Assembly (NCBI GenBank): GCA_943356775.1
Contig: CALRFU010000005.1
Location: 11,671-75,670, forward strand
Direction: 5' to 3'
From: Candidatus Nomurabacteria bacterium
Lineage (GTDB): Bacteria; Patescibacteriota; Minisyncoccia; Phycocordibacterales; UBA2100
DNA length: 64,000 bases
The notes beneath the pieces were generated by a model that saw nothing but the letters and a program-made list of their open reading frames with translations, did no database searches and had not been told where the DNA came from. The translations under genes were made by a program, and so were the position numbers. This document shows, one piece after another, positions 1 through 64,000 of this stretch. The number at the start of each line of letters is the position of its first letter. Position 1 is the first letter of the stretch.

Positions 1-269
1 TGCACGTACTCTCATCGGCCGTCATCGGTGCGGCCATCGGCATCTCTTTCTATAAGCCCCGCCGGACGAAACACCTCTTTGTTCTTGTGGGAGTTATCCT
101 CGCTATTGTTTTGCACAGTACCTTCAACTTCCTTATACTGAACACACCCGAAGAGCACCTCTTGCGCACGTTCGGGTTTGTCTGGATAGGGGTTATTGCA
201 CTTCTAGCCGTGCTAGAATATATAAAACGCATACATCCCGTAATAAAAAAATCAGTATGGCGCTCCTAA
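1..269 (+). CDS. C-terminal fragment of a membrane protein (5' end outside the window)
   Basis: Open frame runs from the window edge to a stop at 267-269. Translation has hydrophobic helices (LFVLVGVILAIVLHSTFNF..., FVWIGVIALLAVL). Family uncertain, possibly PrsW-like. Confidence 0.45.
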   Translation, partial: HVLSSAVIGAAIGISFYKPRRTKHLFVLVGVILAIVLHSTFNFLILNTPEEHLLRTFGFVWIGVIALLAVLEYIKRIHPVIKKSVWRS

Positions 270-760
270 AAAAACCAGGTTTTTTCTCCCGACTCACCGG
301 AAAGTCCAACGATGAGTACGACGATTTTTTCGAAGGCCCTTCCGCGCACCCTGCCGTATTTGAAGGCGAGGGCGAAGAGCGACATGCTCATATCAATACG
401 CGCGAAGAAGCCTGGTCGGGAGAAGAGCCGAAGGGAGAGCTTGCGGTAGACATCTACCAGACGCCCGACGCCATTGTAGTCAAAGCGCTCGTCGCTGGCG
501 TACAGCCCACCTCTATAGATATTTCCCTCACCCGCGAGATGCTGACCATTTCGGGCATGCGCGAGGATGAACGCGAAGTCGAAGAAGACAACTATTTCCA
601 ACGCGAACTCTACTGGGGCTCATTCTCCCGCACCATCCTTCTCCCCGAAGAAGTCGATGTGGATATGGCGGAAGCGTCCGAAAAGCACGGCATTCTCATG
701 ATTCGCCTCCCCAAGATAAATAAGAAGAGACAGACCAAGCTCAAAGTCCGGAGTCGTTAG
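257..760 (+). CDS. Hsp20/alpha-crystallin family small heat-shock protein
   Basis: 167 aa with an alpha-crystallin domain pattern (AVDIYQTPDAIVVKALVAG...ISLTREMLTISG...GSFSRTILLPEEVD...GILMIRLPK). Confidence 0.8.
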   Translation: MALLKKPGFFSRLTGKSNDEYDDFFEGPSAHPAVFEGEGEERHAHINTREEAWSGEEPKGELAVDIYQTPDAIVVKALVAGVQPTSIDISLTREMLTISGMREDEREVEEDNYFQRELYWGSFSRTILLPEEVDVDMAEASEKHGILMIRLPKINKKRQTKLKVRSR

Positions 761-1601
761 CACTTTCGTCCACTAGCCCGAGACGGTAGATGTCGAAGGA
801 GTTCTCGCCTTCAAACATATCCGACGGATTCGGGAGATAGAGACGTTTGCGACCAATCTCGGTGGTCGCGTCATTGATGAGCCGGTGGAAGACTTCGAAT
901 TCATCCGTGACGTCGGCAAAGTCGATAATGTAGCGCCGCATTTGTGATGAGCCGTCAGCGTTCTTCTTTTTCTTGCATTCCTGCACGATGAATCGCCGCA
1001 CTTCCTTCCCGTACTTTTTTTTGACCGTGTAGTAATTAAATATCGCCTGCATAACGAAAAGCGTCTTCTGCCCCCGCCCCTTGCTGAAGGTATCGACGAA
1101 TTTGTGGTCGACAATGTCGAGCGCCCCCTTCTGAATACGGGACTCGACTACCAAGTCGGAAACGGCTTTGATGGGAAGTGCGAGCCCCTTCACTTCTGCC
1201 GTCGCCACCACCTCGACGCCCACGACCTTGTGCTTCGGTGCCCGCGCTAGGTAGAAGGATACGGCCTGCAGATAGTCTCGCTCCATATGCATACGCTTTT
1301 CTTTTTGTGCGCGGCGCGATTTCGCTTTGCCGAAGTTAACCTCAAAATCCGCAACATTCCTCAGATACTCGAGCCCGAGCGCTACCGCCCCCTCCTTACC
1401 TATCCCGCCATAGAAATGTTGGAGAGCGGTGTGTGCGGCACGACCGATGACAGCCGAGGGATTGGAAGGCGTATCGCGAATATTCTCGACATAGCGCTTG
1501 TACCAGGCAAGCGGATTGCGCAGAAATGCCATGAGCGAGGAATGGCTCCAATGTTTGATGGGAAATGCCTTCTTGCCCCTTTTTGCACTTGCCCCCTTCA
1601 T
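741..1601 (-). CDS. PD-(D/E)XK nuclease superfamily protein (RecB/Cas4-like fold, no Cys cluster)
   Basis: 286 aa. N-terminal HWSHSSLMAFLRNPLAWYKRY motif typical of the PDDEXK_1 family; later D...E/D.K-like motifs (SDLVVESR, LDIVDHK). Its 3' end overlaps the hsp20 gene convergently. Confidence 0.5.
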   Translation of the reverse strand: MKGASAKRGKKAFPIKHWSHSSLMAFLRNPLAWYKRYVENIRDTPSNPSAVIGRAAHTALQHFYGGIGKEGAVALGLEYLRNVADFEVNFGKAKSRRAQKEKRMHMERDYLQAVSFYLARAPKHKVVGVEVVATAEVKGLALPIKAVSDLVVESRIQKGALDIVDHKFVDTFSKGRGQKTLFVMQAIFNYYTVKKKYGKEVRRFIVQECKKKKNADGSSQMRRYIIDFADVTDEFEVFHRLINDATTEIGRKRLYLPNPSDMFEGENSFDIYRLGLVDESANDSGL

Positions 1602-1767
1602 GCCGCGAGTATATCATCGTACCCATCGCGCACACTGAGGATGCGTATCCCCCTTTCAAAATTGACAAAATATGGCTTAGGAATAGGATGTCTGCTGCCG
1701 TTGTTCTTGTATTGTGTCGCGGCAAAGTGTAAAACTGGGAACAACTTTCGGTAAGGGGAATCTGAGA

Positions 1768-2334
1768 ATGACGACTGCATCTCTCGCAGACTATCAACTT
1801 ATTCAAACACTTCGGGGCGTTGGGGTTCTGAAAGACCTCGAAGGACCTCGGATCCCAGCAGAGCGTGGGACAATCGTGATTCCGTGCGCCGACGGCGACC
1901 GGATCACCGATCTTCTCACAAAGCATTGGGGCGTGTGCGACGGCCACCCATGCCATCACACACTCTCCCTGAATGGCGGCCCACTTTTGATTCCCGAATC
2001 TTCTCCAATCGCTAAGCTCGGAGAAGGACAGATCATCAAGGAGCATGCATACGGCGGCCACCGACTGAAAGCGGTGACGACGGTGATGCTCTATGGCCAC
2101 TGGCCATGCGGCGCCGCCATTACCAACGGCCTTTCGCTCTACGACACACTCGTCTGTTGCGTCTCGGCTAAGGACGAAATGCGTACGTTTCTCCAGTCAC
2201 GCGGAATCGAGCCTACGGTTATTCTGTGCTTCCACGTTGACTATGCTGACGGCCGGAAGAAGTCCTATTACTTCGATCGGCGGGCGTGGAATGCGTGGCA
2301 GGCCAGCAAGGCCTCGATACAAGCCGCCGAGTAG
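1768..2334 (+). CDS. Hypothetical Cys/His-rich protein
   Basis: ATG at 1768 preceded by AAGGGG. 188 aa with motifs CADGDR, CDGHPCHH, HWPCG. Followed by a strong terminator. No recognisable family. Confidence 0.5.
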   Translation: MTTASLADYQLIQTLRGVGVLKDLEGPRIPAERGTIVIPCADGDRITDLLTKHWGVCDGHPCHHTLSLNGGPLLIPESSPIAKLGEGQIIKEHAYGGHRLKAVTTVMLYGHWPCGAAITNGLSLYDTLVCCVSAKDEMRTFLQSRGIEPTVILCFHVDYADGRKKSYYFDRRAWNAWQASKASIQAAE

Positions 2335-2354
2335 ATCGGTACGCGATTGACAAC

Positions 2355-2394
2355 GAACCGCCGGCGCTGATGCGTCCGGCGGTTCGATTTTTTA
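2355..2394 (+). terminator. Rho-independent terminator (10-bp GC stem, T6 tail)
   Basis: gaaccgccgg-N11-ccggcggttc followed by gatttttt, directly after the 1768..2334 CDS. Confidence 0.65.
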
Positions 2395-3450
2395 TGACTT
2401 CTTGAGGAGATGGAACGTGCGCGTATTCATATCCACCGTACCCACCAATATTTTGAGCTTTTTCATTATCGCAGGCACCTTTTCCCGCAAGACACGCTCG
2501 GCCTCCCGTTCGAGGTAGAGCGCTTTCTCGTTGGCGACACCGTGGTCGGCCCCAACCGAACGGAACGGGGCAAGGACGAGCAAGAGTGCCCCTTCTTTTT
2601 CAGGGATTCTTTTGGCCTTCATATTTGCTAAAACAATGGTGCCTGCGACCGCGACGGCATTTTCCCACTGAGGGTCGTACGGCCCAATCATGAGCGCCCT
2701 GTTTGGCAGATGGAGCCAGTCGAAGCCGCGGCCGACCGCAATAATCTGCTCTTTGTGTTCCATCTCGACGACAGGGCGATGCGCGGCGCGGATATCACGT
2801 ACATACTTTTGGTTGCCCGCGACGAGCGGGAGTAGATCTTCGAGCACGTTGTCGGGTATATCGGGATACATGTGACGGAGCTCGCTGTGAATACTTTCGA
2901 GTGGCGCATCGGCGTGATTCGCAATATCAAACGTGCGTTTCCCTTTTCCATGAAAGACGAGGCCGCCTTCGTCGGTCTCCATGCCAATGACGAGCGGAAA
3001 GACGGTTGTGTGATTGGCGCCGAATGCCGATTCAAATTGATCGCGCAAACGTACCGCTCCCGCACGCGCGGCATCGGTATCGTATTTATGGCCCGCACAT
3101 CCGCGGTGTACATCCCCTTTCGAGAAGTGGTAGGTCGAGAGCACGTAGGTGGGACGACCCTTGGAGACCGCATGCTCAATATCATCGAGCATGAGGCGAC
3201 CGAAGAACGGCCAACCGAGGTCGAACTTGCCGCCGATGTTGCGGTACGGCTTGATGATGCCCGGCGGCGTGTGGGTCATGACCGAGAGGTTGAGGCGGCC
3301 GTCCATGCACTTGAGGGCGATAATCTCGCTCGGGTGCTGGGCGCGGTAGAGGCGGCGAGCAAGCTGCGAGCCGGGCGAGCGGAAATCGGCGCTCTGGAGC
3401 TTATTGCGCTCAAGTATGAACTTGACCAAATCCTTTTGTTTTTCTGCCAT
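2392..3450 (-). CDS. Beta-carbonic-anhydrase-like domain protein with a roughly 200-aa C-terminal extension
   Basis: 352 aa. CMDGRL (CxDxR) and HRGCAGH (HxxCxG) motifs about 57 residues apart, as in beta-class carbonic anhydrase zinc ligands. The rest is unrecognised. Confidence 0.4.
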   Translation of the reverse strand: MAEKQKDLVKFILERNKLQSADFRSPGSQLARRLYRAQHPSEIIALKCMDGRLNLSVMTHTPPGIIKPYRNIGGKFDLGWPFFGRLMLDDIEHAVSKGRPTYVLSTYHFSKGDVHRGCAGHKYDTDAARAGAVRLRDQFESAFGANHTTVFPLVIGMETDEGGLVFHGKGKRTFDIANHADAPLESIHSELRHMYPDIPDNVLEDLLPLVAGNQKYVRDIRAAHRPVVEMEHKEQIIAVGRGFDWLHLPNRALMIGPYDPQWENAVAVAGTIVLANMKAKRIPEKEGALLLVLAPFRSVGADHGVANEKALYLEREAERVLREKVPAIMKKLKILVGTVDMNTRTFHLLKKS

Positions 3451-3550
3451 ATAAGGGGGTAATGTACTACCAAAGCGCCGAAAAAGGAAGTCTGCGCAGT
3501 GTGTATAGGAATACTATTCATCTAATCTTAAATGGGGTATACTCGCGGAT

Positions 3551-3676
3551 ATGGCAAAACGAGCGAGTCAGGATATAAAGAATAAGAAATCGCGTTCTCG
3601 AAAGACCTCGAAGCGTCTTGCGGCCAAGCGGGCAATGCTCGCTGCGCGCCCGACGAAGCGCAAGAAACACCGATAA
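3551..3676 (+). CDS. Small highly basic peptide (41 aa), possible nucleic-acid-binding or ribosomal-like
   Basis: Translated by hand: MAKRASQDIKNKKSRSRKTSKRLAAKRAMLAARPTKRKKHR. TATACT box 8 nt upstream of the ATG. Below the ORF-track length cutoff. Confidence 0.3.
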   Translation: MAKRASQDIKNKKSRSRKTSKRLAAKRAMLAARPTKRKKHR

Positions 3677-3809
3677 TATCGAAACCAACCTCCCCTCATC
3701 GGGAAGGTTTTGGTATCAGGGCAAACGACCCATTTTCTTGGACAAATCCCGGAGGGAGGTATAGCATTGGAGCTAGGTCCCGCTCTTGAGGACCAAGGAG
3801 GAAACGCCG

Positions 3810-3911
3810 ATGAGGAAGCTCTTCTATCTGCTCTCCGAGCGAGGAGAGCCAACGTTGTTGGCACTGATCGCCTTCGCGGTTTTGATGCTCGCAACAAAGT
3901 TCGCCCATTAG
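3810..3911 (+). CDS. Small single-TM peptide (33 aa)
   Basis: AAGGAGGA Shine-Dalgarno 7 nt upstream of the ATG. MRKLFYLLSERGEPTLLALIAFAVLMLATKFAH. Confidence 0.4.
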   Translation: MRKLFYLLSERGEPTLLALIAFAVLMLATKFAH

Positions 3912-3924
3912 TCAGGGGAACGCA

Positions 3925-4077
3925 ATGGGAGAAATTATCGATCTTGAAAAAGTTCGAGAGGCTATAGCCAAGCGCCTTGAGGAGAGGCTCTGGATAACGC
4001 TGCTTCTTGCGGAGATCAGCTTGCGTGAATTCCGCATAGATACGGCCACGGGCCAGCCGGTCGCGCTCAAAGAGTGA
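3925..4077 (+). CDS. Small hypothetical protein (50 aa)
   Basis: AGGGGA 5 nt upstream of the ATG. MGEIIDLEKVREAIAKRLEERLWITLLLAEISLREFRIDTATGQPVALKE. A 10-bp stem hairpin (ggtcgcgctc/gagcgcgacc) overlaps the 3' end. Confidence 0.35.
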   Translation: MGEIIDLEKVREAIAKRLEERLWITLLLAEISLREFRIDTATGQPVALKE

Positions 4078-4090
4078 GCGCGACCGAATA

Positions 4091-4414
4091 CTATACGTTG
4101 AGGTCGCTTCGTTTGTAGCGCATTGTCCACGTCTTTCCTCCTCTGCTTACTGAAGACTCGAAGCCGAATGGAACAAGTGCGGTTTCTAGGCCTTTTTCCG
4201 CAGGTTCAGTCCATCGTTTCTCGCGAAGCTTGCCAAAGATGATTTCATGGAACATTCCGTTTGTATCACGGTATAGCTCTTCAAGTTCATTGTCGCTCAT
4301 TTTACGAGCGAAATTGAAGGTAAACGTTATGTGTGCTTGGTCTTCAGTAATATCGGAACTGACAACTTCGACACGTTCTGATGTGTTCGGGACTTTAGGG
4401 GCTGATTCGAGCAT
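4091..4414 (-). CDS. Hypothetical protein
   Basis: 107-aa ORF in the AT-richer island, no recognisable domain. Confidence 0.35.
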   Translation of the reverse strand: MLESAPKVPNTSERVEVVSSDITEDQAHITFTFNFARKMSDNELEELYRDTNGMFHEIIFGKLREKRWTEPAEKGLETALVPFGFESSVSRGGKTWTMRYKRSDLNV

Positions 4415-4530
4415 TTTGGCATTCTAACACCCGTGGCCCTGAAACATTTTGGGCATATGAAGAGGGCGTATTTCTAGACAAATGTTAACGAAGGAGTAGC
4501 ATTGCGGTCTGGTCTTTCATGGAGGTTCAC

Positions 4531-4971
4531 ATGCTTCCAGCAATCAGAAGTTCGCTTCCAATCCCGCAAAAAGTAGTCGTACTCATGGTCGGTCCAAAAT
4601 ACGACCGGCCGCCCGTGAAAGATGCCGTCGTCGGCATCGGTGGTGACCCAATGTTGATTCTCTCGGTCCGGGGATACGTCGACTTCCCTGATCTCGCGAT
4701 TGCCTTGATGGCACGGCCGGATGTCGCACTCATCAGCATTTCGAACGAGACTGGCAGATTGCGCGTAGACCTTTCCCGCGAGTGTGTCGACCTAGTAAAG
4801 TTCGTCATGGATCACCCCCAGAGGCCGTGGATCTACTTCGGGGATCCGAAGCTCAACTTTCTCTCGACAATATTCGTGCGAAAGGGGCTGAGGGTCTTCA
4901 ACGGCGACGGGGAGCGCGCAACGATCATCGACTTGGCCCGTATTGCCGGTCAACGGCTCCAACTCGCTTGA
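4531..4971 (+). CDS. Hypothetical protein
   Basis: ATG at 4531 with GGAGG 6 nt upstream; 146 aa; no recognisable domain. Confidence 0.4.
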   Translation: MLPAIRSSLPIPQKVVVLMVGPKYDRPPVKDAVVGIGGDPMLILSVRGYVDFPDLAIALMARPDVALISISNETGRLRVDLSRECVDLVKFVMDHPQRPWIYFGDPKLNFLSTIFVRKGLRVFNGDGERATIIDLARIAGQRLQLA

Positions 4972-5041
4972 GATATCGCGGCCGGACTTCCCTCTCGGAA
5001 GCCCGGCCGCTCCATTTCCACTACTCTGAGATTATTGAAAA

Positions 5042-5326
5042 TTATTCGTTCAAGTGGGGAGGGGATTCATCGGGGGAGATTTGGCCGCTTTTTAGCTTTA
5101 TCTCATAGGCTTCCTGCATACTGACAATTCTGCCTCTCGTTGTGAGCCAGCCTCTCGCCTCCTCCTTCTTGAAATCGTAAGGCACTCCGGGATTCCGCGC
5201 GATGATTTTGTCGTAGCAGTCCTGATGACTCTCACCAAGTATGTTTTCCCGGTCGTACCGGATAACAGCACCCCGTATTTTCTCTGGACCCTTTTTCCGC
5301 TCAAGCCATCTGCCAAACAATCCCAT
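5042..5326 (-). CDS. Hypothetical protein (94 aa) downstream of a regulator-type palindrome
   Basis: ORF whose upstream region (about -95) holds the 28-bp perfect palindrome 5418..5445. Confidence 0.4.
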   Translation of the reverse strand: MGLFGRWLERKKGPEKIRGAVIRYDRENILGESHQDCYDKIIARNPGVPYDFKKEEARGWLTTRGRIVSMQEAYEIKLKSGQISPDESPPHLNE

Positions 5327-5417
5327 CCGAGAATCGTATCACGCCTCTCCTGGGCCCGAGTAGTAGCTCCGCGGCTGCTTGGCGCGGCCATGGAAACGAA
5401 AAGGTTTTCCCCACATA

Positions 5418-5445
5418 CCAAACTTACGCTATAGCGTAAGTTTGG
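5418..5445. promoter_or_regulatory. 28-bp perfect palindrome CCAAACTTACGCTATAGCGTAAGTTTGG (core TACGCTATAGCGTA)
   Basis: Perfect dyad. The same 14-bp core recurs at both ends of the PaaX-like gene 46470..47045. Position is upstream of 5042..5326 and downstream of rpoD. Confidence 0.6.
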
Positions 5446-5473
5446 TGTGTCTAGGTGAGATGAAGGGTAGGCG

Positions 5474-6745
5474 TTAGTACGAACGAAGTTGTTTGGCGCG
5501 GTCGTGGAAACGGATGCGCTCCAGTGCTTTTGCTTCAATCTGACGAATTCTTTCGCGGGTGACGCCGAATTCGCGACCCACCTCTTCGAGGGTAAAGCAA
5601 ATCCCCTCTTCCGTAAGTCCGTTGCGCATTTCCAATATCTTCCGCTCTTTGGGTGAAAGCTCCTCCAGAATTGCTCCCATTTGTTCATTGAGAATGCGGC
5701 GCGAAGCGTCCATATCAGGGCTGGCGATGGTATCGTCTGCGATAAAGCTGCCAAGTGTCGAGCGCTCATCATCGTCCTCACCTACCGGAGACTCGAGTGA
5801 GACGGTGTCCTGATTGATTTTTTGAATAGTGTAGATTTTGTCTATTTCGATACCCATTTCTGCGGCGATTTCTTCGGGGAGCGGGTCGCGGCCGAGGTGC
5901 TGGTTCAATTCACGTACTTTTTGCTTGTATTTAGCGATGGTTTCCACCATGTGCACCGGGATGCGGATGGTGCGGGATTGGTCTGCCAAAGCACGGGTGA
6001 TGGCCTGACGAATCCACCAGGTAGCATAGGTCGAGAATTTGTAGCCTTTTGTGTAATCGAACTTATCTACGGCTTTAAACAAGCCCAAATTCCCCTCCTG
6101 AATCAAGTCGAGGAGCGTGAGGTCTGGTGAGCGATTGACGTATTTCTTCGCGATAGAGACGACGAGGCGAAGGTTGGAGCGGGCGAGGATGTTGCGTGCT
6201 TCGTTGTCTTCTTGGAGGATGCGCTTCGCCAGGTCCTTTTCTTGCTGACCGTTGAGAAGCGGGTACTGACCAATTTCGCGCAAATACATCTGCACGGAGT
6301 CGTAGCCCGCATCCGAGCGGCGGTTCTGTAATTTCTTGCTCGCCAAGACGGAATCAGCGGAGCTATCTTCGAGCATGCCGCCCCCCTCCAAGATGTCGAT
6401 GCCCGCGACGGAGAAACGGTCATAGATTTCTTCGAGCAAAGAGACGTTGTCTTCAATCGTCGGGAATTCGCGGAGAATTTCGTCGTAGGTGATGTATCCG
6501 CGCTCTTTACCCATCAGGATAAGCGCCTCAACTTTATTTTGCCGCTTATCGCCCGCGCCTTTCTTGGTGGATGCGGAAGCGGAAGCCGCTTTCTTATTCC
6601 TGGCTTTAGAAGCCTTTGCGCTCCTTTTGACCGCGCGCTCTTTCTTGGTGCTCGCGACCTTCTTTGTGCGGGAAACGGGCTTCTTGCGCGCAGGCTGTTT
6701 TGCACGTTTTACCGCTTTTTGTTTTTTTTGCTTTTTATTTGCCAT
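5474..6745 (-). CDS. rpoD: RNA polymerase sigma-70 factor RpoD
   Basis: 423 aa with a K/A-rich N-terminus, regions 2-4 ([40 protein letters not shown]) and a C-terminal HTH. Confidence 0.95.
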
Positions 6746-6867
6746 ACTTCAAAAAATGAGTCACGAGGAACCTCCCTCTAGAGAAGGTCGGTCATATGCA
6801 TAGAGTCTTACCATTTGCCGTGCCTTTTTCTTTCAAAATAAGCCACGGGAAGACCAAGCGAAGCAGT

Positions 6868-8613
6868 CTACACTTTCTCGTGCAATTGTCCAATGCGAGT
6901 TGTCAACAGGTTACACACACCCATGAGGCGTGTTATTTCCTCTTCGTCACCGGCGTTTTCAGCCTTCTTTAGAGCCATTGTAGCGTCATCTAGCTCGGCA
7001 GCGAGAAGCTCCTTGAGGATAACTGAGAGCAATACCTTGGTCTCTCTCTCGGGGGTAGGACTCTTGCCGTGGAGGTTTTCGGCCGAAAAACGAAGTGCCT
7101 CCCGCTCCCTCTCGGGGAGGGTGGAGAGGGCTGCAAACGCCTCAGGACCTACCGCGGCCTCTAAGTCGCGGGCATATCCGGCAACATCTATCGAAGGTTT
7201 GCCGAGCGATTGCTGCCAGAGGAGGATAGCAAATGCCTGACGCGCGCGGTCAAAGGCGCGAGCGGCACGCGGTGATATTTTTACTTCAGATTTCACCGGA
7301 GGGGCGGACGAGGTCGACTCCCCTTCGCGCGGAGCTTCGGGATGGCGGGGTAATTTCTCAAGCGCCTCGCTCACCGCCACTTCAGACACTGTAAGCCGGC
7401 GTGCAATCTCGTGTACGTATTGTTCGCGCGCAATTGGGCTCCGCACATCGGACAGAAACGGGAGGACTATCGTTTCTACCGCGCGCCGGAATTTATCCTT
7501 CTGCGGCATGTGCTCTTCAAGGACATCAAGAAGGAATGTGATAATGTCTTTTGAATCCCGTATCGCTTTTTTCCATTCATCGGCACCTTCTTTCTGGATG
7601 AGATCCGCCGGATCGAGCCCCGCCGGCAGCCGTGTCACTTTTACGTTGAGACCTCCCTGCAAAGCCGTCCGCGCTGCGCGCCCCGCGGCCTTTATACCCG
7701 CTTCATCAGCATCAAGCGCAAGTACGATGTTGTCTGTCATGCGCTTGATGAGCGCGGAATGTTCCGGCGTGAATGCGGTACCCGATACCGCAAGAGTATT
7801 TGCCCACCCCGCCTGATGCGATGCGAGCAGGTCCATCTGGCCCTCCACGAGGACCGCGCAATTAAGCTTACGGACGGCCATCTTTGCCTTGTCGAAGCCG
7901 TAGAGGATGCGGGATTTATGAAAGAGGGGCGTTTCCGGACTGTTGAGGTACTTAGGCGCATCGGGCGAGGCATTCTCACCAAATATACGGCCTGAGAATC
8001 CGACGACTCGCCCTGCGGTATCGGCGATGGGAAAGACTATCCGGTTACGGAATTTATCGGTCAGACTCCCCCGCTCGTTCTTTTTGGCCAGCCCCGCATC
8101 CAGTATTTCCTTGTCGGTAAATTTCTTGGCGCGGAGATGCTCCGATGCTTCGCTCCACGTATCTCCCGCGAGCCCGAGCCGGAATGCCTGTATCGTCGCG
8201 TCGGTCAGCCCGCGCTCTTTGAGATATTTCTTTGCAGCATCGTTCAACTTTGACGTATAAAAAATAGTCGCCGCTTCCAGAAGCTCGAAGAGTCGCTCGC
8301 GCTCATCCTTCTTTTCCTTACCTCCACGCTCATAGACCAGCTCAACCCCGGCCCGTTCGGCAAGAATTTTCAGAGCGCCTTTGAAATCGAGACCTTCGAT
8401 AGTTTCGATAAAAGAAAAGATGTCTCCGCCGACATTGCAGCCGAAACAATGATACGTGCCCCTATCCGGCGACACATGGAAAGAAGGTGTGCGCTCGGCG
8501 TGGAACGGGCAGCGCGCGCGAAGCGAAGCTCCCGCGCGCTCGAGCTTCACGTATTGAGATACGACATCGACTATTGAAAGCCGATCTTTTATTTGTTGAA
8601 CGGTGTCGGACAT
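6868..8613 (-). CDS. dnaG: DNA primase DnaG
   Basis: Zinc ribbon CPFHAERTPSFHV...CFGC, TOPRIM (LVEGQMD), immediately upstream of rpoD as in the classic macromolecular-synthesis operon. Confidence 0.93.
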   Translation of the reverse strand: MSDTVQQIKDRLSIVDVVSQYVKLERAGASLRARCPFHAERTPSFHVSPDRGTYHCFGCNVGGDIFSFIETIEGLDFKGALKILAERAGVELVYERGGKEKKDERERLFELLEAATIFYTSKLNDAAKKYLKERGLTDATIQAFRLGLAGDTWSEASEHLRAKKFTDKEILDAGLAKKNERGSLTDKFRNRIVFPIADTAGRVVGFSGRIFGENASPDAPKYLNSPETPLFHKSRILYGFDKAKMAVRKLNCAVLVEGQMDLLASHQAGWANTLAVSGTAFTPEHSALIKRMTDNIVLALDADEAGIKAAGRAARTALQGGLNVKVTRLPAGLDPADLIQKEGADEWKKAIRDSKDIITFLLDVLEEHMPQKDKFRRAVETIVLPFLSDVRSPIAREQYVHEIARRLTVSEVAVSEALEKLPRHPEAPREGESTSSAPPVKSEVKISPRAARAFDRARQAFAILLWQQSLGKPSIDVAGYARDLEAAVGPEAFAALSTLPEREREALRFSAENLHGKSPTPERETKVLLSVILKELLAAELDDATMALKKAENAGDEEEITRLMGVCNLLTTRIGQLHEKV

Positions 8614-9086
8614 AAGGACATTATGCCCTTTTCAATGCCCTAAGGACAGACGGCGATAATATCGAAACGAGCAAAACTTCCTACTCCTCACCTTCTTGCC
8701 TCTTTCGAATCTCGCCGGGATATGTATCGCTTTCCATAGATACGCGACCTTCAATATTAGGATGGCGTGCCGTAAGTAAATCCATAGATTCTTTAGGAGA
8801 CATATTCAATGCGAGTAAATCAGGCATCAGCTTCCGCACACCCTGCCATTCTGCCGTTACTTAATGTGCTATCTCATCAATCATATCCTCAACCTCACCC
8901 GGATGAGCATATATCTCGGTTCCCGGTATTCTGACTCTTGGATATCCTTTATTAAATTTTCCGTCCATATTTTTTCAACCCACTTGATATGACGCTAAGA
9001 GTACCCCCCTTTTTTTGCAATCGATGCATGTGGAAAAGGTGTCAGTCACATACCCGCATCTCCGCCAACTCCCGACTTTTCACCCT

Positions 9087-9125
9087 TATTGTTTAGCTCG
9101 TCCGGTCGGACATATTAAACAATAC
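9087..9125. promoter_or_regulatory. Nested palindrome TATTGTTTA-N20-TAAACAATA with inner TCCGGTCGGA (downstream copy)
   Basis: 9-bp perfect arms plus an inner dyad, 2 nt after the stop of the 9130..9717 gene. A second copy lies at 9717..9755. Confidence 0.6.
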
Positions 9126-9129
9126 TCGT

Positions 9130-9717
9130 TCAATCAAGGGGAAGACCGAATTCCTTGCGCAGCGGCACATCATACTCAATCGCATCCGCAATGATGTAGA
9201 GTAAATCCTTGCCGATGCGCAGCTCTGCTTTGAGAAGCGCGACTGCCTCCTCACAATCATACGGATATGCCCATACGCTGTCTTGCAAGCGGACGAAACC
9301 AAAGCCAGATACAATGCCGCGCGCTTGTGCACGAAGGTAACTCCGCTTTTCTGGGATATCAAAGATGACCAGCCGCCATTTATGATCCCACCGGAGTGGT
9401 CGGGGCAATGGCCCGCGAACAGTGAGCGATCGCAAGTGAGTTTTACCCTTCTCTGTTATTCGTAACGAAACACGACCTCGCTCACGGACGAACGCGACAA
9501 GTTTCTTTTTCTGCAAACGATAGGCAGCCTCGCGAATGCGCTGTCTTGGATCACGTTTGATGAGCCAGTCGGGATCGACGTATTTCAGTAGCTGCAATGT
9601 ATTTGGCGCAGCCATTGCGACAAGGCCTACGCCAGCAACGGCGAGCGTCCCAAGAATTGCGCGCTCTATTTGCCCGCGCTTGGTCCGTTTCTTAGATGTC
9701 TGCTCCATTGTACCCAT
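9130..9717 (-). CDS. PaaX-like (COG3327-type) putative transcriptional regulator, paralog 1
   Basis: 195 aa with WRLVIFDIPEKRSYLR...GFGFVRLQDSVWAYPYDCEE, a C-terminal signature shared with 46470..47045. N-terminal basic and hydrophobic segment. Confidence 0.55.
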   Translation of the reverse strand: MGTMEQTSKKRTKRGQIERAILGTLAVAGVGLVAMAAPNTLQLLKYVDPDWLIKRDPRQRIREAAYRLQKKKLVAFVRERGRVSLRITEKGKTHLRSLTVRGPLPRPLRWDHKWRLVIFDIPEKRSYLRAQARGIVSGFGFVRLQDSVWAYPYDCEEAVALLKAELRIGKDLLYIIADAIEYDVPLRKEFGLPLD

Positions 9718-9755
9718 ATTGTTTATCTTATCCGGTCGGATAAATTAAACAATAA
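9717..9755. promoter_or_regulatory. Nested palindrome TATTGTTTA-N20-TAAACAATA (upstream copy) abutting the start codon
   Basis: Same arm and inner ATCCGGTCGGAT dyad as 9087..9125. Begins 1 nt upstream of the ATG of the 9130..9717 gene. Confidence 0.6.
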
Positions 9756-9816
9756 AGGTTTTACACAGGATTACATTGGAAACGACGGGGAACGAGGCGC
9801 CGACGTTACTGAGACA

Positions 9817-12800
9817 TTACCTCTCCACCGACTCTTTCCGACTCTGGCTTTCTGGAATTTCAGCAGGTGCGGCGGCAGCGAATTCTGCCTCCATTTGCGC
9901 TATCATTTTGTGTTTCTTGCTTCCCTTGAATCCGGTACCGGCAGGGATAAGGCGACCGATGATGACGTTCTCTTTGAGACCGATGAGGCGGTCCACGGCG
10001 CCCGAGACAGCGGCTTCAGCGAGCTTTCGCGGCGTGTTTTGGAATGAGATTGCCGAGAGGAAGGATGCACGTGTGAGCGAGACTTCGGTGATACCGAGCA
10101 AGAGCTGCCTGCCCTTCGCTGGTTCGCCGCCGACTTCTTTTTGCACTTTGTTGATGCGTTCGAATTCGAAATCAGCGACTATCTCTCCTGCTGAGACTCC
10201 TGTGTCGCCTGAGGTTGTGACAGAGACACGAGAGAACATCTGCTTGACGATGACTTCCAAGTGCTTGCGGCCCGTGGATACACCCTGGAGCTCGTAGATG
10301 CGCGTAATTTCGTTGATGATGTATTGCTGTGCACGTTCCTTGCCTGCGAGCATGAAGAGCTCGTCGAGGTCGGCGGAACCGTCGGTGAGGAATTCTCCCT
10401 TGGTGACGGTGGCGCCCTGCTTCACGAGAATCGTGCGAAGTGGGTGGATGCGGTATTCGGTCTCTTTCTTTTGTGCCTTCGCGGTCTTCGCGGTCGAAGC
10501 AACATCAGGGACAATCGTGATGACAGTCTCCTGTCCGTCTTTGATGATATCCGCCACGATACCTGTAACACGCGAGATGGTAGCGGGGAGTTTCGGCTCG
10601 CGGGTTTCGAATACTTCTTCAACGCGTGGAAGACCCATGGTGATGTCTCCGCCTGCAGTCGCGACGCCTCCGGTGTGGAAGGTACGCATAGTGAGCTGAG
10701 TTCCCGGCTCGCCGATAGCCTGGGCGGCGATGACGCCGATTGCTTCTCCGACATCAACGATTTCGCCGGTTGTGAGGTCCATACCGTAGCACTTCTGACA
10801 GACGCCGCGTGCCACCTTACAGGTCATTGGAGAGCGTACAGTGACTTCTGTTGCGTTGCTGTCTTCAACGGCCTTGGCATCATCGCGATTCAAGAGATGA
10901 TTACGCTTGAAGCCTCCTCCATCTTCTGCGAGCACACGACCATTTACACGGTCTCCGAATGAGCCGCCGATATTTTCTTTGCCCGGGCGTGGGATGAGAA
11001 CACCTTCCTTGGTACCGCAGTCTTCTTCCAAGACGACGACGTCGTGAGCGACATCGAAGAGACGGCGCGTGAGGTACCCTGCGCGTGCCGTGTTGAGCGC
11101 GGTGTCGGCAAGACCTTTACGGGCGCCGTGTGTCGAGATGAAGTATTCAATCGGAGTAAGACCTTCTTTGAGTGAAGATGTAATAGGGAATTCGATGATT
11201 TCTCCGCGTGGGTTTGTGATGAGACCTTTCATACCCACCATCTGGTGGAGCTGTACGACGGAACCACGGGCGCCGGATGTAATCATGTCGTGCACAGGGC
11301 CTGTGTTGTCGAGCGCCTCGACGACGTGCTTGCGCAATTCGCCTGATACCCGGCCCCAGATTTCAATGGTCATGCGACGGCGTTCGTCTTCAGTAAGAAG
11401 CCCCTGGTTGTAGTTATCGAGCTCTTTCGCAGCCTGTTCGCGGCCCGCCTTAACCATTTCTTCCTTCACTTCAGGAATAACGACATCGGAAATTGCCCAT
11501 GTGATACCTGCATATGTCGCGTAGCGGAAACCGAATTTCTTGATTGCGTCGAGAATCTTTGGGATACCGTCGAGCTGGTAGTGCGTAACGAGGTTCTGCA
11601 CGAGAGCACTCATGCGCTTGTTGGTGATTTCTTCGTTGAGGAAAGGGAAGTCGCTCGGCAAGACGGAATTGAAGAGAAGACGGCCGACGGTTGTTTCGAA
11701 CACTTTACCTTCGTACTGGGCGTACTTCTTGTTTTCAGTCGGAAGCACTCTGATTTTTGCGCGCAAATCTACCGCGTTGAAATCGTGTGCGGTTATAGCG
11801 GCATTGGTGGAAGGGAATGCACTTCCCTCTCCTTTCAGTCCATCGACGGACTTGGTCATCCAGTAACAACCCAAGACGATATCGAGAAGCTTGGATGCGA
11901 CGACGACGTCGCCCGAACCCGGCTTCAGGATGTTTTTGTTGGCGGACATCATCATCTTCGCTTCCATTTGAGCGGCTTCGGAGAGCGGTACGTGTACAGC
12001 CATCGCGTCGCCGTCGAAGTCGGCGTTGTACGCAGGACAGACGAGCGGATGCACTTGGATAGCATTGCCTTCGATGAGTACCGGGCGGAACGCCTGGATA
12101 GACTGGCGGTGAAGTGTCGGTGCGCGGTTCAAGAGTACGTACTTGTCTTTGATTGCCTCTTCGAGAATTGGCCAGACCTCCGGTGCCTCGTCTTCAATGA
12201 GACGGCCGGCTCCGCGGATGTTGTAAGCGAGTTCACGTGCGAGGAGTCCTTGGATGACGAACGGACGGAAGAGCTCGAGCACCATGTGCTTCGGAAGACC
12301 ACACTCGTCGAGTGCGAGGTCCGGTCCGACGACGATGACAGAGCGGCCCGAGTAATCGACACGCTTACCGAGGAGGTTTTGGCGGAGGTAACCGTGTTTA
12401 CCCTTCAAGTAATCAGCGAGGGATTTGAGTGCGCGGCGGCGGCCACCGAGGATACCGAGCACACCTGCACCACGGCGCATGGAGTTGTCGAGGAGCGCGT
12501 CGACGGCTTCCTGGAGAATGCGCTTTTCGTTGCGGAGAATGACTTCCGGAGCGTGGATGGCGAGCAACCGCTTCAAGCGGTTGTTACGGTTGATGACGCG
12601 GCGGTAGAGGTCGTTCAAGTCGGAAGATGCATGACGACCCCCTTCGAGTGCGACCATCGGGCGGAGTGCCGGCGGTACTACAGGGAGACGCGTCATAAAC
12701 ATCCACTCAGGGCGCACACCTGCACGCTGCAAGCTCTCGGCGAGGCCGAGGCGCTTACGGAGTTTGTCGCGGTCTGCGGCACCGGAGTTTTCGTACTCCT

Positions 12801-13518
12801 CCTTCACCTTCTTGATGAAGACCTCGATGTCGATATTTTTCAAAATGGTGTACAGCGCCTCGGCTCCGATGGATGCACGGAACATAGCGCCGTACTTAAC
12901 GGCGAAGAGATGGTACGCGGCCTCATCGAGGACGACACCCATCCGGACGGATTCTATTTCTTTCTTGGCTTTCGTCGCGCGTTCTTTGAGATCGGTCTTT
13001 ACCTCGGCGGTTGCGGCGGCTTTGTTCTTGGTCGCGAATTCAAGTTCCAATTCCTTGAGCAATCGCTCGCGCTCTTTTTCATCGACATGCGTGACGATGT
13101 AGCCTGCGAAGTAGACGACTTTTTCTACCTCTGCAGCCGAGAGGCCGAGCATGAGTGCGATGCGAGAAGGAATTCCGCGAAGGAACCAGATGTGCGAAAC
13201 GGGTGTCGCGAGGTCGATGTGACCCATGCGCTCACGGCGGACGATAGCGCGAGTGATTTCGACGCCACATTTTTCACACACGATGCCGCGAAAACGGATA
13301 CCCCGGTATTTTCCGCAGTAACATTCGTAGTCTTTCTCAGGTCCGAATACGCGCTCGTCGAAGAGTCCGTTCTTCTCGGGGCGCTGGGTGCGGTAGTTGA
13401 TGGTCTCAGGCTTTGTTATCTCGCCGAAACTCCACTCCAACATGCGGTCAGGAGAGGCGAGTCGCATTGCGACCGCTTCGAAGTCCTGTGGGATGACGTC
13501 TTTCTTTTTTATTGCCAT
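9817..13518 (-). CDS. rpoC: DNA-directed RNA polymerase subunit beta' RpoC
   Basis: 1233 aa with zinc finger CYCGKYRGIRFRGIVCEKCGVEI and the NADFDGDAMAVH catalytic motif. Confidence 0.97.
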   Translation of the reverse strand: MAIKKKDVIPQDFEAVAMRLASPDRMLEWSFGEITKPETINYRTQRPEKNGLFDERVFGPEKDYECYCGKYRGIRFRGIVCEKCGVEITRAIVRRERMGHIDLATPVSHIWFLRGIPSRIALMLGLSAAEVEKVVYFAGYIVTHVDEKERERLLKELELEFATKNKAAATAEVKTDLKERATKAKKEIESVRMGVVLDEAAYHLFAVKYGAMFRASIGAEALYTILKNIDIEVFIKKVKEEYENSGAADRDKLRKRLGLAESLQRAGVRPEWMFMTRLPVVPPALRPMVALEGGRHASSDLNDLYRRVINRNNRLKRLLAIHAPEVILRNEKRILQEAVDALLDNSMRRGAGVLGILGGRRRALKSLADYLKGKHGYLRQNLLGKRVDYSGRSVIVVGPDLALDECGLPKHMVLELFRPFVIQGLLARELAYNIRGAGRLIEDEAPEVWPILEEAIKDKYVLLNRAPTLHRQSIQAFRPVLIEGNAIQVHPLVCPAYNADFDGDAMAVHVPLSEAAQMEAKMMMSANKNILKPGSGDVVVASKLLDIVLGCYWMTKSVDGLKGEGSAFPSTNAAITAHDFNAVDLRAKIRVLPTENKKYAQYEGKVFETTVGRLLFNSVLPSDFPFLNEEITNKRMSALVQNLVTHYQLDGIPKILDAIKKFGFRYATYAGITWAISDVVIPEVKEEMVKAGREQAAKELDNYNQGLLTEDERRRMTIEIWGRVSGELRKHVVEALDNTGPVHDMITSGARGSVVQLHQMVGMKGLITNPRGEIIEFPITSSLKEGLTPIEYFISTHGARKGLADTALNTARAGYLTRRLFDVAHDVVVLEEDCGTKEGVLIPRPGKENIGGSFGDRVNGRVLAEDGGGFKRNHLLNRDDAKAVEDSNATEVTVRSPMTCKVARGVCQKCYGMDLTTGEIVDVGEAIGVIAAQAIGEPGTQLTMRTFHTGGVATAGGDITMGLPRVEEVFETREPKLPATISRVTGIVADIIKDGQETVITIVPDVASTAKTAKAQKKETEYRIHPLRTILVKQGATVTKGEFLTDGSADLDELFMLAGKERAQQYIINEITRIYELQGVSTGRKHLEVIVKQMFSRVSVTTSGDTGVSAGEIVADFEFERINKVQKEVGGEPAKGRQLLLGITEVSLTRASFLSAISFQNTPRKLAEAAVSGAVDRLIGLKENVIIGRLIPAGTGFKGSKKHKMIAQMEAEFAAAAPAEIPESQSRKESVER

Positions 13519-13530
13519 ACAGATGTGTGA

Positions 13531-16500
13531 TTAGAAGTTTTGCGAGCCGCCTTTAAATTCAATGTCGATACCGAGCCCACGCAAATGTCTGACCAGGACA
13601 TTAAACGTAGCCGGTGTATTCGATTCTTGAATGCGTTTGCCGGAAACGATGGCATCGAACGCGGCCGAGCGACCGAGGATGTCGTCGGATTTGATGGTGA
13701 GAATTTCGCGCAGAGAGTATGCGGCGCCGTAACCCAAGAATGCCCAGACTTCCATTTCGCCCACGCGCTGACCGCCGTTCTGAGCTTTACCGCCGAGAGG
13801 CTGCTGCGTCGTGAGTGAGTACGGTCCGATTGAGCGCATGTGAATTTTGTCTTCCACCATGTGGTGAAGCTTGAGGATGTACATGACGCCGACCGATACA
13901 GGCTGAGCGAATGCTTCTCCTGTCCGCCCGTCGAAAAGGATGCGCTTTCCTGTCTCTGAGACGCCCGCTTTCGCAAGTTCGCCGCGAATTTCTTCTTCAG
14001 TCGCGCCTGCAAACGAAGGGACGATGGCCTGATAGCCGAGCATGTCTGCGGCAAGCCCCAGGTGAAGCTCAAGAATTTGTCCGAGGTTCATACGCGAAGG
14101 CACGCCGAGCGGTGTGAGGATGATGTCGACAGGATTGCCGTCCTTATCGAATGGCATGTCTTCTTCCGGCAAGATGCGGGAGATGACGCCTTTGTTGCCG
14201 TGACGGCCGGCGAGCTTGTCTCCGACCGAGATGGTGCGGAGCTGTGCCACTTCGATGTGTACGCGCTTGATGACGCCCGACTCGAGTTGGTCGCCGGTCT
14301 CGCGTGAGAATATTTTGACGCCGATGACACGACCGCGCTTACCTCCTTCCATGCGGAGCGAAGTGTCTTTCACGTCCTTCGCCTTCTCACCGAAGATTGC
14401 GTGCAAGAGGCGCTCTTCCGGCGTGAGCTGCGTCTCGCCTTTCGGAGTGACTTTACCGACGAGGATGTCGCCCGAGCGCACTTCTGCGCCGATGCGGATG
14501 ACTCCGTCTTCGTCGAGGTTGCGGAGTTTGAATTCTGAAACGTTGGGGATGTCGTGAGTCGTCACCTCAGCACCGAGCTTCGTATCGCGGACGACACAGA
14601 TGAACTCTTCCATGTGTATAGAGGTGAAGCGGGCTTCCTTGGCGAGCTTCTCGGAAATGACGATGGCGTCTTCGAAGTTGGCGCCAAACCACGGCAAGAA
14701 CGCCACACGGACGTTTTGTCCGATAGCGAGCTGACCGCCGACGGAGGTGGAAGTATCAGCGAGGACGGTCCCCTTCTTCACCGAATCACCGACCGAGATA
14801 AGCGGGCGCTGGTGGAAAGTGGTGAATCCGTTGGTACGGGAGAAATTGACGAGCGGGTGCTCCTTGGTCTTGCCGTCGGTGTTTTTGACCTTAATCATCT
14901 GGGCATCGGCATAGATGACCTCTCCTGCCTCTTCGGCAATAATGAGACGTCCGGAGTCACGCGCTGCGGCAGCTTCGACACCCGTCGCAACGACCGGAGC
15001 CTCAGGTACCACGAGTGGTACTGCCTGCTTTTGCATGTTCGAACCCATCAGCGCACGGTTGGCGTCGTCGTTTTCAACGAACGGAATGAGCGAGGTTGCA
15101 ACGGAGAACGGTTGGTTGGTCGCGACTTCCATGAAGTCCACGTTTTCGCGCTTCACCAATGTCGGATTCCCTTCACGACGCACTTCTACGACTTTCGGAG
15201 AGATGTGTCCTAATTCGTCGCGTGGGATTCCTGCGTGCGCGATAGCATACTGCTCTTCTTCGAGTGCATTCAAGTAAACGATTTCTTTGGTGACGAGACC
15301 TTTCTCGACTTTTGCGTACGGCGTCTCGATGATGCCGAATTCATTTGGCCGTGCGTAGAGTGACATGTGGAGCACGAGACCGATATTCTTACCTTCAGGG
15401 GTGTGAATCGGGCAGACGCGGCCGTAGTGCGAGGAGTGCACGTCGCGCACTTCAAGACCTGCGCGCTCCGAGGTGAGTCCGCCGCGACCGAGTGTGGAGA
15501 GTGTGCGGAGGTGTTCGATTTCGTCGAGCGTATTGTATTGCTGCATGAGCTGCGAAAGCTGGTCGGTCGTGAAGAATTCACGGATGGCAGCCTGGAACGG
15601 GCGCGGGTTGACGAACGAGACGGGGTTTGTGGTCTCGGCATCCACCATCGCCATACGGTCCTGGATGTTGCGCTTCATGCGGGAAAGACCGACACGCATA
15701 CGGCCTTCGAGGAGCTCTCCGGCGAAACGTACGCGGCGGAAGCCCAAGTGGTCGATGTCGTCTGCCTGTGCCGCAGGATTTGCGTTTGATTCAGCGATGT
15801 GGGTGATGATGCGAATTACATCGGCGAGGGTCAGTGTGACATTGGCGAGGTCTTTTTCTGCGATTCCAAGGCCGAAGCGACGATTGAAATGGAAACGGCC
15901 AACACGCGAGAAGTCGTAGCGCTCGGGCGACAAAATGGATGCGACGTGGTCGCGGGCGGACTCAGGCGTCGCGATATCGCCGTCGCGAAGGCGGCGGTAT
16001 ATCTCTACAAAAGCCTCTTCAGGCGTCTTGGCATGGTCGTGTTCGAGGGTTTTGACCATCGCATCGCGGGCAAGCGGCGATTTCTCGAATTGAGCAAGCA
16101 CCTCTTTCTCGCTGGAGAGTCCCAAGACGCGCAAGAGCGACGTCACGGGGAACTTTCGTTTGCGATCAATCTTTACGTAAATACCGCCGTCTGCATCAGA
16201 CTCTATTTCTATCCAAACGCCGCGCGCCGGAATAATCTTAGCGGCAAAATAGCTCTTACCTTTGTAAGGAATGGATTCAAAGAAAACGCCGTACGACCGG
16301 GCGAGCTGCGGCACGACGATGCGCTCAACCCCGTTGATGACAAAGGTACCGTGCGGAGTCATCCACGGGAAATCCGCGAGGAAGATTTCCTGCTCTTTCT
16401 CGTCGCCGGTCGTTTTGTTCTTGAGACGGACGACCATCGAGAGCGGGGCCTCGTAGGTCTTCATTGCACGCTTCGCGTACTGTTCGTCCCAGCGCAAATC

Positions 16501-16710
16501 GCCGAAAGAAAACTTCACGAGTTTCAATTCGAACTTTTTGCCGGAGTGGTCGGAAATCGGGGAGAATTCCTTGAACACACGTTCAGCACCTCCGTCGACG
16601 AAGTCCTGAAAAGATTTTATCTGCGCTTCAACGAGGCTTGGGAATTTTACGAGTGGCTCGATGAACTTGCCGAAGTACTTCTGCGGTCGCACTGATTTCT
16701 GTTTCGCCAT
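13531..16710 (-). CDS. rpoB: DNA-directed RNA polymerase subunit beta RpoB
   Basis: 1059 aa with conserved C-terminal GGQRVGEMEVWAFLGYGAAYSLREILTIKSDD; immediately upstream of rpoC. Confidence 0.97.
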   Translation of the reverse strand: MAKQKSVRPQKYFGKFIEPLVKFPSLVEAQIKSFQDFVDGGAERVFKEFSPISDHSGKKFELKLVKFSFGDLRWDEQYAKRAMKTYEAPLSMVVRLKNKTTGDEKEQEIFLADFPWMTPHGTFVINGVERIVVPQLARSYGVFFESIPYKGKSYFAAKIIPARGVWIEIESDADGGIYVKIDRKRKFPVTSLLRVLGLSSEKEVLAQFEKSPLARDAMVKTLEHDHAKTPEEAFVEIYRRLRDGDIATPESARDHVASILSPERYDFSRVGRFHFNRRFGLGIAEKDLANVTLTLADVIRIITHIAESNANPAAQADDIDHLGFRRVRFAGELLEGRMRVGLSRMKRNIQDRMAMVDAETTNPVSFVNPRPFQAAIREFFTTDQLSQLMQQYNTLDEIEHLRTLSTLGRGGLTSERAGLEVRDVHSSHYGRVCPIHTPEGKNIGLVLHMSLYARPNEFGIIETPYAKVEKGLVTKEIVYLNALEEEQYAIAHAGIPRDELGHISPKVVEVRREGNPTLVKRENVDFMEVATNQPFSVATSLIPFVENDDANRALMGSNMQKQAVPLVVPEAPVVATGVEAAAARDSGRLIIAEEAGEVIYADAQMIKVKNTDGKTKEHPLVNFSRTNGFTTFHQRPLISVGDSVKKGTVLADTSTSVGGQLAIGQNVRVAFLPWFGANFEDAIVISEKLAKEARFTSIHMEEFICVVRDTKLGAEVTTHDIPNVSEFKLRNLDEDGVIRIGAEVRSGDILVGKVTPKGETQLTPEERLLHAIFGEKAKDVKDTSLRMEGGKRGRVIGVKIFSRETGDQLESGVIKRVHIEVAQLRTISVGDKLAGRHGNKGVISRILPEEDMPFDKDGNPVDIILTPLGVPSRMNLGQILELHLGLAADMLGYQAIVPSFAGATEEEIRGELAKAGVSETGKRILFDGRTGEAFAQPVSVGVMYILKLHHMVEDKIHMRSIGPYSLTTQQPLGGKAQNGGQRVGEMEVWAFLGYGAAYSLREILTIKSDDILGRSAAFDAIVSGKRIQESNTPATFNVLVRHLRGLGIDIEFKGGSQNF

Positions 16711-16973
16711 AATAACAAGGTTTCCGTACGATGCTTCGCATCGCAGGTAAGAATCATTATTAAATTTTTAGTAAAATGAGACTTTCGTCTCATGCTGTCT
16801 GCGTCGCTCGGAAATGAAAACGAGTTTTCATTTCACTCACTATCCTCGACAGACAAAAGGCTTTCCCCGAACCAAAACCTTTTACTAAAAGCGCAGCCAG
16901 AACTCAATCGGCTCGTAGCAAATGTCGGCAGAGTATAAGCGAGACCCCGCCCAGTGTCAAGCGCAAATTTTGG

Positions 16974-17906
16974 CTAATAACCTTTCTCATCAACCGTCAC
17001 CCCGCTGCGAATTCCAATTTGAGCATTTGATTTGGTCGATTCCTTATCTAGTTCATCAAGAAGGCTCCTGAACTCTGTCATCCACGCGGGGTCTAAGTAT
17101 CCTTGTAGATTTCGTGTTAGATTCTTCAATCGATACTCTCCGCCCCCCTTCGGTCCGTGACCGACATAGCTCCTGTACAATATGCCTGCTTCGTCTGCTG
17201 TCCGATGTTCGGACTGGAACGCAAGTATCTCGTATATTAATTGGACAAGATTTGCAGCAAATTCCGTTCGATAGTCTTCCTTGAGACCTCGAGGCAGACT
17301 CATTGATTGAGCCAGTTGTAGAGATTGCCCAAGCCATCTGTCCGCTTTTTCTCCAAAATTAAAAGGGAATTCCTTGTTTATCGCCGCTGCGGCTTTCGTA
17401 AATCTTTCAAAACCTTTCGGAGTAACGTCACCGTGATACGTTTTTACGTGACTCTGATAGGCGTCATACATAACCTTACTTGCCCCCGGAGCGCTTGTGC
17501 CCGTGTCGACCTTCAACAATTTGAACTTGTTCCAATTCTTTTCTTTGACAGCCCTGAGCGCTTCCATAACCAACTCTTGTGTCTGCTTTATTGCTTCGGG
17601 GTCTCTGTTTTGTTCTTTCCCCAAAGAATCAAGTACCGAGCTTTTCGCCGAAAGACCTCCGAGCGTCTGGTCTACTACAGATCTAAACTCGGCAACTTTA
17701 TCAGCCGGAACTTCACCCTTATATGCCAAACGCATATTATCCCACGCTGTAAGAACAGCTGCCTCCGTGGCAAGATCATCTCCCTGTTTTGCAGATTGCT
17801 CAGCCACTGTTAATTGCTCTTTTGCATCATCTGCAAATTTCTCATCCCTCTTTTCATCTCCCTGCACTGAATTACCTTGAGGTTTTATCGCATTAGGCAT
17901 GCTCAC
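16974..17906 (-). CDS. Hypothetical soluble protein (310 aa)
   Basis: Long ORF with no TM segment or recognisable motif, AT-richer than its neighbours, lying between an IS-like element and rpoB. Confidence 0.5.
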   Translation of the reverse strand: MSMPNAIKPQGNSVQGDEKRDEKFADDAKEQLTVAEQSAKQGDDLATEAAVLTAWDNMRLAYKGEVPADKVAEFRSVVDQTLGGLSAKSSVLDSLGKEQNRDPEAIKQTQELVMEALRAVKEKNWNKFKLLKVDTGTSAPGASKVMYDAYQSHVKTYHGDVTPKGFERFTKAAAAINKEFPFNFGEKADRWLGQSLQLAQSMSLPRGLKEDYRTEFAANLVQLIYEILAFQSEHRTADEAGILYRSYVGHGPKGGGEYRLKNLTRNLQGYLDPAWMTEFRSLLDELDKESTKSNAQIGIRSGVTVDEKGY

Positions 17907-17951
17907 ATTTTACACCAAAAAGCACCACGAGCATTGACCAAAATCGACTCT

Positions 17952-18685
17952 CTTCGGAGGTTAAACCTTCGGAGATTCGTGGTACGCTAGACGGATGGCA
18001 ACACGGGCACCATGCGTGACAGACGAGTGGTATCACTGCTACAACAGGGGTGTCGACAAGCGCAAGGTTTTCGAGTCGAAGGCGGACTATGAACGCTTCA
18101 CCGCCCTCTTATATGTTTCAAACGGGGATAAGACCGAGGCTATTTCCGACAGGTACCGCAGAGATTTGCAGTCGATTCTCGCAGGTGACCCCGCGGAGCG
18201 GGGCAGACCCCTCGTAGACATCGCTGCTTTTTCCTTGATGCCTACCCATGTCCACTTGGTGTTACAACAACTGCAAGACGGCGGGATTGCCCGATTCATG
18301 CAGAAAGTATTTACCGGCTACACGATGCATTTCAATGCGAGGCGGGAGCGAACCGGCGCCTTGTTCGCGGGTACATACAAAGCGAAACACATCGACGACG
18401 ATAGATATCTCAAGAAGGTGATTCCGTACGTTATTTTGAATCCTGCGGAGCTATTTGAACCGAAATGGAAACAAGGAAAATGCGATGTTCGAAAGGTGCG
18501 CGCGCAATTGTTGGAATATCCCTACTCCAGTGTGAAAGAGTTCTTCAGTAAAGACGCAACGGCCCAGAAAATCACTGGCGCAGGTATACGAGAATACTTC
18601 GACCGAATGCCGAATCTGACGGAAATGCTTAGAGACGCGCAGGACTACTACCGTGAGTATTCTCCGGAGGTTTAACCTCCGGAGT
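17952..18685 (+). mobile_element. Compact IS-like element: HUH Y1 transposase gene flanked by 23-bp terminal inverted repeats
   Basis: Left end 17952..17974 is CTTCGGAG-GTTAAAC-CTTCGGAG. Right end 18663..18685 is CTCCGGAG-GTTTAAC-CTCCGGAG, the reverse complement of the left end with 2 mismatches. They enclose the 17995..18675 transposase ORF. Confidence 0.6.
17995..18675 (+). CDS. tnpA: IS200/IS605-family (RAYT-like) HUH tyrosine transposase
   Basis: 226 aa with YHCYNRGVDKRKVF..., the HUH motif MPTHVHLVL, and catalytic-Tyr region FTGYTMHFNARRE...GALFAGTYKAKHI. Confidence 0.7.
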   Translation: MATRAPCVTDEWYHCYNRGVDKRKVFESKADYERFTALLYVSNGDKTEAISDRYRRDLQSILAGDPAERGRPLVDIAAFSLMPTHVHLVLQQLQDGGIARFMQKVFTGYTMHFNARRERTGALFAGTYKAKHIDDDRYLKKVIPYVILNPAELFEPKWKQGKCDVRKVRAQLLEYPYSSVKEFFSKDATAQKITGAGIREYFDRMPNLTEMLRDAQDYYREYSPEV

Positions 18686-19321
18686 TTTACGTGATTTCTT
18701 CCATTCCTCGATTTTGGCGTGATGGCCGGAGAGGAGAATCTTGGGGACCCGGTGTTTTTTACCTTTCCACTCAAGAACCTCCGGTCGGGTGTAGACGTCG
18801 GGGCTCGATACACGGGATGCTTCAAGGGATTCTGCCTTACCCAAGACCCCCGGTACAAAGCGGGAAATAGCGTCTATAAGAGTGGCTGCCGGAAGCTCCC
18901 CGCCCGTGAGCACATACGGTCCGACAGAGACTTTCTTTGCCTTCAGTATTTTTTGTACGCGCGCATCTACTCCTTCGTAGTGTCCGCAAATAAAAAGTAT
19001 GTCTTTCTTTTTGGAAAGCTCCTTGGCCATCACCTCATCGAATACCACGCCATCAGTGGCGAAGAATATCTTTTCAACTCCTTTTTTATTCCCTATCGCC
19101 TTCTGCGCCGCGCGCAACATCCCATCCGGCTCTAAAACCATACCGGGTCCGCCACCGTATGGTCGTCTGTCGACACGTCCATGTCTGTCTCGAGTGAACT
19201 TTTTCGGGTCGTAATATGAAATTTTTATTTTTTTTGCGGCAATCGCACGGCCAATGATAGAAGCGTTGAGATACGGCTCAATAGATTCGGGAAACAAAGT
19301 AACGACGTGAAAATGTAGCAT
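18629..19321 (-). CDS. trmD: tRNA (guanine37-N1)-methyltransferase TrmD
   Basis: MLHFHVVTLFPESIEPYLNASIIGRA...DDRPYGGGPGMVL motifs. Its 3' end overlaps the IS-like element's right end. Confidence 0.9.
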   Translation of the reverse strand: MLHFHVVTLFPESIEPYLNASIIGRAIAAKKIKISYYDPKKFTRDRHGRVDRRPYGGGPGMVLEPDGMLRAAQKAIGNKKGVEKIFFATDGVVFDEVMAKELSKKKDILFICGHYEGVDARVQKILKAKKVSVGPYVLTGGELPAATLIDAISRFVPGVLGKAESLEASRVSSPDVYTRPEVLEWKGKKHRVPKILLSGHHAKIEEWKKSRKTPEVKPPENTHGSSPARL

Positions 19322-19448
19322 GCGTATTTCTCAACCTCAGAGAGGCAGCCTGTCTTTTTGGAGACCCCGCAGGGCTTGGCCCGAGGACAGTGCATTTTTC
19401 AGCAGAAAAATGTTGTTCTCCAAAAAGACAGGTTGCTGAACGACCCCC

Positions 19449-19820
19449 TTACTCACCTTTCAAATCTTTGATGACGTCGTCGACGGTGGTGTCGCGCACG
19501 TATGGTTCCGACGAGGGTGCACTTGATGGGCGCTCGCCGCTTCTATCTGGTGCCATGCCTTGTCCACGCTGACTTCCCTCTGGCTCTTCTATCTTGAGAT
19601 TGACACGAGCATCGTTCTTCATGCCGACAACGCGCAATACCGTGCGAATAGCCTTTGCTGTTGCACCTGAGCGACCGATGACTTTACCCATGTCGTCCTG
19701 GTGGACAGAGAGTGTGAGAAGCACGCCCATTTCATCAACGACGCGTGTTATTTTCACCGCCTCTGGGTGGTCTGCAAGCGCCTTCACGACGTACTCCAAA
19801 AATTGCTGATCTTGTTCCAT
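19449..19820 (-). CDS. KH-domain RNA-binding protein (KhpA/YlqC-like)
   Basis: 123 aa with a KH motif (VIGRSGATAKAIRTV), located between rpsP and trmD as in the conserved rpsP-KH-rimM-trmD operon. No rimM is present. Confidence 0.75.
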   Translation of the reverse strand: MEQDQQFLEYVVKALADHPEAVKITRVVDEMGVLLTLSVHQDDMGKVIGRSGATAKAIRTVLRVVGMKNDARVNLKIEEPEGSQRGQGMAPDRSGERPSSAPSSEPYVRDTTVDDVIKDLKGE

Positions 19821-19861
19821 ATCCGTTTGTCTATCTTGGTAATGAATTCAGTATACCAAAC

Positions 19862-20287
19862 CTACGCAGCGGGAGTCTCTTCTTTCGTCTCTTCTACTAC
19901 GGCTACTTCTTCGACAGGAGCGGCTGCTTCTGCAGGTGCTTCAGCTGCGGGCGCAGCCTCGGCAGCGACTTCTTCCTTCTTTGCCTCGCCAGAGTCTTCG
20001 ACGGCGGGTGCCGGTTCCTTAAACTTAGGGAGGACGTTGATTTTCTTGGCGTCAATGATTTTAAGCGACACGAGCATATTGTGGACGGTCGCGCTCGGCT
20101 GTGCACCGACTGATATCCAGTACTTGATGCGCTCTACATCGAGCACCCGTTGCTTGCTCTTGGGGTCGTAGGTACCGACTTTCTCCACGTATTTTCCGGC
20201 CTTTGGGCTGGATGCGTGTTCCAAAACAACTATGCGGTAAGAAGGCGTATTGATGCGCCCGGTGCGTTGCATTCGTATCTTCAACAT
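19862..20287 (-). CDS. rpsP: 30S ribosomal protein S16 with an Ala/Glu/Pro-rich C-terminal extension
   Basis: MLKIRMQRTGRINTPSYRIVVLEHASSPKAGKYVEKVGTYDP... then a low-complexity tail (EAAPAAEAPAEAAAPVEE). Internal Met chosen as the start. Confidence 0.85.
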   Translation of the reverse strand: MLKIRMQRTGRINTPSYRIVVLEHASSPKAGKYVEKVGTYDPKSKQRVLDVERIKYWISVGAQPSATVHNMLVSLKIIDAKKINVLPKFKEPAPAVEDSGEAKKEEVAAEAAPAAEAPAEAAAPVEEVAVVEETKEETPAA

Positions 20288-20315
20288 ATGTCGCGACACT
20301 CTACCTCTTTCGTCC

Positions 20316-22535
20316 TTATTTTGCAACACGCTCAGCTTCCTCGAGCTTCACGGAGAGCAACTTTGATACTCCATCTTGTCCCATCGTGACGCCATACAAT
20401 TCCCCTGCTGCGGCCATGGTCGCTCTGTTGTGGGTGATGACTATGAGCTGCGACTTGTTACCGAGCTCCCGTATCATGTCGGCGTAGCGGCGCGAATTAG
20501 CCTCATCAAGCGCCGCGTCGGTCTCGTCGAGAATAAGAAACGGCGGGGGATTCACTTGGCTCATCGAAAAGATAAGTGCGATTGAGGTAAGTGCCCGTTC
20601 GCCGCCCGAGAGCACATCAAGGCCGCGGATTTTCTTGCGCGGAAGCGCGACATCAATAGAAAGCCCCGCATAAAGCCCCTCTTCCTCCGAGACGAAATCT
20701 TCCTCGTCCTCACTTTCAGCGTCGAGATTCTCACGCGCTGTTTTCCGGCGAGGCTCCTCCACTTCGAGCTTTGCGTGCCCGCCGCCGAAGAGCTTCGCGA
20801 AGAAATTCTGCAACGCGACGTTGATGTGCTTGATGCCCTCGGTGAATCGCGCGTCAATCGTCTTTTCCAATTCTGTGATGATGTCCTGAAGTTTCTGCGC
20901 CGAGCTCTCGAGGTCAACGAGCTCACGCGCGAGAAATTCTTCGCGCTCTTTGGTTTGATTGAATTCTTTGACTACCGCATCCCCTCCTCCTATCCCCGAC
21001 TCTTCTATCTTAATCTTGAGCCGCTCAATCTCGCGCCGACGCTTCTCCTGTGCGTGTCGATCCTCTTCGAGCAGCGCGCCCGCGGGTATATCCGCCTTTT
21101 CCCACCCATGCACGGCAGCACCGATAAGCGCGATTCCTTCCCGCACTTCTTCTTCGAAGCGTTGGCGAAGTCCTGCGATATTCGCGCGTGCCGACCGGAC
21201 ACCGCCGAGCTTGCTTTGCGCCACGCGCACGCTCGATTCCAATTCCATTAAATCGCGCTCGGCAGTAAATCCCGCCTCTCGCGCTTCGGCTATTCTTTGG
21301 CGAAGCGTTTCCAATTCCCCCGCAAGAGCCGCCTCCTGTGTGCGCACGCGCTCGAGCGATTTGGCGAGTGCTTCCACTTGCTGCCGGACTTCTTCGTTGG
21401 TCTCAGGTGCTGCACCTGAAAGACCCTCGACGAAGGCTTTGATGCGCTCGCGTATCTGGCCGAGGCGATTCTTGATGATTGAAATATCGTTTTCGCGCTC
21501 GGCTTCGGCAATAGTCTCGGAAAGCGCGCGGGCAAATTGTCGCACATGCGGTACAGGAACGATTTGTTCGACGGTAACGGTATTTGCTTCCAAGGCACCT
21601 TCGGCGCGACCGAGCTCGCGGGTAATCTGCTCGCTTTCACGACGCGCCTCGGAGAGCTTGCCCTCCCGGTCACCAATCTTCGTTTTCAAATCTGCAGTCG
21701 CGCCTTGCCCCGCCGAAGCCCGTACCGCTCGTGCATGCGATACCGATTCCGCAAGCTTCTTCAACTCAGCATCATGCGTCTTCTCGTCATCGCGAAGGCG
21801 GGCGTCCTCCTGGGTAATCCATGCGTTCTCGCGTGCGAGATACTCGTTCAATCTTACCGCGAGCTCGTCTTTCATTTCGCGCGCCTTCTCTATCTTCTCG
21901 ACTTGGACCCGCAAGAAATTGAGATGCGGCGCAAGCTCCCGGCGGAGTGATTTGGTCTTATCGATATTCATACCCGTCTCTTCGAGCTTGCGTTCGGATT
22001 CGACTTTTTTATGTTGGTAGAGCTTAAGACCAAGCGCATCCTCCACCATCTCCCGGCGCTCACGAGGCGACGCATTCAAAATACGATCTGCTTCACCCTG
22101 TGAGATTATCTGGTAGCCGGAGCCGCCGATATTCGCTCCGGCGAGAAGGCGAATCACATCTTTGAGCCGCACGACTGTGCCGTTCAAAAGGTATTCATTT
22201 TGTCCGTCGCGGTACACAACGCGCTCGACGGTGACATCTTTGAAATCGAGGTCGAGGAGACGTTTGGAATTATCAAAAACAACTTTCACGCCCGCGCGAT
22301 TCATACGTGGAAGTGCCGGCGAGCCGCCCCAGATGAGGTCCTCGCCGCGCTTTCCGCGCATCGATTTCATTGACTGCTCGCCAAGCACAAATCGAAAACC
22401 GTCTGCTACATTACTTTTTCCTGATCCATTCGGGCCCACAATAGAAGAAATGCGCGTCCCAAATTCAAGCGTCGTCTTTTTTCCAAACGACTTAAACCCC
22501 GCAAGCTCGATCGACTTGAGATACATGGCCGTCAT
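20316..22535 (-). CDS. smc: Chromosome segregation protein SMC (compact 739-aa form)
   Basis: Walker A GPNGSGKSN; long coiled coil; C-terminal LSGGERALTSIALIFS...LILDETDAALD signature and Walker B. Confidence 0.85.
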   Translation of the reverse strand: MTAMYLKSIELAGFKSFGKKTTLEFGTRISSIVGPNGSGKSNVADGFRFVLGEQSMKSMRGKRGEDLIWGGSPALPRMNRAGVKVVFDNSKRLLDLDFKDVTVERVVYRDGQNEYLLNGTVVRLKDVIRLLAGANIGGSGYQIISQGEADRILNASPRERREMVEDALGLKLYQHKKVESERKLEETGMNIDKTKSLRRELAPHLNFLRVQVEKIEKAREMKDELAVRLNEYLARENAWITQEDARLRDDEKTHDAELKKLAESVSHARAVRASAGQGATADLKTKIGDREGKLSEARRESEQITRELGRAEGALEANTVTVEQIVPVPHVRQFARALSETIAEAERENDISIIKNRLGQIRERIKAFVEGLSGAAPETNEEVRQQVEALAKSLERVRTQEAALAGELETLRQRIAEAREAGFTAERDLMELESSVRVAQSKLGGVRSARANIAGLRQRFEEEVREGIALIGAAVHGWEKADIPAGALLEEDRHAQEKRRREIERLKIKIEESGIGGGDAVVKEFNQTKEREEFLARELVDLESSAQKLQDIITELEKTIDARFTEGIKHINVALQNFFAKLFGGGHAKLEVEEPRRKTARENLDAESEDEEDFVSEEEGLYAGLSIDVALPRKKIRGLDVLSGGERALTSIALIFSMSQVNPPPFLILDETDAALDEANSRRYADMIRELGNKSQLIVITHNRATMAAAGELYGVTMGQDGVSKLLSVKLEEAERVAK

Positions 22536-22926
22536 TGTAACAAGAAAAACCCTTACCGGCAGATTTTACTTCCCTCTCACTCCACTCTTCAGTTCCACCG
22601 GCTTCAAGCGTGCAAGAGAAATAGCGGGGACAACTGCCCCGATATCCTGCCGCAAGATGCCGACGCGCCGAATTCTATCTTGAGTGATGGGCTCGGGCGC
22701 TTCCGGACGGAAGCGGAGCATGGAGTAGTCTTCGGTACGATAGTGCTGCGACATCGTCGCTTCCTAACGTTGTGTGAGCGGCCTTCCGACCGCAGAGCAG
22801 GGGTCTCCTACTTTTTTGTTACGTATTATCTATGTTCTATTTGTCAATAGCCCAGGCGAGGTGATTTGTCCTCAAATAGAGCCAAGTAACCATTGCTTAA
22901 AGGCCAAGGCATATCATAATAGATAA

Positions 22927-24612
22927 ATGAAATTAGACCGCGAAGAAGTCCCTCGTGCAGCAGGTAAAGGAGGTACTCGCGGCGAACTCCCAAAGCCGAT
23001 CCCTGAAATGATAAAGCCGCATAGTGAAGCCGCTCAGCGTGTCCTTGATTTGCGAAACGCCATCCATAAGATCGGATCTAAGGAGCCTCCCGTAAGCCCT
23101 CAAATCATCAAGGGCTTGTTCCCGTACTACATGGGAGAAAAGAAAATCGCCGACACAATTGAGGGTGATCGAATAACCCGCGAAATCGCGATCAATCTAA
23201 GCGAGATTCAAAATTTTCATAGTGAATGGCGTCAATCATGGATGCTGGATCCAAACAACAAAGAAGCTCTGGAGAGGATGACGGCGAATCCATCGCAGAG
23301 TCGAGGGATGATTCCACTCGGGGTTTCTTTTTCCCCAGAAAGCTCCCGCCGACCTGACGATCTTCCAGAAATACCCAGGTCCCTACGCCTAATGCTTCAT
23401 GAAGATGAAAATGTATCGCATCACGTACGTAGAACATTCGTACTGGCTCTCAGTGGAATGAGTTTCAAGAATACTCCTGAGGGAAAACTGTGTCAGGTTT
23501 TTGCAAAACTCTTTAAAGAGCGAAATAGGGCGCAAATCGATGCCCACGACATCCATATGCGTGGCCAATTTGATAATGCAGCACTTGCGCTTCTTTCGTA
23601 TAAGATAATTTATCCCGTGATTCGAGAACAAGAAAATCGCGATGGTTCAACCACTGAGAAAGTCGGATTCGGGATGAATTTGCGTCTTCTTGAACGCCAC
23701 GCTGAAGTCTTTCTTGCACGTGAACGGTATGAGCGTCTCGAGAAAAGGATTTCAAAAGAAACAGACTCTTCCGTTCGTGCGCAATTGGAAAGCGAGCTTC
23801 TCGCACTCTCCGAAAAAAAGCAAGATGCCGACACGTTCATTGCTAATCTAAAAAAGGGCTTTGGCATTAAAGACCCTGGAACAATCTTTGAGACTTTTGG
23901 CGATCGCCTCTATGTGCGAAGCTCAGACTTACCTGTGTTCGACTCTCCCCAACCAGGTGATACAGCGAAAGGTAGAGCAATTTCGTCTCGAAGTCTTGAC
24001 GCAGCGCTTGAAATGCTTACGAAACGCGAAATACCCGATGAGAAGAAATTTGTTTCTCAAGATTTAAATACGCGATCAGCCGAATTTTCACACCGATTAC
24101 ATTTTGCCACAATTACCTTGGGTGAACTGACTGAGTCAGTCTCTCAATTTAAGGAAGGTATCGTAGACGAGGACACCCGATCAGTTGCTCGCAACCTACT
24201 AAAACAAATTATCGATATCTCAGACGACGTTCGTCGCATCCACGATGCATCAAACCGAACTCTTTCCGTTGAGGGTAAAAGTCCCGAAAGTATGGGGACA
24301 CGAAAAGAGAAATTTGAACCGCTATTAAAACTCGCCGGGAGCTTAAGTAGATCATACGAGACAATTCTTGAAGACCTTAAATCGCTCCTGTTTGCAAAAT
24401 CACAAAATAATCAAGAAAGCACGGCGGGTACAAACGAAGGCACCACCGAACTTCAAGCCCAATTAAATGATGCAATAACAGAAATTGCACAAAATCGCGA
24501 ACTTATGCTGCTTGTCTGCGAATATTTAACTTCGGGCACGCCACCACGTGAGATAATCGAATTCATTAACGAGTATTTAGCACAATCTTCCGCGAGCGAA
24601 CCGAGATCATAG
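22927..24612 (+). CDS. Large hypothetical protein (561 aa), first gene of an island operon
   Basis: Soluble, helical, no recognisable motif. Its stop overlaps the start of the next gene (TAGTATG). Confidence 0.55.
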   Translation: MKLDREEVPRAAGKGGTRGELPKPIPEMIKPHSEAAQRVLDLRNAIHKIGSKEPPVSPQIIKGLFPYYMGEKKIADTIEGDRITREIAINLSEIQNFHSEWRQSWMLDPNNKEALERMTANPSQSRGMIPLGVSFSPESSRRPDDLPEIPRSLRLMLHEDENVSHHVRRTFVLALSGMSFKNTPEGKLCQVFAKLFKERNRAQIDAHDIHMRGQFDNAALALLSYKIIYPVIREQENRDGSTTEKVGFGMNLRLLERHAEVFLARERYERLEKRISKETDSSVRAQLESELLALSEKKQDADTFIANLKKGFGIKDPGTIFETFGDRLYVRSSDLPVFDSPQPGDTAKGRAISSRSLDAALEMLTKREIPDEKKFVSQDLNTRSAEFSHRLHFATITLGELTESVSQFKEGIVDEDTRSVARNLLKQIIDISDDVRRIHDASNRTLSVEGKSPESMGTRKEKFEPLLKLAGSLSRSYETILEDLKSLLFAKSQNNQESTAGTNEGTTELQAQLNDAITEIAQNRELMLLVCEYLTSGTPPREIIEFINEYLAQSSASEPRS

Positions 24613-24613
24613 T

Positions 24614-25624
24614 ATGGCAAACGGCGATAGAATTGCAGGAAGAAATATTGTACTCGAAGCAATGAAAGCCCGCCTTGCTGAAAAAGCAGCACGCAAACAA
24701 GGCGTTCCTACCCCAGAAGCAGCGGACAAACCTGCTTCACCTCAAGCCCCTGAATCGTCAATTCCCACTACACCGCGAGAGTCTGGTCGCACAGTTGCAA
24801 CCCTTGAAAATGCAATGCGCGACACCGCCGACAAAGCACGTTTCGGTAAAGAGCTTGTCGAGGCTTGCGCAAGCTTGAAAGAGAAGATTGACACCCAAGT
24901 CGTCACACTGATGAATATGATGAACAAGGCGCTCGACATTGGTACTGATGGGCGCGCATACACTCACGATACTGCGAATGATTCTATCGTCGCCAACATT
25001 ACTAACCCTGATCTCATTAGTAGTTTCCGTGCAACTGAAGAAGTCACACGAGAACTAGAAGCCGTCGTCCGTGAAATGCCTGTCGAGATTGAAAAACTCT
25101 TTCATGTACTCGATGAATCCCATGGAAAATTCATATCGATAATTACCGGTGAGAAACACGAGGTGCAGAAACGCAGCTTTGATCCCCTACCTTCAATTGA
25201 TACTCTTCCGGAACGCACTTTGCCTACTCGAACACCAAAATCTATAGAGGCTTCGCTACAAACAGCTCTCGGAGAAAGTGCCAACAGGGCTGTGTTCCTG
25301 CAAGCACTTGTCGAAGCTTCGAAAAGACTCAAGGAGAAGATTGATGTGCGTGTGGTTACCCTTCTATCCATGATGAACAAGGCGCTCACTCAAGGCGTCG
25401 ATGATATTGCGTATACATTCGACCCTGGAAATAATCGCATGATGGCTGTCCCACAAGTAGACCTCGTCATAGGGTTCACTACTACCGAAAATGTCGCTCG
25501 CGAACTTGAGGGGGCTGTAATTGACATGCCGCGCGAGATTCAATTATTGATAGAGGAACTCCTGAAAGCAGACGAAGAATTTAAAGAACTCATTGCGCAA
25601 GGATTAGCAGCAGGATCAAATTGA
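24614..25624 (+). CDS. Hypothetical protein (336 aa) with an internal roughly 100-aa tandem domain duplication
   Basis: Two related segments (ARFGKELVEACASLKEKIDTQVVTLMNMMNKAL... and AVFLQALVEASKRLKEKIDVRVVTLLSMMNKAL...). Translationally coupled to its neighbours. Confidence 0.55.
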   Translation: MANGDRIAGRNIVLEAMKARLAEKAARKQGVPTPEAADKPASPQAPESSIPTTPRESGRTVATLENAMRDTADKARFGKELVEACASLKEKIDTQVVTLMNMMNKALDIGTDGRAYTHDTANDSIVANITNPDLISSFRATEEVTRELEAVVREMPVEIEKLFHVLDESHGKFISIITGEKHEVQKRSFDPLPSIDTLPERTLPTRTPKSIEASLQTALGESANRAVFLQALVEASKRLKEKIDVRVVTLLSMMNKALTQGVDDIAYTFDPGNNRMMAVPQVDLVIGFTTTENVARELEGAVIDMPREIQLLIEELLKADEEFKELIAQGLAAGSN

Positions 25625-25630
25625 TACAAT

Positions 25631-25684
25631 ATATGCCAGAATCATTTCTCAGTAAAAATATGCCAGAATCATTTCTCAGTAAAA
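25631..25684 (+). repeat. Perfect 27-nt x2 tandem duplication, in-frame (MPESFLSKN/MPESFLSKK)
   Basis: atatgccagaatcatttctcagtaaaa occurs twice consecutively at the 5' end of the giant gene. Confidence 0.9.
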
Positions 25685-28600
25685 AGAGGGCGGGACGTGG
25701 AGGAGGGCCGACGCTCGGTTCGTACTCGGGCTCTAAGGTAACCGTCGAGCACCAATTACCGACTCCGACTGGTATAGAGTCCAAAGTCAGCGAAGAAGTA
25801 CGCATGGCGATCGAGAAAATCAAGGCAAACGCCGTCAATGAAATGGTCACGCAAATGAAAAGCGTCGGCCTCGATATTGACGATGCTAGCGTTCGGGCGG
25901 CAGTCAATCAATATGAAAAAGATCCTAGTGTGAGGGATGGTGCAATCAATGCGATTCGAGACATGATGAAGGGCCTTAAAGGAAAGGGTCCGGATGAGAT
26001 TGCAGAAACTCTCGCAAACGATGCACAAGCCGTTTTCACTGCAGCAAAAAATAATACGGAAATTCCACTCAATAACGTTCTTATTCCCCTTCTCATATCA
26101 CAGGGGGAGCTAGAACAAACCGAGCTCGATGAAGCTGCTCGAATGAAACTCAGGGGCGTAAAGTTGAGCACGCGACGACTTAAGACGGGCCCTGTTTCTG
26201 CTGCTAAAGGCGTAGTCGGGCGACTCGCAGTCCCCTCAGCGGTACTGCTACACACAACCCTTGCAGTCGTCGACACAGCTGTCATTGAGAAAGCAGCTTC
26301 AGGCGTACTCTCGGACTGGGCCGTAGAAGGTGCCACTAAAGAGGCTCTCGCATGGGGCTTCTCGGGCGCCGGCAACGTTCTTCTCGTCAAACAAAAACTC
26401 AGTGTACGAGGTGAATGGATTCGCGGAACGGCGGATTTTTTCTGGAGCGACACAAACAAAGGCCGAGTATATGGTGCACTCGCGGCATCATTTCTTGCAC
26501 TTGCGACACCGGCAATTCTCGGCCAGGTGAAGCGCGGTACAGTTGATACAGCTGTTTCGGGGGAAGTTGGCCCGAAAATGGGAGCTCGTTACAAGCCAGA
26601 AATTGACAGCATTCAAGAGACAATCAGACTCGCACAAGGGCTCTTTGGGTCTATACAACCATCAATCGACGATAAAATGCGAACAGCTTTCAAAGATGGA
26701 GGAATCGGATGGGGCCGCAGGACGTGGAGCATTAATCGTGTTTTATACGGCAAGAACGCAGAAAGCGACCGCAACTACGAGGCATTCAGGGCGGATCCAA
26801 ATGCATCTGCGACATTTCGAGGAAAACCCATGGCAGAGTTTGCAAGAGGAGTTGTACCGCCTGCAGAATCGCAGCGCCAGTCCGCAACTGCATCGGCCGA
26901 TCTTACACAGGCACGAAAAGAATTGGAAACGCTGAGAAAAACGCCCTCGACCAAGAACGAGACAGGCCAAGCAAAACAAAAAGCCGCTATTAAAGCTGCT
27001 GAACTTAAAGTACGAAATGCTCAGGGCGCTACCAATGCGCCACGTGGCGCAATTCCGGAGGCCAAGTCCACGCCCGGAGCGGGTGCCGGCCCTGATCCCG
27101 ACGCTGTCCAAAAAGCTATGCTATCGCTTAATCAACGCTACGGCCTCAATCCAACTGATGGAGCAGAACAGTATCTGAAGAAACTTACCGATGAAATTGA
27201 AAAAATAAATCCAGAGCAGGTATTCAAAATACTTGATTCACTTCTCAAAGAGAGTGAAATACTTTCAAAATCAGGCATCATCGGAAATATTTTTGGCGTG
27301 CTTGCACCCGTGCCAACAATCATGGGGACTATCGGTTCGAACGTTTGGCGTGGAGAAGGAGCGAGTTCATTCACGAAAAATGTCCCTTGGGAGGATATGT
27401 TCCATAGCTCATCAGGGGTGCGCGCAATGTTCAAAACTGAAGAAAAATATCTTGCACGTCGCAATGAGATGGTAAAAAGTCTAAAGATGATCATGGTTAG
27501 TACGCAATTCGAGAAATACCTCACTGATGTAGCCAAGGAAACGGGAGTCGACACAAAGATGGTGATCCCATCAACAACGTTCACAATCGCAGATGACGCC
27601 ACTGGTATAGATCGCACGCCCTACAAAGTAATGGTTGATAAGACCGTTTTAGATTATGCCTTACCTCTCATGCCGCCTAACGACAGTCCGGAATGGGGGT
27701 ACATCGACACAAGTTTCAAAAATTCAGGAATCACATGGATCGATGTAAAGACTGATGCTGGGAAATATCAGGCAATGGGTCTGCTCGTCGGATTCGTACT
27801 CTTAATTCTTGCTGGAAGTGTCTGGTATACGATCGGCATGAAAAAACTGAGTAAACGATGGGGCATTGACAATGCTTTGCGCGATGATGAGAAGCGAGGG
27901 TTGTTTGCAGTTGAATCGAAAATTGTGAATGACATGGTCAAGCTCGTGCGCGATCGTGAAAAGACGCTCATGGGAGCAATTGCAAAAAGCGGAAGTAGTT
28001 CCCAATTACCGCAACGTGACGAACTAGCACTTGGCGCGGTCTTGCAACGACGCCTGCGCGAAGAAGTCCTTTCGAAGATGCAACAGCCGCTCGATAAAAC
28101 ACCTGAAGGTATCGCGTTTATCAATCGCGAAAACTCCCTCGGTAGTCGTGCACTGCGTATGGAATATGCTGCAAAACTCAACGAATACATCGAGGGCTAC
28201 AAAAATGACCGCAGCGGGGCCGTTGTCACAATTCTCGATGATATCGATGCGGGTAGATATGAGGAGATCAGGGCGCTTCAGGCATTCGTACAACAGAGTC
28301 AGCCCATCGCAACAACAGAACTCGCCGCGAAGAACATTGCCGCGTGGTGGGAACGCATTGATGTCAAGTTCGTTAATGAAGAAGTTGAAGCTCGTAAAGC
28401 TGACATACAAAACCTCTATGCTGAGCGCGAGGCCGTTGTAAATCTTCGCGCGCCGATGCAAATTCTTCTCACCGACAGCGTGGCACCAGGCAGCATCACG
28501 CCCGCTGATATTTTGTATACATCGCGACTGACGGAACTTGATAGTCTTATCGCCACTCAACACGAGGCGATTAAGCAAATCACGAACGGCGCTGTCGATG

Positions 28601-29430
28601 GTCCTATACAACGCGATACTAAGGTAGTCTTTTCGAATGAACAGATAGAGGAGCTTCGCGACGACCTTCAAAACGAAGAACTCAACAACACCCTCGACGG
28701 TAGTGATATTACATCGGTCGCTAAAGAATATAGCGCACTCGCTCAAAGCCTCGGAAAACGCGTCCGCTCTCTTGAGAACTTCGTCACAGCAGCATTCGGC
28801 GACGAAACTGCGGGTGGTCGAATCTCATTTGAATACGCATATCGTCCCGACGTTTTCGGACCCACTATTGTTATCAATCTACAGCGAGCAGACGGAGAGA
28901 CTCTTACCGTACCGCTGCAACAAACGGTACCGAATCGACTCCTTGCCACAGATGAATCGATAATCCAAGCTATGGCCCAGTGGCTACGGCCTGATAGTAA
29001 AGAGATGAGACTAATGCGATTGTACGCTGTCCATGATTCGTATAAAGCAGCTGCTGATGCCGTCAAAAAAGAAATACTTGGTGACGCCTCGAGCGGTCTC
29101 GTTGATGTAGTTAGTTTCGATGATGAGAAATTTGCGGGCGTGCAAGAGTTACTCGAACGTAGCGATGTCATACGCATCCAAAGGCAATTACTGGAACAGA
29201 TCAAGGCTTCTGGTGAACCACTTAATCAAGTACAACAGCGGGTTTTCGAGGAGCCAGATAAAGTGGCTCTCGGAGGTATGTGGAAAAAAGATATCCGAAC
29301 GGTTTTAAAAGCGGCTACCGATCTCAACCCGGACTCAACAGTGCAATACGACGTCGGTACTGAGGAGGTCGTTATCAAGAATACATTGGGAGAACGCAGG
29401 GTGAACGTGCGTAACGTGCCAAGTACCTAA
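25633..29430 (+). CDS. Giant hypothetical membrane protein (about 1265 aa) with coiled coils and a central TM segment
   Basis: ATG at 25633 (the ORF track starts at TTG 25621). Strong TM helix YQAMGLLVGFVLLILAGSVWYTIGM near residue 720 plus 2-3 weaker hydrophobic segments. No recognisable domain. The first 18 aa carry an in-frame tandem duplication. Confidence 0.55.
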   Translation: MPESFLSKNMPESFLSKKRAGRGGGPTLGSYSGSKVTVEHQLPTPTGIESKVSEEVRMAIEKIKANAVNEMVTQMKSVGLDIDDASVRAAVNQYEKDPSVRDGAINAIRDMMKGLKGKGPDEIAETLANDAQAVFTAAKNNTEIPLNNVLIPLLISQGELEQTELDEAARMKLRGVKLSTRRLKTGPVSAAKGVVGRLAVPSAVLLHTTLAVVDTAVIEKAASGVLSDWAVEGATKEALAWGFSGAGNVLLVKQKLSVRGEWIRGTADFFWSDTNKGRVYGALAASFLALATPAILGQVKRGTVDTAVSGEVGPKMGARYKPEIDSIQETIRLAQGLFGSIQPSIDDKMRTAFKDGGIGWGRRTWSINRVLYGKNAESDRNYEAFRADPNASATFRGKPMAEFARGVVPPAESQRQSATASADLTQARKELETLRKTPSTKNETGQAKQKAAIKAAELKVRNAQGATNAPRGAIPEAKSTPGAGAGPDPDAVQKAMLSLNQRYGLNPTDGAEQYLKKLTDEIEKINPEQVFKILDSLLKESEILSKSGIIGNIFGVLAPVPTIMGTIGSNVWRGEGASSFTKNVPWEDMFHSSSGVRAMFKTEEKYLARRNEMVKSLKMIMVSTQFEKYLTDVAKETGVDTKMVIPSTTFTIADDATGIDRTPYKVMVDKTVLDYALPLMPPNDSPEWGYIDTSFKNSGITWIDVKTDAGKYQAMGLLVGFVLLILAGSVWYTIGMKKLSKRWGIDNALRDDEKRGLFAVESKIVNDMVKLVRDREKTLMGAIAKSGSSSQLPQRDELALGAVLQRRLREEVLSKMQQPLDKTPEGIAFINRENSLGSRALRMEYAAKLNEYIEGYKNDRSGAVVTILDDIDAGRYEEIRALQAFVQQSQPIATTELAAKNIAAWWERIDVKFVNEEVEARKADIQNLYAEREAVVNLRAPMQILLTDSVAPGSITPADILYTSRLTELDSLIATQHEAIKQITNGAVDGPIQRDTKVVFSNEQIEELRDDLQNEELNNTLDGSDITSVAKEYSALAQSLGKRVRSLENFVTAAFGDETAGGRISFEYAYRPDVFGPTIVINLQRADGETLTVPLQQTVPNRLLATDESIIQAMAQWLRPDSKEMRLMRLYAVHDSYKAAADAVKKEILGDASSGLVDVVSFDDEKFAGVQELLERSDVIRIQRQLLEQIKASGEPLNQVQQRVFEEPDKVALGGMWKKDIRTVLKAATDLNPDSTVQYDVGTEEVVIKNTLGERRVNVRNVPST

Positions 29431-29473
29431 AAGCAAAAGTCCCCTTGTATTTTCGTATGGGGACTTGGCTTAG

Positions 29474-29655
29474 TTAAAAGATCCTCTTGGCTATGAAATG
29501 CAGGAATGCTCCCAGCATACAGGCTGAGAGCGCGATCGTGATGACAACGGCCAATTTCCGTATATGTGGCACACCTGCGTACTCGAGCGTAAATGTAACC
29601 ACCCAAACTATCAGCACAACCACGAACATGACTGAAAGCGCTTTTCGATTTGTCA
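29474..29655 (-). CDS. Small two-TM membrane protein (60 aa)
   Basis: AAGGAG 8 nt upstream of the ATG. MTNRKALSVMFVVVLIVWVVTFTLEYAGVPHIRKLAVVITIALSACMLGAFLHFIAKRIF. Confidence 0.55.
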
Positions 29656-29742
29656 TGAGACATCTCCTTGCATTTCCATGAAGAGTTAGCCCGCTGCCGA
29701 GTACATTACCATGAACATGCGCTTGGGCAACTTTGGGATGCT

Positions 29743-29835
29743 CTACCACCCCTTCGCAATGAGCGCCTTTTGAGCGGCGTCTTGTTCTGCTTCTTGTTTG
29801 GAGTGACCCTCGCCGAGGGCGATCTTTCGCGAGCG
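29743..29835 (-). pseudogene. Relic copy of the rnc 3' end (last roughly 27 codons plus stop)
   Basis: Minus-strand translation ...KIALGEGHSKQEAEQDAAQKALIAKGW* matches the C-terminus of rnc at 30481..30570 (...KLAIGEGRSKQEAEQDAAQKALIAKGW*) with about 75% nucleotide identity. It is not part of a long ORF. Confidence 0.7.
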
Positions 29836-29895
29836 ATGTAGGCGACGACAAACACCTCGTGATCGGGTTTGAAGCGGGGATCGGGATAGCTCGAG

Positions 29896-30159
29896 CTATT
29901 CGTACAATTCACTATGTGTGCCAATACGGATAAATATACAAGCATCACCGTCGGTGAAATATAGTGCGCGGTAATCTCCCGTGATGTTGATACTTCTGCA
30001 ACCGCCATACTCTCCACTGAGTGAGTGATTCTTCAGCAGCGGATTAAGTGGGTTCGTTTCGAACAACAGCTTACGCTCGACGAACTTGCTACGTATACTC
30101 AAGTCGAGTTTTTTTATATTCTTCAGAAACGATGGGCGCAGGACGATTTTCATGCCCAA
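29896..30159 (-). CDS. relE: Type II toxin, RelE/ParE (YafQ-like) family
   Basis: 87 aa ending LSGEYGGCRSINITGDYRALYF...IFIRIGTHSELYE, the RelE/ParE core. Confidence 0.75.
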   Translation of the reverse strand: MGMKIVLRPSFLKNIKKLDLSIRSKFVERKLLFETNPLNPLLKNHSLSGEYGGCRSINITGDYRALYFTDGDACIFIRIGTHSELYE

Positions 30160-30432
30160 TTAGAGCGACAAGAGATATTCGTCCATCTCTTTCGCGTTTT
30201 TAAAAGCGATCATGTTTTTGCCCGACTTTATATCCCGCATAGCTTCCTTGATCGCCTTCCGTGTTTCGGCATTTGGGATTTCCGGCCGTTCAAACACAAC
30301 GCGCTGATCAGTAACAAAATCCTTCAAGTATCGATTGATTATCGTCCCGAGTGGAAGACCAAGGTCACGTGCCACCTCTTGGGCCTTCTTTTTAAGTTTG
30401 GCGTCCGTTTTGACCGAAAGCATGGTCTTCAT
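30160..30432 (-). CDS. relB: Type II antitoxin, RelB/DinJ family
   Basis: MKTMLSVKTDAKLKKKAQEVARDLGLPLGTIINRYLKDFV..., a DinJ-like RHH N-terminus. Immediately upstream of and abutting the toxin gene. A TTGACG-N-TATATA promoter-like sequence lies at about 30440..30475. Confidence 0.7.
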   Translation of the reverse strand: MKTMLSVKTDAKLKKKAQEVARDLGLPLGTIINRYLKDFVTDQRVVFERPEIPNAETRKAIKEAMRDIKSGKNMIAFKNAKEMDEYLLSL

Positions 30433-30480
30433 ATATCCAAAGTATATACAAAGGATATTACGCGTCAAGCGTGCATAGTA

Positions 30481-31170
30481 TCACCACCCCTTGGCGATGA
30501 GGGCCTTTTGCGCTGCGTCCTGCTCCGCCTCTTGTTTGGACCGGCCTTCGCCTATCGCCAGCTTCTCGGTCCCTATAAACGCGCCGATGAGAAATACTTT
30601 GTCGTGGTCAGGTCCGGTCTGACTCATCACCTGATAGGTGGGCGTGATGCCGTTTTTTTCCTGGGCCACTTCCTGCAACTTGCTTTTGGCGTCCTGCCAG
30701 AGCCTGTTGGCAACGACGTCGTCGGTCTTATGAAAAAGCTGGTCTGCAATGAATTTTTTCGCCGTCTCATACCCTGAATCGAGATACAAAGCACCGATGA
30801 GTGCCTCAAACGCATTCGCAAGGATTATCAATCGCGCACGGCCCACGTCTTTCGATTCCCCCTTCGAGAGCATGAGGTATTCATTTATCCCAAGCTTCGT
30901 CCCCGCATCCGCGATACTCTGCGTATTCACGAGAGCCGCACGAAATGCGGTTAATTCTCCTTCCGGCTTCTCGGGATATTTTGCGTACAAAAATTCGGTG
31001 ACGACGAGTTCCAAGACAGCATCTCCGAGAAATTCGAGGCGCTCGTTGTGCTCACGGCCGGCAGCCCGGTTCTCGTTGAGATACGAACGATGCGTAAAAG
31101 CCGTCTCGAGCAGACGCTTATCGTTGAATGAGTATCCGAGCTTAGTCTCGAAGGCCGCGAGTTCCGCCAT
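30481..31170 (-). CDS. rnc: Ribonuclease III
   Basis: RNase III signature ERLEFLGDAVLELVVTEFLY and a C-terminal dsRBD. Confidence 0.93.
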   Translation of the reverse strand: MAELAAFETKLGYSFNDKRLLETAFTHRSYLNENRAAGREHNERLEFLGDAVLELVVTEFLYAKYPEKPEGELTAFRAALVNTQSIADAGTKLGINEYLMLSKGESKDVGRARLIILANAFEALIGALYLDSGYETAKKFIADQLFHKTDDVVANRLWQDAKSKLQEVAQEKNGITPTYQVMSQTGPDHDKVFLIGAFIGTEKLAIGEGRSKQEAEQDAAQKALIAKGW

Positions 31171-31172
31171 AG

Positions 31173-32126
31173 CTACTTTTTCTTACGCGGACGGGAAGGA
31201 GCCGCAGGCGTGTCGGGCTTTTCTTTTTGCGCGAGCACGTTGATGGCGGGGACAATTATTTTCAAAGTATCGTCGTACAGGTTCAAATCACCGACGGCGG
31301 AGAGTGGAAACCATTGCGCATCGTCGAGACCTCCGCTGCTTCCGAGTCTGATTTCTGAGAAAGGAGATTCGGCGAGGAAGTAGCTCACGCGCTTGCGCTT
31401 CTTGCCGCCTTCGACTTTTGAGTCATTGGCCACATATTCGTTGACGCCGAGTTCTTGGACAATTTTAATATCAAGCCCCATCTCTTCTTTTATTTCGCGA
31501 ATCGCACCAGTCTGCACGTCTTCACCTTCTTCTATCTTGCCTTTTGAGAGCGTCCAGTGACCGAAGATATCGTGGACAAATGCGAGATACGTCTCCCCTT
31601 CTGAACGTGCAAAAACGACAGCACCCGCCAAATGCTCTGTCGGCATTTTTACCGGCTTTTGTCCGACGTCTTTGCGGACGCCGCCCTCATTTTTGCCTGG
31701 CTCGCCAAGCTCGACGTACACAGCACCCAAGACGCCGTTTACGAATCGCCCCGAGGATTCACTGCCGAAAGATTTCGCAAGCTCTATTGCTTCATTGATA
31801 GCGACTTTTGCTGGCACTTGTGTGCGGTCCGAAAAGAGAAGCTCGGTGAGCCCGAGGCGCAGGACGTTGCGGTCGATTGCCGCGATGCGGTCTATCGGCC
31901 ACTCCGGTGCGGCACGCACAATGACTTCGTCTATTTCTTTTTGTTTGGCGACCGCAGTAGAAAGGAGTTCTTTCATGAACGGCATGTCAGAGTCGCGTGC
32001 GCCGAATTCTTTACCGTAATCGAGAAGCCGGGAGACTGCTTCGTCGCTTGTCATCTTGCCCTCCGAAGAGTCGCGCTCAAAGAGCACTTGGAGAACGACT
32101 GAACGAGCAAGGTGTCTATTTGCCAT
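31173..32126 (-). CDS. nusB: NusB-like antitermination domain fused to a C-terminal NUDIX hydrolase domain
   Basis: N-terminus has NusB motifs (ARSVVLQVLFERD...RIAAIDRNVLRLGLTELLF...VAINEAIELAKSFGSESSGRFVNGVLGAV). C-terminus has the Nudix box GKIEEGEDVQTGAIREIKEEMGL. Confidence 0.75.
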   Translation of the reverse strand: MANRHLARSVVLQVLFERDSSEGKMTSDEAVSRLLDYGKEFGARDSDMPFMKELLSTAVAKQKEIDEVIVRAAPEWPIDRIAAIDRNVLRLGLTELLFSDRTQVPAKVAINEAIELAKSFGSESSGRFVNGVLGAVYVELGEPGKNEGGVRKDVGQKPVKMPTEHLAGAVVFARSEGETYLAFVHDIFGHWTLSKGKIEEGEDVQTGAIREIKEEMGLDIKIVQELGVNEYVANDSKVEGGKKRKRVSYFLAESPFSEIRLGSSGGLDDAQWFPLSAVGDLNLYDDTLKIIVPAINVLAQKEKPDTPAAPSRPRKKK

Positions 32127-32268
32127 AATACAAGAGCTGCTTCACAAAGAAGTATACCCCATGAGATACCGACTTCAATTGCGCAAGGTGTTGATTAATA
32201 GATTGTGAGGATCGGCGTCGGATACAAAAATAAAAAACATCTCACGGGGCGAGCACAAAAAGGCGGGC

Positions 32269-32544
32269 TTAGACGGCCTGCGTGGTCTCTTTTTCTTTCG
32301 TCTCTTCGGATTGTCCGCTCGCGCGCAATTCGGTCTGCTTGCGCTTCTGGCGACGCGCGGTGCGCTTAGCGGCCGCGACAATATCGATAACTACTTTACC
32401 GTTGTACTTGCCGCACTCCGGACATGCGCGGTGAGACATGCGGGAAGCGCCACACTCGCATTTTGTGAGGCGTTGACCGGAAATAGCGTGATTGCTGCGC
32501 CGTTTTGCGGTCTGGGAACGATTCTTACGCATTCGTACTACCAT
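32269..32544 (-). CDS. rpmF: 50S ribosomal protein L32 with a C-terminal extension
   Basis: MRKNRSQTAKRRSNHAISGQRLTKCECGASRMSHRACPECGKYNGKVV matches the L32 zinc ribbon. The exact start is uncertain (MVVRM or MRKN). Confidence 0.8.
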   Translation of the reverse strand: MVVRMRKNRSQTAKRRSNHAISGQRLTKCECGASRMSHRACPECGKYNGKVVIDIVAAAKRTARRQKRKQTELRASGQSEETKEKETTQAV

Positions 32545-32555
32545 ATGTGGGAGGA

Positions 32556-33158
32556 TTATACAGACTTTGAGCCAACGTGCAATCTCGAACAGAATGTTGC
32601 GCGGTGTATCTCAGAGAGTCCGCAGCGGGCTATGACCGACAGGTGGGAGGCGGTGCCGTACCCTTTATGGACATGGAAATCGTATGCTGGGTACTTCGGC
32701 GAGAGCCGCTTCATCATTCTGTCCCGTGTGACCTTGGCCATAACGGATGCGAGTGAAATAGCGGGCTCGGTGTCGTCTCCACGGATAATTGTCTCCTGAT
32801 AGATGTACTCTTCCGGCGCCTTGAGGCTGCCGTCCAGCAGCACGCGACAGTCCGCGGGCGCAACTTCGAAGCGGGAAAGTGCTTCGGCGAGTGCGCGCTT
32901 GATGGCAGGCACGATTCCGTACGTATCAATATATGCGGCTGAGGACGTTGATACCGAGAAGCGGAGTGCGGACGTTTTTTCGAGCTCCCGCGTACGCTCA
33001 AATATTTCTTCGCGCACTTTTTCTGAAAGTTTCTTGGAGTCCCGGACGCCTTCTACGAGGCTCCAATCAAAATCTACCGGTACCAAGACCGCGCCGACAG
33101 AAACAGGCCCCGCGAGTGGTCCGCGCCCCGCTTCGTCAATACCTATGAGGTAATTCAT
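32556..33158 (-). CDS. rnhB: Ribonuclease HII
   Basis: GIDEAGRGPLAGPV...DSKKLS...LLDGS..., the RNase HII catalytic motifs. Confidence 0.9.
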   Translation of the reverse strand: MNYLIGIDEAGRGPLAGPVSVGAVLVPVDFDWSLVEGVRDSKKLSEKVREEIFERTRELEKTSALRFSVSTSSAAYIDTYGIVPAIKRALAEALSRFEVAPADCRVLLDGSLKAPEEYIYQETIIRGDDTEPAISLASVMAKVTRDRMMKRLSPKYPAYDFHVHKGYGTASHLSVIARCGLSEIHRATFCSRLHVGSKSV

Positions 33159-33518
33159 TTGTAAATCATAGCAAGAGAAGAGGCCACACGTGGGTGGCCT
33201 CTTCGGTAGCGACGTTTCAGACGTCAGTCAGATTGTGGATTGTCCTCCGGAGCGGATGGCCGTGTCGGCCCCGGGTATGGTCCCATTCGTGCAACCTCTT
33301 CACGTTCGCAGGCGGCCGCCGTTCTGGCCGATGCCTCATCCGCTAAAATGCCTTCTTCAAACTTTTTGCCCTTTGTCCGCCGCGACATTCGAAGTACTCC
33401 ATCGGATTCCGGCTCCGACTTTGTTGTTTGCGCATTATGCGCTTGGTAGCCAGACCGCACTGTAATTTGCAAAGAGCGTGTGGTCAATGTGGAAAACTCT
33501 CGATGATATACTCGACGT

Positions 33519-36500
33519 ATGTCACGCGCCGACTTCGTCCATCTCCATACCCACTCCCACTATTCTCTCCTTGAAGCACTCCCCAAAATCCCCGACCTCG
33601 TCGCCGCGGCGGCCAAAGACGGACAGACAGCACTCGCTTTGACCGACAACGGCAACCTCTACGGCGCGATAGATTTCTACAAAGAGTGCAAAGAAAATGC
33701 GCTCAAACCGATTATCGGCGTCGACTTCTACGTCGCGCCGCGTACGAGAGCGCAAAAAGAACATCGGATTGATGAACACACCTCTCGGCTCGTCTTGCTC
33801 GCCAAAGACGAGACAGGCTACCGCAACCTCATGCAGTTGGTCTCTAAGGCACATCTTGAAGGATTTTATTACCGCCCGCGCATCGACCATGAGCTCATTG
33901 AGGCGCACCGGGAGGGCCTGGTCGCTATACTTCCCTCTTTTGGCGGCGAACACGCGAAGCATCTTCGTGAAGGTAATTCCGGGAAAGCGCGGGAAACGCT
34001 CGATTGGCACAAACGGGTATACGGCGGCGACCTCTTCCTCGAAATTACCCGCCATCCGGAGATAGATGGGCACGAAAAAGAAATGCAGGCACTCATCGCG
34101 CTCGGACGTGAAGCGGAAGTCCCCCTCGTCGCCGCACAAGATACCTACTATCTGAAAAAGGAGGATGCGCTTGCGCGCGAACTCGTGCGAAAAATCCGCA
34201 GTGCGAGCGTTCTTAATCGCGACTTCGAGAACGGCGCGCCTGATTTCTCTTTTACCCCCTATGCTCGGATGCAAGAACTTTTCAAAGATATCCCGGAAGC
34301 GTTGGGGAATACCGGACGCATAGCCGACAGATGCAATCTTGAACTGAAGCTCGGTACCTGGGTATTTCCCGCTTTTCCTATACCCCAAGGAAGCACCGCC
34401 AACGCCGAGCTCCGCGCGCTGGCCGAAAAAGGTTTCCAGACCCGTGGAATCGCCGAGTCCAAAGAGAACAAAGAACGCGTCGAGTATGAACTCTCTATCA
34501 TCGGGAGCAAGGGGTATTCGCCCTATTTTCTCGTCGTCGCCGACCTCCTGCGTCACGCCCGCGAAAAGGGTATTCTCACCAACACAAGAGGAAGTGCCGC
34601 GGGCTCTCTCGTCTCATACCTCTCCGGAATCACCACGGTGAACCCTATCGAATATCAATTGCCGTTCGAGCGCTTCCTGAATCCCGAGCGCCCCAGCCCG
34701 CCTGATATCGACATGGACCTCGCCGACAATCGGCGCGATGAACTCATCGCATATGTGCGTGGAAAATACGGCGAGGACAAGGTCGCGCAAATCGGAACTT
34801 TCGGCACCATGATGGCGCGCGCGGCGGTGCGCGACGTCTCCCGCGCACTCGGACATCCGTACAGTCTCGGCGACACGATTGCGAAGCTCATTCCTTTCGG
34901 CAAACAAGGATTCCCCGTAACGATTCAAAGCGCATTGAAAGAAACACCGGAGTTGGACGAACTGTATAAAAACAACGCGGATGCGCGCGAGGTCCTCGAC
35001 CTCGCACAAAAGGTTGAAGGCAATGCACGGCACGTCGGCGTCCACGCCGCCGGAGTGGTCATCGCTCCGACCGCCGTTACGGATTACTCCCCCATCCAAA
35101 TTGACCCAAAAGGAAATCACATCATTACGCAGTACGATATGTATGCGATTGAAGAGGCGGGCTTACTCAAATTCGACTTTCTTGGTCTCACCAACCTCTC
35201 GGTCCTCGCAGATGCCGTCGCGCGCGTGCAAGACCGACTCAATGTGGCGGTCGACCTCGACACACTCCCACTCGATGATGCAAAAACATTCGAACTCCTT
35301 TCTCGTGGCGAGACGCTCGGAGTCTTCCAACTCGCAGGTGGTGGCATGACGGCTTACCTCGTAGACCTGAAGCCCACGACGATTCACGATATCAACGCGA
35401 TGGTTGCGCTCTACCGCCCGGGTCCGATGGCTTTTATTCCTGCGTACATCGAACGCAAGAAAAATCCAAAACTCGTGGAGTACCTCGACCCGCGCATGGA
35501 GGCAATTCTCAAAAATTCATACGGGGTTATCACCTACCAGGACGACGTCTTGGCACTCGCGATAAATATAGCCGGATACTCCTGGCTCGAAGCCGACAAA
35601 TTCCGTAAAGCGATGGGAAAAAAGATTCCGAAGGAAATGGCCGCGCAAAAGGCAATCTTTATAAAAGGCTGCGTTGCGGGAGGAATGAAGAAAGACGCCG
35701 TGCAAAAACTGTGGGAACAGATAGAAACATTCGCCGCATACGGATTCAACAAAGCGCACGCAGCGAGCTACGGCAACCTTGCCTATAAGACCGCATATAT
35801 GAAAGCCAATTTCCCCGTCGATTACATGTCTGCGGTACTCACCGCCGACGCGGGCGATGTGGAGAAAATCTCTGAAGTCGTTGCCGAATGTAAGCGCATG
35901 GGCATCGAAGTTCTTCCTCCTTCCATCAACGAGAGCAAAGGCAACTTCACCGTTATTAATGAAAAATCTATCCGCTTCGGACTGTATTCAATAAAAAACT
36001 TTGGTGTGGGTGTGGGCGACTCCATCATTGCCGCACGAGAATCAGCCGGACCATTCGTCGATATTGCAGATTTTCTTTCGCGCATCCCCGATAAGAATTT
36101 GAATAAGAAATCCCTCGAATCCTTGATTCAGTGCGGTGCACTCGACCAGCTCGGCGAGCGCGGCTCTCTCATGCACAATTCCGAGCTTCTACTCGGATTC
36201 CATCGTGAGAAAACAAAAGGTCCAATCGACCAAGGTTCGCTCTTTTCCTCGACTGCGCTCGGAACAAGTGGCACCCCCACACTACGCCTTCCTCCGGCGC
36301 CGGAGGCGACACTCGATGAACGCTTGATATGGGAAAAAGAATTGCTCGGCCTGTATATCTCCGGACACCCGCTCGACAAACACAAGAGCAAATTCAACGA
36401 CGAAAAAAAGAGTATCAAGTACGCCAAAGAACATCACAGGGGTGTCGAGACCGTCATCGCGGGATTCGTGGAAAGCTCCCGTATCAACATGACGAAAAAC

Positions 36501-36686
36501 GGAGAAAAGATGGCATTTATCAAACTCGCGGACTTTTCAGATTCAATTGAGATAGTCGTCTTCCCGCGTACATTCAAAGAAAGCGAGAGCATCCTTGCAC
36601 CCGGCCTATGTGTCGCGGTCAAAGGAAGAGTTTCGGAGCGAAACGGCGAAATCAGCTTCGTCGTTGAGCGCGCAAAAGCCCTGTGA
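33519..36686 (+). CDS. dnaE: DNA polymerase III alpha subunit DnaE (compact 1055 aa)
   Basis: PHP domain start FVHLHTHSHYSLLEAL, polymerase core, and a C-terminal OB-like region. Confidence 0.93.
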   Translation: MSRADFVHLHTHSHYSLLEALPKIPDLVAAAAKDGQTALALTDNGNLYGAIDFYKECKENALKPIIGVDFYVAPRTRAQKEHRIDEHTSRLVLLAKDETGYRNLMQLVSKAHLEGFYYRPRIDHELIEAHREGLVAILPSFGGEHAKHLREGNSGKARETLDWHKRVYGGDLFLEITRHPEIDGHEKEMQALIALGREAEVPLVAAQDTYYLKKEDALARELVRKIRSASVLNRDFENGAPDFSFTPYARMQELFKDIPEALGNTGRIADRCNLELKLGTWVFPAFPIPQGSTANAELRALAEKGFQTRGIAESKENKERVEYELSIIGSKGYSPYFLVVADLLRHAREKGILTNTRGSAAGSLVSYLSGITTVNPIEYQLPFERFLNPERPSPPDIDMDLADNRRDELIAYVRGKYGEDKVAQIGTFGTMMARAAVRDVSRALGHPYSLGDTIAKLIPFGKQGFPVTIQSALKETPELDELYKNNADAREVLDLAQKVEGNARHVGVHAAGVVIAPTAVTDYSPIQIDPKGNHIITQYDMYAIEEAGLLKFDFLGLTNLSVLADAVARVQDRLNVAVDLDTLPLDDAKTFELLSRGETLGVFQLAGGGMTAYLVDLKPTTIHDINAMVALYRPGPMAFIPAYIERKKNPKLVEYLDPRMEAILKNSYGVITYQDDVLALAINIAGYSWLEADKFRKAMGKKIPKEMAAQKAIFIKGCVAGGMKKDAVQKLWEQIETFAAYGFNKAHAASYGNLAYKTAYMKANFPVDYMSAVLTADAGDVEKISEVVAECKRMGIEVLPPSINESKGNFTVINEKSIRFGLYSIKNFGVGVGDSIIAARESAGPFVDIADFLSRIPDKNLNKKSLESLIQCGALDQLGERGSLMHNSELLLGFHREKTKGPIDQGSLFSSTALGTSGTPTLRLPPAPEATLDERLIWEKELLGLYISGHPLDKHKSKFNDEKKSIKYAKEHHRGVETVIAGFVESSRINMTKNGEKMAFIKLADFSDSIEIVVFPRTFKESESILAPGLCVAVKGRVSERNGEISFVVERAKAL

Positions 36687-36699
36687 GTATCCGTTGACA

Positions 36700-36900
36700 C
36701 CGAAGCTGCAGAACGCTAGGATGGACGCATCAGAGATTGCTCCGGCTACGAACCGGAGGCCTGCTAAAAACGGGAGCGAAAGCCTAATCTGAAGAGAAAA
36801 AGTGCCCTTCGGGGAAACTAGGTGGGACCGCGGTTCAAGTGAAATCGCCCTAGTGAGTGTACGAACCTTTCGTACGTTCACTCGGGCGCTTTTTATTATC
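36700..36900 (+). promoter_or_regulatory. T-box riboswitch leader (Thr) upstream of thrS
   Basis: aaactaggtgggaccgcgg at 36816..36832 matches the T-box consensus AAUUAGGGUGGNACCGCGG. It is followed by a roughly 20-bp-stem terminator (cgccctagtgagtgtacgaa / ttcgtacgttcactcgggcg) plus cttttt. An ACC Thr codon is present in the candidate specifier region (gaACCgg). Confidence 0.6.
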
Positions 36901-36962
36901 CAATTAATTGATTGACGGCCGCGTAACAATTGACGCCACGCGGCATGATTTCGCAAAATCAC

Positions 36963-38207
36963 ATGGCTAACGAACCTCAGGCAGACGCGAACGAGCGCGA
37001 CCATAAGAAGCTGGGTAAGGAACTCGACCTCTTTACCTTCTCCGACTCCGTCGGCAAAGGACTTCCCCTCTGGACGCCGAAAGGTTCTGCAATCCGCCGC
37101 GAGCTCGAGCGTTTCATCGTTGATGAAGAGATCCGGCGCGGCTACCAGCACGTCTACACACCGGACATCGCAAAGCTCGATCTCTACCGCAAATCCGGAC
37201 ACTATCCGCACTACAAGGATTCGATGTATGCACCGATTGTTATCGACGAGGAGGAATTCATGCTCCGCCCGATGACCTGCCCGCACCACTTCGAGCTCTA
37301 CCTCGACAAGCCGCACAGCTACCGCGAATTGCCGATGCGCATCGCGGAGCTCGCCAAACTCTACCGCTACGAGCAATCAGGAGAATTGATGGGTCTGCAG
37401 CGCGTGCGCTCGTTCTGCCTCGCCGACGCACACATCATCTGTGCTTCCGAAGAACAGGCCGCCGACGAAGTATCCAAGGCGCTTGACCTCATCGTCTACG
37501 TCGCGAGCGTCTTCGGCCTCATACAAGGTGAGAACTATCACTTCCGCCTCTCGCTCGGAGACCGCACCAACACCGAGAAGTACTACAAAAACGATGCAGC
37601 ATGGGAGAAAGGTGAAAAACTTTTGCGCGAACTCCTGGAAAAGCGCGGCGAGAAATTCGAAGAAGCAAAAGACGAAGCGGCTTTCTATGGCCCGAAGATA
37701 GACATCCAGATGAAAAATGTGAATGGCAAAGAAGATACGGCCTTTACCGTGCAATACGACTTCTGCATGCCGGAACGTTTTAATCTCACCTATACGGGAG
37801 CAGACGGAGCCCAGCACCGGGCATTTGTCGTCCACCGCTCATCCATCGGGGCAATCGAGCGCATCGTTGCCTTCCTCATCGAACACTACGCGGGCAACTT
37901 CCCCCTCTGGCTCTCTCCTGTGCAAGCAAAAATCCTTCCAGTGTCCGAGAAGCACGCTGCATACGCACAAGAAATCCTCGAGCAATTCCGTGCGGCCGAT
38001 ATCCGCGTCGAGCTCAGCGCCGATGATTCACTCGGCAAGCGCATCCGTGGTGCAAAGATGGAAAAGGTCCCCTACGTGCTCGTCGTCGGAGATGCCGAGG
38101 TAGAAGCGAAGACGGCTACGCTCGAAGGCCGCGCCGGAAAGATAGGCGCACTCCCTGTTGCTGACATCATCGCGAGACTGAAAGAAGAAATCCGAACTCA
38201 CCAATAA
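36963..38207 (+). CDS. thrS: Threonyl-tRNA synthetase, catalytic and anticodon-binding domains only (no N-terminal editing domain)
   Basis: Class II aaRS motifs (LWTPKGSAIRRELERF, FMLRPMTCPHH, RVRSFCLADAHIICA, QYDFCMPERFNLTY). Only about 415 aa versus about 640 aa for the canonical enzyme. Confidence 0.9.
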   Translation: MANEPQADANERDHKKLGKELDLFTFSDSVGKGLPLWTPKGSAIRRELERFIVDEEIRRGYQHVYTPDIAKLDLYRKSGHYPHYKDSMYAPIVIDEEEFMLRPMTCPHHFELYLDKPHSYRELPMRIAELAKLYRYEQSGELMGLQRVRSFCLADAHIICASEEQAADEVSKALDLIVYVASVFGLIQGENYHFRLSLGDRTNTEKYYKNDAAWEKGEKLLRELLEKRGEKFEEAKDEAAFYGPKIDIQMKNVNGKEDTAFTVQYDFCMPERFNLTYTGADGAQHRAFVVHRSSIGAIERIVAFLIEHYAGNFPLWLSPVQAKILPVSEKHAAYAQEILEQFRAADIRVELSADDSLGKRIRGAKMEKVPYVLVVGDAEVEAKTATLEGRAGKIGALPVADIIARLKEEIRTHQ

Positions 38208-38224
38208 TCTCCCCGAATTACTCA

Positions 38225-38262
38225 ATACATAATAAGCATGCGACCGCATGCTTATTATGTAT
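38225..38262. repeat. 38-bp perfect palindrome (18-bp arms, 2-nt centre)
   Basis: ATACATAATAAGCATGCG-AC-CGCATGCTTATTATGTAT, in the thrS / surface-protein intergenic region. Confidence 0.85.
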
Positions 38263-38302
38263 GTGCGAAAACAGAACTTATTGATGTCTCGGAGAGAAAT
38301 AA

Positions 38303-38336
38303 CAAAAACTCCCCCGTTCGGGGGAGTTTTTGTTTT
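38303..38336. terminator. Bidirectional rho-independent terminator
   Basis: aaaaactcccccg-ttc-gggggagttttt with an A-run upstream and a T-run downstream, between convergent genes. Confidence 0.75.
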
Positions 38337-38360
38337 CACCTTGGAGCGTCGGGCGGCGGG

Positions 38361-39875
38361 CTAGTTGCGGTTGATGACGATGCGGGGAGCATCACCTTCT
38401 TTTGAGATCTCAACCGTCATCGAGTCCGTTGTCTGCTTTGCCGTCGGTGCGACCGGAAGGTTTTCCATCACATCGACAGGGCTTGGCGTCATCGTCTCGA
38501 CAGGAGCTTCGACAACATCGAGCTTCGACTCTTCCGGGATGCGCACGGTCTCGTACGCGTCGGATTGGTGAGAGCTTTTTGCTGAGTTTGCGAAGGCGAG
38601 AACCTGGGTCTTACCTGCCGCGCTGAAGAGTGTACCCGGCACGTAGTAGACCGCGAGGTAGGCACCGGCGACTGCGAAGGAGATGATCGAGAGCCAGTAG
38701 AGCGCGTTGCCCAAGAGCCCCGCGTCGAATCCGGTGTAAGGAATCTGAGAGAGCGAGATGTACGAACCCTGAACCGTCACGTACGCGTTGCAGGTATTCG
38801 TGCCGCCGTATCCGGAGACCGTGAGTGTATAGGTCTTGGATACGTTCGGACGAACTGCGAGCGAACCGTTGACCGCGACCGCACCGATGCCATCAGAGAG
38901 CCATGCGCTTGTCGCACCGCTGGAAGACCATGAGAGGTACGCAGCTTGACCGTTGGCAATCGAACCTTGGGTCGCCGTGATGACACAGTAGGCGTTGGTG
39001 GTCGGGTAGATTGGGTACGTAGGATACGTTGGGTAAATTGGGTAAATTGGGTAGACCGGCTGTTGTGGGTAGACGTACTGTACTGGGTACGTGACCGGAG
39101 TCTGAGCGACGGGGATGACCGATACCGTGTTCACATTCGTGTTGACGTTGTTGTTCGTGTTCACGATGTTAATCGGTGTCGAGCTTTGCTGTTGCTGCTG
39201 TTGCTGGACCGGGCGCTGAGGCTGAGAAGCCGGGTACGAAGGAGCGTACGAGGTGCTCGGAGCGCGACCGAACGAAGGCATTGAGAATCCCCCGCCGGAG
39301 CTAGAGCCGCCGGTAGAACCGTATCCTGTCGAGCCGTAGCCTGAATAATAACCAGTTGCGTATTTGTTGTAGGAGTATCCGACGCCATATTGTTTGATTA
39401 CGTCAGTACCATACACATCGGTACCGAACGTGGTACCGCCCCAGGAGTCAGTGCCGAGGGTCGTTCCGCCCCATGCGTCGCTGCCGAGTGTGGTACCGCC
39501 CCAGGAGTCAGTGCCGAGGGTCGTTCCGCCCCAGCCGTCGTTGTAGGTGGTACCGCCCCATGCGTCGCTACCGTAAGTAGTGTCACCCCAACCGTCGCTG
39601 TAGGTAGTATCACCCCATCCGTCGTTGTAAGTAGTGTCACCCCAACCGTCGCTGTAGGTGGTATCACCCCATCCGTCGTTGTAAGTAGTGTCACCCCAAC
39701 CGTCGCTGTAGGTGGTGTCCCCCCAGGAGTCGCTACCCCACGTAGTGTCGCCCCAGCCGTCGTCGGAATCGGCGTGTACGGCGCTCGGGGCAATAAACCC
39801 AGAAGCGATAGTGATTGCGCAGAGAAGCGCGATGACCACAAAGAACTTGCTTGATTTGCTGTTTGCGAACGTCAT
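38361..39875 (-). CDS. Secreted/surface repeat protein with a signal peptide, about 16 tandem 9-aa repeats, low-complexity regions, a sortase-like IPYTG motif, and a C-terminal TM with tail
   Basis: N-terminal signal peptide (FFVVIALLCAITIASG). Repeats GWGDTTY(S/N)D x about 16, encoded by 27-nt tandem DNA repeats at about 39420..39760. Poly-Q, NVNTN and YPIYPT repeats. ...SQIPYTGFDAGLLGNALYWLSIISFAVAGAYLAVYYV then a 90-aa tail. Confidence 0.7.
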   Translation of the reverse strand: MTFANSKSSKFFVVIALLCAITIASGFIAPSAVHADSDDGWGDTTWGSDSWGDTTYSDGWGDTTYNDGWGDTTYSDGWGDTTYNDGWGDTTYSDGWGDTTYGSDAWGGTTYNDGWGGTTLGTDSWGGTTLGSDAWGGTTLGTDSWGGTTFGTDVYGTDVIKQYGVGYSYNKYATGYYSGYGSTGYGSTGGSSSGGGFSMPSFGRAPSTSYAPSYPASQPQRPVQQQQQQQSSTPINIVNTNNNVNTNVNTVSVIPVAQTPVTYPVQYVYPQQPVYPIYPIYPTYPTYPIYPTTNAYCVITATQGSIANGQAAYLSWSSSGATSAWLSDGIGAVAVNGSLAVRPNVSKTYTLTVSGYGGTNTCNAYVTVQGSYISLSQIPYTGFDAGLLGNALYWLSIISFAVAGAYLAVYYVPGTLFSAAGKTQVLAFANSAKSSHQSDAYETVRIPEESKLDVVEAPVETMTPSPVDVMENLPVAPTAKQTTDSMTVEISKEGDAPRIVINRN

Positions 39876-40072
39876 ACGATTATTTTTTATCTTTTAGTAA
39901 CGATGAATACTATTAATAACTTTTTCTAGGCACTCGGCTCAGCCGAGCGTTGCGACCCGATGAAAGCATGAATCGCTTGATTAGTCAAGTACTCATGCTC
40001 CATGAATCTGATTTTAGAGTGTGGGCGCCGCGAAACTGTCGCAGCGCCCAATACTCGTCTTCGTTGAATCTA

Positions 40073-40369
40073 CTACTTCTTTCCCGTGGCCGCGTCGATG
40101 CAGCCGCGGGCGATTTTCTCAGCGTGCGCCCAGTCCTTGTCAGCCTGGATGCGCGCCTTCCACTGGACGCCGTGCCTGTTGTAGGCGGCGTCGTGTACCA
40201 CCCGGAAATCTTCGGTGGGACGCAGATGGAACTGCTTCCCATCAATGATGCGAAAGGCGCCCTTCTGGACGCACGCCGCAATCTTCGGTCCGATGATGTC
40301 GGCAGCGAAAGTCGGGGCGGCAGTGGCGATGACGGCAACGGTGGCGAGAGCGGGGAGGATGCGGATCAT
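40073..40369 (-). CDS. Small secreted protein (98 aa) with a signal peptide
   Basis: AGGAGA upstream of ATG at 40369; MIRILPALATVAVIATAAPTFA signal peptide. Confidence 0.5.
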   Translation of the reverse strand: MIRILPALATVAVIATAAPTFAADIIGPKIAACVQKGAFRIIDGKQFHLRPTEDFRVVHDAAYNRHGVQWKARIQADKDWAHAEKIARGCIDAATGKK

Positions 40370-40615
40370 GAAAGTCTCCTGTTGAAGCTCCGTAATGAAT
40401 GCGGGACGGAGCACCCGAAAAACGTCCAAATAAGGCGCTTTTCGGATGCTCCGACCCTACCCCTGCATCACCTTGCGAATAGTCTATGAAGACGAGTTGT
40501 GAAAGAGCTTCAACGAATCCAGCAGACATTATATACGATGAATCTGCACTTGTCAAGTACCCTCATATGCCCAAGACATGGTCCTGATTTCGTCCCTAAA
40601 TGGTACTATTCCGCA

Positions 40616-40717
40616 ATGGAAGGAGGTATGGATAGACGTGATTTTCTCAAGCTGACAGGCGGTGTACTCGCCGGAGCCTTGGGTAGCACACTTCGCTCTC
40701 GAGCATTTTTTCCATGA
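40616..40717 (+). CDS. Short ORF encoding only a twin-arginine (Tat) signal peptide; likely the 5' part of the following gene cut off by a frameshift
   Basis: MEGGMDRRDFLKLTGGVLAGALGSTLRSRAFFP*. Its frame stops just after a T6 run at 40706..40711 while the downstream domain continues in the +1 frame. Confidence 0.45.
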   Translation: MEGGMDRRDFLKLTGGVLAGALGSTLRSRAFFP

Positions 40718-41561
40718 CACACCAACCCCTGAAGCGGCGCAAGAGAAGCTCCAGCGCTCCTCCACGATGACCATTCCCGATGCGGCAGAGCTGCTGAAAC
40801 TGCGAGAGCGGAGTGTATACCCGGAAGGCGGGCGAAATGTAAGCGCTATCGATACACTGGCGCTTCAGATACCCGAAGGCAAGTACGGTTTGTATATGGA
40901 TGGCGACAGCCAGAGACTCTATCTGCTTGGGAATCGCGGCGGAGCCGTGGAATTCGTTGCTTCCTTTCTCACTTCGACGTCAGCACAAGAATGGAGCAAC
41001 AAGCCGCAGTCGGGTGGTACTCCGCTTGGAATGCATCGCATGGTTGCCTATCAGAAAGGCAAGCTCGGGCAGGTTCTTTCGAAAACAGACGAGGCAACAA
41101 ACAAATTCCCCCGGGTACCGATAAAGTCAGGCGGTAAAAATACGCAAGAACCTTTTGTCCGCTCTCTCAATCAGGCCGTTGACCCTGCGGCCATCATTAC
41201 GGATGCATTCGCATTGTGGGGGCCGTCTACTCCCCTGAGCAGAGGTGTCTTCATTCATGGAACGAATCGCGAAGACACGCTCGGCGCACGATACAGCGGC
41301 GGATGTGTGAGGATGACCAGCGTGGATGCGCATGTACTTGCGGGCACCGATGAACGGGGCGTCCCGTATATCGAGGTAGGCGCGTTGGACAAAAAAGGTA
41401 AAACCGCGCGAGGCGGTTCACCGGTGATGATTCATGTCTATCCAAGTGAAAAGTCCCGCAAAGCTCCTTCACTAAAACCTGCATGGGAAGCCAACCCGTC
41501 GCGTAACGATACAGTGAGACCGGACGGACTAACGCCAGGGCTTAAAGATGTTACGAAATAA
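40662..41561 (+). CDS. L,D-transpeptidase (YkuD) domain protein; N-terminal Tat signal appears displaced into another frame
   Basis: C-terminal catalytic motif RGVFIHGTN...GARYSGGCVRM (HG...SxGCxR). No in-frame signal peptide unless it is joined to 40616..40717 by a 1-nt change in the T6 run. Confidence 0.65.
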   Translation: MYSPEPWVAHFALEHFFHDTPTPEAAQEKLQRSSTMTIPDAAELLKLRERSVYPEGGRNVSAIDTLALQIPEGKYGLYMDGDSQRLYLLGNRGGAVEFVASFLTSTSAQEWSNKPQSGGTPLGMHRMVAYQKGKLGQVLSKTDEATNKFPRVPIKSGGKNTQEPFVRSLNQAVDPAAIITDAFALWGPSTPLSRGVFIHGTNREDTLGARYSGGCVRMTSVDAHVLAGTDERGVPYIEVGALDKKGKTARGGSPVMIHVYPSEKSRKAPSLKPAWEANPSRNDTVRPDGLTPGLKDVTK

Positions 41562-41666
41562 CAGTGAGTCTGAATATAAAAAGTTCAACCCCGGCTGCGC
41601 AGATGCGCAGCCGGGGTTGTGGTTGTAGTCGAGAAGTGAACATGGATCCCACAGAGCGAGGTGTCA

Positions 41667-42413
41667 CTACCTGGTGACGTCTCGCCATTCAGGACCCAGA
41701 GGCAGCGGAGGATTGATGTCCGTCGTCCAGCCGGAGCCATACGAACCGAGCATGGTAGAGCCCGGGCCGGTATTCACCGGCAACCTGTCGCCGAACAACA
41801 GGAGCAGCAACGTAATCATGCCAACAATGGCGAAGGCGATAAGCACCGCCGTGCCCAAGCCAACCGGAGCCGCAATCGGTACCGCAATCGGTGCGGGACC
41901 GAGAGCCGGCGGAACAATCGGAGCAACAGGCGCAACAGCCGGAGGCGGCGCAATCGAGCGCTGCGTCTGGATGTATTGCCATGCAGCCTTGTGCTTGTGC
42001 CCCTGCAAGAAGCCGACGTCAATCCACGAGAAGATGACGAGACCGAACAGCACCCAGTACGAATTCGGCACAGCGGCCAAACTCGTAATCGGCGTGAAGC
42101 CTTGCACGATTCCCGCGATGCCAAGCACAACCCACACCCCGACGAGATTGAAGGAGAACCAAGCAATCCAGGACGGAACGTAGTCGATCCAATACAGAGC
42201 CGGCGCCCTGCCGGCATCGCCCTGACCCAAGAGGCCGGAGAAGATATTGAACAGGACGTAGCCGATGTAGATGGCCGACGCATACATTACGAAGGCGGTG
42301 AGGGCTAGTCCGATCGGATTGGCCCGCAAAGCCTCAATGTAGTTGACAGGAGCGATCGCGGCAGCAGCGAGAGCTGCGGCGGCAGCGATGATGGTGACGA
42401 TAGTCTTTAGCAT
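41667..42413 (-). CDS. Polytopic membrane protein with a Pro/Ala-rich segment
   Basis: Start at MLKTIVTIIAAAAALAAAAIA. At least 6 hydrophobic helices and a PPPAVAPVAPIVPPALGPAPIAVP linker. Confidence 0.55.
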   Translation of the reverse strand: MLKTIVTIIAAAAALAAAAIAPVNYIEALRANPIGLALTAFVMYASAIYIGYVLFNIFSGLLGQGDAGRAPALYWIDYVPSWIAWFSFNLVGVWVVLGIAGIVQGFTPITSLAAVPNSYWVLFGLVIFSWIDVGFLQGHKHKAAWQYIQTQRSIAPPPAVAPVAPIVPPALGPAPIAVPIAAPVGLGTAVLIAFAIVGMITLLLLLFGDRLPVNTGPGSTMLGSYGSGWTTDINPPLPLGPEWRDVTR

Positions 42414-42477
42414 GACACTTCCTCTAGATTCAGGTTCGGTCTGCGTTGCAGACACTGGTTGCGTATGATTTGCGGGA

Positions 42478-42825
42478 TTAGCTACGGTGGCTTGAGCGCC
42501 GCCGAAGAAACCTCGCAAAGATTGCTAGAAGCACCAAGGTAATCTTGGTGACGAAGGCTATCGTTCCGACCAAGAGCGCGACGCCCCCACCGTTCGAGAC
42601 CATGAACGCTTCGAGATGATCGCCGAAGACCGGCACCAACCCCATAAGCCACGCAAGCGGTTCCCCGACCCACTGTTGATTGAATTTCAACGTGGCCGTG
42701 AACTTTTTCGGGTACATCCCGAAAAGAATTGCTACCGCCGACAGTCCGATGAGGATGCTGGTCGAAGACAGCAGGCCCCACAGGAGCCCTCTTTTGACCA
42801 AGCCCATGTAAGACCTCTCTACCAA
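42478..42825 (-). CDS. Small membrane protein
   Basis: 115-aa ORF with 3 hydrophobic helices; start uncertain. Confidence 0.4.
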   Translation of the reverse strand: MVERSYMGLVKRGLLWGLLSSTSILIGLSAVAILFGMYPKKFTATLKFNQQWVGEPLAWLMGLVPVFGDHLEAFMVSNGGGVALLVGTIAFVTKITLVLLAIFARFLRRRSSHRS

Positions 42826-42975
42826 ATTGTGAAGACCAAGCTGCCAAGCGGAATGCCGACAGCAGCTATTATTATATCATTTTGATTGTTATTGTCAATA
42901 GTACCAAAGAAAACAGCGCGCAGGTCCCGGAGGATTGCTGCGCGCCGTATTTCGACGTTTGCCGCTGATACTGAA

Positions 42976-43314
42976 TCAGCAAGCGTAAGTGCCGATGACT
43001 CTTTTCGGACCAACTCCGCCGGGTTGAACCCACCGGACACATGTGCGGCTCTCCAGGTAGATGAAGGGCTCCACGACGACGACACTCTGACGACCGCCGC
43101 TGCGCCAATGACCGGCGTTGCCATGGCCATACTGGTTGCGGTCAACGTAGGTATCGGGGCGACTTCCCCACCGGGGTTCGCCGGGGCGGAAAATCGCATC
43201 CCGCCCGCATTCGCCACCCTGGTGGATGCCGCACCCAGCCAAAGCCGGAACGGGGGCAAGCGAGAAGGCAGTTGCGATTGCGAGACCGGCGAGTGAAAGA
43301 ACGAACTGGCGCAT
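42976..43314 (-). CDS. Putative lipoprotein (113 aa)
   Basis: GGGAGA upstream of ATG at 43314. Signal peptide MRQFVLSLAGLAIATAFSLAPVPALAGC with an LAGC lipobox. Preferred over the overlapping 222-aa ORF. Confidence 0.5.
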   Translation of the reverse strand: MRQFVLSLAGLAIATAFSLAPVPALAGCGIHQGGECGRDAIFRPGEPRWGSRPDTYVDRNQYGHGNAGHWRSGGRQSVVVVEPFIYLESRTCVRWVQPGGVGPKRVIGTYAC

Positions 43315-43487
43315 TGGTTTTCTCCCTGTGCGCTGCCGCAAACTCCCCATCGGAGTTTGAACGGCATATTTGAATGATACATCAAAAATAGATAAAAGTC
43401 AAGTCCCCCATTGTCTTTATTGTTAGCCATATAAAACGAAAACGGCGGGTGTGGAACCCGCCGTTCATGATTCACGTCCCGAGCCAT

Positions 43488-43928
43488 TCAGGACTGCTGC
43501 TGGACGATAGGCTTCTGGGCAGCGTTGTTGATGGCAAACGCCCCGGACAGTACCGCATCGAGGAGCGCCGCGAGCCACGGCAGAACGAACCACCACTCGA
43601 GACTGCCACTCGCGACAAGCCGTCCATGCCATTCTGTGAGCGCTACGGCCATGACGAGGCTGACGAAGTCGTCCCACTGCAGGTGCCCCACCGAGGTCTT
43701 ACGGTCGACTACGGTATAGGTCTCTGCAGCGAGCCAAACCAGAATGAATCCGGTTGAGATCGCGAGCGCGAGCCACAGTCCGTTGTTGTCCGGCATCGCA
43801 ACCGGAACCTGCAACACCGGAATAAGCGCACCCACTCCCATCATGGCGAGCGGGAACACCGGACGGACGATGCCGATAACCCGGAATGTCTTTCGACATC
43901 CCTTCTTAAAGCCTTCGAAACTAGCCAT
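43488..43928 (-). CDS. Membrane protein (about 147 aa, 4 predicted helices)
   Basis: Start at MASFEGFKKG...; repeated hydrophobic segments. Confidence 0.5.
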   Translation of the reverse strand: MASFEGFKKGCRKTFRVIGIVRPVFPLAMMGVGALIPVLQVPVAMPDNNGLWLALAISTGFILVWLAAETYTVVDRKTSVGHLQWDDFVSLVMAVALTEWHGRLVASGSLEWWFVLPWLAALLDAVLSGAFAINNAAQKPIVQQQS

Positions 43929-44031
43929 TGTTTGATCCCTTTTGAGAACAACCCGTATGAGCACCACGCTCTGGGGCGTCTGACATGAGTACCACGTACT
44001 CAGAAAAATTCAAACCTTTTCCGAAAGCCTG

Positions 44032-44544
44032 TTATTTTGCGAATGTGACCGCGTGGGCTATCTCTATCACGTGTGCGACTTCAACAGGACGGGCTATGGA
44101 GACGGGACGAGCGATTGAGACCGGCCGTGCGATGTCTACCGCGTGACCAACCTCCACTGCCCTACCGACGCTCACGAGTGCAAAAAGCTTGCCCGGTCCG
44201 TAGAGATCGACGGCGCGGGCGATATCGACAACGTGCGCGATGTCTACCGCGTGTGCAACTTCAACGGGATGCGCGACATGTACCGGATAGCCGATACCAA
44301 TAGGATAGCCGATTGAGACGGGACGGGCGACGCTCACGCCATACCCCACATTCACTCCTCGTGCGACCGTGACGCCGTAGCCGACACCGATGGGATACCC
44401 GACAGTTGCAGGACGCGCGACTAATGCGGGACGCGCCACCGAGGCCGGGTATGCCACTGGCTCATACACATACACTGCAGCATAGGTGTAGGGACCGAAG
44501 CTTGCTCCGAACATAACCAAAAAGGTAACGAGTGTTTTTTTCAT
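44032..44544 (-). CDS. Secreted low-complexity repeat protein
   Basis: Signal peptide MKKTLVTFLVMFGASFG. Pentapeptide-like repeats VARPV / IGYPIG / AH.VDIA across 150 aa. Confidence 0.55.
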   Translation of the reverse strand: MKKTLVTFLVMFGASFGPYTYAAVYVYEPVAYPASVARPALVARPATVGYPIGVGYGVTVARGVNVGYGVSVARPVSIGYPIGIGYPVHVAHPVEVAHAVDIAHVVDIARAVDLYGPGKLFALVSVGRAVEVGHAVDIARPVSIARPVSIARPVEVAHVIEIAHAVTFAK

Positions 44545-44550
44545 AGTTTA

Positions 44551-45219
44551 TTATGAGCGCGGCACGATGCCGACGAAGTCGGCTTCGACGATAAAGCGTG
44601 CACTTTTGCCTGTAAGGACATCGCAGGTCGTGAGGGTAAGCTTGGTGCCCTGGGTCGGTGAGATGTCGATGGTGGCGTCCTGCACATCCGCTTTGCGGAC
44701 AGATGTAACCGAGTAGAGATATTCAACACCGCCGCCTAGGACGGAGATAGAATCGCCCGGCTTCAATTTTGAGATATTATTGAACGCCTTAAACATTTGA
44801 TTGCGGACAACAGCGTAGTTGGACGAGTGCGCGAAGATAAGCATGTTGCCAGGGTTCCCAAGCTTCGCCGAGTCGACGTAGCGTGCGGGACCTTTGAGAA
44901 TAGCGGCATCAAGAACCGCGAGGTCACGCGTATCAGGGTTTTGGACGACGACATCGAGACCGATAGCGGCGCTCCGGATGCGCTCGGGGAGAACTCCTTG
45001 TGGTAGTGCGGGAGATTCAGCCAACTGCGGCAAGTCCGAAAGCCTGACCTGTCCGGTGAGCGATTTATCCTGAGCAAAGTCGAAGGAAGTTGAACCATCG
45101 ATGTAGCTGGGGACAAAACCGACCGAATCAGCGGCGCTTACGGTACAGAAGAAAACCAGCACAACCGCGGCAAAAAAGACGCGTTTAGGCGGTTTTTGAG
45201 AGCTTTTAGGTGTATTCAT
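44551..45219 (-). CDS. Sortase-family transpeptidase
   Basis: N-terminal membrane anchor; catalytic motifs LIFAHSS (His), KLTLTTCD (TLxTC Cys), SARFIV (Arg). Confidence 0.75.
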   Translation of the reverse strand: MNTPKSSQKPPKRVFFAAVVLVFFCTVSAADSVGFVPSYIDGSTSFDFAQDKSLTGQVRLSDLPQLAESPALPQGVLPERIRSAAIGLDVVVQNPDTRDLAVLDAAILKGPARYVDSAKLGNPGNMLIFAHSSNYAVVRNQMFKAFNNISKLKPGDSISVLGGGVEYLYSVTSVRKADVQDATIDISPTQGTKLTLTTCDVLTGKSARFIVEADFVGIVPRS

Positions 45220-45253
45220 ATAGCTCGTAGGAATCTGAATAATACACTATAAA

Positions 45254-46327
45254 TTGCTCTCTGTCAAGACACCTCCTTCTCCCCAAGAAGGGATTGACAA
45301 GGGTGCATATATATGGAAATATATTGAAACTATGGCAGACGCCTTAAATACGGATCCCAAGCATTCGGCATACGTACACACTCACGGCGAGCCGAAGGCG
45401 AGCCTCGTCTCCAACGCGCTCGCAATCGTGGGCTTCATCATCGTTATCGTTATCGTGCTCTGGGGACTCTTCCATATCGCAACTCTCGGCATGCCGTGGT
45501 TCTCTTCCCTTTTCGGAGGAGGATCGCAGACCATTACCGTCGAGGCACCTGAAAACGTAACCTCGGGCACCGCATTCGCAATAACGTGGAAGTACAGCAC
45601 CTCCGAGCAAGGCACGTACGCATTTTTGTATCAGTGCAAAGACGTGCTCCACTTTCAGACCGCGGGCGCGGGCGGCACACTGGATACCGTCCCGTGTGGC
45701 GCGGCCTTCACCGTCGCGACGGCCAACAATAGTCTCATGGTAACTCCGCAGCTCTCGGGCACCACCTCGACGAGCGTCCCCCTCACCATTGTCTTTATCC
45801 CGAGCGCGACCACATCTCCGCAAGTACAAGGAAACGCCACGGTCACCGTGAATCCTATCGCCGCCGCAACTCCGGCGGTCGTGCGGCCTGCAACAACGAC
45901 CCCCTCGGTGGTAACACCCGTGATTCCGATAGCACCAGTTGCGACAGGTCCGACCGACCTCTCGGTACAGATACTCTCCGTCGTTCCGGATGGTTCAGGG
46001 GGAGCCATCGCGACATTCGATATCGGCAACGAAGGACTGAGCTCGACGAGTGTCTACTCCTTCACAGCACAATTGCCGACAGCGACGGGATATCTCTATC
46101 AATCACCTTCCCAAAGCTCACTTGCTCCGGGTGACCACATCGTCAACACGCTCCGCTTCTCGCAAGCGGTATCAGGCATCTTCAGCGTCGTCGTTGACCC
46201 TACGAATTCAAAAAACGAATTGAGCGCCGCCAACAACTACGCCTCTCAGCAAATCTCGATGCCATACGTGCAGCAGACCTACCAAACCTATCCGCAGCAA
46301 TATTCACCGTACCCGTACGTGTACTAA
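45254..46327 (+). CDS. N-terminally anchored cell-surface protein (Thr/Ser/Pro-rich)
   Basis: TM anchor ALAIVGFIIVIVIVLWGLF, then extracellular Thr/Val/Pro-rich stretches and a Y/Q/P-rich C-terminus. Start uncertain (TTG 45254 or ATG 45332). Confidence 0.55.
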   Translation: MLSVKTPPSPQEGIDKGAYIWKYIETMADALNTDPKHSAYVHTHGEPKASLVSNALAIVGFIIVIVIVLWGLFHIATLGMPWFSSLFGGGSQTITVEAPENVTSGTAFAITWKYSTSEQGTYAFLYQCKDVLHFQTAGAGGTLDTVPCGAAFTVATANNSLMVTPQLSGTTSTSVPLTIVFIPSATTSPQVQGNATVTVNPIAAATPAVVRPATTTPSVVTPVIPIAPVATGPTDLSVQILSVVPDGSGGAIATFDIGNEGLSSTSVYSFTAQLPTATGYLYQSPSQSSLAPGDHIVNTLRFSQAVSGIFSVVVDPTNSKNELSAANNYASQQISMPYVQQTYQTYPQQYSPYPYVY

Positions 46328-46427
46328 TCTGTGGTGAATTGCAAAACGAAACTAGCCGCCACAGTATGCGGCTCTTTACTTTTGTTTCTTTTGTATTTTG
46401 TATAAATCCTTTCCCACATTTCTTACC

Positions 46428-46465
46428 TATACTATCTTTACGCTATAGCGTAGATATAGTATAGA
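46428..46465. promoter_or_regulatory. Near-perfect 38-bp palindrome with core TACGCTATAGCGTA (downstream copy)
   Basis: CTATACTATCTT-TACGCTATAGCGTA-GATATAGTATAG, 5-8 nt from the stop of the 46470..47045 gene. Confidence 0.6.
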
Positions 46466-46469
46466 TGCC

Positions 46470-47045
46470 TTAAGTGGACTTTTTGAAACCAAATTCTCTC
46501 CTGAGCCTTGCGTCCCCCTCAAGTTCATCAACTATCATGTAGATTACGTCTTTCCCGATTTTGAAGTCAGCCTTTAAAAGAGTTATCAGATCTTCACAGT
46601 CGTATGGGTACACCCACACGCTGTCCTGAAGTCTTACGAACCCGATATGCATAAGTGTGCGGCGGATTTTGTCTCGAACTGCCTTTCGGTATTCAGGCAC
46701 ATCGAAGATGAGGACTCGCCACCTACCATCCCAGCGAGAAGGCTTTTTTATTGAGTATTGCGACTCGAGGATTGCTAAAACCGATGAACCTTTATTGGTC
46801 AATTGGAGTTTTCCATCTTTTTTCGAAAGGAGTCCTTTTTCCAATAGTAGTCGTCGTGCCCGCCCAATGGTGCTTCTACTCTGAAGCGCATTCGGTAGGA
46901 GCCCCATTTTTTGAAGTGCTTGGGGTACGTTTGGAGCCATCACAGTAATACCGACAAGTGCTGATGTTTTTGCAAGAGTTAGAATTGCATATTTAAAATC
47001 CCGCCTTCGCTTCCTTTTTCTTCCAGATTCTTCGATGACACCCAT
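46470..47045 (-). CDS. PaaX-like putative transcriptional regulator, paralog 2
   Basis: 191 aa sharing with 9130..9717 the motifs WRVLIFDVPEYRKAVR...GFVRLQDSVWVYPYDCED...LLKADFKIGKD. Confidence 0.55.
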   Translation of the reverse strand: MGVIEESGRKRKRRRDFKYAILTLAKTSALVGITVMAPNVPQALQKMGLLPNALQSRSTIGRARRLLLEKGLLSKKDGKLQLTNKGSSVLAILESQYSIKKPSRWDGRWRVLIFDVPEYRKAVRDKIRRTLMHIGFVRLQDSVWVYPYDCEDLITLLKADFKIGKDVIYMIVDELEGDARLRREFGFKKST

Positions 47046-47080
47046 ATACTATATCTACGCTATAGCGTAATTATAGTATA
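47045..47080. promoter_or_regulatory. Near-perfect 36-bp palindrome with core TACGCTATAGCGTA (upstream copy) overlapping the start codon
   Basis: TATACTATATC-TACGCTATAGCGTA-ATTATAGTATA, starting at the ATG of the 46470..47045 gene. Confidence 0.6.
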
Positions 47081-47122
47081 CCTTTCTTCAGGATTGATTG
47101 CCCCAGGAATTCCACACCTGGA

Positions 47123-49171
47123 CTAAATGTCCAGGGTCGCTTCTTTCGCGTGTGACTGGATGAATGACTTGCGTGCAGGGACATCGGTACCCATGAGCAT
47201 ATCGAAGACCATGTCGGCCTCTTGAGCGTCTCCTATGTTCACCTGTAAGAGAATGCGGCGGGTAGGGTCCATAGTGGTCTCCCATAATTCATCTGAGTTC
47301 ATTTCTCCCAGACCTTTGTAGCGCTGGACGGATACTTTCGGAGATTTCTTCGCCTTTGTCTCCTCTTCGACTTCTTCGGTCTCCGGCTCTCCCTCCGGCT
47401 CTGCTTCCTCGAGCGGCATATCCTTGCCGACGAGCTTGATGCGTTCCTCATCGGAATATGCGTAATGCACTTCTTTGCCTTTGCGCACCTTGAAGAGCGG
47501 CGGCTGTGCGATGTAGAGGAATCCCCCGTCTATGACCGGGCGGAAGTGGCGGTACATGAGCGTGAGCAAAAGCGTGCGGATGTGTGCGCCGTCCACGTCG
47601 GCATCGGTCGCGATAATGATTTTGTGGTAGCGCAATTTCGTCACGTCGAAGATATCGCCTATTGCGGTACCGAGCGCCACTACCAGGTTGCGAATTTGTT
47701 CTGAAGCGAGCATTTTGTCGATGCGTGCGCGTTCGATGTTGAGTATTTTGCCGCGCAAAGGAAGGATTGCCTGGATGCGGCGGTCGCGGCCCATTTTTGC
47801 AGTACCACCCGCCGAATCTCCTTCCACAATGAAGAGCTCTGATTCTGAAGCGTCTTTTGTCTGACAGTCGGCGAGCTTCCCCGGAAGCGTCATGCCGTCG
47901 AGCGCCCCCTTACGCATGATGCTGTCTTTGGCGGCTTTTGCGGCCTTACGCGCCTTCATCGCGAGCGTAATCTTGCCGAATATGGCACGTGCCTCTTCAG
48001 GGTGTTCTTCAAGGAACATGCTGAACGCCTCACCGAAGACGGTCTCGGTAGCGCCACGCGCCTCGACGCTTCCCAACTTACCCTTGGTCTGACCTTCGAA
48101 TTGAATCTCGCGCAATTTTACCGACACCACAGCCGTGAGGCCTTCGAGTGCATCATCGCCCGTAAAGCTGTCGCTCTCTTTGCCGCCGCCGTTCTTGGCA
48201 TTGAGCGTGCGTGTGAGCGCGGTCTTGAATCCTGTGATGTGCGTGCCGCCTTCGGCGTTGTAAATGTTGTTTGCAAACGCGGATATGCGTGAAGTGATGT
48301 CGTCGACATACTGCAGTGCGATTTCAACTTGTACGCCGTCCTGCTCTTTCTCTACGTAAAAGACGGTCTTGTGTACTGCTTCAAGGTGATGATTTTGGAA
48401 CGAAACGAGACTCCGCAAACCGCCCTCGAAGTAGAAGGTGACCGACGGGGCATCAATCCCGAGTTCGCGCAGATAATACACATCTTCGTCTTTGACCTTT
48501 TCGGCGTTCCGCAAGTCAAGTATTGAAATACGCAGACCCTTTACTAGGTAGGCCTGTTGGCGCATGTGCGCCACAATCGTGTCCCAGTTCAGGACGCGGT
48601 CGGGAAATATCGTTGCGTCCGGTTCGAAAGTGATAATCGTACCGTGCATTTTGGATGTTCCGATTTTCTTGATTTTGCTTACGGGCTTACCGATTTTGTA
48701 CTCCTGTACGTACTGTCCGCCGTCACGATGCACTTCCGCGCGCATGTATGTCGAGAGTGCGTTCACGACCGCGGCACCGACTCCGTGCAAACCTCCGGAC
48801 ACTTTGTAGCCTTCGCCGCCAAACTTTCCTCCGGCGTGCAGTATGGTGAGTACGGTTTCAAGAGTTGAGACCTTTGTCTTGGGGTGCACTTCGACGGGGA
48901 TACCACGACCGTTGTCGGCGACGCGCACGCGATTGTCGGGCAAGAGCGCTATCTCAATGTCATTGGCGAAGTCGCCCATGGCCTCGTCGCGCGAGTTATC
49001 GAAGATTTCCCAGACAAGATGGTGGAGGCCCGCGGTACCGGTGGTGCCGATGTACATGCCCGGCCTCCGGCGTACCGCCTCCAAACCTTCGAGGACGGTA
49101 ATGTCAGAGGCTCCGTAGGAGCCTTGTTTTGTCGCCTTTTCAGGGGCTGCTTTTGCCTTCTTTTCAGCCAT
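47123..49171 (-). CDS. gyrB: DNA gyrase subunit B
   Basis: GHKL ATPase (HAGGKFGGEGYKVSGGLHGVGAAVVNALS), TOPRIM (LFIVEGDSAGG), C-terminal tail. Confidence 0.95.
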   Translation of the reverse strand: MAEKKAKAAPEKATKQGSYGASDITVLEGLEAVRRRPGMYIGTTGTAGLHHLVWEIFDNSRDEAMGDFANDIEIALLPDNRVRVADNGRGIPVEVHPKTKVSTLETVLTILHAGGKFGGEGYKVSGGLHGVGAAVVNALSTYMRAEVHRDGGQYVQEYKIGKPVSKIKKIGTSKMHGTIITFEPDATIFPDRVLNWDTIVAHMRQQAYLVKGLRISILDLRNAEKVKDEDVYYLRELGIDAPSVTFYFEGGLRSLVSFQNHHLEAVHKTVFYVEKEQDGVQVEIALQYVDDITSRISAFANNIYNAEGGTHITGFKTALTRTLNAKNGGGKESDSFTGDDALEGLTAVVSVKLREIQFEGQTKGKLGSVEARGATETVFGEAFSMFLEEHPEEARAIFGKITLAMKARKAAKAAKDSIMRKGALDGMTLPGKLADCQTKDASESELFIVEGDSAGGTAKMGRDRRIQAILPLRGKILNIERARIDKMLASEQIRNLVVALGTAIGDIFDVTKLRYHKIIIATDADVDGAHIRTLLLTLMYRHFRPVIDGGFLYIAQPPLFKVRKGKEVHYAYSDEERIKLVGKDMPLEEAEPEGEPETEEVEEETKAKKSPKVSVQRYKGLGEMNSDELWETTMDPTRRILLQVNIGDAQEADMVFDMLMGTDVPARKSFIQSHAKEATLDI

Positions 49172-49243
49172 ATGTAGTCCTTTGAGTATACCCGAAAATC
49201 ACCGCATTGGGAAGCGGAATTTGGGGAAAAATGCGGCTCTATA

Positions 49244-51043
49244 TCAACGTATTTCGAAACCTTTGCCCTTGAGAAACAGAGAGACCTTTTCCATCACTTT
49301 ATTTGCTTCCTCATCAGTAAGTGTTTTCTCAAATGACTGAAATACGAGCCGGAATGCGAGTGATACTTTCTCACCTTTTTCAAATCGGTCGAAGAGTTCG
49401 CTGCGTACCAGAAGCTCTTTATCCTGAGCAGAGTCGAAGGACCCCGCTTCCTTCCGGATAACTTGCAAGAGATCTTCGGCATCTGTCCCCACCGGTGTCC
49501 ACAGGGCAATATCACGTACGATGAACGGATAGCGCGAGAACGGCTGGTAACGTTCGGTACCCGAGATTGGTAAATCCTCATATGCAGGAGACTCGATTGA
49601 TTCAAGCGGGACTTCTTTCACTCCGCCCTTATCGGCAGTGCCGAGCATAATTTCCTCCTTTCCTCCGCGCCACACGGTGCCGATTTCAAACACATTAACT
49701 TCCTTGAGGCCGAGCAGATCCTTGTTGCGGGAATTTTTCTCCAGGGCATCTTTGAGGCCGTCGGTAAGATTCGCACGAAGGTATGGACGTACACCGTCAA
49801 CTTTGTTTGCGACAAGACGCTCCCCTTTCTCAGCAAAAACACTCGTGAAGACTTCGGAATATCCCTTCGAAGTTAGATCCGCTCGTACTTGCTCGCTCGC
49901 ATAAAAATTGCCATTAATTTGGGGCTTTTGAGGAAACGTGACGAGCTCAGTCGCGGGTATCTTGTCGTACCCCACGATACGCGCCACTTCTTCGACGATA
50001 TCCTCAGGAATGACGAGGTCGAGTCGTTCGAACGATGGGGCGACGGTAAAAACTTCGCCCTCCTGCATGCGTGAGAGGTCAAGACGTTTGAACACGTCGG
50101 CAATATCAGCGGCACCAAGTTTTGTTCCGAGAGTGTCATTAATCTGTTGGAGCGAAACGACCACATGCCTCTGAGTCGACTGACGGGCGCGGGTAATCCC
50201 GTACTCAACAATCTCTCCGCCTGCGACGGAGCGAACGAGTTCTGTGACCGCATAGATACCATATACAGAGAGCTCGTCGGGCATTTCGTTCTCGAACCGT
50301 TTTGCCGCTTCGGTGCGCTGATTGAATCGTTGTGCCGCTTTGCGTGTCTGGGTTGGCTCGAATTTGCTGGCGGAAAGAAGTATTTCGGTCGTATCCCCTG
50401 CTAGCTCTGCACGCATTCCGCCTTTCACTCCGCCGATATCTACCGCTTCACCCGAGGCATTCATGATGACGGCTTCTTCACCCGTAAGCTCGACTGACGC
50501 GCCGCCGAGAAGTGCCAATTGTTCGCCTTTTTTGGAGCATCGTATCCCATACCGAACCACGCCCCCCTCTTTGAACGTTTCCGCTGCAAACGCATGTGTC
50601 GGCATTCCAATGTCGAACATGACGTAGTTCGTCGCATCGACGACGTTGTTGATGGAACGTTGCCCCACAGATTCGAGACGCGCTTTGAGCCATTCTGGGC
50701 TTGGTCCGATTTTGACACCTGTCATATAGGCAGCCGCCCCCACAGGAGCTCGGCCTACATCTTCTACAATCACACTCAATTTCGAACCTAGGGGGGTATT
50801 GGGAAGCTGCGTGCGCAAAGGATCATGCTTCATCGGTATGTCTAAAATAGCAGACAGCTCTTTTGCGATACCGCGATGCGAGAGACAATCGTGCCCGCGA
50901 TTCGGCGTGACTTTTACATCAAGAACTTCTCCTTCTATGCTTTCTATCTCGAACGCGTGGAATGTAAGCGTGTCCCCGAGCACCGCCGCATCCGGTAGCG
51001 GTGCAACAAAATATGTCTGGAGCCATTCGCGTGAGATTTTCAT
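49244..51043 (-). CDS. pheT: Phenylalanyl-tRNA synthetase beta subunit (compact form)
   Basis: 599 aa; B3/B4 and B5 domains recognisable; immediately downstream of pheS. Confidence 0.85.
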   Translation of the reverse strand: MKISREWLQTYFVAPLPDAAVLGDTLTFHAFEIESIEGEVLDVKVTPNRGHDCLSHRGIAKELSAILDIPMKHDPLRTQLPNTPLGSKLSVIVEDVGRAPVGAAAYMTGVKIGPSPEWLKARLESVGQRSINNVVDATNYVMFDIGMPTHAFAAETFKEGGVVRYGIRCSKKGEQLALLGGASVELTGEEAVIMNASGEAVDIGGVKGGMRAELAGDTTEILLSASKFEPTQTRKAAQRFNQRTEAAKRFENEMPDELSVYGIYAVTELVRSVAGGEIVEYGITRARQSTQRHVVVSLQQINDTLGTKLGAADIADVFKRLDLSRMQEGEVFTVAPSFERLDLVIPEDIVEEVARIVGYDKIPATELVTFPQKPQINGNFYASEQVRADLTSKGYSEVFTSVFAEKGERLVANKVDGVRPYLRANLTDGLKDALEKNSRNKDLLGLKEVNVFEIGTVWRGGKEEIMLGTADKGGVKEVPLESIESPAYEDLPISGTERYQPFSRYPFIVRDIALWTPVGTDAEDLLQVIRKEAGSFDSAQDKELLVRSELFDRFEKGEKVSLAFRLVFQSFEKTLTDEEANKVMEKVSLFLKGKGFEIR

Positions 51044-51044
51044 A

Positions 51045-51776
51045 TCAGAATTGATTGATGAATCTCAAATCCGCCGAGTGCATGAGACGAATGTCGTCGA
51101 TACTCCAGCGTAGAATCGCAAGTCGATCCAATCCCATGCCGAAGGCAAAACCGCGATATTTCGAAGGGTCCACTCCCGCGTTTTTCAATACATTCGGATG
51201 AACCATTCCCGCTCCCATCATTTCTACCCAGCGACCTTGCAACTTCTCTGGCACATTTTTGCCTGTAAGCCGCATATCCACTTCAAGCCCCGGTTCGACG
51301 AACGGGAAAAAGCTCGGACGGTATCTGGTTTCGACCTCGATACCATCGAACAATTTTTGTAGGAAATGATTGATGCTCCATTTCATGTGCCCGAGTGTTG
51401 TATCGTCTGATACGACCAACCCTTCGATTTGGAAAAACTCGGCCTCATGCGTCATGTCTGTTGCCTCGTTGCGAAAAACTTTACCCGGCACGATGACGCG
51501 ATATGGCGGAAGAATTCCCTTCTTCATTTGCGCCTCCATGTAGCGGACTTGCACAGGAGAGGTATGCGTGCGAAGCACCATTCCTGGTTCATCCTTGATA
51601 AAAAAGGTGTCCTGCATGTCTCTAGCGGGATGGTCCTTCGGCACATTCAGCGCGTCGAAGTTGTACCATTCGGTCTCAAGAAGTGGACCTTCGGCGAAGG
51701 TGAATCCCATATCGAAAAAGATCCGGTTGGCCTCGCGAATAAGGGATGAGATTGGATGAATGCTCCCAGGCTTCAT
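51045..51776 (-). CDS. pheS: Phenylalanyl-tRNA synthetase alpha subunit (very compact, 243 aa)
   Basis: Class II motifs (FDALNVPKDHPARDMQDTFF, HTSPVQVRYM, FRNEATDMTHEAEFFQIEG, GAGMVHPNVL). Confidence 0.88.
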   Translation of the reverse strand: MKPGSIHPISSLIREANRIFFDMGFTFAEGPLLETEWYNFDALNVPKDHPARDMQDTFFIKDEPGMVLRTHTSPVQVRYMEAQMKKGILPPYRVIVPGKVFRNEATDMTHEAEFFQIEGLVVSDDTTLGHMKWSINHFLQKLFDGIEVETRYRPSFFPFVEPGLEVDMRLTGKNVPEKLQGRWVEMMGAGMVHPNVLKNAGVDPSKYRGFAFGMGLDRLAILRWSIDDIRLMHSADLRFINQF

Positions 51777-51790
51777 AGCCGCTCAGTATA

Positions 51791-52642
51791 CTAGAGTCCT
51801 GTTATCTCGTAGAGTGCGGTGCCGTCCTTCACGATGAGGTGCCCGCCGACGATACGGAAATCCGCTCCGCGCACGGGATAGAGCTGTATCGAGAGCGGCT
51901 CGGGACGGATATCTATCTCTTCGAGAAAAACTCCTCCCTCTTTAGTCGTATACACGACACCGCCGCCGAAAAATTCCGCACTAATTGTATTCTGCTTCCC
52001 GCTCTCAATGAGGATTTCAGTACTACAGGTAGACGGTCCACGACAAAAGCGGCTCGGAGGAAGAACGCCTGCGTCTGTCCAGAGCACTGAGACATTTCCC
52101 TTCTGGATCGCGATGACCTCGTTCGTCGGCTTGTGAAGCGGCTCGGTCGGTGTCGAAGTTGCGCTCGACGGCAGGAATGCCTTTTTATAGGACTCATAGG
52201 TGAGGTGCGGGGTCGCCTTCGTCGATGTTGCAATCGTCGAGGAAGCTACCTTGGCGACATCCACTAGCCGTACAGAGGTAATCTCAAGTGGTACGAGAAA
52301 CGCTTGCGCGTCTGTGACAAGCTCTGGTTCAACGACGAGCGTACGGTGCCACGGATGTTCTCCCTCGCGCGTCACAAGTACCTGATACTGGCCCGGCGCC
52401 AGATTGTCTACATAAAAATTGTGTCGAAGGAAACCGGATGTCCCGATTTCTGCGCCATTGAGGGAGAGGAGCGCATCGCTTTTTGAAATGGAGATAATGA
52501 TGCTCCCCGTACGCACAAACCCTACTCCACTCTTAAATCGGTAACCATTGGCGTAGAACATCACGACGGGAAGACACAGAACGAACACCGTAACGAGCCC
52601 GTAGAGATAGAGACGGCGACGGCGTTTAGACAATGGTTGCAT
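51791..52642 (-). CDS. Membrane-anchored hypothetical protein, possible PEGA-like beta domain
   Basis: N-terminal TM (LYLYGLVTVFVLCLPVVMFYA). NGAEIGTSG...LAPGQYQVLVTREGEHPWHRTLVV resembles PEGA domains. Confidence 0.45.
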   Translation of the reverse strand: MQPLSKRRRRLYLYGLVTVFVLCLPVVMFYANGYRFKSGVGFVRTGSIIISISKSDALLSLNGAEIGTSGFLRHNFYVDNLAPGQYQVLVTREGEHPWHRTLVVEPELVTDAQAFLVPLEITSVRLVDVAKVASSTIATSTKATPHLTYESYKKAFLPSSATSTPTEPLHKPTNEVIAIQKGNVSVLWTDAGVLPPSRFCRGPSTCSTEILIESGKQNTISAEFFGGGVVYTTKEGGVFLEEIDIRPEPLSIQLYPVRGADFRIVGGHLIVKDGTALYEITGL

Positions 52643-52686
52643 GCGGAACAGTATACTCCCAAGACGGCGGGTACTAAAAAGTGGTC

Positions 52687-54243
52687 CTACTGACTTTTCG
52701 GCGCACTCAACTTACGCGATTTTGGAGTCACCCAAAAGCCCAAGTAGCGACCGAACATCAAGCGCATTTGCGCATCGAGACCCGGTATCGCACTGAAGAT
52801 GACCATGGTCATAGGGACCAGTATCCACTGGAGGAAGTGCATGAGGCTGTGGAACCGGGTCTTTTCATTTGGGCGCTCGGGCACCAGCCGCATAGCTATG
52901 GCCGCGGACACAAGAAGTCCGAAAAGGGATGCGGTGAGAAACCCCTTTGCGACAAGCGGCAGATTATATGAGAGAACGGTCGCATTGAACGCGCGGCCGC
53001 CCACGATAAGCGGCAACCAGCCCACAGCGAAGAGCACGAGCGGGTTCGTCGTCAGTGACCAGAAGCCTTCAATCTGCACAAACGCCGCGCGTACCTTTTT
53101 GCCGAATGGTATCCGGGGGTTCTTGATAAATGCAAAAAGAATGTAAGGGATATTTTCGGCTCCGTACGTCCACCGGCGGTGTTGGAGGTAAATATTTTTC
53201 GCGGTACCCCAGAAATTCGATGCGACGTTGGCATCCATAGAAACAGGGTACGCCATCGGTACAACGTCGTAGTCGCCATCGTAGCGGACGAAGAGATTCC
53301 AAAAGATACGGGAGTCCTCGGATACAACATTTTTCTGCCAATACCCGACTTCCCGCAAAGGCTTGAACGGTATCGCGTGAGAAGAGAAGGTCGCAAGGCG
53401 CTCGGGACGCTCCTGTTGAATCATCTGCCAGAAGGAGCTCGAATACGCAATAACGCGCGAGAGCATGGGTGCATCCCAGATGTTGTTGTTGTAAAGCGGT
53501 ATGGGCTGGAACGAGGTGCGCCCCGGCCGCTCCGACGTCAAGAAATGCCACGTGAGGCACCCGAAGTATTGCGGATAGACGACCGTGTCGATATCGAACG
53601 CGGAAACGATGGTTCTTTCGTACGGAATATTGTGTGCATCGAGTATCCGTGTGCGGGCTTCTTCAGCGGCGTATGAAATGTTGGAGCCTTTGCCGGGTAT
53701 TTCTCCGGGGAGGTTGGCGGGATGTTCGGTCACAATAAAAGCTCCGAAGTGACTTCCGAAATCAGCCGCGATGCGGTCCGCGACGGCACGCTGCGCCTTC
53801 CCGGCCCGTTCTTCTGCGGCGATGACAACGGCAATGCGCTTGTGGTCGTATTTTGACGCAAGCAGACCTTTTACACTCTCTGCGACCACTTCGTATCCTT
53901 CTGTATAGAAAGGAAAGATGACGAGATGGGTGATGTCTTGGTGGGAAAGATTTTTGAGACGGTCATTCCAGTCGATGCTCAAATTATGTTGTACGCGCTT
54001 AAAGTTGTGCCGCAAATGCGCCGACAAGTAGACGGTTTTGAGAAGCCAATAAACAGAGAAGATAATCGTGAGGTACGCCGCCCACACAGGCTTCTTGAAA
54101 GACAGGATGATGAACAAGAGGAGCGTGGCAAGTGAGAGAATCCCCGGCAACATCTCGAAAAGCCTGTAGATGACGCGGTCGCGCCCCGTAAGGTCGCTTG
54201 CCCGTCCGACGTGTAAATACCAGTATGTGTCTTTTGGATCCAT
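52687..54243 (-). CDS. Processive family-2 glycosyltransferase (cellulose/chitin-synthase-like), integral membrane
   Basis: N-terminal TM helices; DxD region (SAFDIDTVV); Q-x-x-R-W motif (LQHRRWTYG); C-terminal TM bundle. Confidence 0.7.
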   Translation of the reverse strand: MDPKDTYWYLHVGRASDLTGRDRVIYRLFEMLPGILSLATLLLFIILSFKKPVWAAYLTIIFSVYWLLKTVYLSAHLRHNFKRVQHNLSIDWNDRLKNLSHQDITHLVIFPFYTEGYEVVAESVKGLLASKYDHKRIAVVIAAEERAGKAQRAVADRIAADFGSHFGAFIVTEHPANLPGEIPGKGSNISYAAEEARTRILDAHNIPYERTIVSAFDIDTVVYPQYFGCLTWHFLTSERPGRTSFQPIPLYNNNIWDAPMLSRVIAYSSSFWQMIQQERPERLATFSSHAIPFKPLREVGYWQKNVVSEDSRIFWNLFVRYDGDYDVVPMAYPVSMDANVASNFWGTAKNIYLQHRRWTYGAENIPYILFAFIKNPRIPFGKKVRAAFVQIEGFWSLTTNPLVLFAVGWLPLIVGGRAFNATVLSYNLPLVAKGFLTASLFGLLVSAAIAMRLVPERPNEKTRFHSLMHFLQWILVPMTMVIFSAIPGLDAQMRLMFGRYLGFWVTPKSRKLSAPKSQ

Positions 54244-54274
54244 GGTTATAAGTGTGTATCGAGGGTTACACTTG

Positions 54275-54347
54275 AGCCGCTTCCCAGATTCGAACTGGGG
54301 ACCTTCTCTTTACAAAAGAGTTGCTCTACCAACTGAGCTAAAGCGGC
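54275..54347 (-). tRNA. tRNA-Thr (anticodon UGU)
   Basis: Hand-folded cloverleaf: acceptor GCCGCTT/AAGCGGC, D-arm GCTC-AGTTGGTA-GAGC, anticodon arm ACTCT-TTTGTAA-AGAGA (U33, anticodon TGT), T-arm CCCAG-TTCGAAT-CTGGG. CCA not encoded. Confidence 0.8.
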
Positions 54348-54405
54348 TTCGTGAGGAACAACGTGAGAATATCAGATATTCCCGCTTTTTACGAATGATA
54401 CGAAC

Positions 54406-54813
54406 TTACTGTTCCGTGGTGGAGTCACCGGAGTCATCCACACCCCCGCTCTTGTGCTCCGCTACCTTCTTTAGAAATTCCGAGCGCGTATCCCGCTTCT
54501 CAAAACGGTGCTTGTAAGACACGAGGTCCGCGACCTGATGCGCATACCTCTCGGCCTTACGCGCGAAAGCGGCAAATCCGAGGGCAAACTGGTGAATGCC
54601 GATGCGCGACAAACGGACTGCTCCGGGGGGAATCTTCGAGAGGTCCAAGCGCGCGGCATCAAGCAATTCTTTGATCTGAAGAGCGCGGACATCAGCCTTC
54701 TGTCGCAGCACGGGAAAGAAGACGCGCTCTCGGCGTATTTCCCAGCTCTTGAGAGCAAACAGGAGGATGATGGACAGGAGTGAAATAGAAAAGACGGCAA
54801 TTGCAAGCGTCAT
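54406..54813 (-). CDS. Small membrane-anchored hypothetical protein
   Basis: 135 aa; N-terminal TM (LAIAVFSISLLSIILLFAL), charged C-terminus. Confidence 0.45.
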   Translation of the reverse strand: MTLAIAVFSISLLSIILLFALKSWEIRRERVFFPVLRQKADVRALQIKELLDAARLDLSKIPPGAVRLSRIGIHQFALGFAAFARKAERYAHQVADLVSYKHRFEKRDTRSEFLKKVAEHKSGGVDDSGDSTTEQ

Positions 54814-54819
54814 ACTATG

Positions 54820-55401
54820 CTATTTGACGGAAAGCCGTTCAAAACGCACAACGACTATTTTCTCACCAAACTTTTGCACCGCGGAATCAATGAGTCCCCC
54901 CACGGTAATGCTTGAGTCTTTTACAAACGGCTGCTCGAGAAGCACGCGGTCGCGCAAATAGCTGTCCACCTTCCCCTCAATGGCCTTTGCGCGTGCCGCT
55001 TCTGGAACCTTGGCGGCCTCTTCTGCGAATACCTCACGTGCCGCTTTCAAATCAGCGTCTTTGATGTCATCGCGCGAGGTGAATTGCGGACCCATCGCGG
55101 CAACATGCATTGCGATACCGTAGGCAAGTTTAGAAAATTCCTCGTTCTTTGAGACGAAGTCGGTCTCGCAGCCAAGCACCACCGCACCCACAACCGTTCC
55201 TCCCGCATGGATGTACGCCGCAGCGACACCTGCCCCGAGTGCTCTGTCTGACTTCTTCGCAGCGATGACTGAGCTTATTTTGCGTAGAATGACCTTTGCC
55301 TTCTCGATGTCGCCGCCGGCTTCTTCCAAGGCTTTCTTACACTGCATAATAGCGACACCTGTCTGGTCGCGAAGCTCTTTTATTTCTTCAGTAGTTACCA
55401 T
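54820..55401 (-). CDS. tsf: Elongation factor Ts (compact 193 aa)
   Basis: N-terminal UBA-like EF-Ts motif ELRDQTGVAIMQCKKALEEAGGDIEKA; downstream of rpsB. Confidence 0.9.
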   Translation of the reverse strand: MVTTEEIKELRDQTGVAIMQCKKALEEAGGDIEKAKVILRKISSVIAAKKSDRALGAGVAAAYIHAGGTVVGAVVLGCETDFVSKNEEFSKLAYGIAMHVAAMGPQFTSRDDIKDADLKAAREVFAEEAAKVPEAARAKAIEGKVDSYLRDRVLLEQPFVKDSSITVGGLIDSAVQKFGEKIVVVRFERLSVK

Positions 55402-55446
55402 ATGAAAAATTTCTCTCTCAGTATAACGTATAAACTCATCCGAGGG

Positions 55447-56181
55447 TTACTTCCCTTCCGCTGTCTTTGCGTTTGCCGGAGCGCTCTTCGCCGCAGCGGC
55501 TGCTGATTTGCCCTCGGCGTAGCCCTCTCCTATCGCGTTTGTGACGAGCGCAATCGAACGCACAGACGTGTCATTTCCCGGAACCGGGTACTGTGTGAGC
55601 GAGAAATCGCAATCAGAGCTGGAGAGTCCGATAACGGGAATCTTGAGCTGGTTGGCTTCCAATACCGCGGTTTTCTCGTGACGCGTATCGACGATGAAAA
55701 GGGCGGCGGGAAGGTCGGTCATTTTTACGAGACCGCCGAAACGCCCGAGGAGTTCGGTTATTTCGCGGTCAATCATAAGACGCTCGCGCTTTGTGTACTT
55801 CTCGAGTGCGCCGCTCGCCCGCTCGCTCATGAGCTGCTCGAGACGGTCGATTCGCTTTCGGATGTTCTTGAAATTGGTGAGCGTGCCCCCGATCCAGCGT
55901 CCCGCGACGTACGGAGCCCCTACGCGCTCCGCGACATCTTTCACAATGCCAGTAGCCTCGTGCTTACCGCCGATGAAAACAACCTGCTTACCGGCCGCCA
56001 CAATGGACGTAACGAACGCGCAGGCCGCGTCGAGCCGTTTGGTCGTCTCCTCAAGGTCAAAAATATCAGTGCGGTCTTTTGTGCCGAAAAGAAACGGCGA
56101 AGCTGTCGGGTGCCGGCGCGCGCGGACGTAGCCGAAATGCGCACCTGCCTCAAAAAGCGTCTTAATATCAGATATTGTCAT
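55447..56181 (-). CDS. rpsB: 30S ribosomal protein S2
   Basis: LFEAGAHFGY...VVFIGGKHE...VAGRWIGGTLTNF signature. Confidence 0.93.
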   Translation of the reverse strand: MTISDIKTLFEAGAHFGYVRARRHPTASPFLFGTKDRTDIFDLEETTKRLDAACAFVTSIVAAGKQVVFIGGKHEATGIVKDVAERVGAPYVAGRWIGGTLTNFKNIRKRIDRLEQLMSERASGALEKYTKRERLMIDREITELLGRFGGLVKMTDLPAALFIVDTRHEKTAVLEANQLKIPVIGLSSSDCDFSLTQYPVPGNDTSVRSIALVTNAIGEGYAEGKSAAAAAKSAPANAKTAEGK

Positions 56182-56301
56182 GTGCGGGAGATACTAACAA
56201 AACGGAGCCCCACAAGCAAGCTTGTGGGGCGGAGTCCCGTACCAAAATCAGGGAACGAGGAAAGTCTCCTCAAGATAAAGGGTGAGATTTTTGGTGTGGG
56301 A

Positions 56302-57282
56302 TTAGGCTGCAACACTCTCTCCTTTTTCCGCCTTCTCAAGCGCCTGGAGAATCGGCTCGATACCCCCGGCCATAATCTTCGGTACGTTGGACCACGATTC
56401 CTTGATGCGGTGGTCGGTCACGCGGTCTTGAGGAAAATTGTAGGTACGTATCTTCTCGGAGCGGTCGCCGGTCCCGACTTGCGCCTTGCGATCCGCCGCT
56501 CGCTCGCGTGCCTCACGCTCATCCTGCTTCTGTTGAATACGGCTTATCAGCAATGTCATCGCCTTCTCCTTGTTCTGCGCCTGTGAGCGCTCGGATGTAC
56601 ATTTCACGTCGATGCCCGTCGGCAAGTGGACGATGCGGACGGCGGTCTCTACCTTGTTGACGTTTTGCCCGCCGGCGCCGCCCGAGCGCGACGTCTCTAC
56701 CTCAAGGTCGGACGGATTTATTACAATCTTGGTGCGTTTGTATATCGGAAGAATCGCGACAGAAGCAGTCGACGTGTGGGTGCGTCCGGCCTTCTCTGTA
56801 GCCGGAACACGTTGCACGCGGTGTACGCCCGTTTCGTATTGTAGTGTGCGATAGACATCTCTCCCTTTTATTTCAAACTGCGCCTCCTTGTACCCGCCCA
56901 GGCTGCTGCGCGATTCGTCGAGAGCCTTTGAATTCCATCCCCTGGTCTCCGCATATTTCAAATACATTGCGGCGAGCTCTTCTGCAAAGAGTGCGGCTTC
57001 GTCACCGCCGACTCCGGCACGCACTTCGACGACTACCTCATTCGGCCATTCGCGCTCGTTGTCACCTCCGACGATAGACTCTATCTGACCCATCAGAACG
57101 CTTTTTTGGCTTTCAATATCACTAAGCTCTTTCTCCGCAAGCTCTTTCATTGCGGGGTCCACCTCAATCAACTCCTCCGCATCTTTTTCCGCTTGTGAAA
57201 GACGGTTCCATTCGGTAATAAGGAAAGAGACGCGATTATCGTCCGCGTATTCCTCAAGATTTATTTTCTTTTTTTCCGCCAT
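56302..57282 (-). CDS. prfA: Peptide chain release factor 1
   Basis: GGQ motif ([24 protein letters not shown]). RF1-type tripeptide-anticodon region RVQRVPATE...RTHTS (PAT rather than the RF2 SPF). Confidence 0.9.
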
Positions 57283-57299
57283 AGCGTAAGTATAACGCC

Positions 57300-57328
57300 G
57301 AGCCCCGCTTATGCGGGGCTCGGTCGTA
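57300..57328 (-). terminator. Hairpin terminator after rpmE
   Basis: ccgagccccgc-ttat-gcggggctcgg, an 11-bp GC-rich stem between rpmE and prfA. Confidence 0.5.
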
Positions 57329-57336
57329 GAGTAACG

Positions 57337-57606
57337 TTATTTCTTTGTATTTTTTACCTTCGTGGAAGCTGCGCGTTTCTTGAATTTGTCGACGCGCCCT
57401 GCGGTGTCGATGGTCTTGGCAGTACCCGTGTAAAAAGGGTGTGATGCGCTTGAGATTTCAACCTGGAAGACAGGGTACTCTTTACCGTCGTCCCACTTGT
57501 CGGTCTTATGCGTATCTATCGTAGAACCAATCAAAAAACGCTTCCCCGAGGTCGAATCCTCGAAGATAACCTGTCGGTATGAGTCCGGATGAATGTCTTT
57601 TTTCAT
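57337..57606 (-). CDS. rpmE: 50S ribosomal protein L31 (type B, no Cys zinc ribbon)
   Basis: [29 protein letters not shown]...HPFYTG; the internal Met of the longer ORF is taken as the start. Confidence 0.85.
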
Positions 57607-57718
57607 AGCGATGCAACAATACCTCAAACCGAGCCGAAATACAAGCTCCCTGTTTGTCCAAGAGCGAAGCGATTGGTTACAAACAGCAGTCCCCTTGGGG
57701 GGAGATTTTCCTCTATTA

Positions 57719-59077
57719 CTACTTACCTTCGAGAATATCAATATCCGCTTGATACTCGTCGGCGTATCCCATGACGCCGTTGCCGTAGAACGCGTACGCC
57801 GGCCTCGAAGCGTTGCCCCACCCGGCAAAGTAGCGGAGTGCGGCAAGCCGCTCCGACGCGCGCGTTCTTCCGTCCGCGCCGTTGTCGGCCATGAGGAGTG
57901 CGGTCGCGAATATCGCGGTGCGCGCACTCCACGGATTGGGCGGATTTTGTCCGGTGGTATCCGCAAGCCTGTCCTTGTAAAGCATCCAGGTGGACGGAAT
58001 AAATTGTGCGGGTCCCATAGCCCCTCCATAGCCGCTTGACTGTGGACACGATACGACTTGTGCGAACGGGTCGAGACCGAGCTCGGCGGTGACTGCCATA
58101 AAGGGATCGACATCACGCGAGCCTTTCATAACCTGATTAAAAGCCCGTCCAGTATTCTTTCCTTTGCCGTCGCCCTTGTTGGGAGAATTGGTGAGCAAAC
58201 ACAGTCCCACATTCTCACCCAGGTTTGTCTCCTGCCGGAGAACTCCCAGAATGAGAGCGGGGCGGACTCCCGTTTGCTCCGATGCCTCTTTGGCATATTG
58301 GTACGCGGTACCGAACGGAATGGCGCCAGCGTCCCGCAGGCCGAAGAGCGCCGCGCGGATTGCACCCGCCTGTTTTTTCTTTTCCGTTATCAGTTGCTGA
58401 TAGGTCTTTTCCTGACCCTTCGTTGCGGAGAGAATAGATTGCTTTTTCTTCTCGTCTTCAAGCACCGCCTGCTTCGCCAAGACCTGCACCTGTCTCACCT
58501 TCTTCGCCTCGTCCTCTTTGTCTTCGAGTGCCGCCTTATGGCCCGAAAGATCCTGGCGCAAAGCCGCCATTTCGATGAAAGACTCCCCGAGCGCTTTTTG
58601 TATCGACTGGAAGTCGTCTATATCCTGAAAGAATTCTTCGAGGCTCTCGCCGAGCGCGAGTTGCGTGAGGGAAACGTCGTCGATTTCACGGGTACGCCGC
58701 AGGAGCTGCGCGAGTGATTCCTCGCTGCGGGCGACTTTTGCGTCGATTTGTACGATTGCCTTCAGCTTTTCGGTGATATTCCCCTTGATCTGGGAGAGCG
58801 CAAGATCACTCTGTTTTATATTGAGCTGCGCAATGCGTATCTTATTGTCGAGTATTTTAATATCGCGCTCGAGCGTAGTGCGCTCCGCCTGCAAAGTGCT
58901 CAAGGTGCCCTGATTGTTGGCAATATCTTTTTCTATCTGGTCAAGCTGCGCTTGAAGAGCGGCACGCTCTTCGACACTTGTCGCGGCTCCCACGCCGTGA
59001 GGCATGAGCATAAGCCCCGCGCATACGAGCACAACAAAAAAACTAATCCGCATGGGACCGGGACGCATAATCTGCAA
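57719..59077 (-). CDS. Secreted coiled-coil protein with a C-terminal lytic transglycosylase (SLT/MltB-like) domain
   Basis: Signal peptide ([21 protein letters not shown]), about 230 aa of coiled coil, then RQETNLG...[13 protein letters not shown] resembling SLT catalytic Glu and GLMQxMPxT motifs. Confidence 0.6.
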
Positions 59078-59091
59078 GTATAGCAGACGGT

Positions 59092-59742
59092 CTATTCCTT
59101 CTTTTCCCCTTTTGTGGATGCGGCTTCATCTCCACCCGCTTCCGCTACTTTTTCGGTCGTAATGATGGTCTCAGGAGCCGGAGTTATTTCCTCAGACTCT
59201 TCCTTAAATTCAGTAACGGATGCAACTATTTCTTCGGCATCCGTGACAAGTGTCGCGCTCGGAGGAAGTACGATTTGATCGGCCGTAATGTGATCACCGA
59301 CATTCACGAGCTTGGTGAGGTCGACAGGAAGGTGGTGAGGAAGCTCGGCAGCTGCAACTTCAATCTCAACCTCGTGGAGAGCTTTCACAATGATGTGTCC
59401 GGATTTTTCCGCCGGAGCAGTTCCCTCGAATTCGAGCGGTACGCTTATATTGATTTTCTTGCCTTTCTCGAGAACATAGAAATCCGCGTGCAAAAGTTGA
59501 CCGTTTACCGGATGGAATTGCGTATCATGAATGAGTGTATCCTTATCCTCGCCGAGACCTTTCAAGGTGACGATGGTCGTCTCTCCCGCCTCGCGCCACA
59601 CTGAAGCAAGCTTGCGTGCATCAATAGAAATAGCTGTTGCAGCTTCTTTTGGACCGTAAAAAACGGCCGGTACGGCGCCATTCTTGCGCAGCGTATCTGC
59701 GGATTCGTTTTCCACGCGAGCTTTGACTTCAAGCGTTAACAT
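59092..59742 (-). CDS. rplY: 50S ribosomal protein L25 / general stress protein Ctc
   Basis: L25 N-domain (VKARVENESADTLRKNGAVPAVFYG) plus a Ctc-type C-terminal domain and an acidic tail. Confidence 0.88.
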   Translation of the reverse strand: MLTLEVKARVENESADTLRKNGAVPAVFYGPKEAATAISIDARKLASVWREAGETTIVTLKGLGEDKDTLIHDTQFHPVNGQLLHADFYVLEKGKKINISVPLEFEGTAPAEKSGHIIVKALHEVEIEVAAAELPHHLPVDLTKLVNVGDHITADQIVLPPSATLVTDAEEIVASVTEFKEESEEITPAPETIITTEKVAEAGGDEAASTKGEKKE

Positions 59743-59782
59743 GGGCAGCAGTATACCTATTTTCCTTCACCACGCAACTAAA

Positions 59783-59913
59783 AGCACGCCGCCGCAGCTA
59801 CGCCGAGGAACCTCGCGCAGCAAACATAAGAGATGCTGTTACATATAGTAGTGGTGATTCTATCCACTATTCATCGGAGGGAAAGTTCAACGGCGTAGCT
59901 GCGGCGGCGTGCT
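59783..59913. repeat. MITE-like unit: 23-bp perfect inverted repeats separated by 84 nt
   Basis: AGCACGCCGCCGCAGCTACGCCG at 59783..59806 and its exact reverse complement at 59891..59913, in the divergent rplY / pfkB-kinase intergenic region. Confidence 0.75.
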
Positions 59914-59968
59914 AAAATAAGGGGCCGCGTTTCAAAGGACGGTACGCGGCATAATTTCGCAAAATCAC

Positions 59969-60952
59969 ATGAAATACGATTTCGTCGCCATCGGCGACAT
60001 TACGACAGACGCTTTTATAAAATTGAGGGACGCCGAAGAGCTCATGAATCACGGCACGCGCCAACTGTGCGTGCGCTTCGCGGACAAAGTCCCCTTCGAA
60101 GAAATGATTGAGATTCGCGCAGTGGGCAACGCGGCGAACGCCGCCGTTTCTGCTCAGCGCATCGGGCTTTCTTCGGCACTTATCGCGCGCGTGGGTGATG
60201 ACGAGAACGGCGTACACTGCCGGGAAACGCTCAAAGGCAACGGCGTATCGGATGAATACGTGGAGACGCAAAAAGGGCTTGCTACCAATTATCATTACGT
60301 CCTCATGTTTGGTGCAGAGCGTACGATTCTGGTAAAACAAACGCCCTTTAAATACGCGCTGCCCGCTTTCTCGGAGCCACCCCGCTATATCTATCTCACT
60401 TCACTCGGTGAAAGCGCCAAGGAATTTCATCATGAGGTAGCGAGATATTGTGCCGAGCATCCAGAAACCAAACTCGCCTTCCAGCCCGGGACGTTCCAAA
60501 TAAAGCTCGGCGCAGAAGAGCTCAAGGATGTATATGCGGTGACTGAGATATTCTTCTGCAACAAAGAAGAAGCGCAGACAATACTAAAGACCCAGGAAAC
60601 CGATATCAAAAAGCTTATGGAGGGCTTGCGCGTGCTTGGGCCAAAGACAGTCGTCGTCACCGACGGACCAAACGGCTCGAACATCCTCGATGAAAGCGGA
60701 GCATGGCATGTCCCAATGTATCCAGACCCCGCACCACCAGTTTCGCGCACAGGCGCAGGAGATGCGACCGCATCCACCACCGTTTCGTTCATCCACTTGG
60801 GATTGCCGGCGGGCGAAGCGCTCTTGCGTGGCGTCATCAACGCCGCCTCCGTCGTGCAGGGAATCGGCGCACAGACCAAACTCCTCACCCGCGCGGAGAT
60901 AGAAGAATGGTACGCCAAGCGCCCCGCGGATTTCCGAGCGACACAACTCTAG
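59969..60952 (+). CDS. PfkB-family carbohydrate kinase (ribokinase-like)
   Basis: N-terminal FVAIGDITTD, NAANAAVSAQRIG, C-terminal RTGAGDATAS (pfkB signature 2). Confidence 0.8.
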   Translation: MKYDFVAIGDITTDAFIKLRDAEELMNHGTRQLCVRFADKVPFEEMIEIRAVGNAANAAVSAQRIGLSSALIARVGDDENGVHCRETLKGNGVSDEYVETQKGLATNYHYVLMFGAERTILVKQTPFKYALPAFSEPPRYIYLTSLGESAKEFHHEVARYCAEHPETKLAFQPGTFQIKLGAEELKDVYAVTEIFFCNKEEAQTILKTQETDIKKLMEGLRVLGPKTVVVTDGPNGSNILDESGAWHVPMYPDPAPPVSRTGAGDATASTTVSFIHLGLPAGEALLRGVINAASVVQGIGAQTKLLTRAEIEEWYAKRPADFRATQL

Positions 60953-60957
60953 AAAAG

Positions 60958-61968
60958 TCACTTCCGCACAATCACTTTTTTCACTGCCTCTACGATGTGC
61001 GAGGAGCCCATGCCGTAGTGCTCTATCAATTCCTTGGGTTCGCCTGATTGTCCGAATTGGTCGTGCATGCCGATAAATTCAATCGGCAAAGGGCATTCTT
61101 GTGCGAGCAATTCGGCAATCGCTGAGCCAAAACCGCCCATTATCTGGTGTTCTTCAACGGTGACGACGGCACCCGCCGCACGCGCTTCACGAAGAATCGT
61201 TTCTGTATCGAGCGGTTTTATCGTGTGCACATTGGTGACCGAGACGGCGACGCCTTCTCCTTCGAGCTGCCGCGCAGCGACGAGCGACTGATAGAGAAGG
61301 TGCCCGGTCGCAAAAATAGCTACCTGTGGCGTAACTGACTTGCCCTGAGCATCGTCGAAGGGTTTCCACACGACATTTGCCTTCCCTATCTCAAAGGGCG
61401 TATCAGGCGTTGTCATAATCGGTGTCTTGTCGCGCCCCCACCGCATATAGACGGGCTTCCCGAGCTTCGCGGCAGCGACCGTCGCCTTACGTCCTTCTTC
61501 TGAATCGCATGCAGAAATCACAGTAAAGTGCGGAATGGAACGCATGAGTGCCATGTCTTCAAGTGCCTGATGTGTGGCGCCATCGGGGCCGACGGAAACG
61601 CCCGCGTGCATACCGCAAACGATGACGGGAACGTTGTTGATGCCGATCGTCGTGCGTATCTGCTCCCAATTCCTCCCAGGGTTGAATGCCGCATACGAGG
61701 TGATGAAAGGGATTTTCCCATAGAGTGCCATGCCCGCTGCGACCGTCGCCATGTTTTGCTCGGCGACGCCGCACTGGATGAAGCGCAGAGGAAATGCCTT
61801 TTGAAAATGATGCGCTTGAGTGGATTCAGCAAGGTCAGCTGTGAGCACGACGACGCGCTCGTCGGCCGTGCCCGCTTCGACCGCGCCCTTGCCAAAGCCC
61901 TCGCGTGTGGAGGCCATCGCGGGCTTGTCAAAAATATTCTCTGCGAGTTTTGCGTCTGGGTTCAACAT
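60958..61968 (-). CDS. Transketolase, C-terminal (pyrimidine-binding) subunit
   Basis: FGKGAVEAG...VVLTADLAEST, FIQCGVAEQNM, ITSYAAFNPGRNWEQIRTT, and the C-terminal domain. Start taken at MLNPD (the ORF track's longer start overlaps the upstream gene). Confidence 0.85.
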   Translation of the reverse strand: MLNPDAKLAENIFDKPAMASTREGFGKGAVEAGTADERVVVLTADLAESTQAHHFQKAFPLRFIQCGVAEQNMATVAAGMALYGKIPFITSYAAFNPGRNWEQIRTTIGINNVPVIVCGMHAGVSVGPDGATHQALEDMALMRSIPHFTVISACDSEEGRKATVAAAKLGKPVYMRWGRDKTPIMTTPDTPFEIGKANVVWKPFDDAQGKSVTPQVAIFATGHLLYQSLVAARQLEGEGVAVSVTNVHTIKPLDTETILREARAAGAVVTVEEHQIMGGFGSAIAELLAQECPLPIEFIGMHDQFGQSGEPKELIEHYGMGSSHIVEAVKKVIVRK

Positions 61969-61969
61969 A

Positions 61970-62830
61970 TTATTTAGTACGCAGCTCTTCCAAAAACGCC
62001 TCGGCTTGTTTATCAGCAGGAATTTTATCAGTCGGGCCTTTGCCTGGCGGCGTACCATGCCAGCGATAATCGCCTTCTATTTCGCGAATACCTTTGCCGG
62101 GAATTGTGTGCGCAAGGATCATCGTCGGTTTTTCACGAATGGCCCTTGCCTCGTCGCACGCGGCGATGAATTGGGGGATGTTGTGCCCATCCACTTCGAT
62201 GACATGCCAATTGAACGCCTCATATTTATCACGCAAAGGCTCGAGCGGCATGATGTCTTCGGTATTGCCATCTATCTGGATGTTGTTGCGGTCCATGATG
62301 ACGGTGAGATTGCTCAATCGGTACTTGCCGGCGAACATTATTCCTTCCCAGGTATTTCCCTCTTCATGCTCCCCGTCAGACGTTGCACAGAAAACGCGAA
62401 AGTCTTTCCCATCCATGCGCGCGGCGTACGCGTAGCCAGACGCCTGCGATACTCCTGAGCCGAGCGGCCCTGAGGTGGTTTCCATACCAGGCAACATGTC
62501 GCGTTCGGGGTGCCCTTGGAGTCGACTTTTGAACTTTCGGAGGGTCAAACATTCTTCTACCGGGAAATAGCCCGCATGCGCCATCGCCGCATAACGGACG
62601 GGAACGATATGGCCGTTGGAAAGTATGAGTCTATCGCGCTCGGCCCAATCTGGATTTTTGGGATCGTGTTTTAAGATACGGAAGTAGAGCGCCGCAAAAA
62701 TGTCCGCCATACCTAAAGGACCGGCCGTGTGTCCCGAACCCGCCGCGACGAGCATCTCGATGATGGTCACACGAATATCGTGCGCATGCTCTCCAAGCTC
62801 GCGTATTTGTTCGTCGGTCAACAGCTCCAT
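61970..62830 (-). CDS. Transketolase, N-terminal (TPP-binding) subunit
   Basis: AGSGHTAGPLGMADIFAALY, ILSNGHIVPVRYAAMAHAGYF, GPLGSGVSQASGYAYA, the split-transketolase arrangement. Confidence 0.88.
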   Translation of the reverse strand: MELLTDEQIRELGEHAHDIRVTIIEMLVAAGSGHTAGPLGMADIFAALYFRILKHDPKNPDWAERDRLILSNGHIVPVRYAAMAHAGYFPVEECLTLRKFKSRLQGHPERDMLPGMETTSGPLGSGVSQASGYAYAARMDGKDFRVFCATSDGEHEEGNTWEGIMFAGKYRLSNLTVIMDRNNIQIDGNTEDIMPLEPLRDKYEAFNWHVIEVDGHNIPQFIAACDEARAIREKPTMILAHTIPGKGIREIEGDYRWHGTPPGKGPTDKIPADKQAEAFLEELRTK

Positions 62831-62834
62831 TGCA

Positions 62835-63515
62835 TCATTCTAACGCATTTTCAGCGATGGTTTTTAGATTTTCGTACGCAATTTTGGGATCTGCGGCTTT
62901 TGCGATGGAGGAACCGGCCGCGAACCGAGTAACTCCGGCGCGCGCCAGTTCAGCTATCGTCTTTTCCGACACTCCGATATCAACTTCGAGTTGCAGCGTG
63001 GGATATTTTTTCTTGGTTGCACGTATCCGCTCTATTACACGCGGGTCAAATTGCGCACCTTGCGCCCCTATCCGTGGCGACGACATAAAACAAAGAAAAT
63101 CACAGAGCGGAATAAATGGATCGAGCGTCTCAAGCGGTGTGTCGAATAATACGGCGAATCCCGCTTCACGAGCACCTGCGGCTTTCCAAGAATTGAGCGT
63201 TTCTCGCGCGTCTTCCACGTCACGAAATGTCTCGACGTGTCCGAACACCGCACGCGCGCCCGCGCGCGCGAATGCACGACCTATCTCGCGCGGATCGTGT
63301 ACCATTAAATGAACTTCGACTTCTAATCCGTTCGCTGTACTAAGGTCAACGGTGCCGAATTCCCCCTTTGCCGTATACGGCCAACATACGATTGGCGTAA
63401 GAATTCCGTCATCGGCGTCGATGTGAAAAAGGTTTGAGAATTTTCGAACGAAAGCGGCTCGTTCTGCCAGCTCCTCAATATCTGCAGGTACCGCAGTCGG
63501 GAATATCTCAATCAT
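62835..63515 (-). CDS. rpe: Ribulose-phosphate 3-epimerase family protein
   Basis: TIM-barrel Rpe-like motifs (LFHIDADDG, EVHLMVHDP, SSPRIGAQGAQF, LEVDIGVS); upstream of the transketolase genes. Confidence 0.7.
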   Translation of the reverse strand: MIEIFPTAVPADIEELAERAAFVRKFSNLFHIDADDGILTPIVCWPYTAKGEFGTVDLSTANGLEVEVHLMVHDPREIGRAFARAGARAVFGHVETFRDVEDARETLNSWKAAGAREAGFAVLFDTPLETLDPFIPLCDFLCFMSSPRIGAQGAQFDPRVIERIRATKKKYPTLQLEVDIGVSEKTIAELARAGVTRFAAGSSIAKAADPKIAYENLKTIAENALE

Positions 63516-63525
63516 GCGCTACGCA

Positions 63526-63996
63526 TTACGGACAAACGTATGTATTAGCGGCAAGTACAGATGTCGTAATCTCGGTCTTGCCGTCGCTGTCGACACAATA
63601 CGAAGAGGTATTGGTGGTCTTGAGAGGGACTTCGATAGCATACGCATCGGCGGAATCATGACAGACGGCCGTCGTATCGTGTACCGATGCCGTGGAATCT
63701 GTGAAGCTGAGTATCGTTGCTCCGCCGGAATTCTTTGCTCCCGTAACCTGAAGAACTATATTTGCGTCCTCGCAGACTCCTTCATAACTATTCGGCACTG
63801 CATTGTCATACACGATTTCGGCCTGAGATTGCAAACTCTTAAGCTGCGACTTTATTGCCGCATCAGCTCCTTTGTTGCGAGCGTTGTTCAATGACGCGAG
63901 AATGACTGAAGAAAGAAGTCCGATGATTGCGATGACGACAAGCAACTCAATAAGAGTGAAACCTTTGCTGCTCCGCACCTTCATCTGTTTGTTCAT
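63526..63996 (-). CDS. Type IV pilin / pseudopilin (class III signal peptide)
   Basis: MNKQMKVRSSKGFTLIELLVVIAIIGLLSSVILA prepilin leader and cleavage motif (G/FTLIE). Confidence 0.85.
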   Translation of the reverse strand: MNKQMKVRSSKGFTLIELLVVIAIIGLLSSVILASLNNARNKGADAAIKSQLKSLQSQAEIVYDNAVPNSYEGVCEDANIVLQVTGAKNSGGATILSFTDSTASVHDTTAVCHDSADAYAIEVPLKTTNTSSYCVDSDGKTEITTSVLAANTYVCP

Positions 63997-64000
63997 ATAT

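Follow-up and report, generated by a model that had tools for sequence, protein, structure and literature searches.

Two paralogous genes, each enclosed by two copies of a palindrome of its own, were found in the window (the whole stretch of 64 kb of DNA that was analysed; Table 1). Their products were 41% identical (BLASTP, E = 4e-43) and combined a predicted winged helix with a PaaX_M domain, as expected for the pair of PaaX-like genes claimed in the original prediction. Palindrome copies of 36-38 bp stood before the start and after the stop of both genes, which agreed with the bracketing that had been described. The upstream copies had been placed 1 nt short of the ATG and the downstream copies 2 nt past the stop codon; instead, each upstream copy shared one base, the A, with the start codon, and the actual downstream gaps measured 5 nt (gene 1) and 6 nt (gene 2).

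Table 1. Genes, predicted operators and orphan palindromes located in the window
Feature	Positions	Strand	Description
Gene 1	9130..9717	-	195 aa; basic N-terminal tail, predicted winged helix-turn-helix (~28-101), Cas2-like PaaX_M (~110-190)
Gene 2	46470..47045	-	191 aa; paralog of gene 1, domain layout as in gene 1
Gene 1 upstream operator (predicted)	9717..9754	-	38-bp palindrome with 18-nt arms and a 2-nt centre; ends on the A of the ATG
Gene 1 downstream operator (predicted)	9087..9124	-	Outer and centre blocks as in the upstream copy; begins 5 nt past the stop codon
Gene 2 upstream operator (predicted)	47045..47080	-	36-bp palindrome, centre TACGCTATAGCGTA, outer block TATACTAT/ATAGTATA; ends on the A of the ATG
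Gene 2 downstream operator (predicted)	46428..46463	-	Begins 6 nt past the stop codon; the terminator at 46354-46373 lies beyond it
Orphan palindrome	5413..5450	.	Centre TACGCTATAGCGTA, different outer block ACACCAAAC; 24 nt after the rpoD stop codon
Orphan perfect palindrome	38225..38262	.	18 + 2 + 18 nt; centre GCGACCGC, outer block ATACATAATAAG

Both gene 1 palindromes followed the pattern TATTGTTTA-N6-CCGGTCGG-N6-TAAACAATA, for which 0 matches were obtained in shuffled sequence; the motif common to the two copies was TCCGGTCGGA, and not the inner motif ATCCGGTCGGAT that had been proposed. For the gene 2 palindromes, 0 matches were expected by chance, and their core, TACGCTATAGCGTA, occurred exactly three times in the window (5425, 46439 and 47056; 0.09 expected for a search at up to 2 mismatches). 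A bidirectional hairpin terminator was located beyond the downstream palindrome of gene 2. When read on the sense strand, the upstream palindrome of gene 1 contained TTGTTT (weakly -35-like), a 16-nt spacer and TAAGAT (-10-like, 9725-9730) at -13 to -8, whereas the downstream palindrome was devoid of a -10-like element and exhibited CGAGCT at the corresponding position.

Proteins related to PaaX and Cas2

PaaX_M (PF20803) was matched by both proteins (gene 1, E = 2.8e-15; gene 2, E = 1.7e-21), with scores of 56.6 and 76.5 bits for a cut-off of 24. Pfam had been expected to return PaaX_C and a winged helix; beside PaaX_M, only weak winged-helix matches were obtained, in gene 2 only, and neither PaaX_C nor the PaaX N-terminal domain was detected in either protein at E <= 1. 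The proteins end ~15 residues beyond the Cas2-like domain, and the C-terminal domain of PaaX is absent. TIGR02277, the PaaX equivalog model, gave 31.6 and 30.1 bits (cut-off, 264.55) and aligned over model positions 35-139 only, far from a full-length match.

The AlphaFold model was characterized by helices at residues 28-70, a beta hairpin at 74-87 and a helix at 89-101, with low confidence for residues 1-55. The nearest solved structure identified by Foldseek was that of E. coli PaaX (entry 8a39), and this alignment spanned the winged-helix region. Many Cas2 chains were also retrieved, with target TM-scores of 0.4-0.64 and a probability of up to 0.99 against S. pyogenes Cas2, which placed the C-terminal domain in the Cas2 ferredoxin-like fold; its FDI(P)E and RLQ.SVW motifs likewise resembled Cas2 signatures. 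In contrast to Cas2, a predicted winged helix is fused in front of this domain, and the profile scores fell just under the Cas2 thresholds (PF09827, 16.5 versus 23.8; TIGR01573, 22.5 and 23.3 versus 24.5). Neither a cas1 neighbour nor a CRISPR array was found in the window (array search by Tandem Repeats Finder), the neighbours being housekeeping genes. NCBI records label some of the family as Cas2, and the name "CRISPR-associated endonuclease Cas2" appears to be wrong for them.

Both the PYDCE motif and D120, the Cas2-type aspartate that follows strand 1, were invariant or almost so, and these winged-helix/Cas2-like proteins may therefore have a catalytic role. No recombinase or transposase domain was detected in either protein by Pfam, PADLOC, further profile searches or PHROG. 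Membership of a defence system was considered and rejected, PADLOC giving just weak Cas2 and winged-helix matches.

Palindrome bracketing and covariation across the family

Homologs of gene 1 numbered 871, all of them from Patescibacteria. The family comprised at least 527 clusters (50% identity, E <= 1e-30) and at least 593 loci in species-representative genomes, often with several loci per genome; no published description of it was found in the literature on PaaX with Cas2-like domains, the Candidate Phyla Radiation or Patescibacteria. A site common to the upstream and downstream flanks, counted when the best segment common to both scored >= 12, was observed in 70 of the 77 homologous loci and in 3 of the 275 displaced controls; at a score of >= 14, the counts were 57 and 0, respectively. 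Palindrome bracketing is typical of a large uncharacterised protein family. The pairing of each gene with its palindrome, first proposed by position alone, is now backed by this count, by the conservation of the sites and by their covariation with the recognition helix and wing.

Site symmetry was kept at positions 1-4 and 10-17 from the centre, and mismatches were concentrated at positions 5-9. Both sites therefore exhibited a symmetric CG-rich centre and a symmetric outer block of 7-8 nt, separated by a region that was not symmetric; because symmetry was confined to the centre and the outer block, a protein-binding site seems indicated rather than a hairpin.

Among the gene 1 orthologs, third codon positions were 0.35-0.48 identical (the near-identical pair L087/L093 being excluded), and despite this silent-site saturation TTGTTTA..TCCGRCCGGA..TAAACAA was kept in both copies. 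The upstream blocks and the TAAGAT element were conserved in the loci L087, L093 and L107, while the centre of the downstream site was positioned exactly 24 nt past the last stop-codon base in 6 of the 7 orthologs, with invariant blocks. The upstream site of gene 2 was conserved in orthologs L168-L176, and in the gene 2 orthologs all four half-sites switched together from ATACTAT to ATGCTAT. Judged from these alignments, both flanking sites are under selection.

Distances between proteins and between their outer blocks were correlated (Mantel r = 0.315, a value reached in 0 of 2000 permutations), a correlation for which common descent of the gene and its flanks could suffice. When covariation was resolved by residue and base, the top 30 pairs all involved residues 18-82, and none was in the Cas2-like domain. 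The strongest covariation was observed at residues 56-60, with others at residues 63-65 and 77-82, predicted to correspond to the recognition helix and the wing, respectively.

Promoter signals, orphan palindromes and the search for further targets

TAnnnT starting at -12 from the start codon was present in 35 of the 67 family genes, versus 12.5% of the other genes of these genomes and ~2% of background positions, and the -10 box was enriched family-wide at -12/-13. This box was found in the right arm of 23 of the 41 upstream sites but of only 9 of the 45 downstream sites; in the gene 2 subgroup, the TA...T element was 2-3 nt nearer the ATG than expected. A consensus sigma-70 scan called no promoter in either upstream palindrome, so that it is the position of the -10 box that points to a promoter. 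The upstream site thus appears to overlap a -10 box placed for a leaderless mRNA, and the downstream site appears to be without a promoter. Autoregulation, which the original prediction had suggested, is made plausible by this overlap. Helical phasing of the inter-site distance reached a maximum R of 0.14, a value equalled or exceeded by 96% of jittered controls, the test being uninformative at 600-730 bp.

Two palindromes of the same class were located away from family genes in the window. The perfect 28-bp palindrome previously reported at 5418-5445 was confirmed, and was found to extend imperfectly over the whole of the first orphan, which is immediately followed by the ATG of a mere 25-codon ORF. 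This orphan was probably left behind by a cassette since lost, or else serves a paralog beyond the window. At the same position downstream of rpoD, a full cassette was present in L166, and orphan palindromes of other sequences in L099, L133 and L161, with two sites and nearly nothing in between in the case of L099. The second orphan was located between two convergent genes, 40 nt from a true hairpin terminator. No remnant of a family gene was detected by tblastn or profile search, either next to these orphans or within the 516-nt spacer that precedes dnaG.

The half-site 10-mer ACTTACGCTA occurred 3 times, versus 0.04 expected. Its copy at 57282-57291 did abut the start of the release-factor gene, as had been noted, but was without a palindromic partner there. 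Both this half-site and the orphan at 5413-5450 had only the centre in common with the gene 2 site, their outer block being different, and the outer block appears to set site specificity. No further copy of the gene 1 or gene 2 site was found elsewhere in the 64 kb, and the TTGTTTA-type site was observed only beside family genes in all 176 fetched loci (~1.3 Mb), giving no support to the dispersed regulon envisaged in the original prediction. Neither palindrome pattern was found in viral contigs.

Models for a gene between two copies of its own palindrome

We consider it fairly probable that the family consists of compact, self-repressing PaaX-like regulators, whose second operator, after the stop codon, is a looping partner or a transcription roadblock. 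The winged helix would recognise DNA and the Cas2-like domain would presumably form the dimer, the ligand-binding C-terminal domain being missing. We infer that the protein binds its own 36-38-bp operator, in which the outer blocks, ~20 bp apart, would form a PaaX-like, wide-spaced inverted repeat around a CG-rich centre common to the whole family. Because the upstream palindrome ends at the A of the ATG, it would cover both the -10 box and the leaderless transcription start, so that protein bound there would silence the gene's own promoter. The downstream copy, found 5-50 nt past the stop codon, promoterless yet kept by selection, would most likely be an auxiliary operator. As the downstream neighbour was convergent in 32 of the 63 loci, it does not seem to be the operator of the next gene. 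It could pair with the upstream copy via a loop of ~600-730 bp; alternatively, protein bound to it could act as a roadblock, insulating the small gene from read-through and convergent transcription. Palindrome, gene and palindrome would together form a self-contained unit of ~620-730 bp. Duplication and divergence of this unit may have produced many operator specificities in Paceibacteria, with intergenic hot spots as the places where it comes and goes. Since targets were detectable only beside the gene itself, there is no obvious host use, which hints at an unrecognised second function or at selfishness.

PaaX, the phenylacetyl-CoA-responsive repressor of the paa operons (E. coli W, 8a39; TIGR02277), was the best structural and profile match, and possesses an N-terminal winged helix followed by a Cas2-like domain, the layout predicted for the family. 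PaaX recognises TGATTC-N27-GAATCA and acts as a repressor at its own promoter (PMC9493321). Its 39-bp operator, like the predicted family site, is composed of short inverted repeats far apart. Unlike PaaX, the family lacks the C-terminal helical (ligand-binding) domain and keeps the Cas2-type aspartate, where E. coli PaaX reads LLLLSEG with no aspartate; its predicted operator has an extra conserved centre, a second such operator follows the stop codon, and the mRNA is apparently leaderless. No paa genes were found nearby, the neighbours being rpoC, dnaG and gyrB in the window, obg and a cation ATPase in L083/L084, and a sortase gene. Synteny with the L083 context was rejected, as obg and its neighbours are absent from the window.

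The best-known precedent for a bracketing loop is lambdoid immunity, in which cI lies between OL and OR and CI loops the intervening DNA; each lambda operator has three subsites and controls outward lytic promoters, and the unit measures 2.4 kb. The family likewise presents a putative repressor gene bracketed by palindromic sites for its own product (here inferred from covariation), one of them on its own predicted promoter. It differs by having one site per side (two in tandem in L166), no downstream promoter signal and a unit of ~0.65 kb, and by the lack of prophage context and of PHROG matches. The only viral-contig relative was distant (32% identity), both palindrome patterns were absent from viral contigs, and a role as a phage-immunity decoy was rejected.

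A different reading is that of a mobile selfish cassette, with palindromes serving as sites at which the encoded protein would perform or guide excision and integration, or cleavage, and orphans representing empty or scarred sites. The gene 1 unit was indeed patchy: its place between rpoC and dnaG, an intergenic hot spot of variable content, was occupied in the window, L087/L093 and L107 but contained just a spacer of 86-88 nt in sister lineages. Orthologs with 74-80% identity and the same sites occupied unrelated contexts, and homology to relatives stopped at the outer edges of the palindromes. The varied orphans, full cassette and near-empty site pair downstream of rpoD, the lower GC content of the gene 2 region (0.44-0.47 versus 0.53 for the window), the conserved Cas2-type aspartate and the many long copies that were perfect palindromes (up to 50 nt) are also consistent with mobility. 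In contrast, the gene 2 cassette stayed in place across orthologs of 69-99% identity, always in the order gyrB, gene 2, convergent hypothetical gene, sortase, so that the selfish-cassette proposal is only half supported, variable presence in relatives being seen for gene 1 but not for gene 2. In L087, L093 and L107, the only insertion with resolvable junctions was marked by a duplicated rpoC 3' end (~33 nt), a relic separated from the downstream palindrome by 8-60 nt and from the upstream palindrome by ~100 nt. These junctions fall outside the palindromes, which argues that the cassette arrived on a larger fragment and against the palindromes as the junctions. At rpoC-dnaG, the intergenic DNA was too diverged between the window and its relatives for a clean comparison of filled and empty sites. 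Moreover, the upstream and downstream copies of the gene 1 site retained their copy-specific spacers across orthologs, which suggests long-term separate selection and not fresh target duplication. With no recombinase or transposase domain and a single distant relative in viral contigs, we regard this reading as unlikely. Acinetobacter pdif modules and integron cassettes, in which every module carries sites for one host recombinase, likewise have one small gene between short, part-palindromic sites, are variable in intergenic hot spots and leave single sites behind; the family differs from them in the absence of a recombinase, in resolvable junctions outside the palindromes, and in outer blocks that vary from cassette to cassette, even within one genome, and covary with the cassette's own protein. 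Somewhat less likely still is that the units are autonomous elements and not host regulators, whose protein would recognise the flanking palindromes and then either mobilise the ~0.65-kb cassette, cutting it out and re-inserting it at palindromes so that single palindromes are left, or act as a sequence-specific nuclease or exclusion factor. If this were true, they would represent a self-targeting element of a minimal kind, based on a Cas2-like domain, with a repeat-insert-repeat layout echoing the CRISPR repeat duplication at spacer integration.

The palindromes might also form RNA hairpins, one at either end of the mRNA (5' and 3'), which would act in stability, termination or translation and to which the Cas2-like (RRM-like) domain possibly binds; RNases are known among Cas2 and VapD relatives, the fold is ferredoxin/RRM-like, and the downstream palindrome of gene 2, which precedes the terminator, is transcribed. 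However, stem mismatches showed no sense-strand G.U bias (G.T versus A.C, 23 versus 19 upstream, p = 0.64, and 14 versus 29 downstream), and mid-arm pairing was looser than a stem would allow. The centre hairpins were weak, were not followed by a T-tract and were not called by the terminator scan, and no Rfam family was matched. A leaderless mRNA would not include the upstream palindrome at all, and we judge the hairpin reading very improbable. Generic dispersed repeats of the REP or MITE type, unlinked to the protein, could account for class-like orphans away from family genes (2 in the window and ~10 in 602 kb of dnaG loci). This view is largely refuted and, in our opinion, barely credible: among loci selected for the family gene, 51 of the 64 long palindromes adjoined that gene, each gene had its own sequence on both flanks, the TTGTTTA-type site was confined to such flanks in ~1.3 Mb, and the palindrome covaried with the winged helix.

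Very few regulators can be recognised in Patescibacteria, whose transcription control is almost uncharted. As self-repressing regulators, the genes of this family would each bring a predicted cognate operator with a leaderless promoter inside, and thus a directly testable model of gene control; the family may constitute a natural library of compact, non-cross-reacting repressor-operator pairs. A conserved second operator past the stop codon of a single-gene unit is a rare design, which could show how a small gene insulates itself, or could reveal a new minimal selfish element.

Palindrome-bracketed genes in the window and in the family

The window is patescibacterial, with homologs in Kaiserbacteria, Adlerbacteria, and other Paceibacteria. 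The original observation that each of two PaaX-like paralogs is bracketed by its own pair of palindromes was borne out, with slightly corrected coordinates (see table). The two proteins share 41% identity and both matched Pfam PaaX_M above threshold. Their palindrome patterns gave 0 matches in shuffled sequence. In both genes, the A of the ATG is the last base of the upstream palindrome, and the downstream palindrome starts 5–6 nt after the stop codon.

Coordinates of features in the window and of rpoC relics in related loci (L handles, loci fetched from other genomes)
Feature	Coordinates	Strand	Description
Gene 1	9130-9717	minus	195 aa, flanked by rpoC and dnaG
Gene 1 palindromes	9087-9124 (downstream), 9717-9754 (upstream)		
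Gene 2	46470-47045	minus	191 aa, immediately downstream of gyrB
Gene 2 palindromes	46428-46463 (downstream), 47045-47080 (upstream)		
357-aa ORF	45254-46327	plus	convergent with gene 2; no Pfam match
Orphan palindrome after rpoD	5413-5450		no adjoining family gene
Second orphan palindrome	38225-38262		no adjoining family gene
504-aa ORF	38361-39875	minus	no Pfam match; tandem repeats of 27, 54, and 60 nt at 39430-39725
Release factor gene	56302-57282	minus	PCRF and RF-1 domains
rpoC 3' relic, L087	~825-857 (spacer)		
rpoC 3' relic, L093	856-888 (spacer)		
rpoC 3' relic, L107	829-861 (spacer)		

At least 593 family loci were found in the species-representative genomes scanned, often several per genome, and when 1.84 billion representative proteins were searched with a profile, 527 clusters passed E ≤ 1e-30 and 3108 passed E ≤ 1e-10. 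Bracketing was assessed by comparing the 140-nt upstream and downstream flanks of 77 of these loci, against 275 control pairs taken from displaced positions in them. A score of 12 or more for the best shared flank segment was reached in 70 loci versus 3 controls, and one of 14 or more in 57 loci versus none of the controls. The segments in common were palindromes of 34–50 nt, with few types of centre (GCTATAGC, CCTATAGG, CGRYCG, and GCGGCCGC) and outer arms that varied between paralogs. Palindrome bracketing is a trait of the family, and the bracketed genes are real members of a large one, of which no published description was found in our literature search.

Protein structure and site specificity

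The AlphaFold model (pLDDT 74.5) has a winged helix and, after it, a beta-alpha-beta-beta-alpha-beta domain; its top structural match was E. coli PaaX, ahead of Rv0674 and then many Cas2 chains. PaaX represses its own promoter and has the site TGATTC-N27-GAATCA (PMC9493321), the same wide-spaced operator layout as in the window palindromes. Several family members are recorded as "CRISPR-associated endonuclease Cas2" (NCBI, JGI). The window proteins scored 22.5–23.3 bits against TIGR01573, versus a cut-off of 24.5, and no CRISPR context surrounds their genes; the Cas2 label appears to be a misannotation of a borderline match.

Distance between outer blocks, the 7–8-nt palindrome ends, was correlated with protein distance (Mantel r = 0.315; none of 2000 permutations reached this value). 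In a residue-by-base covariation scan, the top 30 pairs all fell within residues 18–82, most strongly at residues 56–60, with further pairs at 63–65 (start of the predicted recognition helix) and 77–82 (wing); variable columns of the Cas2-like domain, which served as an internal control for shared ancestry, had far lower scores. In locus L071, the two copies have different centre types but an identical outer block, so specificity appears to be carried by the outer block.

Probable promoter overlap and selection on both sites

Of 67 family genes, 35 had a TAnnnT hexamer beginning at -12 relative to the start codon, and another 6 had one at -13. Among 727 non-family gene starts, taken from the window and loci L001–L166, it lay exactly 12 nt before the start in 12.5%, versus ~2% at neighbouring positions, and only 15% had a Shine-Dalgarno-like motif. 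Leaderless transcription thus seems to be common in this lineage and to be used by the family too. Of 41 strong upstream sites, 20 had their palindrome end at the ATG. A -10 box was present within the right arm of 23 of these 41, versus 9 of 45 downstream sites; the upstream site would thus overlap the core promoter, the downstream one being a bare putative binding site. The gene 2 subgroup has its TA...T element a few bases nearer the ATG than expected. A strict sigma-70 consensus scan called no promoter in the upstream palindrome of gene 1 or gene 2.

Gene 1 orthologs (L087, L093, L107, L083, and L001) share only 0.35–0.48 third-codon-position identity with gene 1 and, except for the near-identical pair L087/L093, with each other. 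TTGTTTA..TCCGRCCGGA..TAAACAA is nevertheless kept in both their upstream and downstream copies. In 6 of 7 cases, the downstream centre lies exactly 24 nt beyond the final base of the stop codon, and nucleotide homology with the window is confined between the outer edges of the two palindromes. The spacers stay copy-specific (upstream TAAGAT in 4 of 6 orthologs, downstream CGAG in 4 of 7 cases), so the copies have not been homogenised with each other. In gene 2 orthologs, the four half-sites change between ATACTAT and ATGCTAT in concert. These patterns argue that both copies are under selection.

As for the role of the downstream site, it is not the operator of the next gene, since that gene runs convergently in 32 of 63 loci. 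A role as intrinsic terminator was also ruled out: in gene 2, a genuine hairpin terminator follows at 46354-46373. The downstream site may instead be a loop partner of the upstream site, or a roadblock via bound protein. No helical phasing of the distance between the two sites was seen, and at 600–730 bp none is expected.

Orphan sites, locus turnover and interpretation

The outer blocks of the two orphan palindromes differ from those of gene 1 and gene 2. The first orphan is 24 nt past the rpoD stop codon, and the next ATG opens only a 25-codon ORF. The adjoining DNA downstream of rpoD (3500-5400) contains only short ORFs (≤150 aa), with no long ORF or recognisable gene, and looks like variable or decaying DNA. 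At the same position, L166 has a complete cassette, convergent to rpoD, whose downstream palindrome is present in two tandem copies (5700-5790), L099 two palindromes 40 nt apart, and L133 and L161 one palindrome each, of other sequences; this series suggests that cassettes arrived and decayed repeatedly after rpoD. The 504-aa ORF with repeats probably encodes a surface protein.

A 10-mer, ACTTACGCTA, at 57282-57291 is a half-site of the first orphan palindrome and overlaps the release-factor start codon; when the comparison is extended, 14 of 15 bases match, with no palindromic partner there. That gene has TATACT at -12.

A metagenome scan with DnaG gave 80 related loci with conserved rpoC-dnaG-rpoD order, only six of which (L087, L093, L100, L107, L128, and L159) had a family gene between rpoC and dnaG; one is also present in the window itself and in L081 and L082, relatives that are nearly identical to it. 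Sister lineages in the DnaG tree have an 86–88-nt spacer with only a terminator hairpin, unrelated small ORFs, or IS200-like transposase genes. Overall, this spacer (window 8614-9816; L087–L166) is a hot spot whose content varies among relatives. It spans between 27 nt and 2.1 kb there and is occupied by a bare terminator, unrelated ORFs of 130–170 aa, IS200-like transposase genes (L095, L101), or genes judged by eye to be PIN-like (L126) or NYN-like (L141, L148). Another palindrome, AATATTAGTGGTTTACGAAACCACTAATATT, occurs in this spacer, within 1.3 kb, three times in L129 and twice in L136, with no detectable family gene beside it; it may be part of another bracketed unit, from a different family.

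Gene 1 orthologs at 74–80% identity, with identical sites, occupy different contexts, such as adjoining obg; gene 2 orthologs, down to 69% identity, always show the order gyrB, gene 2, convergent hypothetical gene, sortase. L087, L093, and L107 each carry a relic of the final ~33 nt of rpoC, situated 8–60 nt past the downstream palindrome (in the window, at ~9048-9077, the match is marginal, p ~0.05), and the post-relic sequence of L093 matches the spacer of relatives without a cassette. This suggests that the cassette in these three loci was acquired on a larger fragment anchored in rpoC, the palindromes not being the junctions. That the cassettes are selfish elements, a reading to which their varied contexts are relevant, has a slim chance of being correct.

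The palindromes are also unlikely to be generic repeats: the sites of the gene 1 and gene 2 proteins have no further copies within the 64-kb window, and the TTGTTTA-type site adjoins family genes only, across 176 fetched loci (~1.3 Mb). For the same reason, there was no sign of a regulon within this sequence. In the 86 strong sites, symmetry is kept at positions 1–4 (pairs obligatory in the site search) and 10–17 from the centre, with arm mismatches clustered at positions 5–9, an anatomy that speaks against a function as RNA hairpins. On the sense strand, no preference for G.U-compatible mismatches was found (G.T versus A.C, 23 versus 19 in upstream and 14 versus 29 in downstream sites); the palindromes look like protein-binding sites rather than hairpins, and the RNA function is unlikely.

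The best reading is that the family consists of compact self-repressing PaaX-like regulators with a second conserved putative operator past the stop codon. The cassettes would then be discrete modules whose specificity diversifies and which may turn over in intergenic hot spots.

Follow-up and report, generated by a model that had tools for sequence, protein, structure and literature searches.

A Y1 HUH endonuclease gene between two matching palindromic hairpins at the 3′ end of trmD: a probable REPtron/TIRtron-type unit of Patescibacteria

In the 64-kb stretch of DNA that was analysed (the window), which comes from a Kaiserbacteria-like genome, a block of ~735 bp at the 3′ end of trmD consists of a palindromic hairpin, a gene for a 226-aa protein and a second hairpin. 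We consider this block probably to be a REPtron/TIRtron-type unit, that is, a domesticated class-2 Y1 HUH gene (RAYT/TIRYT-like) between two cognate palindromic hairpins. A domesticated transposase with REP-like hairpins fits the observations better than an active insertion sequence (IS), and the RAYT/REP-type arrangement that an earlier note on this DNA had offered only as a fallback is the better reading. The features are as follows, with the evidence for each in brackets.

16716 to 18692, no strand: strain-variable segment (strain comparison)
16974 to 17906, minus strand: orphan gene hyp310, located between rpoB and the block (ORF, searches, relatives)
17952 to 17974, no strand: upstream (left) hairpin, CTTCGGAGGTTAAACCTTCGGAG (sequence, repeat scan, folding)
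17980 to 17988, plus strand: extended −10-like box, TGGTACGCT (sequence and family-wide positional conservation)
17995 to 18675, plus strand: predicted Y1 HUH endonuclease gene, 226 aa, RAYT/TIRYT-like (ORF, profiles, motifs, structure model)
18629 to 19321, minus strand: trmD, 230 aa (ORF, profiles, relatives)
18629 to 18692, minus strand: new TrmD C-terminal tail, RKTPEVKPPENTHGSSPARL* (relatives compared)
18662 to 18684, no strand: downstream (right) hairpin, CTCCGGAGGTTTAACCTCCGGAG (sequence, repeat scan, folding, terminator scan)

The two hairpins are near-identical and 23 nt each. They bracket the 226-aa ORF, as the earlier note had proposed, and are the sole such sites in the window: no further copy of the ends with up to three mismatches was found in the whole 64 kb, and a scan for the hairpin signature of the wider family likewise returned only these two, against a control of one match per 30 randomised windows. 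The left end lies where the note had put it, whereas the right end stops at 18684, one base earlier. Because each end is a palindrome by itself, the pair can be aligned in either direction with similar scores, at 85% over 27 nt as a direct repeat and at 92% over 24 nt as an inverted one, and the orientation of either end is set solely by its central base, A versus T. The former label of terminal inverted repeats is also a weak one: it suits the 25 family loci in which the loops of the two hairpins are inverted, but not the 32 in which they share an orientation. Folded as single-stranded DNA, the right hairpin, a perfect palindrome, is strong (−11.7 kcal/mol, z = −6.2); the left one, a degenerate copy with two G·T mismatches, reaches only −6.9 kcal/mol (z = −2.3). 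Outside the hairpins, a 10-nt inverted repeat without mismatches (17938–17947 and 18708–18717) was rejected as a terminal repeat, since chance alone predicts ~0.7 pairs of this kind per 1.2 kb and its right copy is conserved trmD coding sequence.

Judged by sequence and structure model, the protein is a predicted Y1 HUH enzyme, in agreement with the earlier assignment. It passes the Pfam model Y1_Tnp (PF01797) by a narrow margin, scoring 24.1 bits where 23 are required (E = 4e-5, residues 74–146), and carries the motifs HVHLV (H85-V-H87), YVILNP with Y145, and YPYSS in its tail, which are of the class-2 TnpA-Y1 type. Among 23 diverse homologs, down to 49% identity, H85, H87 and Y145 are invariant; so is N149 of the class-2 tyrosine motif Y---NP, and P150 is the consensus residue. 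The invariant His/His/Tyr set indicates, as a prediction, retained DNA cleavage. The sole NCBIfam match, REP_Tyr_transpos (NF047646), reaches 31 bits, below its cut-off of 80, and by this profile the protein is a relative of canonical RAYT, not its equivalog. A fold search was needed because PDB sequences gave no match to the single sequence and, in a profile search, only weak matches to ISDra2 TnpA (E = 0.07). The AlphaFold model (pLDDT 88, pTM 0.87) places Y145 within a predicted helix (136–147) and includes a helical C-terminal tail of ~80 aa, in which the Pfam scan found no HTH/DnaA-C-like match. Foldseek ranked 4ER8 (E. coli RAYT with REP hairpin, E = 1e-4) first in the PDB, then ISDra2 and IS608 TnpA, and the top matches (4ER8, 2XM3, 2VJV, 2A6M, 2EC2, 2F4F) are all Y1 transposases. 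The window holds no second HUH paralog, and a PHROGs search matched neither this protein nor hyp310.

Do the hairpins belong to the gene? We compared 81 loci, namely 80 from Patescibacteria and the window. In 72 of them, orthologous loci included, a hairpin upstream of the homolog is matched by another at its stop codon, which bears out the earlier note's view of palindromic ends that go with the gene. Identity between the two flanks extends over at least 12 nt in these 72 (median 20; cross-locus control median 7), and family-wide the median distance from the centre of the upstream hairpin to the ATG is 32 nt. Across loci, the apex AGG..CCT hardly varies; the hairpins differ by compensatory changes in the stem, with stem pairs ±6 to ±10 being 91–98% Watson-Crick and using three or all four pair types. 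Family-type hairpins number 129 in ~16 kb of gene flanks versus 28, all solo, in the other ~612 kb around homologs (~1 per 22 kb near loci).

The family is large (715 clusters at 50% identity, E ≤ 1e-30), with up to four enzyme-hairpin pairs in one genome, and the paralogs inspected, such as the four of MFLL01, each have a hairpin of their own. A hairpin non-cognate to the window's protein is, for example, ATATCAAGGTTTAACCTTGATAT, and the complete genome CP066682.1 has two paralogs of the gene, L016 and L029. Same-genome paralogs share 41–71% aa identity (mean 49%, 11 genomes); near-identical copies within one genome were absent from these 11, with the caveat that MAG assemblies may collapse identical repeated copies. 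The gene has two syntenic sites: it lies beside trmD in L001, L002, L005 and L094, and nine other genomes carry it upstream of smc. Its position is kept across genus-level relatives at 70–80% nucleotide identity. SMC and HUH-protein identities showed no rank correlation across the nine smc-linked loci (rho −0.06), a result uninformative on vertical descent because the range of SMC identity is too narrow. Together, this is a large Patescibacteria family of an already known type and apparently undescribed: our literature search found no paper tying REP/RAYT to Patescibacteria (the one co-mention concerned an archaeal locus), and the available portions of PMC3733652, PMC6006769 and PMC5581495 do not mention Patescibacteria among their taxa.

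Hairpins also occur apart from the gene. The exact 23-nt hairpin was found at 36 metagenome loci, 35 of them without the HUH gene, the link to which is, on these contigs, hairpin sequence identity only. Contexts differ: some solo copies sit in clusters of different hairpin types, several lie inside genes, some mid-way in long ORFs, and there they are read in frame as (S/T)PEVKPPE or SGGLTSG. Short palindromic repeats tolerated in frame within protein-coding genes are familiar from the Rickettsia palindromic elements, which the hairpins resemble in this respect, although the repeats here measure only 23–24 nt. Intragenic REPs, too, are tolerated in protein-coding genes (PMC3733652). In the gene for a transketolase subunit, the hairpin stands in place of a variable loop of 18 nt; since this is not a clean insertion, we rejected the copy as a guide to the mobile unit, and no target-site rule can be derived from it.

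Among known systems, the REPtron—a RAYT/TnpA-REP gene flanked by REP/BIME, as in E. coli yafM with PDB 4ER8 (PMC3333891, PMC3479197)—shares with the unit a Y1 HUH protein with the class-2 Y...NP motif (and 4ER8 as best structural match), cognate palindromic stem-loops on both sides of the gene, few gene copies with diverged paralogs that have their own repeat type, vertical inheritance, and solo repeat copies elsewhere, some of them intragenic. Unlike a REPtron, the family shows no GTAG/GT[AG]G tag and no conserved tetranucleotide at the stem foot, and its stems are perfect palindromes without mismatch, whereas E. coli TnpA-REP binding requires both the GTAG tag and a stem mismatch (PMC3333891). 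There is one hairpin per side instead of BIME clusters, solo copies are sparse (none in the window) where REPs number hundreds, and the protein is longer by its helical tail and misses the NCBIfam RAYT cut-off.

Another close system is the TIRtron/TIRYT (Di Nocera 2013, PMC3733652), which equals TnpA-Y1 subclass 2.1 (Quentin 2018, PMC6006769) and RAYT Group 1 (Bertels 2017, PMC5581495). The protein agrees with subclass 2.1 in xHVH, Y[IV]xLNP and a tail with an SS motif (YPYSS here), in length (226 aa against a median of 238) and in intragenomic identity (49% against a reported 49.2%); this fit sets motifs, length and paralog identity against Table 1 of PMC6006769, and the assignment to the subclass is by motifs alone. 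As in TIRtrons, terminal repeats unrelated to GTAG REPs flank the genes; some TIRtron repeats are self-complementary and extend into the gene at its 5′ or 3′ end, and their copies elsewhere are only moderate in number or rare. TIRYT repeats share GGGGWSAS, whereas the Patescibacteria family shares AGG(T)(T)N(A)(A)CCT, and REP-like structures, of which Quentin et al. found none for subclass 2.1, are nearly universal in this family. The tail, moreover, differs in lacking an HTH/DnaA-C-like Pfam match.

How might such a unit work? By analogy to E. coli TnpA-REP and IS608 TnpA, the enzyme would bind the stem-loop as single-stranded DNA, cleave and rejoin beside the hairpin via Tyr145 with a metal held by His85/His87, and thereby occasionally place copies of the hairpin at new sites. 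The flanking hairpins could be kept identical because they are selected to be recognised by one protein, or because that protein copies them. The apex of the left hairpin (centre 17963) occupies the −35 position of the promoter-like box TGGTACGCT, which ends 6 nt upstream of the ATG. A TAnnnT ending 6–7 nt before the ATG recurs at 56 of 80 homologous loci (45 with TGn), compared with 3.5% of control positions at 6–10 nt spacing to the ATG. The TGnTACGCT box was missed by a strict sigma-70 scan for two hexamers, as it has no good −35; it is the family-wide conservation of its position that argues for a promoter. We infer a leaderless or near-leaderless HUH mRNA, and since the −35 region of this leaderless-type promoter coincides with the upstream hairpin, protein bound there would probably repress the HUH gene.

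At the other end, the HUH stop codon TAA (18673–18675) sits in the loop of the right hairpin, which on the plus strand is terminator-like, with TTTT after it; this hairpin would thus give the gene both its stop codon and a terminator-like structure. In relatives, the loop carries stop codons on both strands and would also end trmD, which converges on the HUH gene. The A-run ahead of the hairpin is one A shorter in this strain, which would let TrmD read through. The window's trmD extends over the right hairpin and shares 47 nt with the 3′ end of the HUH ORF, the hairpin coding for SPEV* on the plus strand and for TPEVKPPE of TrmD on the minus strand. Reading through the hairpin, TrmD is 16 aa longer, at 230 aa versus 212–216 aa in most close relatives, and its tail RKTPEVKPPENTHGSSPARL* runs through the hairpin, antisense to the HUH gene 3′ end, in place of the relatives' IRK[AG]*. 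The C-terminus had been described as re-specified, and so it is, reading KKSRKTPEVKPPENTHGSSPARL here versus KKSIRK[AG] in empty-site relatives.

Homology to gene-bearing relatives starts at 17951–17953, and relatives without the block resume at 18693; by these edges, the hairpin-gene-hairpin block behaves as the discrete unit at the last codons and stop codon of trmD that the earlier note had delimited. An IS200-like element would also show block boundaries at its hairpins, and we regard it as unlikely, if worth weighing, that the block is an autonomous IS of this kind, whose 735-bp unit moves by single-strand 'peel and paste' with the hairpins as left- and right-end structures. Size and layout match the TnpA-only IS200 type of IS200/IS605 (~700 bp with one Y1 HUH gene and stem-loops at both ends, of which the upstream one just precedes the gene start), the structure resembles IS608 and ISDra2 TnpA, homology begins and ends at the outer hairpin edges, L062 and L072 have the block in common but not its flanks, and the gene occupies differing sites in different genomes. 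The block also comes and goes independently of neighbouring hyp310, an orphan without family match and with only four clusters in the protein database; hyp310 was rejected as cargo, as L133/L134 carry it without the HUH gene. The tyrosine motif, however, is the class-2 Y...NP, not the Y...Q of IS200, and intragenomic copies reach at most 71% aa identity as opposed to the ~99% reported for IS200 (PMC6006769 for both). The protein has 226 aa with an extra C-terminal domain where IS200 has a core-only enzyme of ~150 aa; hairpin orientation varies, whereas IS200/IS605 ends act on one strand; synteny persists in relatives; and in the metagenome scan, more hairpins were solo than linked to the gene.

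Strain polymorphism, too, speaks against transposition. A 1,977-bp segment, comprising a diverged rpoB leader, hyp310 and the block, is replaced by 205 bp in other strains, with rpoB and trmD on either side being 99.5–99.85% identical; filled (L089–L093) and empty (L081–L088) strains occur together. The breakpoints, at the rpoB start and 8 nt beyond the right hairpin, lie off the block, and identity falls from 99.8% in the flanks to 81% in the rpoB leader between them. Simple transposition was therefore rejected, and allelic replacement is indicated, which would have arisen by homologous recombination in rpoB and trmD. With this mosaic in place of a clean 734-bp insertion, with no near-identical copies and with a position kept in genus-level relatives, the earlier label of an IS is not supported in the sense of an active element that copies itself.

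It is improbable that the hairpins are ordinary, immobile regulatory DNA, i.e., a double-stranded operator at the promoter and a bidirectional terminator/stop at the 3′ end, with the domesticated HUH protein in some other role and copies elsewhere being terminators or convergent sequences, all taken jointly. The upstream palindrome does lie exactly over the −35 region, the right hairpin scores as terminator-like, and relatives have loop stop codons on both strands. Covariation within a palindrome cannot separate hairpin folding from dimer binding and is equally expected for a dimer-bound double-stranded operator, a point that also weighs against the REPtron/TIRtron-type reading. Yet the identical 23-mer recurs in 35 unrelated contexts, several mid-ORF where a terminator would harm; operator and terminator need not match, but do so in those 72 loci; and the invariant catalytic residues point to retained cleavage (predicted). 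That the pair reflects chance or an assembly artefact is already refuted, with nothing found in its favour: the ends gave 0 matches in 100 shuffles, the sequence is identical in five assemblies made independently from one strain type, and the architecture recurs in 72/81 loci. The REPtron/TIRtron-type unit stays our preferred reading, although the window itself has no solo hairpin that would show spread in this genome.

A bolder and rather doubtful proposal, of which the following parts stand or fall together, is that Patescibacteria, although their genomes are tiny and streamlined, keep many orthogonal enzyme-hairpin pairs, each hairpin being built into the promoter and stop codon of its own enzyme, and that the hairpins are recombination sites bordering variable cassettes and not only selfish repeats. 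The rpoB-trmD island, with differing cargo between outer and inner hairpin, would be an example, and coding sequences, too, would take up hairpins, as in-frame inserts of 8 aa. If true, this places the system closer to single-strand hairpin recombination, loosely comparable to integron attC, than to a classical REP spreader.

Work on RAYT/REP has so far covered almost only Proteobacteria and a few other phyla, and their role—selfish, domesticated or regulatory—is debated. The Patescibacteria family offers an unusually clean relation between enzyme and hairpin, with one perfect palindrome per side, a conserved apex, a variable and covarying lower stem and several orthogonal pairs per genome. 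Recognition specificity thereby becomes directly testable with short oligonucleotides, and the family represents a natural set of orthogonal HUH-tag/hairpin combinations. For annotation, the finding explains an oddly long TrmD and cautions against naming such genes active IS transposases. In genomes almost without intergenic space, short palindromes reshape protein termini and loops, as the extra 16 residues of TrmD illustrate.

To what do the two hairpins around the HUH gene belong? In the window, this ORF for a Y1 HUH endonuclease of the RAYT (REP-associated tyrosine transposase)/IS200 type lies between two palindromes, read directly from the sequence, with which it forms a block of ~735 bp:

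17952-17974: left hairpin, CTTCGGAGGTTAAACCTTCGGAG
17995-18675: HUH-gene ORF, 226 aa, between both hairpins
18662-18684: right hairpin, CTCCGGAGGTTTAACCTCCGGAG
18629-19321, strand opposite to the HUH gene: trmD, overlapping the right hairpin

An earlier note on this DNA had described two matching ends around the ORF; these are present, the right one ending at 18684, one base lower than the 18685 it had given. The two hairpins are the sole matches at ≤3 mismatches across the 64 kb (0 in 100 shuffles), no solo copy was found in the window, and both sequences recur in five independent assemblies of the same strain type. Because each is itself palindromic (11 + 11 nt flanking a single central base), the pair aligns as a direct repeat (27 nt, 85%) about as well as an inverted repeat (24 nt, 92%), polarity being given only by the central A or T. 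As single-stranded DNA, the right hairpin folds strongly (−11.7 and −11.8 kcal/mol on the two strands, z ~ −6) and the left one weakly (−6.9 kcal/mol, z −2.3); two C-to-T changes have left G.T mismatches in the latter.

Chief among the results is that the hairpins belong to the HUH gene family. Comparing the 110 nt upstream of the start with the stop-codon region of each HUH homolog in 80 genome loci (n = 81 with the window), we found at least 12 identical nt common to both flanks in 72 of 81 loci (median 20), as against a median of 7 when upstream flanks were compared with the downstream flanks of other loci. The shared sequence was a palindrome in every case (e.g., CTCCGGAGGTTTAACCTCCGGAG, ATATCAAGGTTTAACCTTGATAT, CAATGAGATGACATCTCATTG, ACCGCAAGGCGACGCCTTGCGGT). 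Family-type hairpins numbered 129 in ~16 kb of gene flanks versus 28 in the other ~612 kb; they centre at a median of 32 nt upstream of the ATG and 10 nt downstream of the stop, and the downstream hairpin overlaps the ORF end in 34 of 58 loci. Across 118 hairpins, the apex is near-fixed (A:T at ±5, G:C at ±4, G:C or A:T at ±3), and stem pairs ±6 to ±10 vary freely among three or four pair types while staying 91–98% Watson-Crick. The hairpins of one locus remain identical while differing from those of other loci, and a single stem change at a locus requires four coordinated substitutions, which implies either one co-evolving protein recognising both hairpins or repeated copying. Loop orientation is not conserved (same in 32 loci, inverted in 25), and the earlier label of terminal inverted repeats is therefore the wrong term. 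A subgroup of the compared loci (L030, L036, L039, L044, L046) carries the upstream hairpin only, after a conserved TTTT(T)CCCCAAAA stretch, with no matching downstream hairpin. L069 (~4158) and L076 (~4143) each hold a family-type hairpin within the HUH gene, 172 nt past the start in both; REP insertions inside tnpA-REP genes have been reported for subclass 2.4.

The protein matches Pfam Y1_Tnp at 24.1 bits, barely over the 23-bit cut-off, and its sole NCBIfam match is the REP-associated tyrosine transposase model (31 bits versus a cut-off of 80). An alignment of 23 homologs, with identities down to 49%, shows no variation at H85 and H87 of the HUH motif, at Y145 (in Y-V-I/L-L-N-P), in an EWYHC..RG.DKR block near the N-terminus or in the YPYSS motif of the tail. 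The AlphaFold model has high confidence scores (pLDDT 88, pTM 0.87); its closest solved structure is 4ER8, in which the REP-associated tyrosine transposase of E. coli is bound to a REP hairpin (E 1e-4), followed by ISDra2, IS608, Sulfolobus and IS200 TnpA. The protein carries the Y...NP signature of class-2 TnpA-Y1, the RAYT side of the family, and not the Y...Q of IS200 transposases (PMC6006769). In length, motifs and tail it resembles subclass 2.1 of PMC6006769, which equals Bertels' Group 1 and Di Nocera's TIRYT, the TIRtron enzyme. The family is large: a first search gave 754 matches and, at E ≤ 1e-30, a profile search gave 715 clusters formed at 50% identity. All 80 fetched genome loci with a homolog are Patescibacteria or unclassified-bacterium MAGs, named hosts including Kaiserbacteria, Paceibacterota, Adlerbacteria, Nomurabacteria, Lloydbacteria and MAGs labelled Saccharibacteria.

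Start and stop of the gene are both tied to the hairpins. In 56 of the 80 loci, a TAnnnT box ends 6–7 nt upstream of the ATG; in 45 loci TGn directly precedes the box (control: 3.5% of 1,620 positions, ending 6–10 nt away). In the window, this promoter-like box (TGGTACGCT, 17980-17988) lies 6 nt before the ATG, with no Shine-Dalgarno sequence in between, from which we infer a leaderless mRNA. The −35 hexamer, 17 nt back from the box, falls on the left hairpin apex (17960-17965); a protein sitting there would block the promoter, making autorepression a reasonable expectation. At the other end, the TAA stop is the loop of the right hairpin (GAG GTT TAA), which explains the recurrent SPEV, SPKV and PPEV C-termini in the family, and the right hairpin plus TTTT has a terminator-like score.

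Hairpins also occur without the gene. Scanning a metagenome collection for the exact hairpin returned 36 loci, only one with the HUH gene within reach; the other 35 are solo hairpins with unrelated flanks, some beside other hairpin types (L098, L101, L108, L111) or as doublets (L106, L122). Several solo 23-nt copies lie deep within long ORFs that encode unrelated proteins; the frame through them is free of stops in every case and adds 8–9 aa, read as (S/T)PEVKPPE (SPEVKPPE in L098, L100, L101, L110, L119, L122, L124, L128) or SGGLTSG (L118, L123, L130). Hosts include a 1,359-aa protein and a transketolase C-terminal subunit, in which the hairpin takes the place of a variable 6-aa loop; the window ortholog (60961-61971, minus strand) has no hairpin and a different 14-aa loop (KPFDDAQGKSVTPQ). 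Near the loci, family-type solo hairpins occur about once per 22 kb. These solo and intragenic copies suggest that the hairpin acts as a REP, though a sparse one.

How might the enzyme act? By analogy with solved relatives (PMC3333891, PMC3479197, PMC5027513), it would likely bind the stem-loop in single-stranded DNA, use the tyrosine to cut beside it, together with a metal that the histidine pair coordinates, and rejoin the strands. Unlike the E. coli REP system, in which a perfect palindrome abolished binding, that of the window lacks a GTAG tag and a stem mismatch, has a single hairpin on each side, and its protein bears an ~80-aa helical tail, which may recognise the variable lower part of the stem. 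Covariation in the palindrome could also be explained by a dimer binding it as a double-stranded operator, but solo copies within genes and catalytic residues that never vary argue that an operator is not the full account.

The block's edges at the hairpins fit an IS200-like element too, yet such an identity is improbable. Paralogs were compared in 11 genomes that carry between two and four copies: identity is 41–71% (mean 49%), where PMC6006769 gives ~99% between IS200 copies and 49% within subclass 2.1. The genome sources include MAGs, in which identical repeats can be collapsed. In the cases inspected, each paralog has its own hairpin type (e.g., four in MFLL01, two in CP066682). Position is likewise kept: the gene stays beside trmD in four genus-level relatives, another paralog group lies upstream of smc, divergently, in nine genomes (L018, L029, L033, L035, L037, L038, L040, L041, L045; at ~4001), and most related locus pairs retain synteny on both sides. 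The region upstream of smc in the window (22536-22926, 390 nt) has no HUH paralog. With diverged paralogs, synteny and solo hairpins all speaking for it, we favour a domesticated, REPtron-like gene.

The rpoB-trmD spacer was compared across four states, hyp310 being the ORF between rpoB and the block:

L081-L088: empty, flanks 99.5–99.85% identical to the window
L133, L134: orphan hyp310 alone
Window, L089-L093: hyp310 (window 16974-17906, minus strand, orphan) and block
L094 (976-1004), L005 (3417-3442), L001 (3458-3485), L002 (2033-2068): block and other cargo, plus an outer hairpin, the third (coordinates in brackets)

Always between trmD and rpoB, with the HUH gene present or absent, hyp310 belongs to no Pfam, NCBIfam or PHROG family, and a set of 5.8 billion proteins yields just 4 clusters of it. 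Relative to hyp310-only loci, 43 bp are replaced by window 17922-18692. Homology among gene-bearing relatives begins at 17951-17953, where the left hairpin starts; on the right, RK of the window's ...KKSRK aligns to RK of the ancestral ...KKSIRK[AG]*, which puts the junction within a few nt of the hairpin. The comparison thus bears out the earlier note's discrete element at the trmD 3′ end: relatives' homology edges coincide with the hairpins, and the block is a ~735-bp unit sitting at the final one or two codons of trmD.

TrmD has 230 aa in the window, most close homologs 212–216 aa ending in KKSIRK[AG] or similar; its tail reads TPEVKPPE through the hairpin, then 12 codons antisense to the HUH gene. 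Read on the opposite strand, the loop of this hairpin also supplies the stop codon of the convergent trmD in relatives L094, L005, L001 and L002 (GGA GGT TAA). The A-run before the right hairpin (18685-18692) has four A in the window (CGTAAAACTCC) versus five in L094 and L005 (CGCAAAAACTC), and with one A fewer TrmD misses the loop's stop frame, the predicted second cause of the extra-long tail in the window strain.

A clean insertion as the strain polymorphism is ruled out by its size (1,977 bp in the window versus 205 bp in empty strains), by breakpoints off the block edges (the rpoB start codon; 8 nt beyond the right hairpin) and by an rpoB leader and promoter (16716-16973) 81% identical to strains whose flanking rpoB and trmD are 99.8% identical. 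Over 16855-16932, this leader matches L094, a more distant relative, at 97% identity. We read the polymorphism as allelic replacement, presumably through homologous recombination within the conserved genes on either side; the spacer is a recombination mosaic. An rpoB promoter, TTGACA-N17-TATACT, is legible on the minus strand at ~16930-16960. The outer hairpin directly follows a TTGACA-N17-TAnnnn promoter-like site beside the rpoB leader, and the DNA from outer to inner hairpin differs per relative (an 87-aa ORF, a 185-aa ORF ending SPEV* in the hairpin loop, others). These segments look like hairpin-bounded cassettes; the idea that recombination uses the hairpins as borders of variable cassettes, drawn solely from the rpoB-trmD island, seems doubtful. 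The same gene cluster differs between strains in one more respect: upstream of smc, one empty-site strain (L082 358-1686, minus strand) has a gene for an rve-type integrase (IS) that is absent from the other strains.

Systems of this kind are already known, since REPtrons and TIRtrons—TnpA-Y1 genes flanked by their own repeats—and 'atypical secondary structures' flanking TnpA-Y1 genes have been described (PMC3733652, PMC6006769). In the literature library searched, we found no paper that connects REPs or RAYTs with Patescibacteria. What appears to be undescribed is the very regular architecture across this whole family: a hairpin apex at the −35, a leaderless-type start, a stop in the loop, and orthogonal enzyme-hairpin pairs.

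What the first reader, a model, noticed from the sequence alone, without database searches (positions are those of the whole stretch)
22560..30480. Roughly 7.9-kb AT-richer island inserted between rnc and smc, carrying a tightly coupled three-gene operon of large unrecognisable proteins
In many bacteria rnc and smc are adjacent. Here they are separated by an island that reads as compositionally AT-richer than the flanking housekeeping DNA; this was judged by eye and not counted. Its core is three translationally coupled plus-strand genes whose stop and start codons overlap. Gene A (561 aa) is soluble and helical. Gene B (336 aa) is built from two homologous roughly 100-aa modules. Gene C (about 1265 aa) has long coiled-coil-like regions, one strong central TM helix and 2-3 weaker hydrophobic segments. 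None shows a motif I can assign. The island also carries a small two-TM protein and a RelBE module. This is the best candidate in the window for an undescribed, horizontally acquired system, possibly membrane-associated or defence- or conjugation-related. Function cannot be inferred from sequence alone.
Basis: partly seen in the sequence, partly recalled or inferred. Interest (0 to 1): 0.72.

Follow-up and report, generated by a model that had tools for sequence, protein, structure and literature searches.

The report
Swappable mystery operon in Kaiserbacteria
Between two housekeeping genes of an uncultured Kaiserbacteria (CPR) bacterium lies a four-gene membrane-protein operon with no known relatives, which near-identical strains carry in a very different version (21% protein identity) or have lost, so it looks like an unknown strain-variable system and not a recent foreign insertion.

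Summary
Between smc (20316-22535, -) and rnc (30481-31170, -) lies a 7.9-kb stretch at 47.9% GC, against 53.6% elsewhere. It carries genes A (561 aa), B (336 aa, internally duplicated) and C (about 1256 aa, membrane protein), a convergent 60-aa two-TM gene, and RelBE. A, B and C match nothing in Pfam, NCBIfam, PADLOC, PHROGs or the PDB. C has only 18 cluster representatives among 1.84 billion proteins.

It is not a recent insertion. Every related Kaiserbacteria/Paceibacterota contig recovered has A-B-C plus a small TM gene next to rnc, and smc lies on the other side wherever that flank was captured. The locus is strongly polymorphic. Conspecific contigs with 97-99% identical flanks carry a version in which window 24701-29744 is unalignable (C 21%, B 29% identity). 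A third haplotype replaces A, B and most of C with an IS integrase. Two further lineage pairs show the same type switch. Gene A, together with B's N-terminal tail, assorts independently of the B-core/C/TM cassette. Within a type, selection is purifying (dN/dS 0.06-0.12).

Best reading: a dispensable membrane module with two exchangeable cassettes, kept polymorphic by frequency-dependent selection. I favour a conflict or defence role (about 0.35). The function is inferred, not shown.

The parts
20316..22535 (-). smc (short, 739 aa); conserved left flank of the locus
   Evidence: Pfam SMC_N 3.7e-65 and TIGR02168 6e-160. 99-100% identical in conspecific L009.
22536..22926 (.). Divergent intergenic region between smc and gene A, presumed to hold the operon promoter
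   Evidence: 50.1% GC. No convincing sigma-70 match. Retained up to 22893 in the deletion haplotype L024.
22927..24612 (+). Gene A, 561 aa, soluble and helical; variable 'head' module (type a)
24614..25624 (+). Gene B, 336 aa: N-terminal tail (about 1-58) followed by two homologous modules of about 115 aa
   Evidence: Internal repeat 46% identity, E = 2e-30. The tail co-varies with the A type, while the core co-varies with the C type.
25660..29430 (+). Gene C, 1256 aa (alternative starts at 25621 and 25633), membrane protein with large helical domains
   Evidence: P0001, 1256 aa. Family-wide conserved hydrophobic segments at about 279 and about 715, the latter always followed by 3-6 (mostly 4-5) K/R. 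Only 18 cluster representatives among 1.84e9 proteins. No Pfam, PADLOC or PDB hit for 16 diverse members.
29437..29466 (.). 8-bp stem hairpin between the convergent C and small-TM genes (possible bidirectional terminator)
   Evidence: Read directly from the sequence. Not picked up by the consensus scan.
29474..29656 (-). Small 60-aa two-TM protein, a conserved partner of C
   Evidence: tblastn 82% to L001. Two hydrophobic helices. A small multi-TM ORF follows C in every locus examined for it, and its type changes with the C type.
24701..29744 (.). Replaceable cassette 2 (B core + C + small TM): unalignable between conspecific haplotypes
   Evidence: blastn of window against L009/L010 gives 97-99% identity on both sides and no hit inside. 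The left break is sharp at 24700. The right break falls at the rnc 3' remnant.
22894..29150 (.). Segment missing in the conspecific deletion haplotype (A, B and C except its last 93 codons), replaced there by about 1.09 kb carrying an rve integrase
   Evidence: L024 against window. The rve/rve_3 domains are in a 442-aa ORF fused to the C remnant. The L028 and L030 contigs break at the same junction.
29745..29826 (-). Remnant copy of the rnc 3' end; right-hand homology arm of the cassette swap and left repeat bracketing RelBE
   Evidence: 82-nt direct repeat with 30483-30564, 78% identity. Ten substitutions at 29773-29809 relative to L009.
29896..30468 (-). RelE/YafQ toxin (29896-30159) and RelB antitoxin (30160-30468); an independent small insertion
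   Evidence: Pfam YafQ_toxin 1.3e-10 and RelB 1.2e-5; TIGR02385 8e-11. Absent in L001, L007 and L008.
30481..31170 (-). rnc (RNase III); conserved right flank
   Evidence: Pfam Ribonucleas_3_3 5e-39 plus dsrm.

Best explanation
Shown, with about 0.85-0.9 confidence. This is a four-gene module restricted to a Kaiserbacteria/Paceibacterota subclade. It comprises soluble helical A, internally duplicated B, the roughly 1250-aa membrane protein C, and a small multi-TM protein. It occupies a fixed chromosomal site next to rnc, between rnc and smc where that flank was captured. It consists of two independently exchangeable units: [A + the N-terminal tail of B] and [B core + C + small TM]. Deeply diverged versions of each unit are swapped between lineages and between conspecific strains by homologous recombination. 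One crossover zone lies at the A 3' end and B 5' end, the other in the rnc 3' end. Within a type the genes are under purifying selection. The whole operon can also be lost, through an IS-associated deletion, so it is dispensable and polymorphic in nature.

Inferred, with about 0.35 confidence. This pattern fits negative frequency-dependent selection on a conflict system. I favour an anti-phage, abortive-infection-like module. In that model A is the exchangeable cytoplasmic sensor or specificity subunit. B is an adaptor whose tail docks A and whose duplicated core docks C. C with its small TM partner is the membrane-embedded effector or gate. The roles of the parts are inference from anatomy and population genetics. 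No step of the mechanism is demonstrated. The single confidence value given (0.35) refers to the functional reading, the weakest link of the statement.
For: No known family.

Tiny family: 18 representatives among 1.84e9 proteins, 3 GTDB species, 6 metagenome loci.

Fixed synteny in all loci recovered.

Conspecific allele swap: flanks 97-99% nt identical, window 24701-29744 unalignable, C 21% and B 29% identity, small TM protein unrelated.

Bimodal relation between rnc and C identity, with three independent type switches: rnc 100/87/83% against C 21-23%. Same-type pairs show rnc 76-87% against C 75-79%.

A types assort independently of C types, and B's tail follows A.

Purifying selection within a type (L005 against L008): C 0.06, B 0.07, A 0.12. 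dS in the operon (0.45-0.89) exceeds dS in smc (0.23), which indicates deeper coalescence or imports. A between the window and L009: dN/dS 0.37 against 0.06 or less in the flanks.

Null haplotype with an rve integrase in three assemblies.

The neighbourhood collects TA-type and other small cassettes: RelBE here, HepT/MNT in L006, Fic in L007, PaaX_M/Cas2-like genes in L007 and L008.

The operon is AT-richer than its flanks in the three relatives where composition was measured (L009, L001, L008).
Against: No homology to any of the 5027 PADLOC models, for the window proteins or for 16 diverse C members. No nuclease, ATPase, protease or other enzymatic domain is detectable.

Known defence systems are usually patchy, with unrelated systems alternating at a hotspot. 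Here the same family always occupies the site, which looks more like a lineage-core function.

The loci were found through A, B or C themselves, apart from the rnc-based look-up within one species. 'Always present' is therefore ascertainment-biased.

The topology of C is unresolved. A region of about 415 aa between the two robust TM segments, containing a Pro/Ala/Lys-rich linker, could be extracellular, which would favour a surface or host-contact role.

The AF2 model of C is unusable (pLDDT 41.8).
Confidence: 0.35

Rival explanations
1. Host-recognition or attachment complex of an episymbiont. C spans the membrane with an exposed domain of about 415 aa between its two robust TM segments, and it couples contact with the host cell to cytoplasmic partners A and B. 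The allelic types would then correspond to different host strains or to escape from host defences.
For: CPR bacteria are largely obligate epibionts (PMC12102498, introduction). Two family-wide TM segments flank a region that holds a Pro/Ala/Lys-rich low-complexity linker (W residues about 396-480), which is typical of wall-spanning segments. The module sits at a fixed site in all relatives recovered, with ancient allelic classes, as seen at surface-antigen loci.
Against: A, B and C have no signal peptide. Divergence between types and within types is uniform along C, with no hypervariable exposed loop. The most variable component, A, is predicted to be soluble and cytoplasmic. The operon can be deleted in wild strains, which is unexpected if it were needed for obligate attachment.
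Confidence: 0.25
2. Bacteriocin-like or contact-dependent antagonism module. C (with A and B) would be a membrane-active toxin or delivery protein, and the small co-varying multi-TM protein would be its cognate immunity protein, giving strain-specific toxin/immunity types.
For: A small multi-TM ORF lies directly downstream of C in every locus examined for it. It is usually convergent, and it changes type together with C: 60 aa with 2 TM, 95 aa with 3 TM, 131 aa with 3 TM, 67 aa with 2 TM. This mirrors the opposite-strand immunity genes of pore-forming colicins (own knowledge). The locus is multi-allelic and includes null alleles.
Against: No toxin, colicin, Rhs, CDI or secretion-associated domain is detected. 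There is no secretion signal and no dedicated secretion ATPase. The deletion haplotype keeps the small TM gene but also keeps only one type, so orphan immunity arrays, a hallmark of such systems, are not seen.
Confidence: 0.12
3. Lineage-specific housekeeping envelope, division or chromosome-membrane apparatus that simply evolves fast. It sits next to smc by ancestry.
For: The operon has a fixed position next to smc, rnc and nusB in all relatives recovered. Within a type, C diverges at about the rate of rnc and smc and is under strong purifying selection.
Against: Conspecific strains with 97-99% identical flanks carry versions only 21% identical. An IS-associated deletion removes A, B and most of C in three assemblies. 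The A types are mutually unalignable. Other genes can intervene between smc and A.
Confidence: 0.1
4. One reading: a recently acquired mobile genomic island, possibly conjugation-related, inserted between the adjacent genes rnc and smc in this genome.
For: Low GC relative to the flanks. A RelBE module and a duplicated rnc 3' end are present.
Against: The same gene set sits next to rnc in every related contig recovered, with smc on the other side where that flank was captured. The window island contains no integrase, relaxase, VirB4 or T4CP. Viral contig scans find no homologues. The only repeat brackets RelBE alone.
Confidence: 0.03

Closest known systems
S-layer cassette switching in Clostridioides difficile (slpA-secA2-cwp cassette types exchanged by homologous recombination; own knowledge, not tested here)
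   Same: A multi-gene cassette at a fixed chromosomal site. The flanks are near-identical and the interior is very divergent between strains of one species. There are several ancient types, and exchange proceeds through flanking homology.
   Different: Those proteins are secreted, with signal peptides and cell-wall-binding domains, and belong to known families. Here nothing has a signal peptide or a known domain, two sub-cassettes assort independently, and a null allele exists.
Staphylococcus agr specificity groups and pneumococcal comCD pherotypes (own knowledge)
   Same: The hypervariable segment has breakpoints inside genes, so interacting parts co-vary while the ends of the genes stay conserved. 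Here the first 28 codons of B are conserved and the remainder is replaced.
   Different: agr and com are quorum-sensing systems with a histidine kinase and a peptide, and they span about 1 kb. Here the replaced segment is about 5 kb, no kinase or peptide-processing domain is present, and the identities are far lower (21%).
Anti-phage defence hotspots and modular sensor/effector immune systems (for example CBASS and Avs; membrane-acting RexAB, Kiwa, Zorya; own knowledge plus the PADLOC scan)
   Same: The content is strain-variable and dispensable and lies between core genes. TA cassettes are neighbours. A putative sensor and a membrane component shuffle independently. An IS-mediated null allele exists.
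   Different: No sequence match to any PADLOC model. The same family always occupies the site, in place of unrelated systems alternating. No enzymatic effector domain is present.
Pore-forming colicin operons with an opposite-strand small TM immunity gene (own knowledge)
   Same: A large helical protein is followed by a convergent small multi-TM gene that co-varies with it.
   Different: There is no colicin pore-forming, translocation or receptor domain and no lysis gene. The hydrophobic segments of C are internal and not C-terminal. C itself looks like a resident membrane protein.
Mycoplasma P1/MgPa adhesin operons (own knowledge)
   Same: A three-gene operon of very large lineage-specific proteins in a reduced-genome, host-dependent bacterium, varied by recombination.
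   Different: Mycoplasma variation uses intragenomic repeat donors (MgPar/RepMP) and surface-exposed adhesins with signal sequences. Here the variation is inter-strain allele replacement, and no internal donor repeats were found.

Membership tests
Known anti-phage defence systems (PADLOC-DB v2) | Significant match of at least one component to a defence-system HMM | tested here: not met
   Window A, B and C: best hit Cas2 at E = 0.09. Of 16 diverse C members, one spurious hit at E = 0.0067.
Defence system (generic, functional definition) | Variable presence or absence among close relatives, and co-location with other defence or TA genes | tested here: inconclusive
   A null haplotype and allele swaps occur within one species. 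TA cassettes lie adjacent. However, the same family occupies the site in all relatives recovered.
Defence system (generic, functional definition) | Protection against phage infection | not testable with these tools
   Requires experiments. The organism is uncultured.
Type IV secretion / conjugation machinery of Patescibacteria | VirB4 ATPase with TrsD, VirB3/PrgI, VirB6 and a T4CP or relaxase nearby (PMC12102498) | tested here: not met
   No ATPase, VirB or relaxase domain in any island ORF. No Walker motif was noticed on reading the A, B and C translations, though this was not searched formally.
Integrative mobile genomic island | An integrase or recombinase, flanking att-type direct repeats around the whole island, and an empty site in relatives | tested here: not met
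   No integrase in 22536-30480. The only long direct repeat brackets RelBE alone. The site is occupied in all relatives recovered.
Cassette-type polymorphic locus (allelic replacement at a fixed site) | Near-identical flanks, an unalignable interior encoding homologous but highly diverged proteins, and recurrence in more than one lineage | tested here: met
   Flanks 97-99% identical, interior without a blastn hit, C 21% identical over 1194 aa. Three independent switches.
Type II toxin-antitoxin RelBE/YafQ-DinJ (for the 29896-30468 pair only) | Adjacent small genes that match RelE/YafQ toxin and RelB antitoxin models above the curated cut-offs | tested here: met
   YafQ_toxin 41.9 bits (cut-off 30). 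RelB 25.6 bits (cut-off 22.4). TIGR02385 42.2 bits (cut-off 27.9).
Secreted surface, S-layer or adhesin proteins | An N-terminal signal peptide, or a lipobox or sortase signal | tested here: not met
   No N-terminal hydrophobic segment in A, B or C by Kyte-Doolittle scan. No dedicated signal-peptide predictor was available.
Pore-forming colicin/bacteriocin with immunity protein | A C-terminal pore-forming (colicin) domain in the large protein | tested here: not met
   No Pfam hit in any of the 16 C members. The hydrophobic segments are internal.
Pore-forming colicin/bacteriocin with immunity protein | A small multi-TM gene immediately downstream, usually on the opposite strand, that co-varies with the toxin type | tested here: met
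   a small 2-3 TM ORF follows C in W, L001, L004-L009, L013, L019 and L021, and its type changes with the C type.

The most novel reading that the evidence does not exclude
A previously undescribed, Kaiserbacteria-restricted membrane-anchored immune or self/host-recognition system built from entirely new protein families. An exchangeable cytoplasmic specificity module (A + B tail) and an exchangeable membrane module (B core + C + small TM) are maintained as ancient, trans-species allelic classes by frequency-dependent selection in ultra-small episymbiotic bacteria.
Probability: 0.35. Interest if true: 0.8.

Novelty: new variant of a known kind. Interest (0 to 1): 0.66.

Why it matters
CPR/Patescibacteria have genomes of about 1 Mb, and most of their lineage-specific proteins are uncharacterised. 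A 7-kb operon is close to 1% of such a genome. This one is retained at a single site across species and kept under purifying selection. It is nevertheless swapped for versions only 21% identical, or deleted, among co-occurring strains. That makes it a strong candidate for the interface between these cells and their phages, hosts or competitors.

The locus gives a concrete, trackable marker for strain-resolved metagenomics of Kaiserbacteria: three haplotypes with sharp junctions. It also offers four new protein families, with a clear modular logic, as targets for structural and heterologous-expression work. If it proves to be an immune system, it would be one that is invisible to current defence-finder tools.

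Tried and rejected
1. Library scans. Pfam, NCBIfam, PADLOC and PHROGs on the window's A, B and C gave nothing usable. Pfam on the other A types, on type-2 B and C, and on the 1414-aa protein of L006 gave nothing. Pfam and PADLOC on 16 diverse C members, and Pfam on 6 members of A type a, gave nothing.

2. Profile searches of PDB sequences with the A, B and C alignments returned only E > 0.02 coiled-coil noise.

4. hhalign of A against B, B against C, and A type a against the other A types found no relationship. The idea that A's C-terminus contains a B-like module, suggested by a weak BLAST hint at E = 0.28, was dropped.

5. Viral contig scans for C and A found nothing, so there is no prophage or phage origin.

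6. I looked for a hypervariable exposed loop in C and found none. Identity is uniform along the protein.

7. The promoter and terminator consensus scan showed no enrichment over shuffles.

8. I first thought the longer SMC in L004 meant that the window's SMC had lost its hinge. The extra length is an intein.

9. The first representative-library jobs failed on length limits and on disallowed sequences. The search succeeded with A4.

10. The literature searches I ran found no description of this locus.

Full report
**1. What is there**

ORF listing and domain scans place a short smc (739 aa) at 20316-22535 on the minus strand, and rnc at 30481-31170, also on the minus strand. rnc is followed by a nusB-NUDIX fusion (31173-32126), rnhB, and dnaE on the plus strand (33519-36686).

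Between smc and rnc, on the plus strand, lie three genes:
- Gene A, 22927-24612, 561 aa.
- Gene B, 24614-25624, 336 aa.
- Gene C, ending at 29430. Public gene calls start it at ATG 25660, giving 1256 aa. TTG 25621 and ATG 25633 are alternative starts, because a 27-nt tandem duplication repeats the first codons.

A 60-aa protein with two TM helices is encoded convergently at 29474-29656. An 8-bp hairpin separates it from C. The RelE/YafQ and RelB genes occupy 29896-30468.

The region 22536-30480 is 47.9% GC against 53.6% for the rest of the window. It is the lowest of all same-size windows, about six standard deviations below the non-overlapping ones.

B is an internal duplication: residues 62-175 against 205-336 give 46% identity, E = 2e-30.

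The A stop and the B start are 1 nt apart and do not overlap. The B/C overlap depends on the choice of start codon.

**2. No known family**

A, B and C give no significant or consistent hit in Pfam, NCBIfam, PADLOC or PHROGs, only isolated sub-threshold matches. Profiles of each protein against all PDB sequences give nothing.

Word-indexed searches of 5.8 billion proteins found only 4, 6 and 8 relatives of C, A and B respectively. One source name identifies the lineage as Candidatus Kaiserbacteria (P0012). An exhaustive HMMER search of 1.84 billion cluster representatives with a C profile found only 18 proteins. Most of them are 20-25% identical to each other. Sixteen diverse C members were also blank in Pfam and PADLOC.

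**3. It is not an insertion peculiar to this genome**

Contigs carrying relatives of A, B or C all show the same order wherever the flanks were captured: (trmD-KH-rpsP)-smc, then A-B-C on the opposite strand, then a small TM gene, then rnc-nusB/NUDIX-rpmF-rnhB-dnaE. This holds for L001, L004-L010, L013, L015, L016 and L021. In L013 a 1057-aa ORF without any Pfam hit, and not smc, was seen on the left flank.

In relatives of the same C type, C diverges at about the rate of the housekeeping flanks. Window against L001 gives C 76%, rnc 78%, smc 70%. Window against L004 gives C 55%, rnc 63%.

The operon is AT-richer than its flanks in the three relatives checked as well: L001 52-57% against 60-62%, L008 52-54% against 55-58%, and L009 46% against 54-56%.

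RelBE is absent in L001, L007 and L008. In the window it is bracketed by an 82-nt direct repeat of the rnc 3' end. It is a separate small insertion. In L006 a HepT/MNT pair sits at the same spot next to a 36-aa dsrm fragment.

One caveat applies. Apart from the rnc look-up below, all loci were found through A, B or C themselves. I cannot say what fraction of Kaiserbacteria lack the operon. The scan of GTDB species representatives found it in only three species.

**4. The locus is strongly polymorphic**

L009 and L010 are MAGs GCA_943355125.1 and GCA_943358355.1. They are 97-99% identical in DNA to window 20320-24700 and 29743-34729. Their smc, rnc and nusB proteins are 99-100% identical to the window's.

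Window 24701-29744 has no nucleotide match to the corresponding 5.1 kb of L009. The encoded proteins are homologous but remote. B is 29% identical. C is 21% identical over 1194 residues. The small TM protein is a 95-aa three-TM protein with no detectable similarity.

The left break is sharp, after codon 29 of B, so the first 28 residues of B are identical. It is preceded by about 700 nt of declining identity in the 3' part of A. The right break lies in the rnc 3' remnant, where 10 substitutions cluster at 29773-29809. These features fit homologous recombination with arms at the A 3' end/B 5' end and in the rnc 3' end.

Looking up the exact rnc protein, which is unbiased with respect to the operon, returned 22 contigs of this species in three haplotypes:
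- The window type: L022 (99.995% identical), L023 and L029.
- Type 2: L025-L027 and L031.
- A deletion type. In L024, window 22894-29150 (A, B and all but the last 93 codons of C) is replaced by about 1.09 kb. That segment encodes an rve-family integrase fused in frame to the C remnant. Contigs L028 and L030, from two other assemblies, end at the same junction.

The accession series suggest that the three haplotypes come from the same sampling projects.

**5. The polymorphism is old and recurrent**

Plotting rnc identity against C identity for all locus pairs gives two clouds. Pairs with rnc at 76-87% have C at either 75-79% or 19-24%. Type switches appear in three independent backgrounds: window/L009 (rnc 100%), L004/L019 (rnc 87%) and L007/L021 (rnc 83%). 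Conversely, L009 and L019 share a C type (48%) although their rnc is only 61% identical.

Within a type the genes are under purifying selection. For L005 against L008, dN/dS is 0.06 for C, 0.07 for B and 0.12 for A. Their dS values (0.45-0.89) exceed that of the adjacent smc (0.23). This points to deeper coalescence or repeated imports, and not just to faster protein evolution.

**6. Two exchangeable units**

Gene A comes in at least four mutually unalignable types:
- Type a: window, L006, L007, L009, L016, and weakly L013.
- Type b: L001.
- Type c: L004, with an extra 265-aa coiled-coil gene.
- Type d: L005 and L008.

These were established.

A types combine freely with C types. Type a is found with C type 1 (window), with type 2 (L009) and with the 1414-aa protein of L006. 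C type 1 is found with A types a, b, c and d. The N-terminal tail of B follows the A type, while B's duplicated core follows the C type.

I infer that B is an adaptor whose tail contacts A and whose core contacts C. The selectable units would then be [A + B tail] and [B core + C + small TM]. Between the window and L009, A is 91% identical with dN/dS 0.37, against 0.06 or less in the flanks. That fits either mosaic imports or adaptation of A to a new partner.

**7. Anatomy of C and its partner**

Across 16 diverse members, two hydrophobic segments are always present, at window residues about 279 and about 715. The second is always followed by 3-6 Lys/Arg, mostly 4-5, which argues for a cytoplasmic C-terminal domain of about 530 aa. 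A third segment (about 195-215) is frequent. A fourth (about 549) occurs only in a subset of type 1.

Either C has four TM segments with small external loops, or it has two TM segments that bracket an external region of about 415 aa. That region includes a Pro/Ala/Lys-rich linker (residues about 396-480). I could not resolve this. Identity is uniform along the protein, with no hypervariable loop.

A small ORF with 2-3 TM helices follows C in every locus examined for it. It is usually convergent, and its type changes with the C type.

**8. Interpretation**

The descriptive conclusion is well supported, at about 0.85-0.9. This is a lineage-restricted, dispensable, two-cassette polymorphic locus at a fixed site, exchanged by homologous recombination.

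Several features are what negative frequency-dependent selection produces at conflict loci: ancient allelic classes, independent shuffling of a soluble component and a membrane component, a null allele caused by an IS, TA and other small cassettes collecting alongside, and a persistently lower GC. I therefore favour an immune, abortive-infection-like module at about 0.35. In that model A is the specificity subunit, B the adaptor, and C plus the small TM protein the membrane effector.

The main rivals are:
- An episymbiont host-contact complex (0.25).
- A toxin/immunity antagonism module, suggested by the co-varying small TM gene (0.12).
- A fast-evolving housekeeping envelope apparatus (0.10). 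The deletion haplotype and the 21% alleles in conspecifics count against it.
Synteny and the absence of any integrase, VirB4, T4CP or relaxase contradict it. Those components define the patescibacterial T4SS according to PMC12102498.

**9. Comparison with known systems**

In behaviour the locus resembles cassette-type polymorphic loci, such as the C. difficile S-layer cassette and the agr specificity groups with breakpoints inside genes. This comparison rests on my own knowledge and was not tested here. The defining features of such a locus were tested and met.

Membership of any named defence, secretion, bacteriocin or surface-protein family was tested and not met. The literature searches I ran returned nothing on this locus.

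I rate it a new variant of a known kind. The population-genetic phenomenon is familiar, but the gene content consists of four families with no known relatives. The most novel reading that the evidence does not exclude is a new immune or recognition system specific to these ultra-small bacteria, at a probability of about 0.35.

Noticed in passing
window 20316-22535; L004 3-2951: The SMC of this clade is unusually short (737-743 aa). It shows only an SMC_N match, and no SMC_hinge family appeared in the Pfam output. In L004 the smc gene is interrupted near its P-loop by an intein that carries a NYN nuclease domain (Intein_splicing, PT-HINT, NYN).
   Followed up: partly
window 31173-32126: NusB is fused to a C-terminal NUDIX hydrolase domain (317 aa). 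The fusion is conserved in all related loci.
   Followed up: no
window 29745-29826 and 30483-30564; L006 6398-7228: The RelBE pair is bracketed by an 82-nt direct repeat of the rnc 3' end (78% identical). In L006 a HepT/MNT pair occupies the same spot beside a 36-aa dsrm gene fragment. This suggests that small TA cassettes insert at the rnc 3' end and duplicate it.
   Followed up: partly
window 25628-25681: A 27-nt tandem duplication (96% identical) at the start of gene C repeats the peptide MPESFLSK and creates two in-frame ATG starts, at 25633 and 25660.
   Followed up: no
window 17995-18675 and 16974-17906: A low-GC patch (46% at 17-18 kb) holds an IS200-like Y1 transposase ORF (Pfam Y1_Tnp, E = 4e-5) and a 310-aa ORF without any family hit. 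A Y1_Tnp gene is also present in L001.
   Followed up: no
window 46470-47045: A second low-GC patch (46% at 46-47 kb) encodes a 191-aa protein with a PaaX_M (Cas2-like) domain. PaaX_M genes also sit near the variable locus in L007 and L008.
   Followed up: no
L007 4814-8090; L013 305-4344; L016 271-957: In some relatives, extra genes of unknown function lie on the minus strand between smc and gene A: a conserved protein of about 230 aa, a 709-aa or 1057-aa protein, and a DUF5663 protein. The site therefore accumulates further lineage-specific genes.
   Followed up: no
L006 1725-5969: In L006, gene A (type a, 46%) is followed directly by a 1414-aa protein. It has a similar arrangement of hydrophobic segments but no BLAST similarity to any C type, and there is no separate B gene. 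It may be a B-C fusion or a third, still more remote cassette type.
   Followed up: partly
L020 437-898; L021 1333-1764: In the most divergent loci, the gene in the B position is only 143-153 aa, about the length of one module. It no longer matches the B profile.
   Followed up: partly
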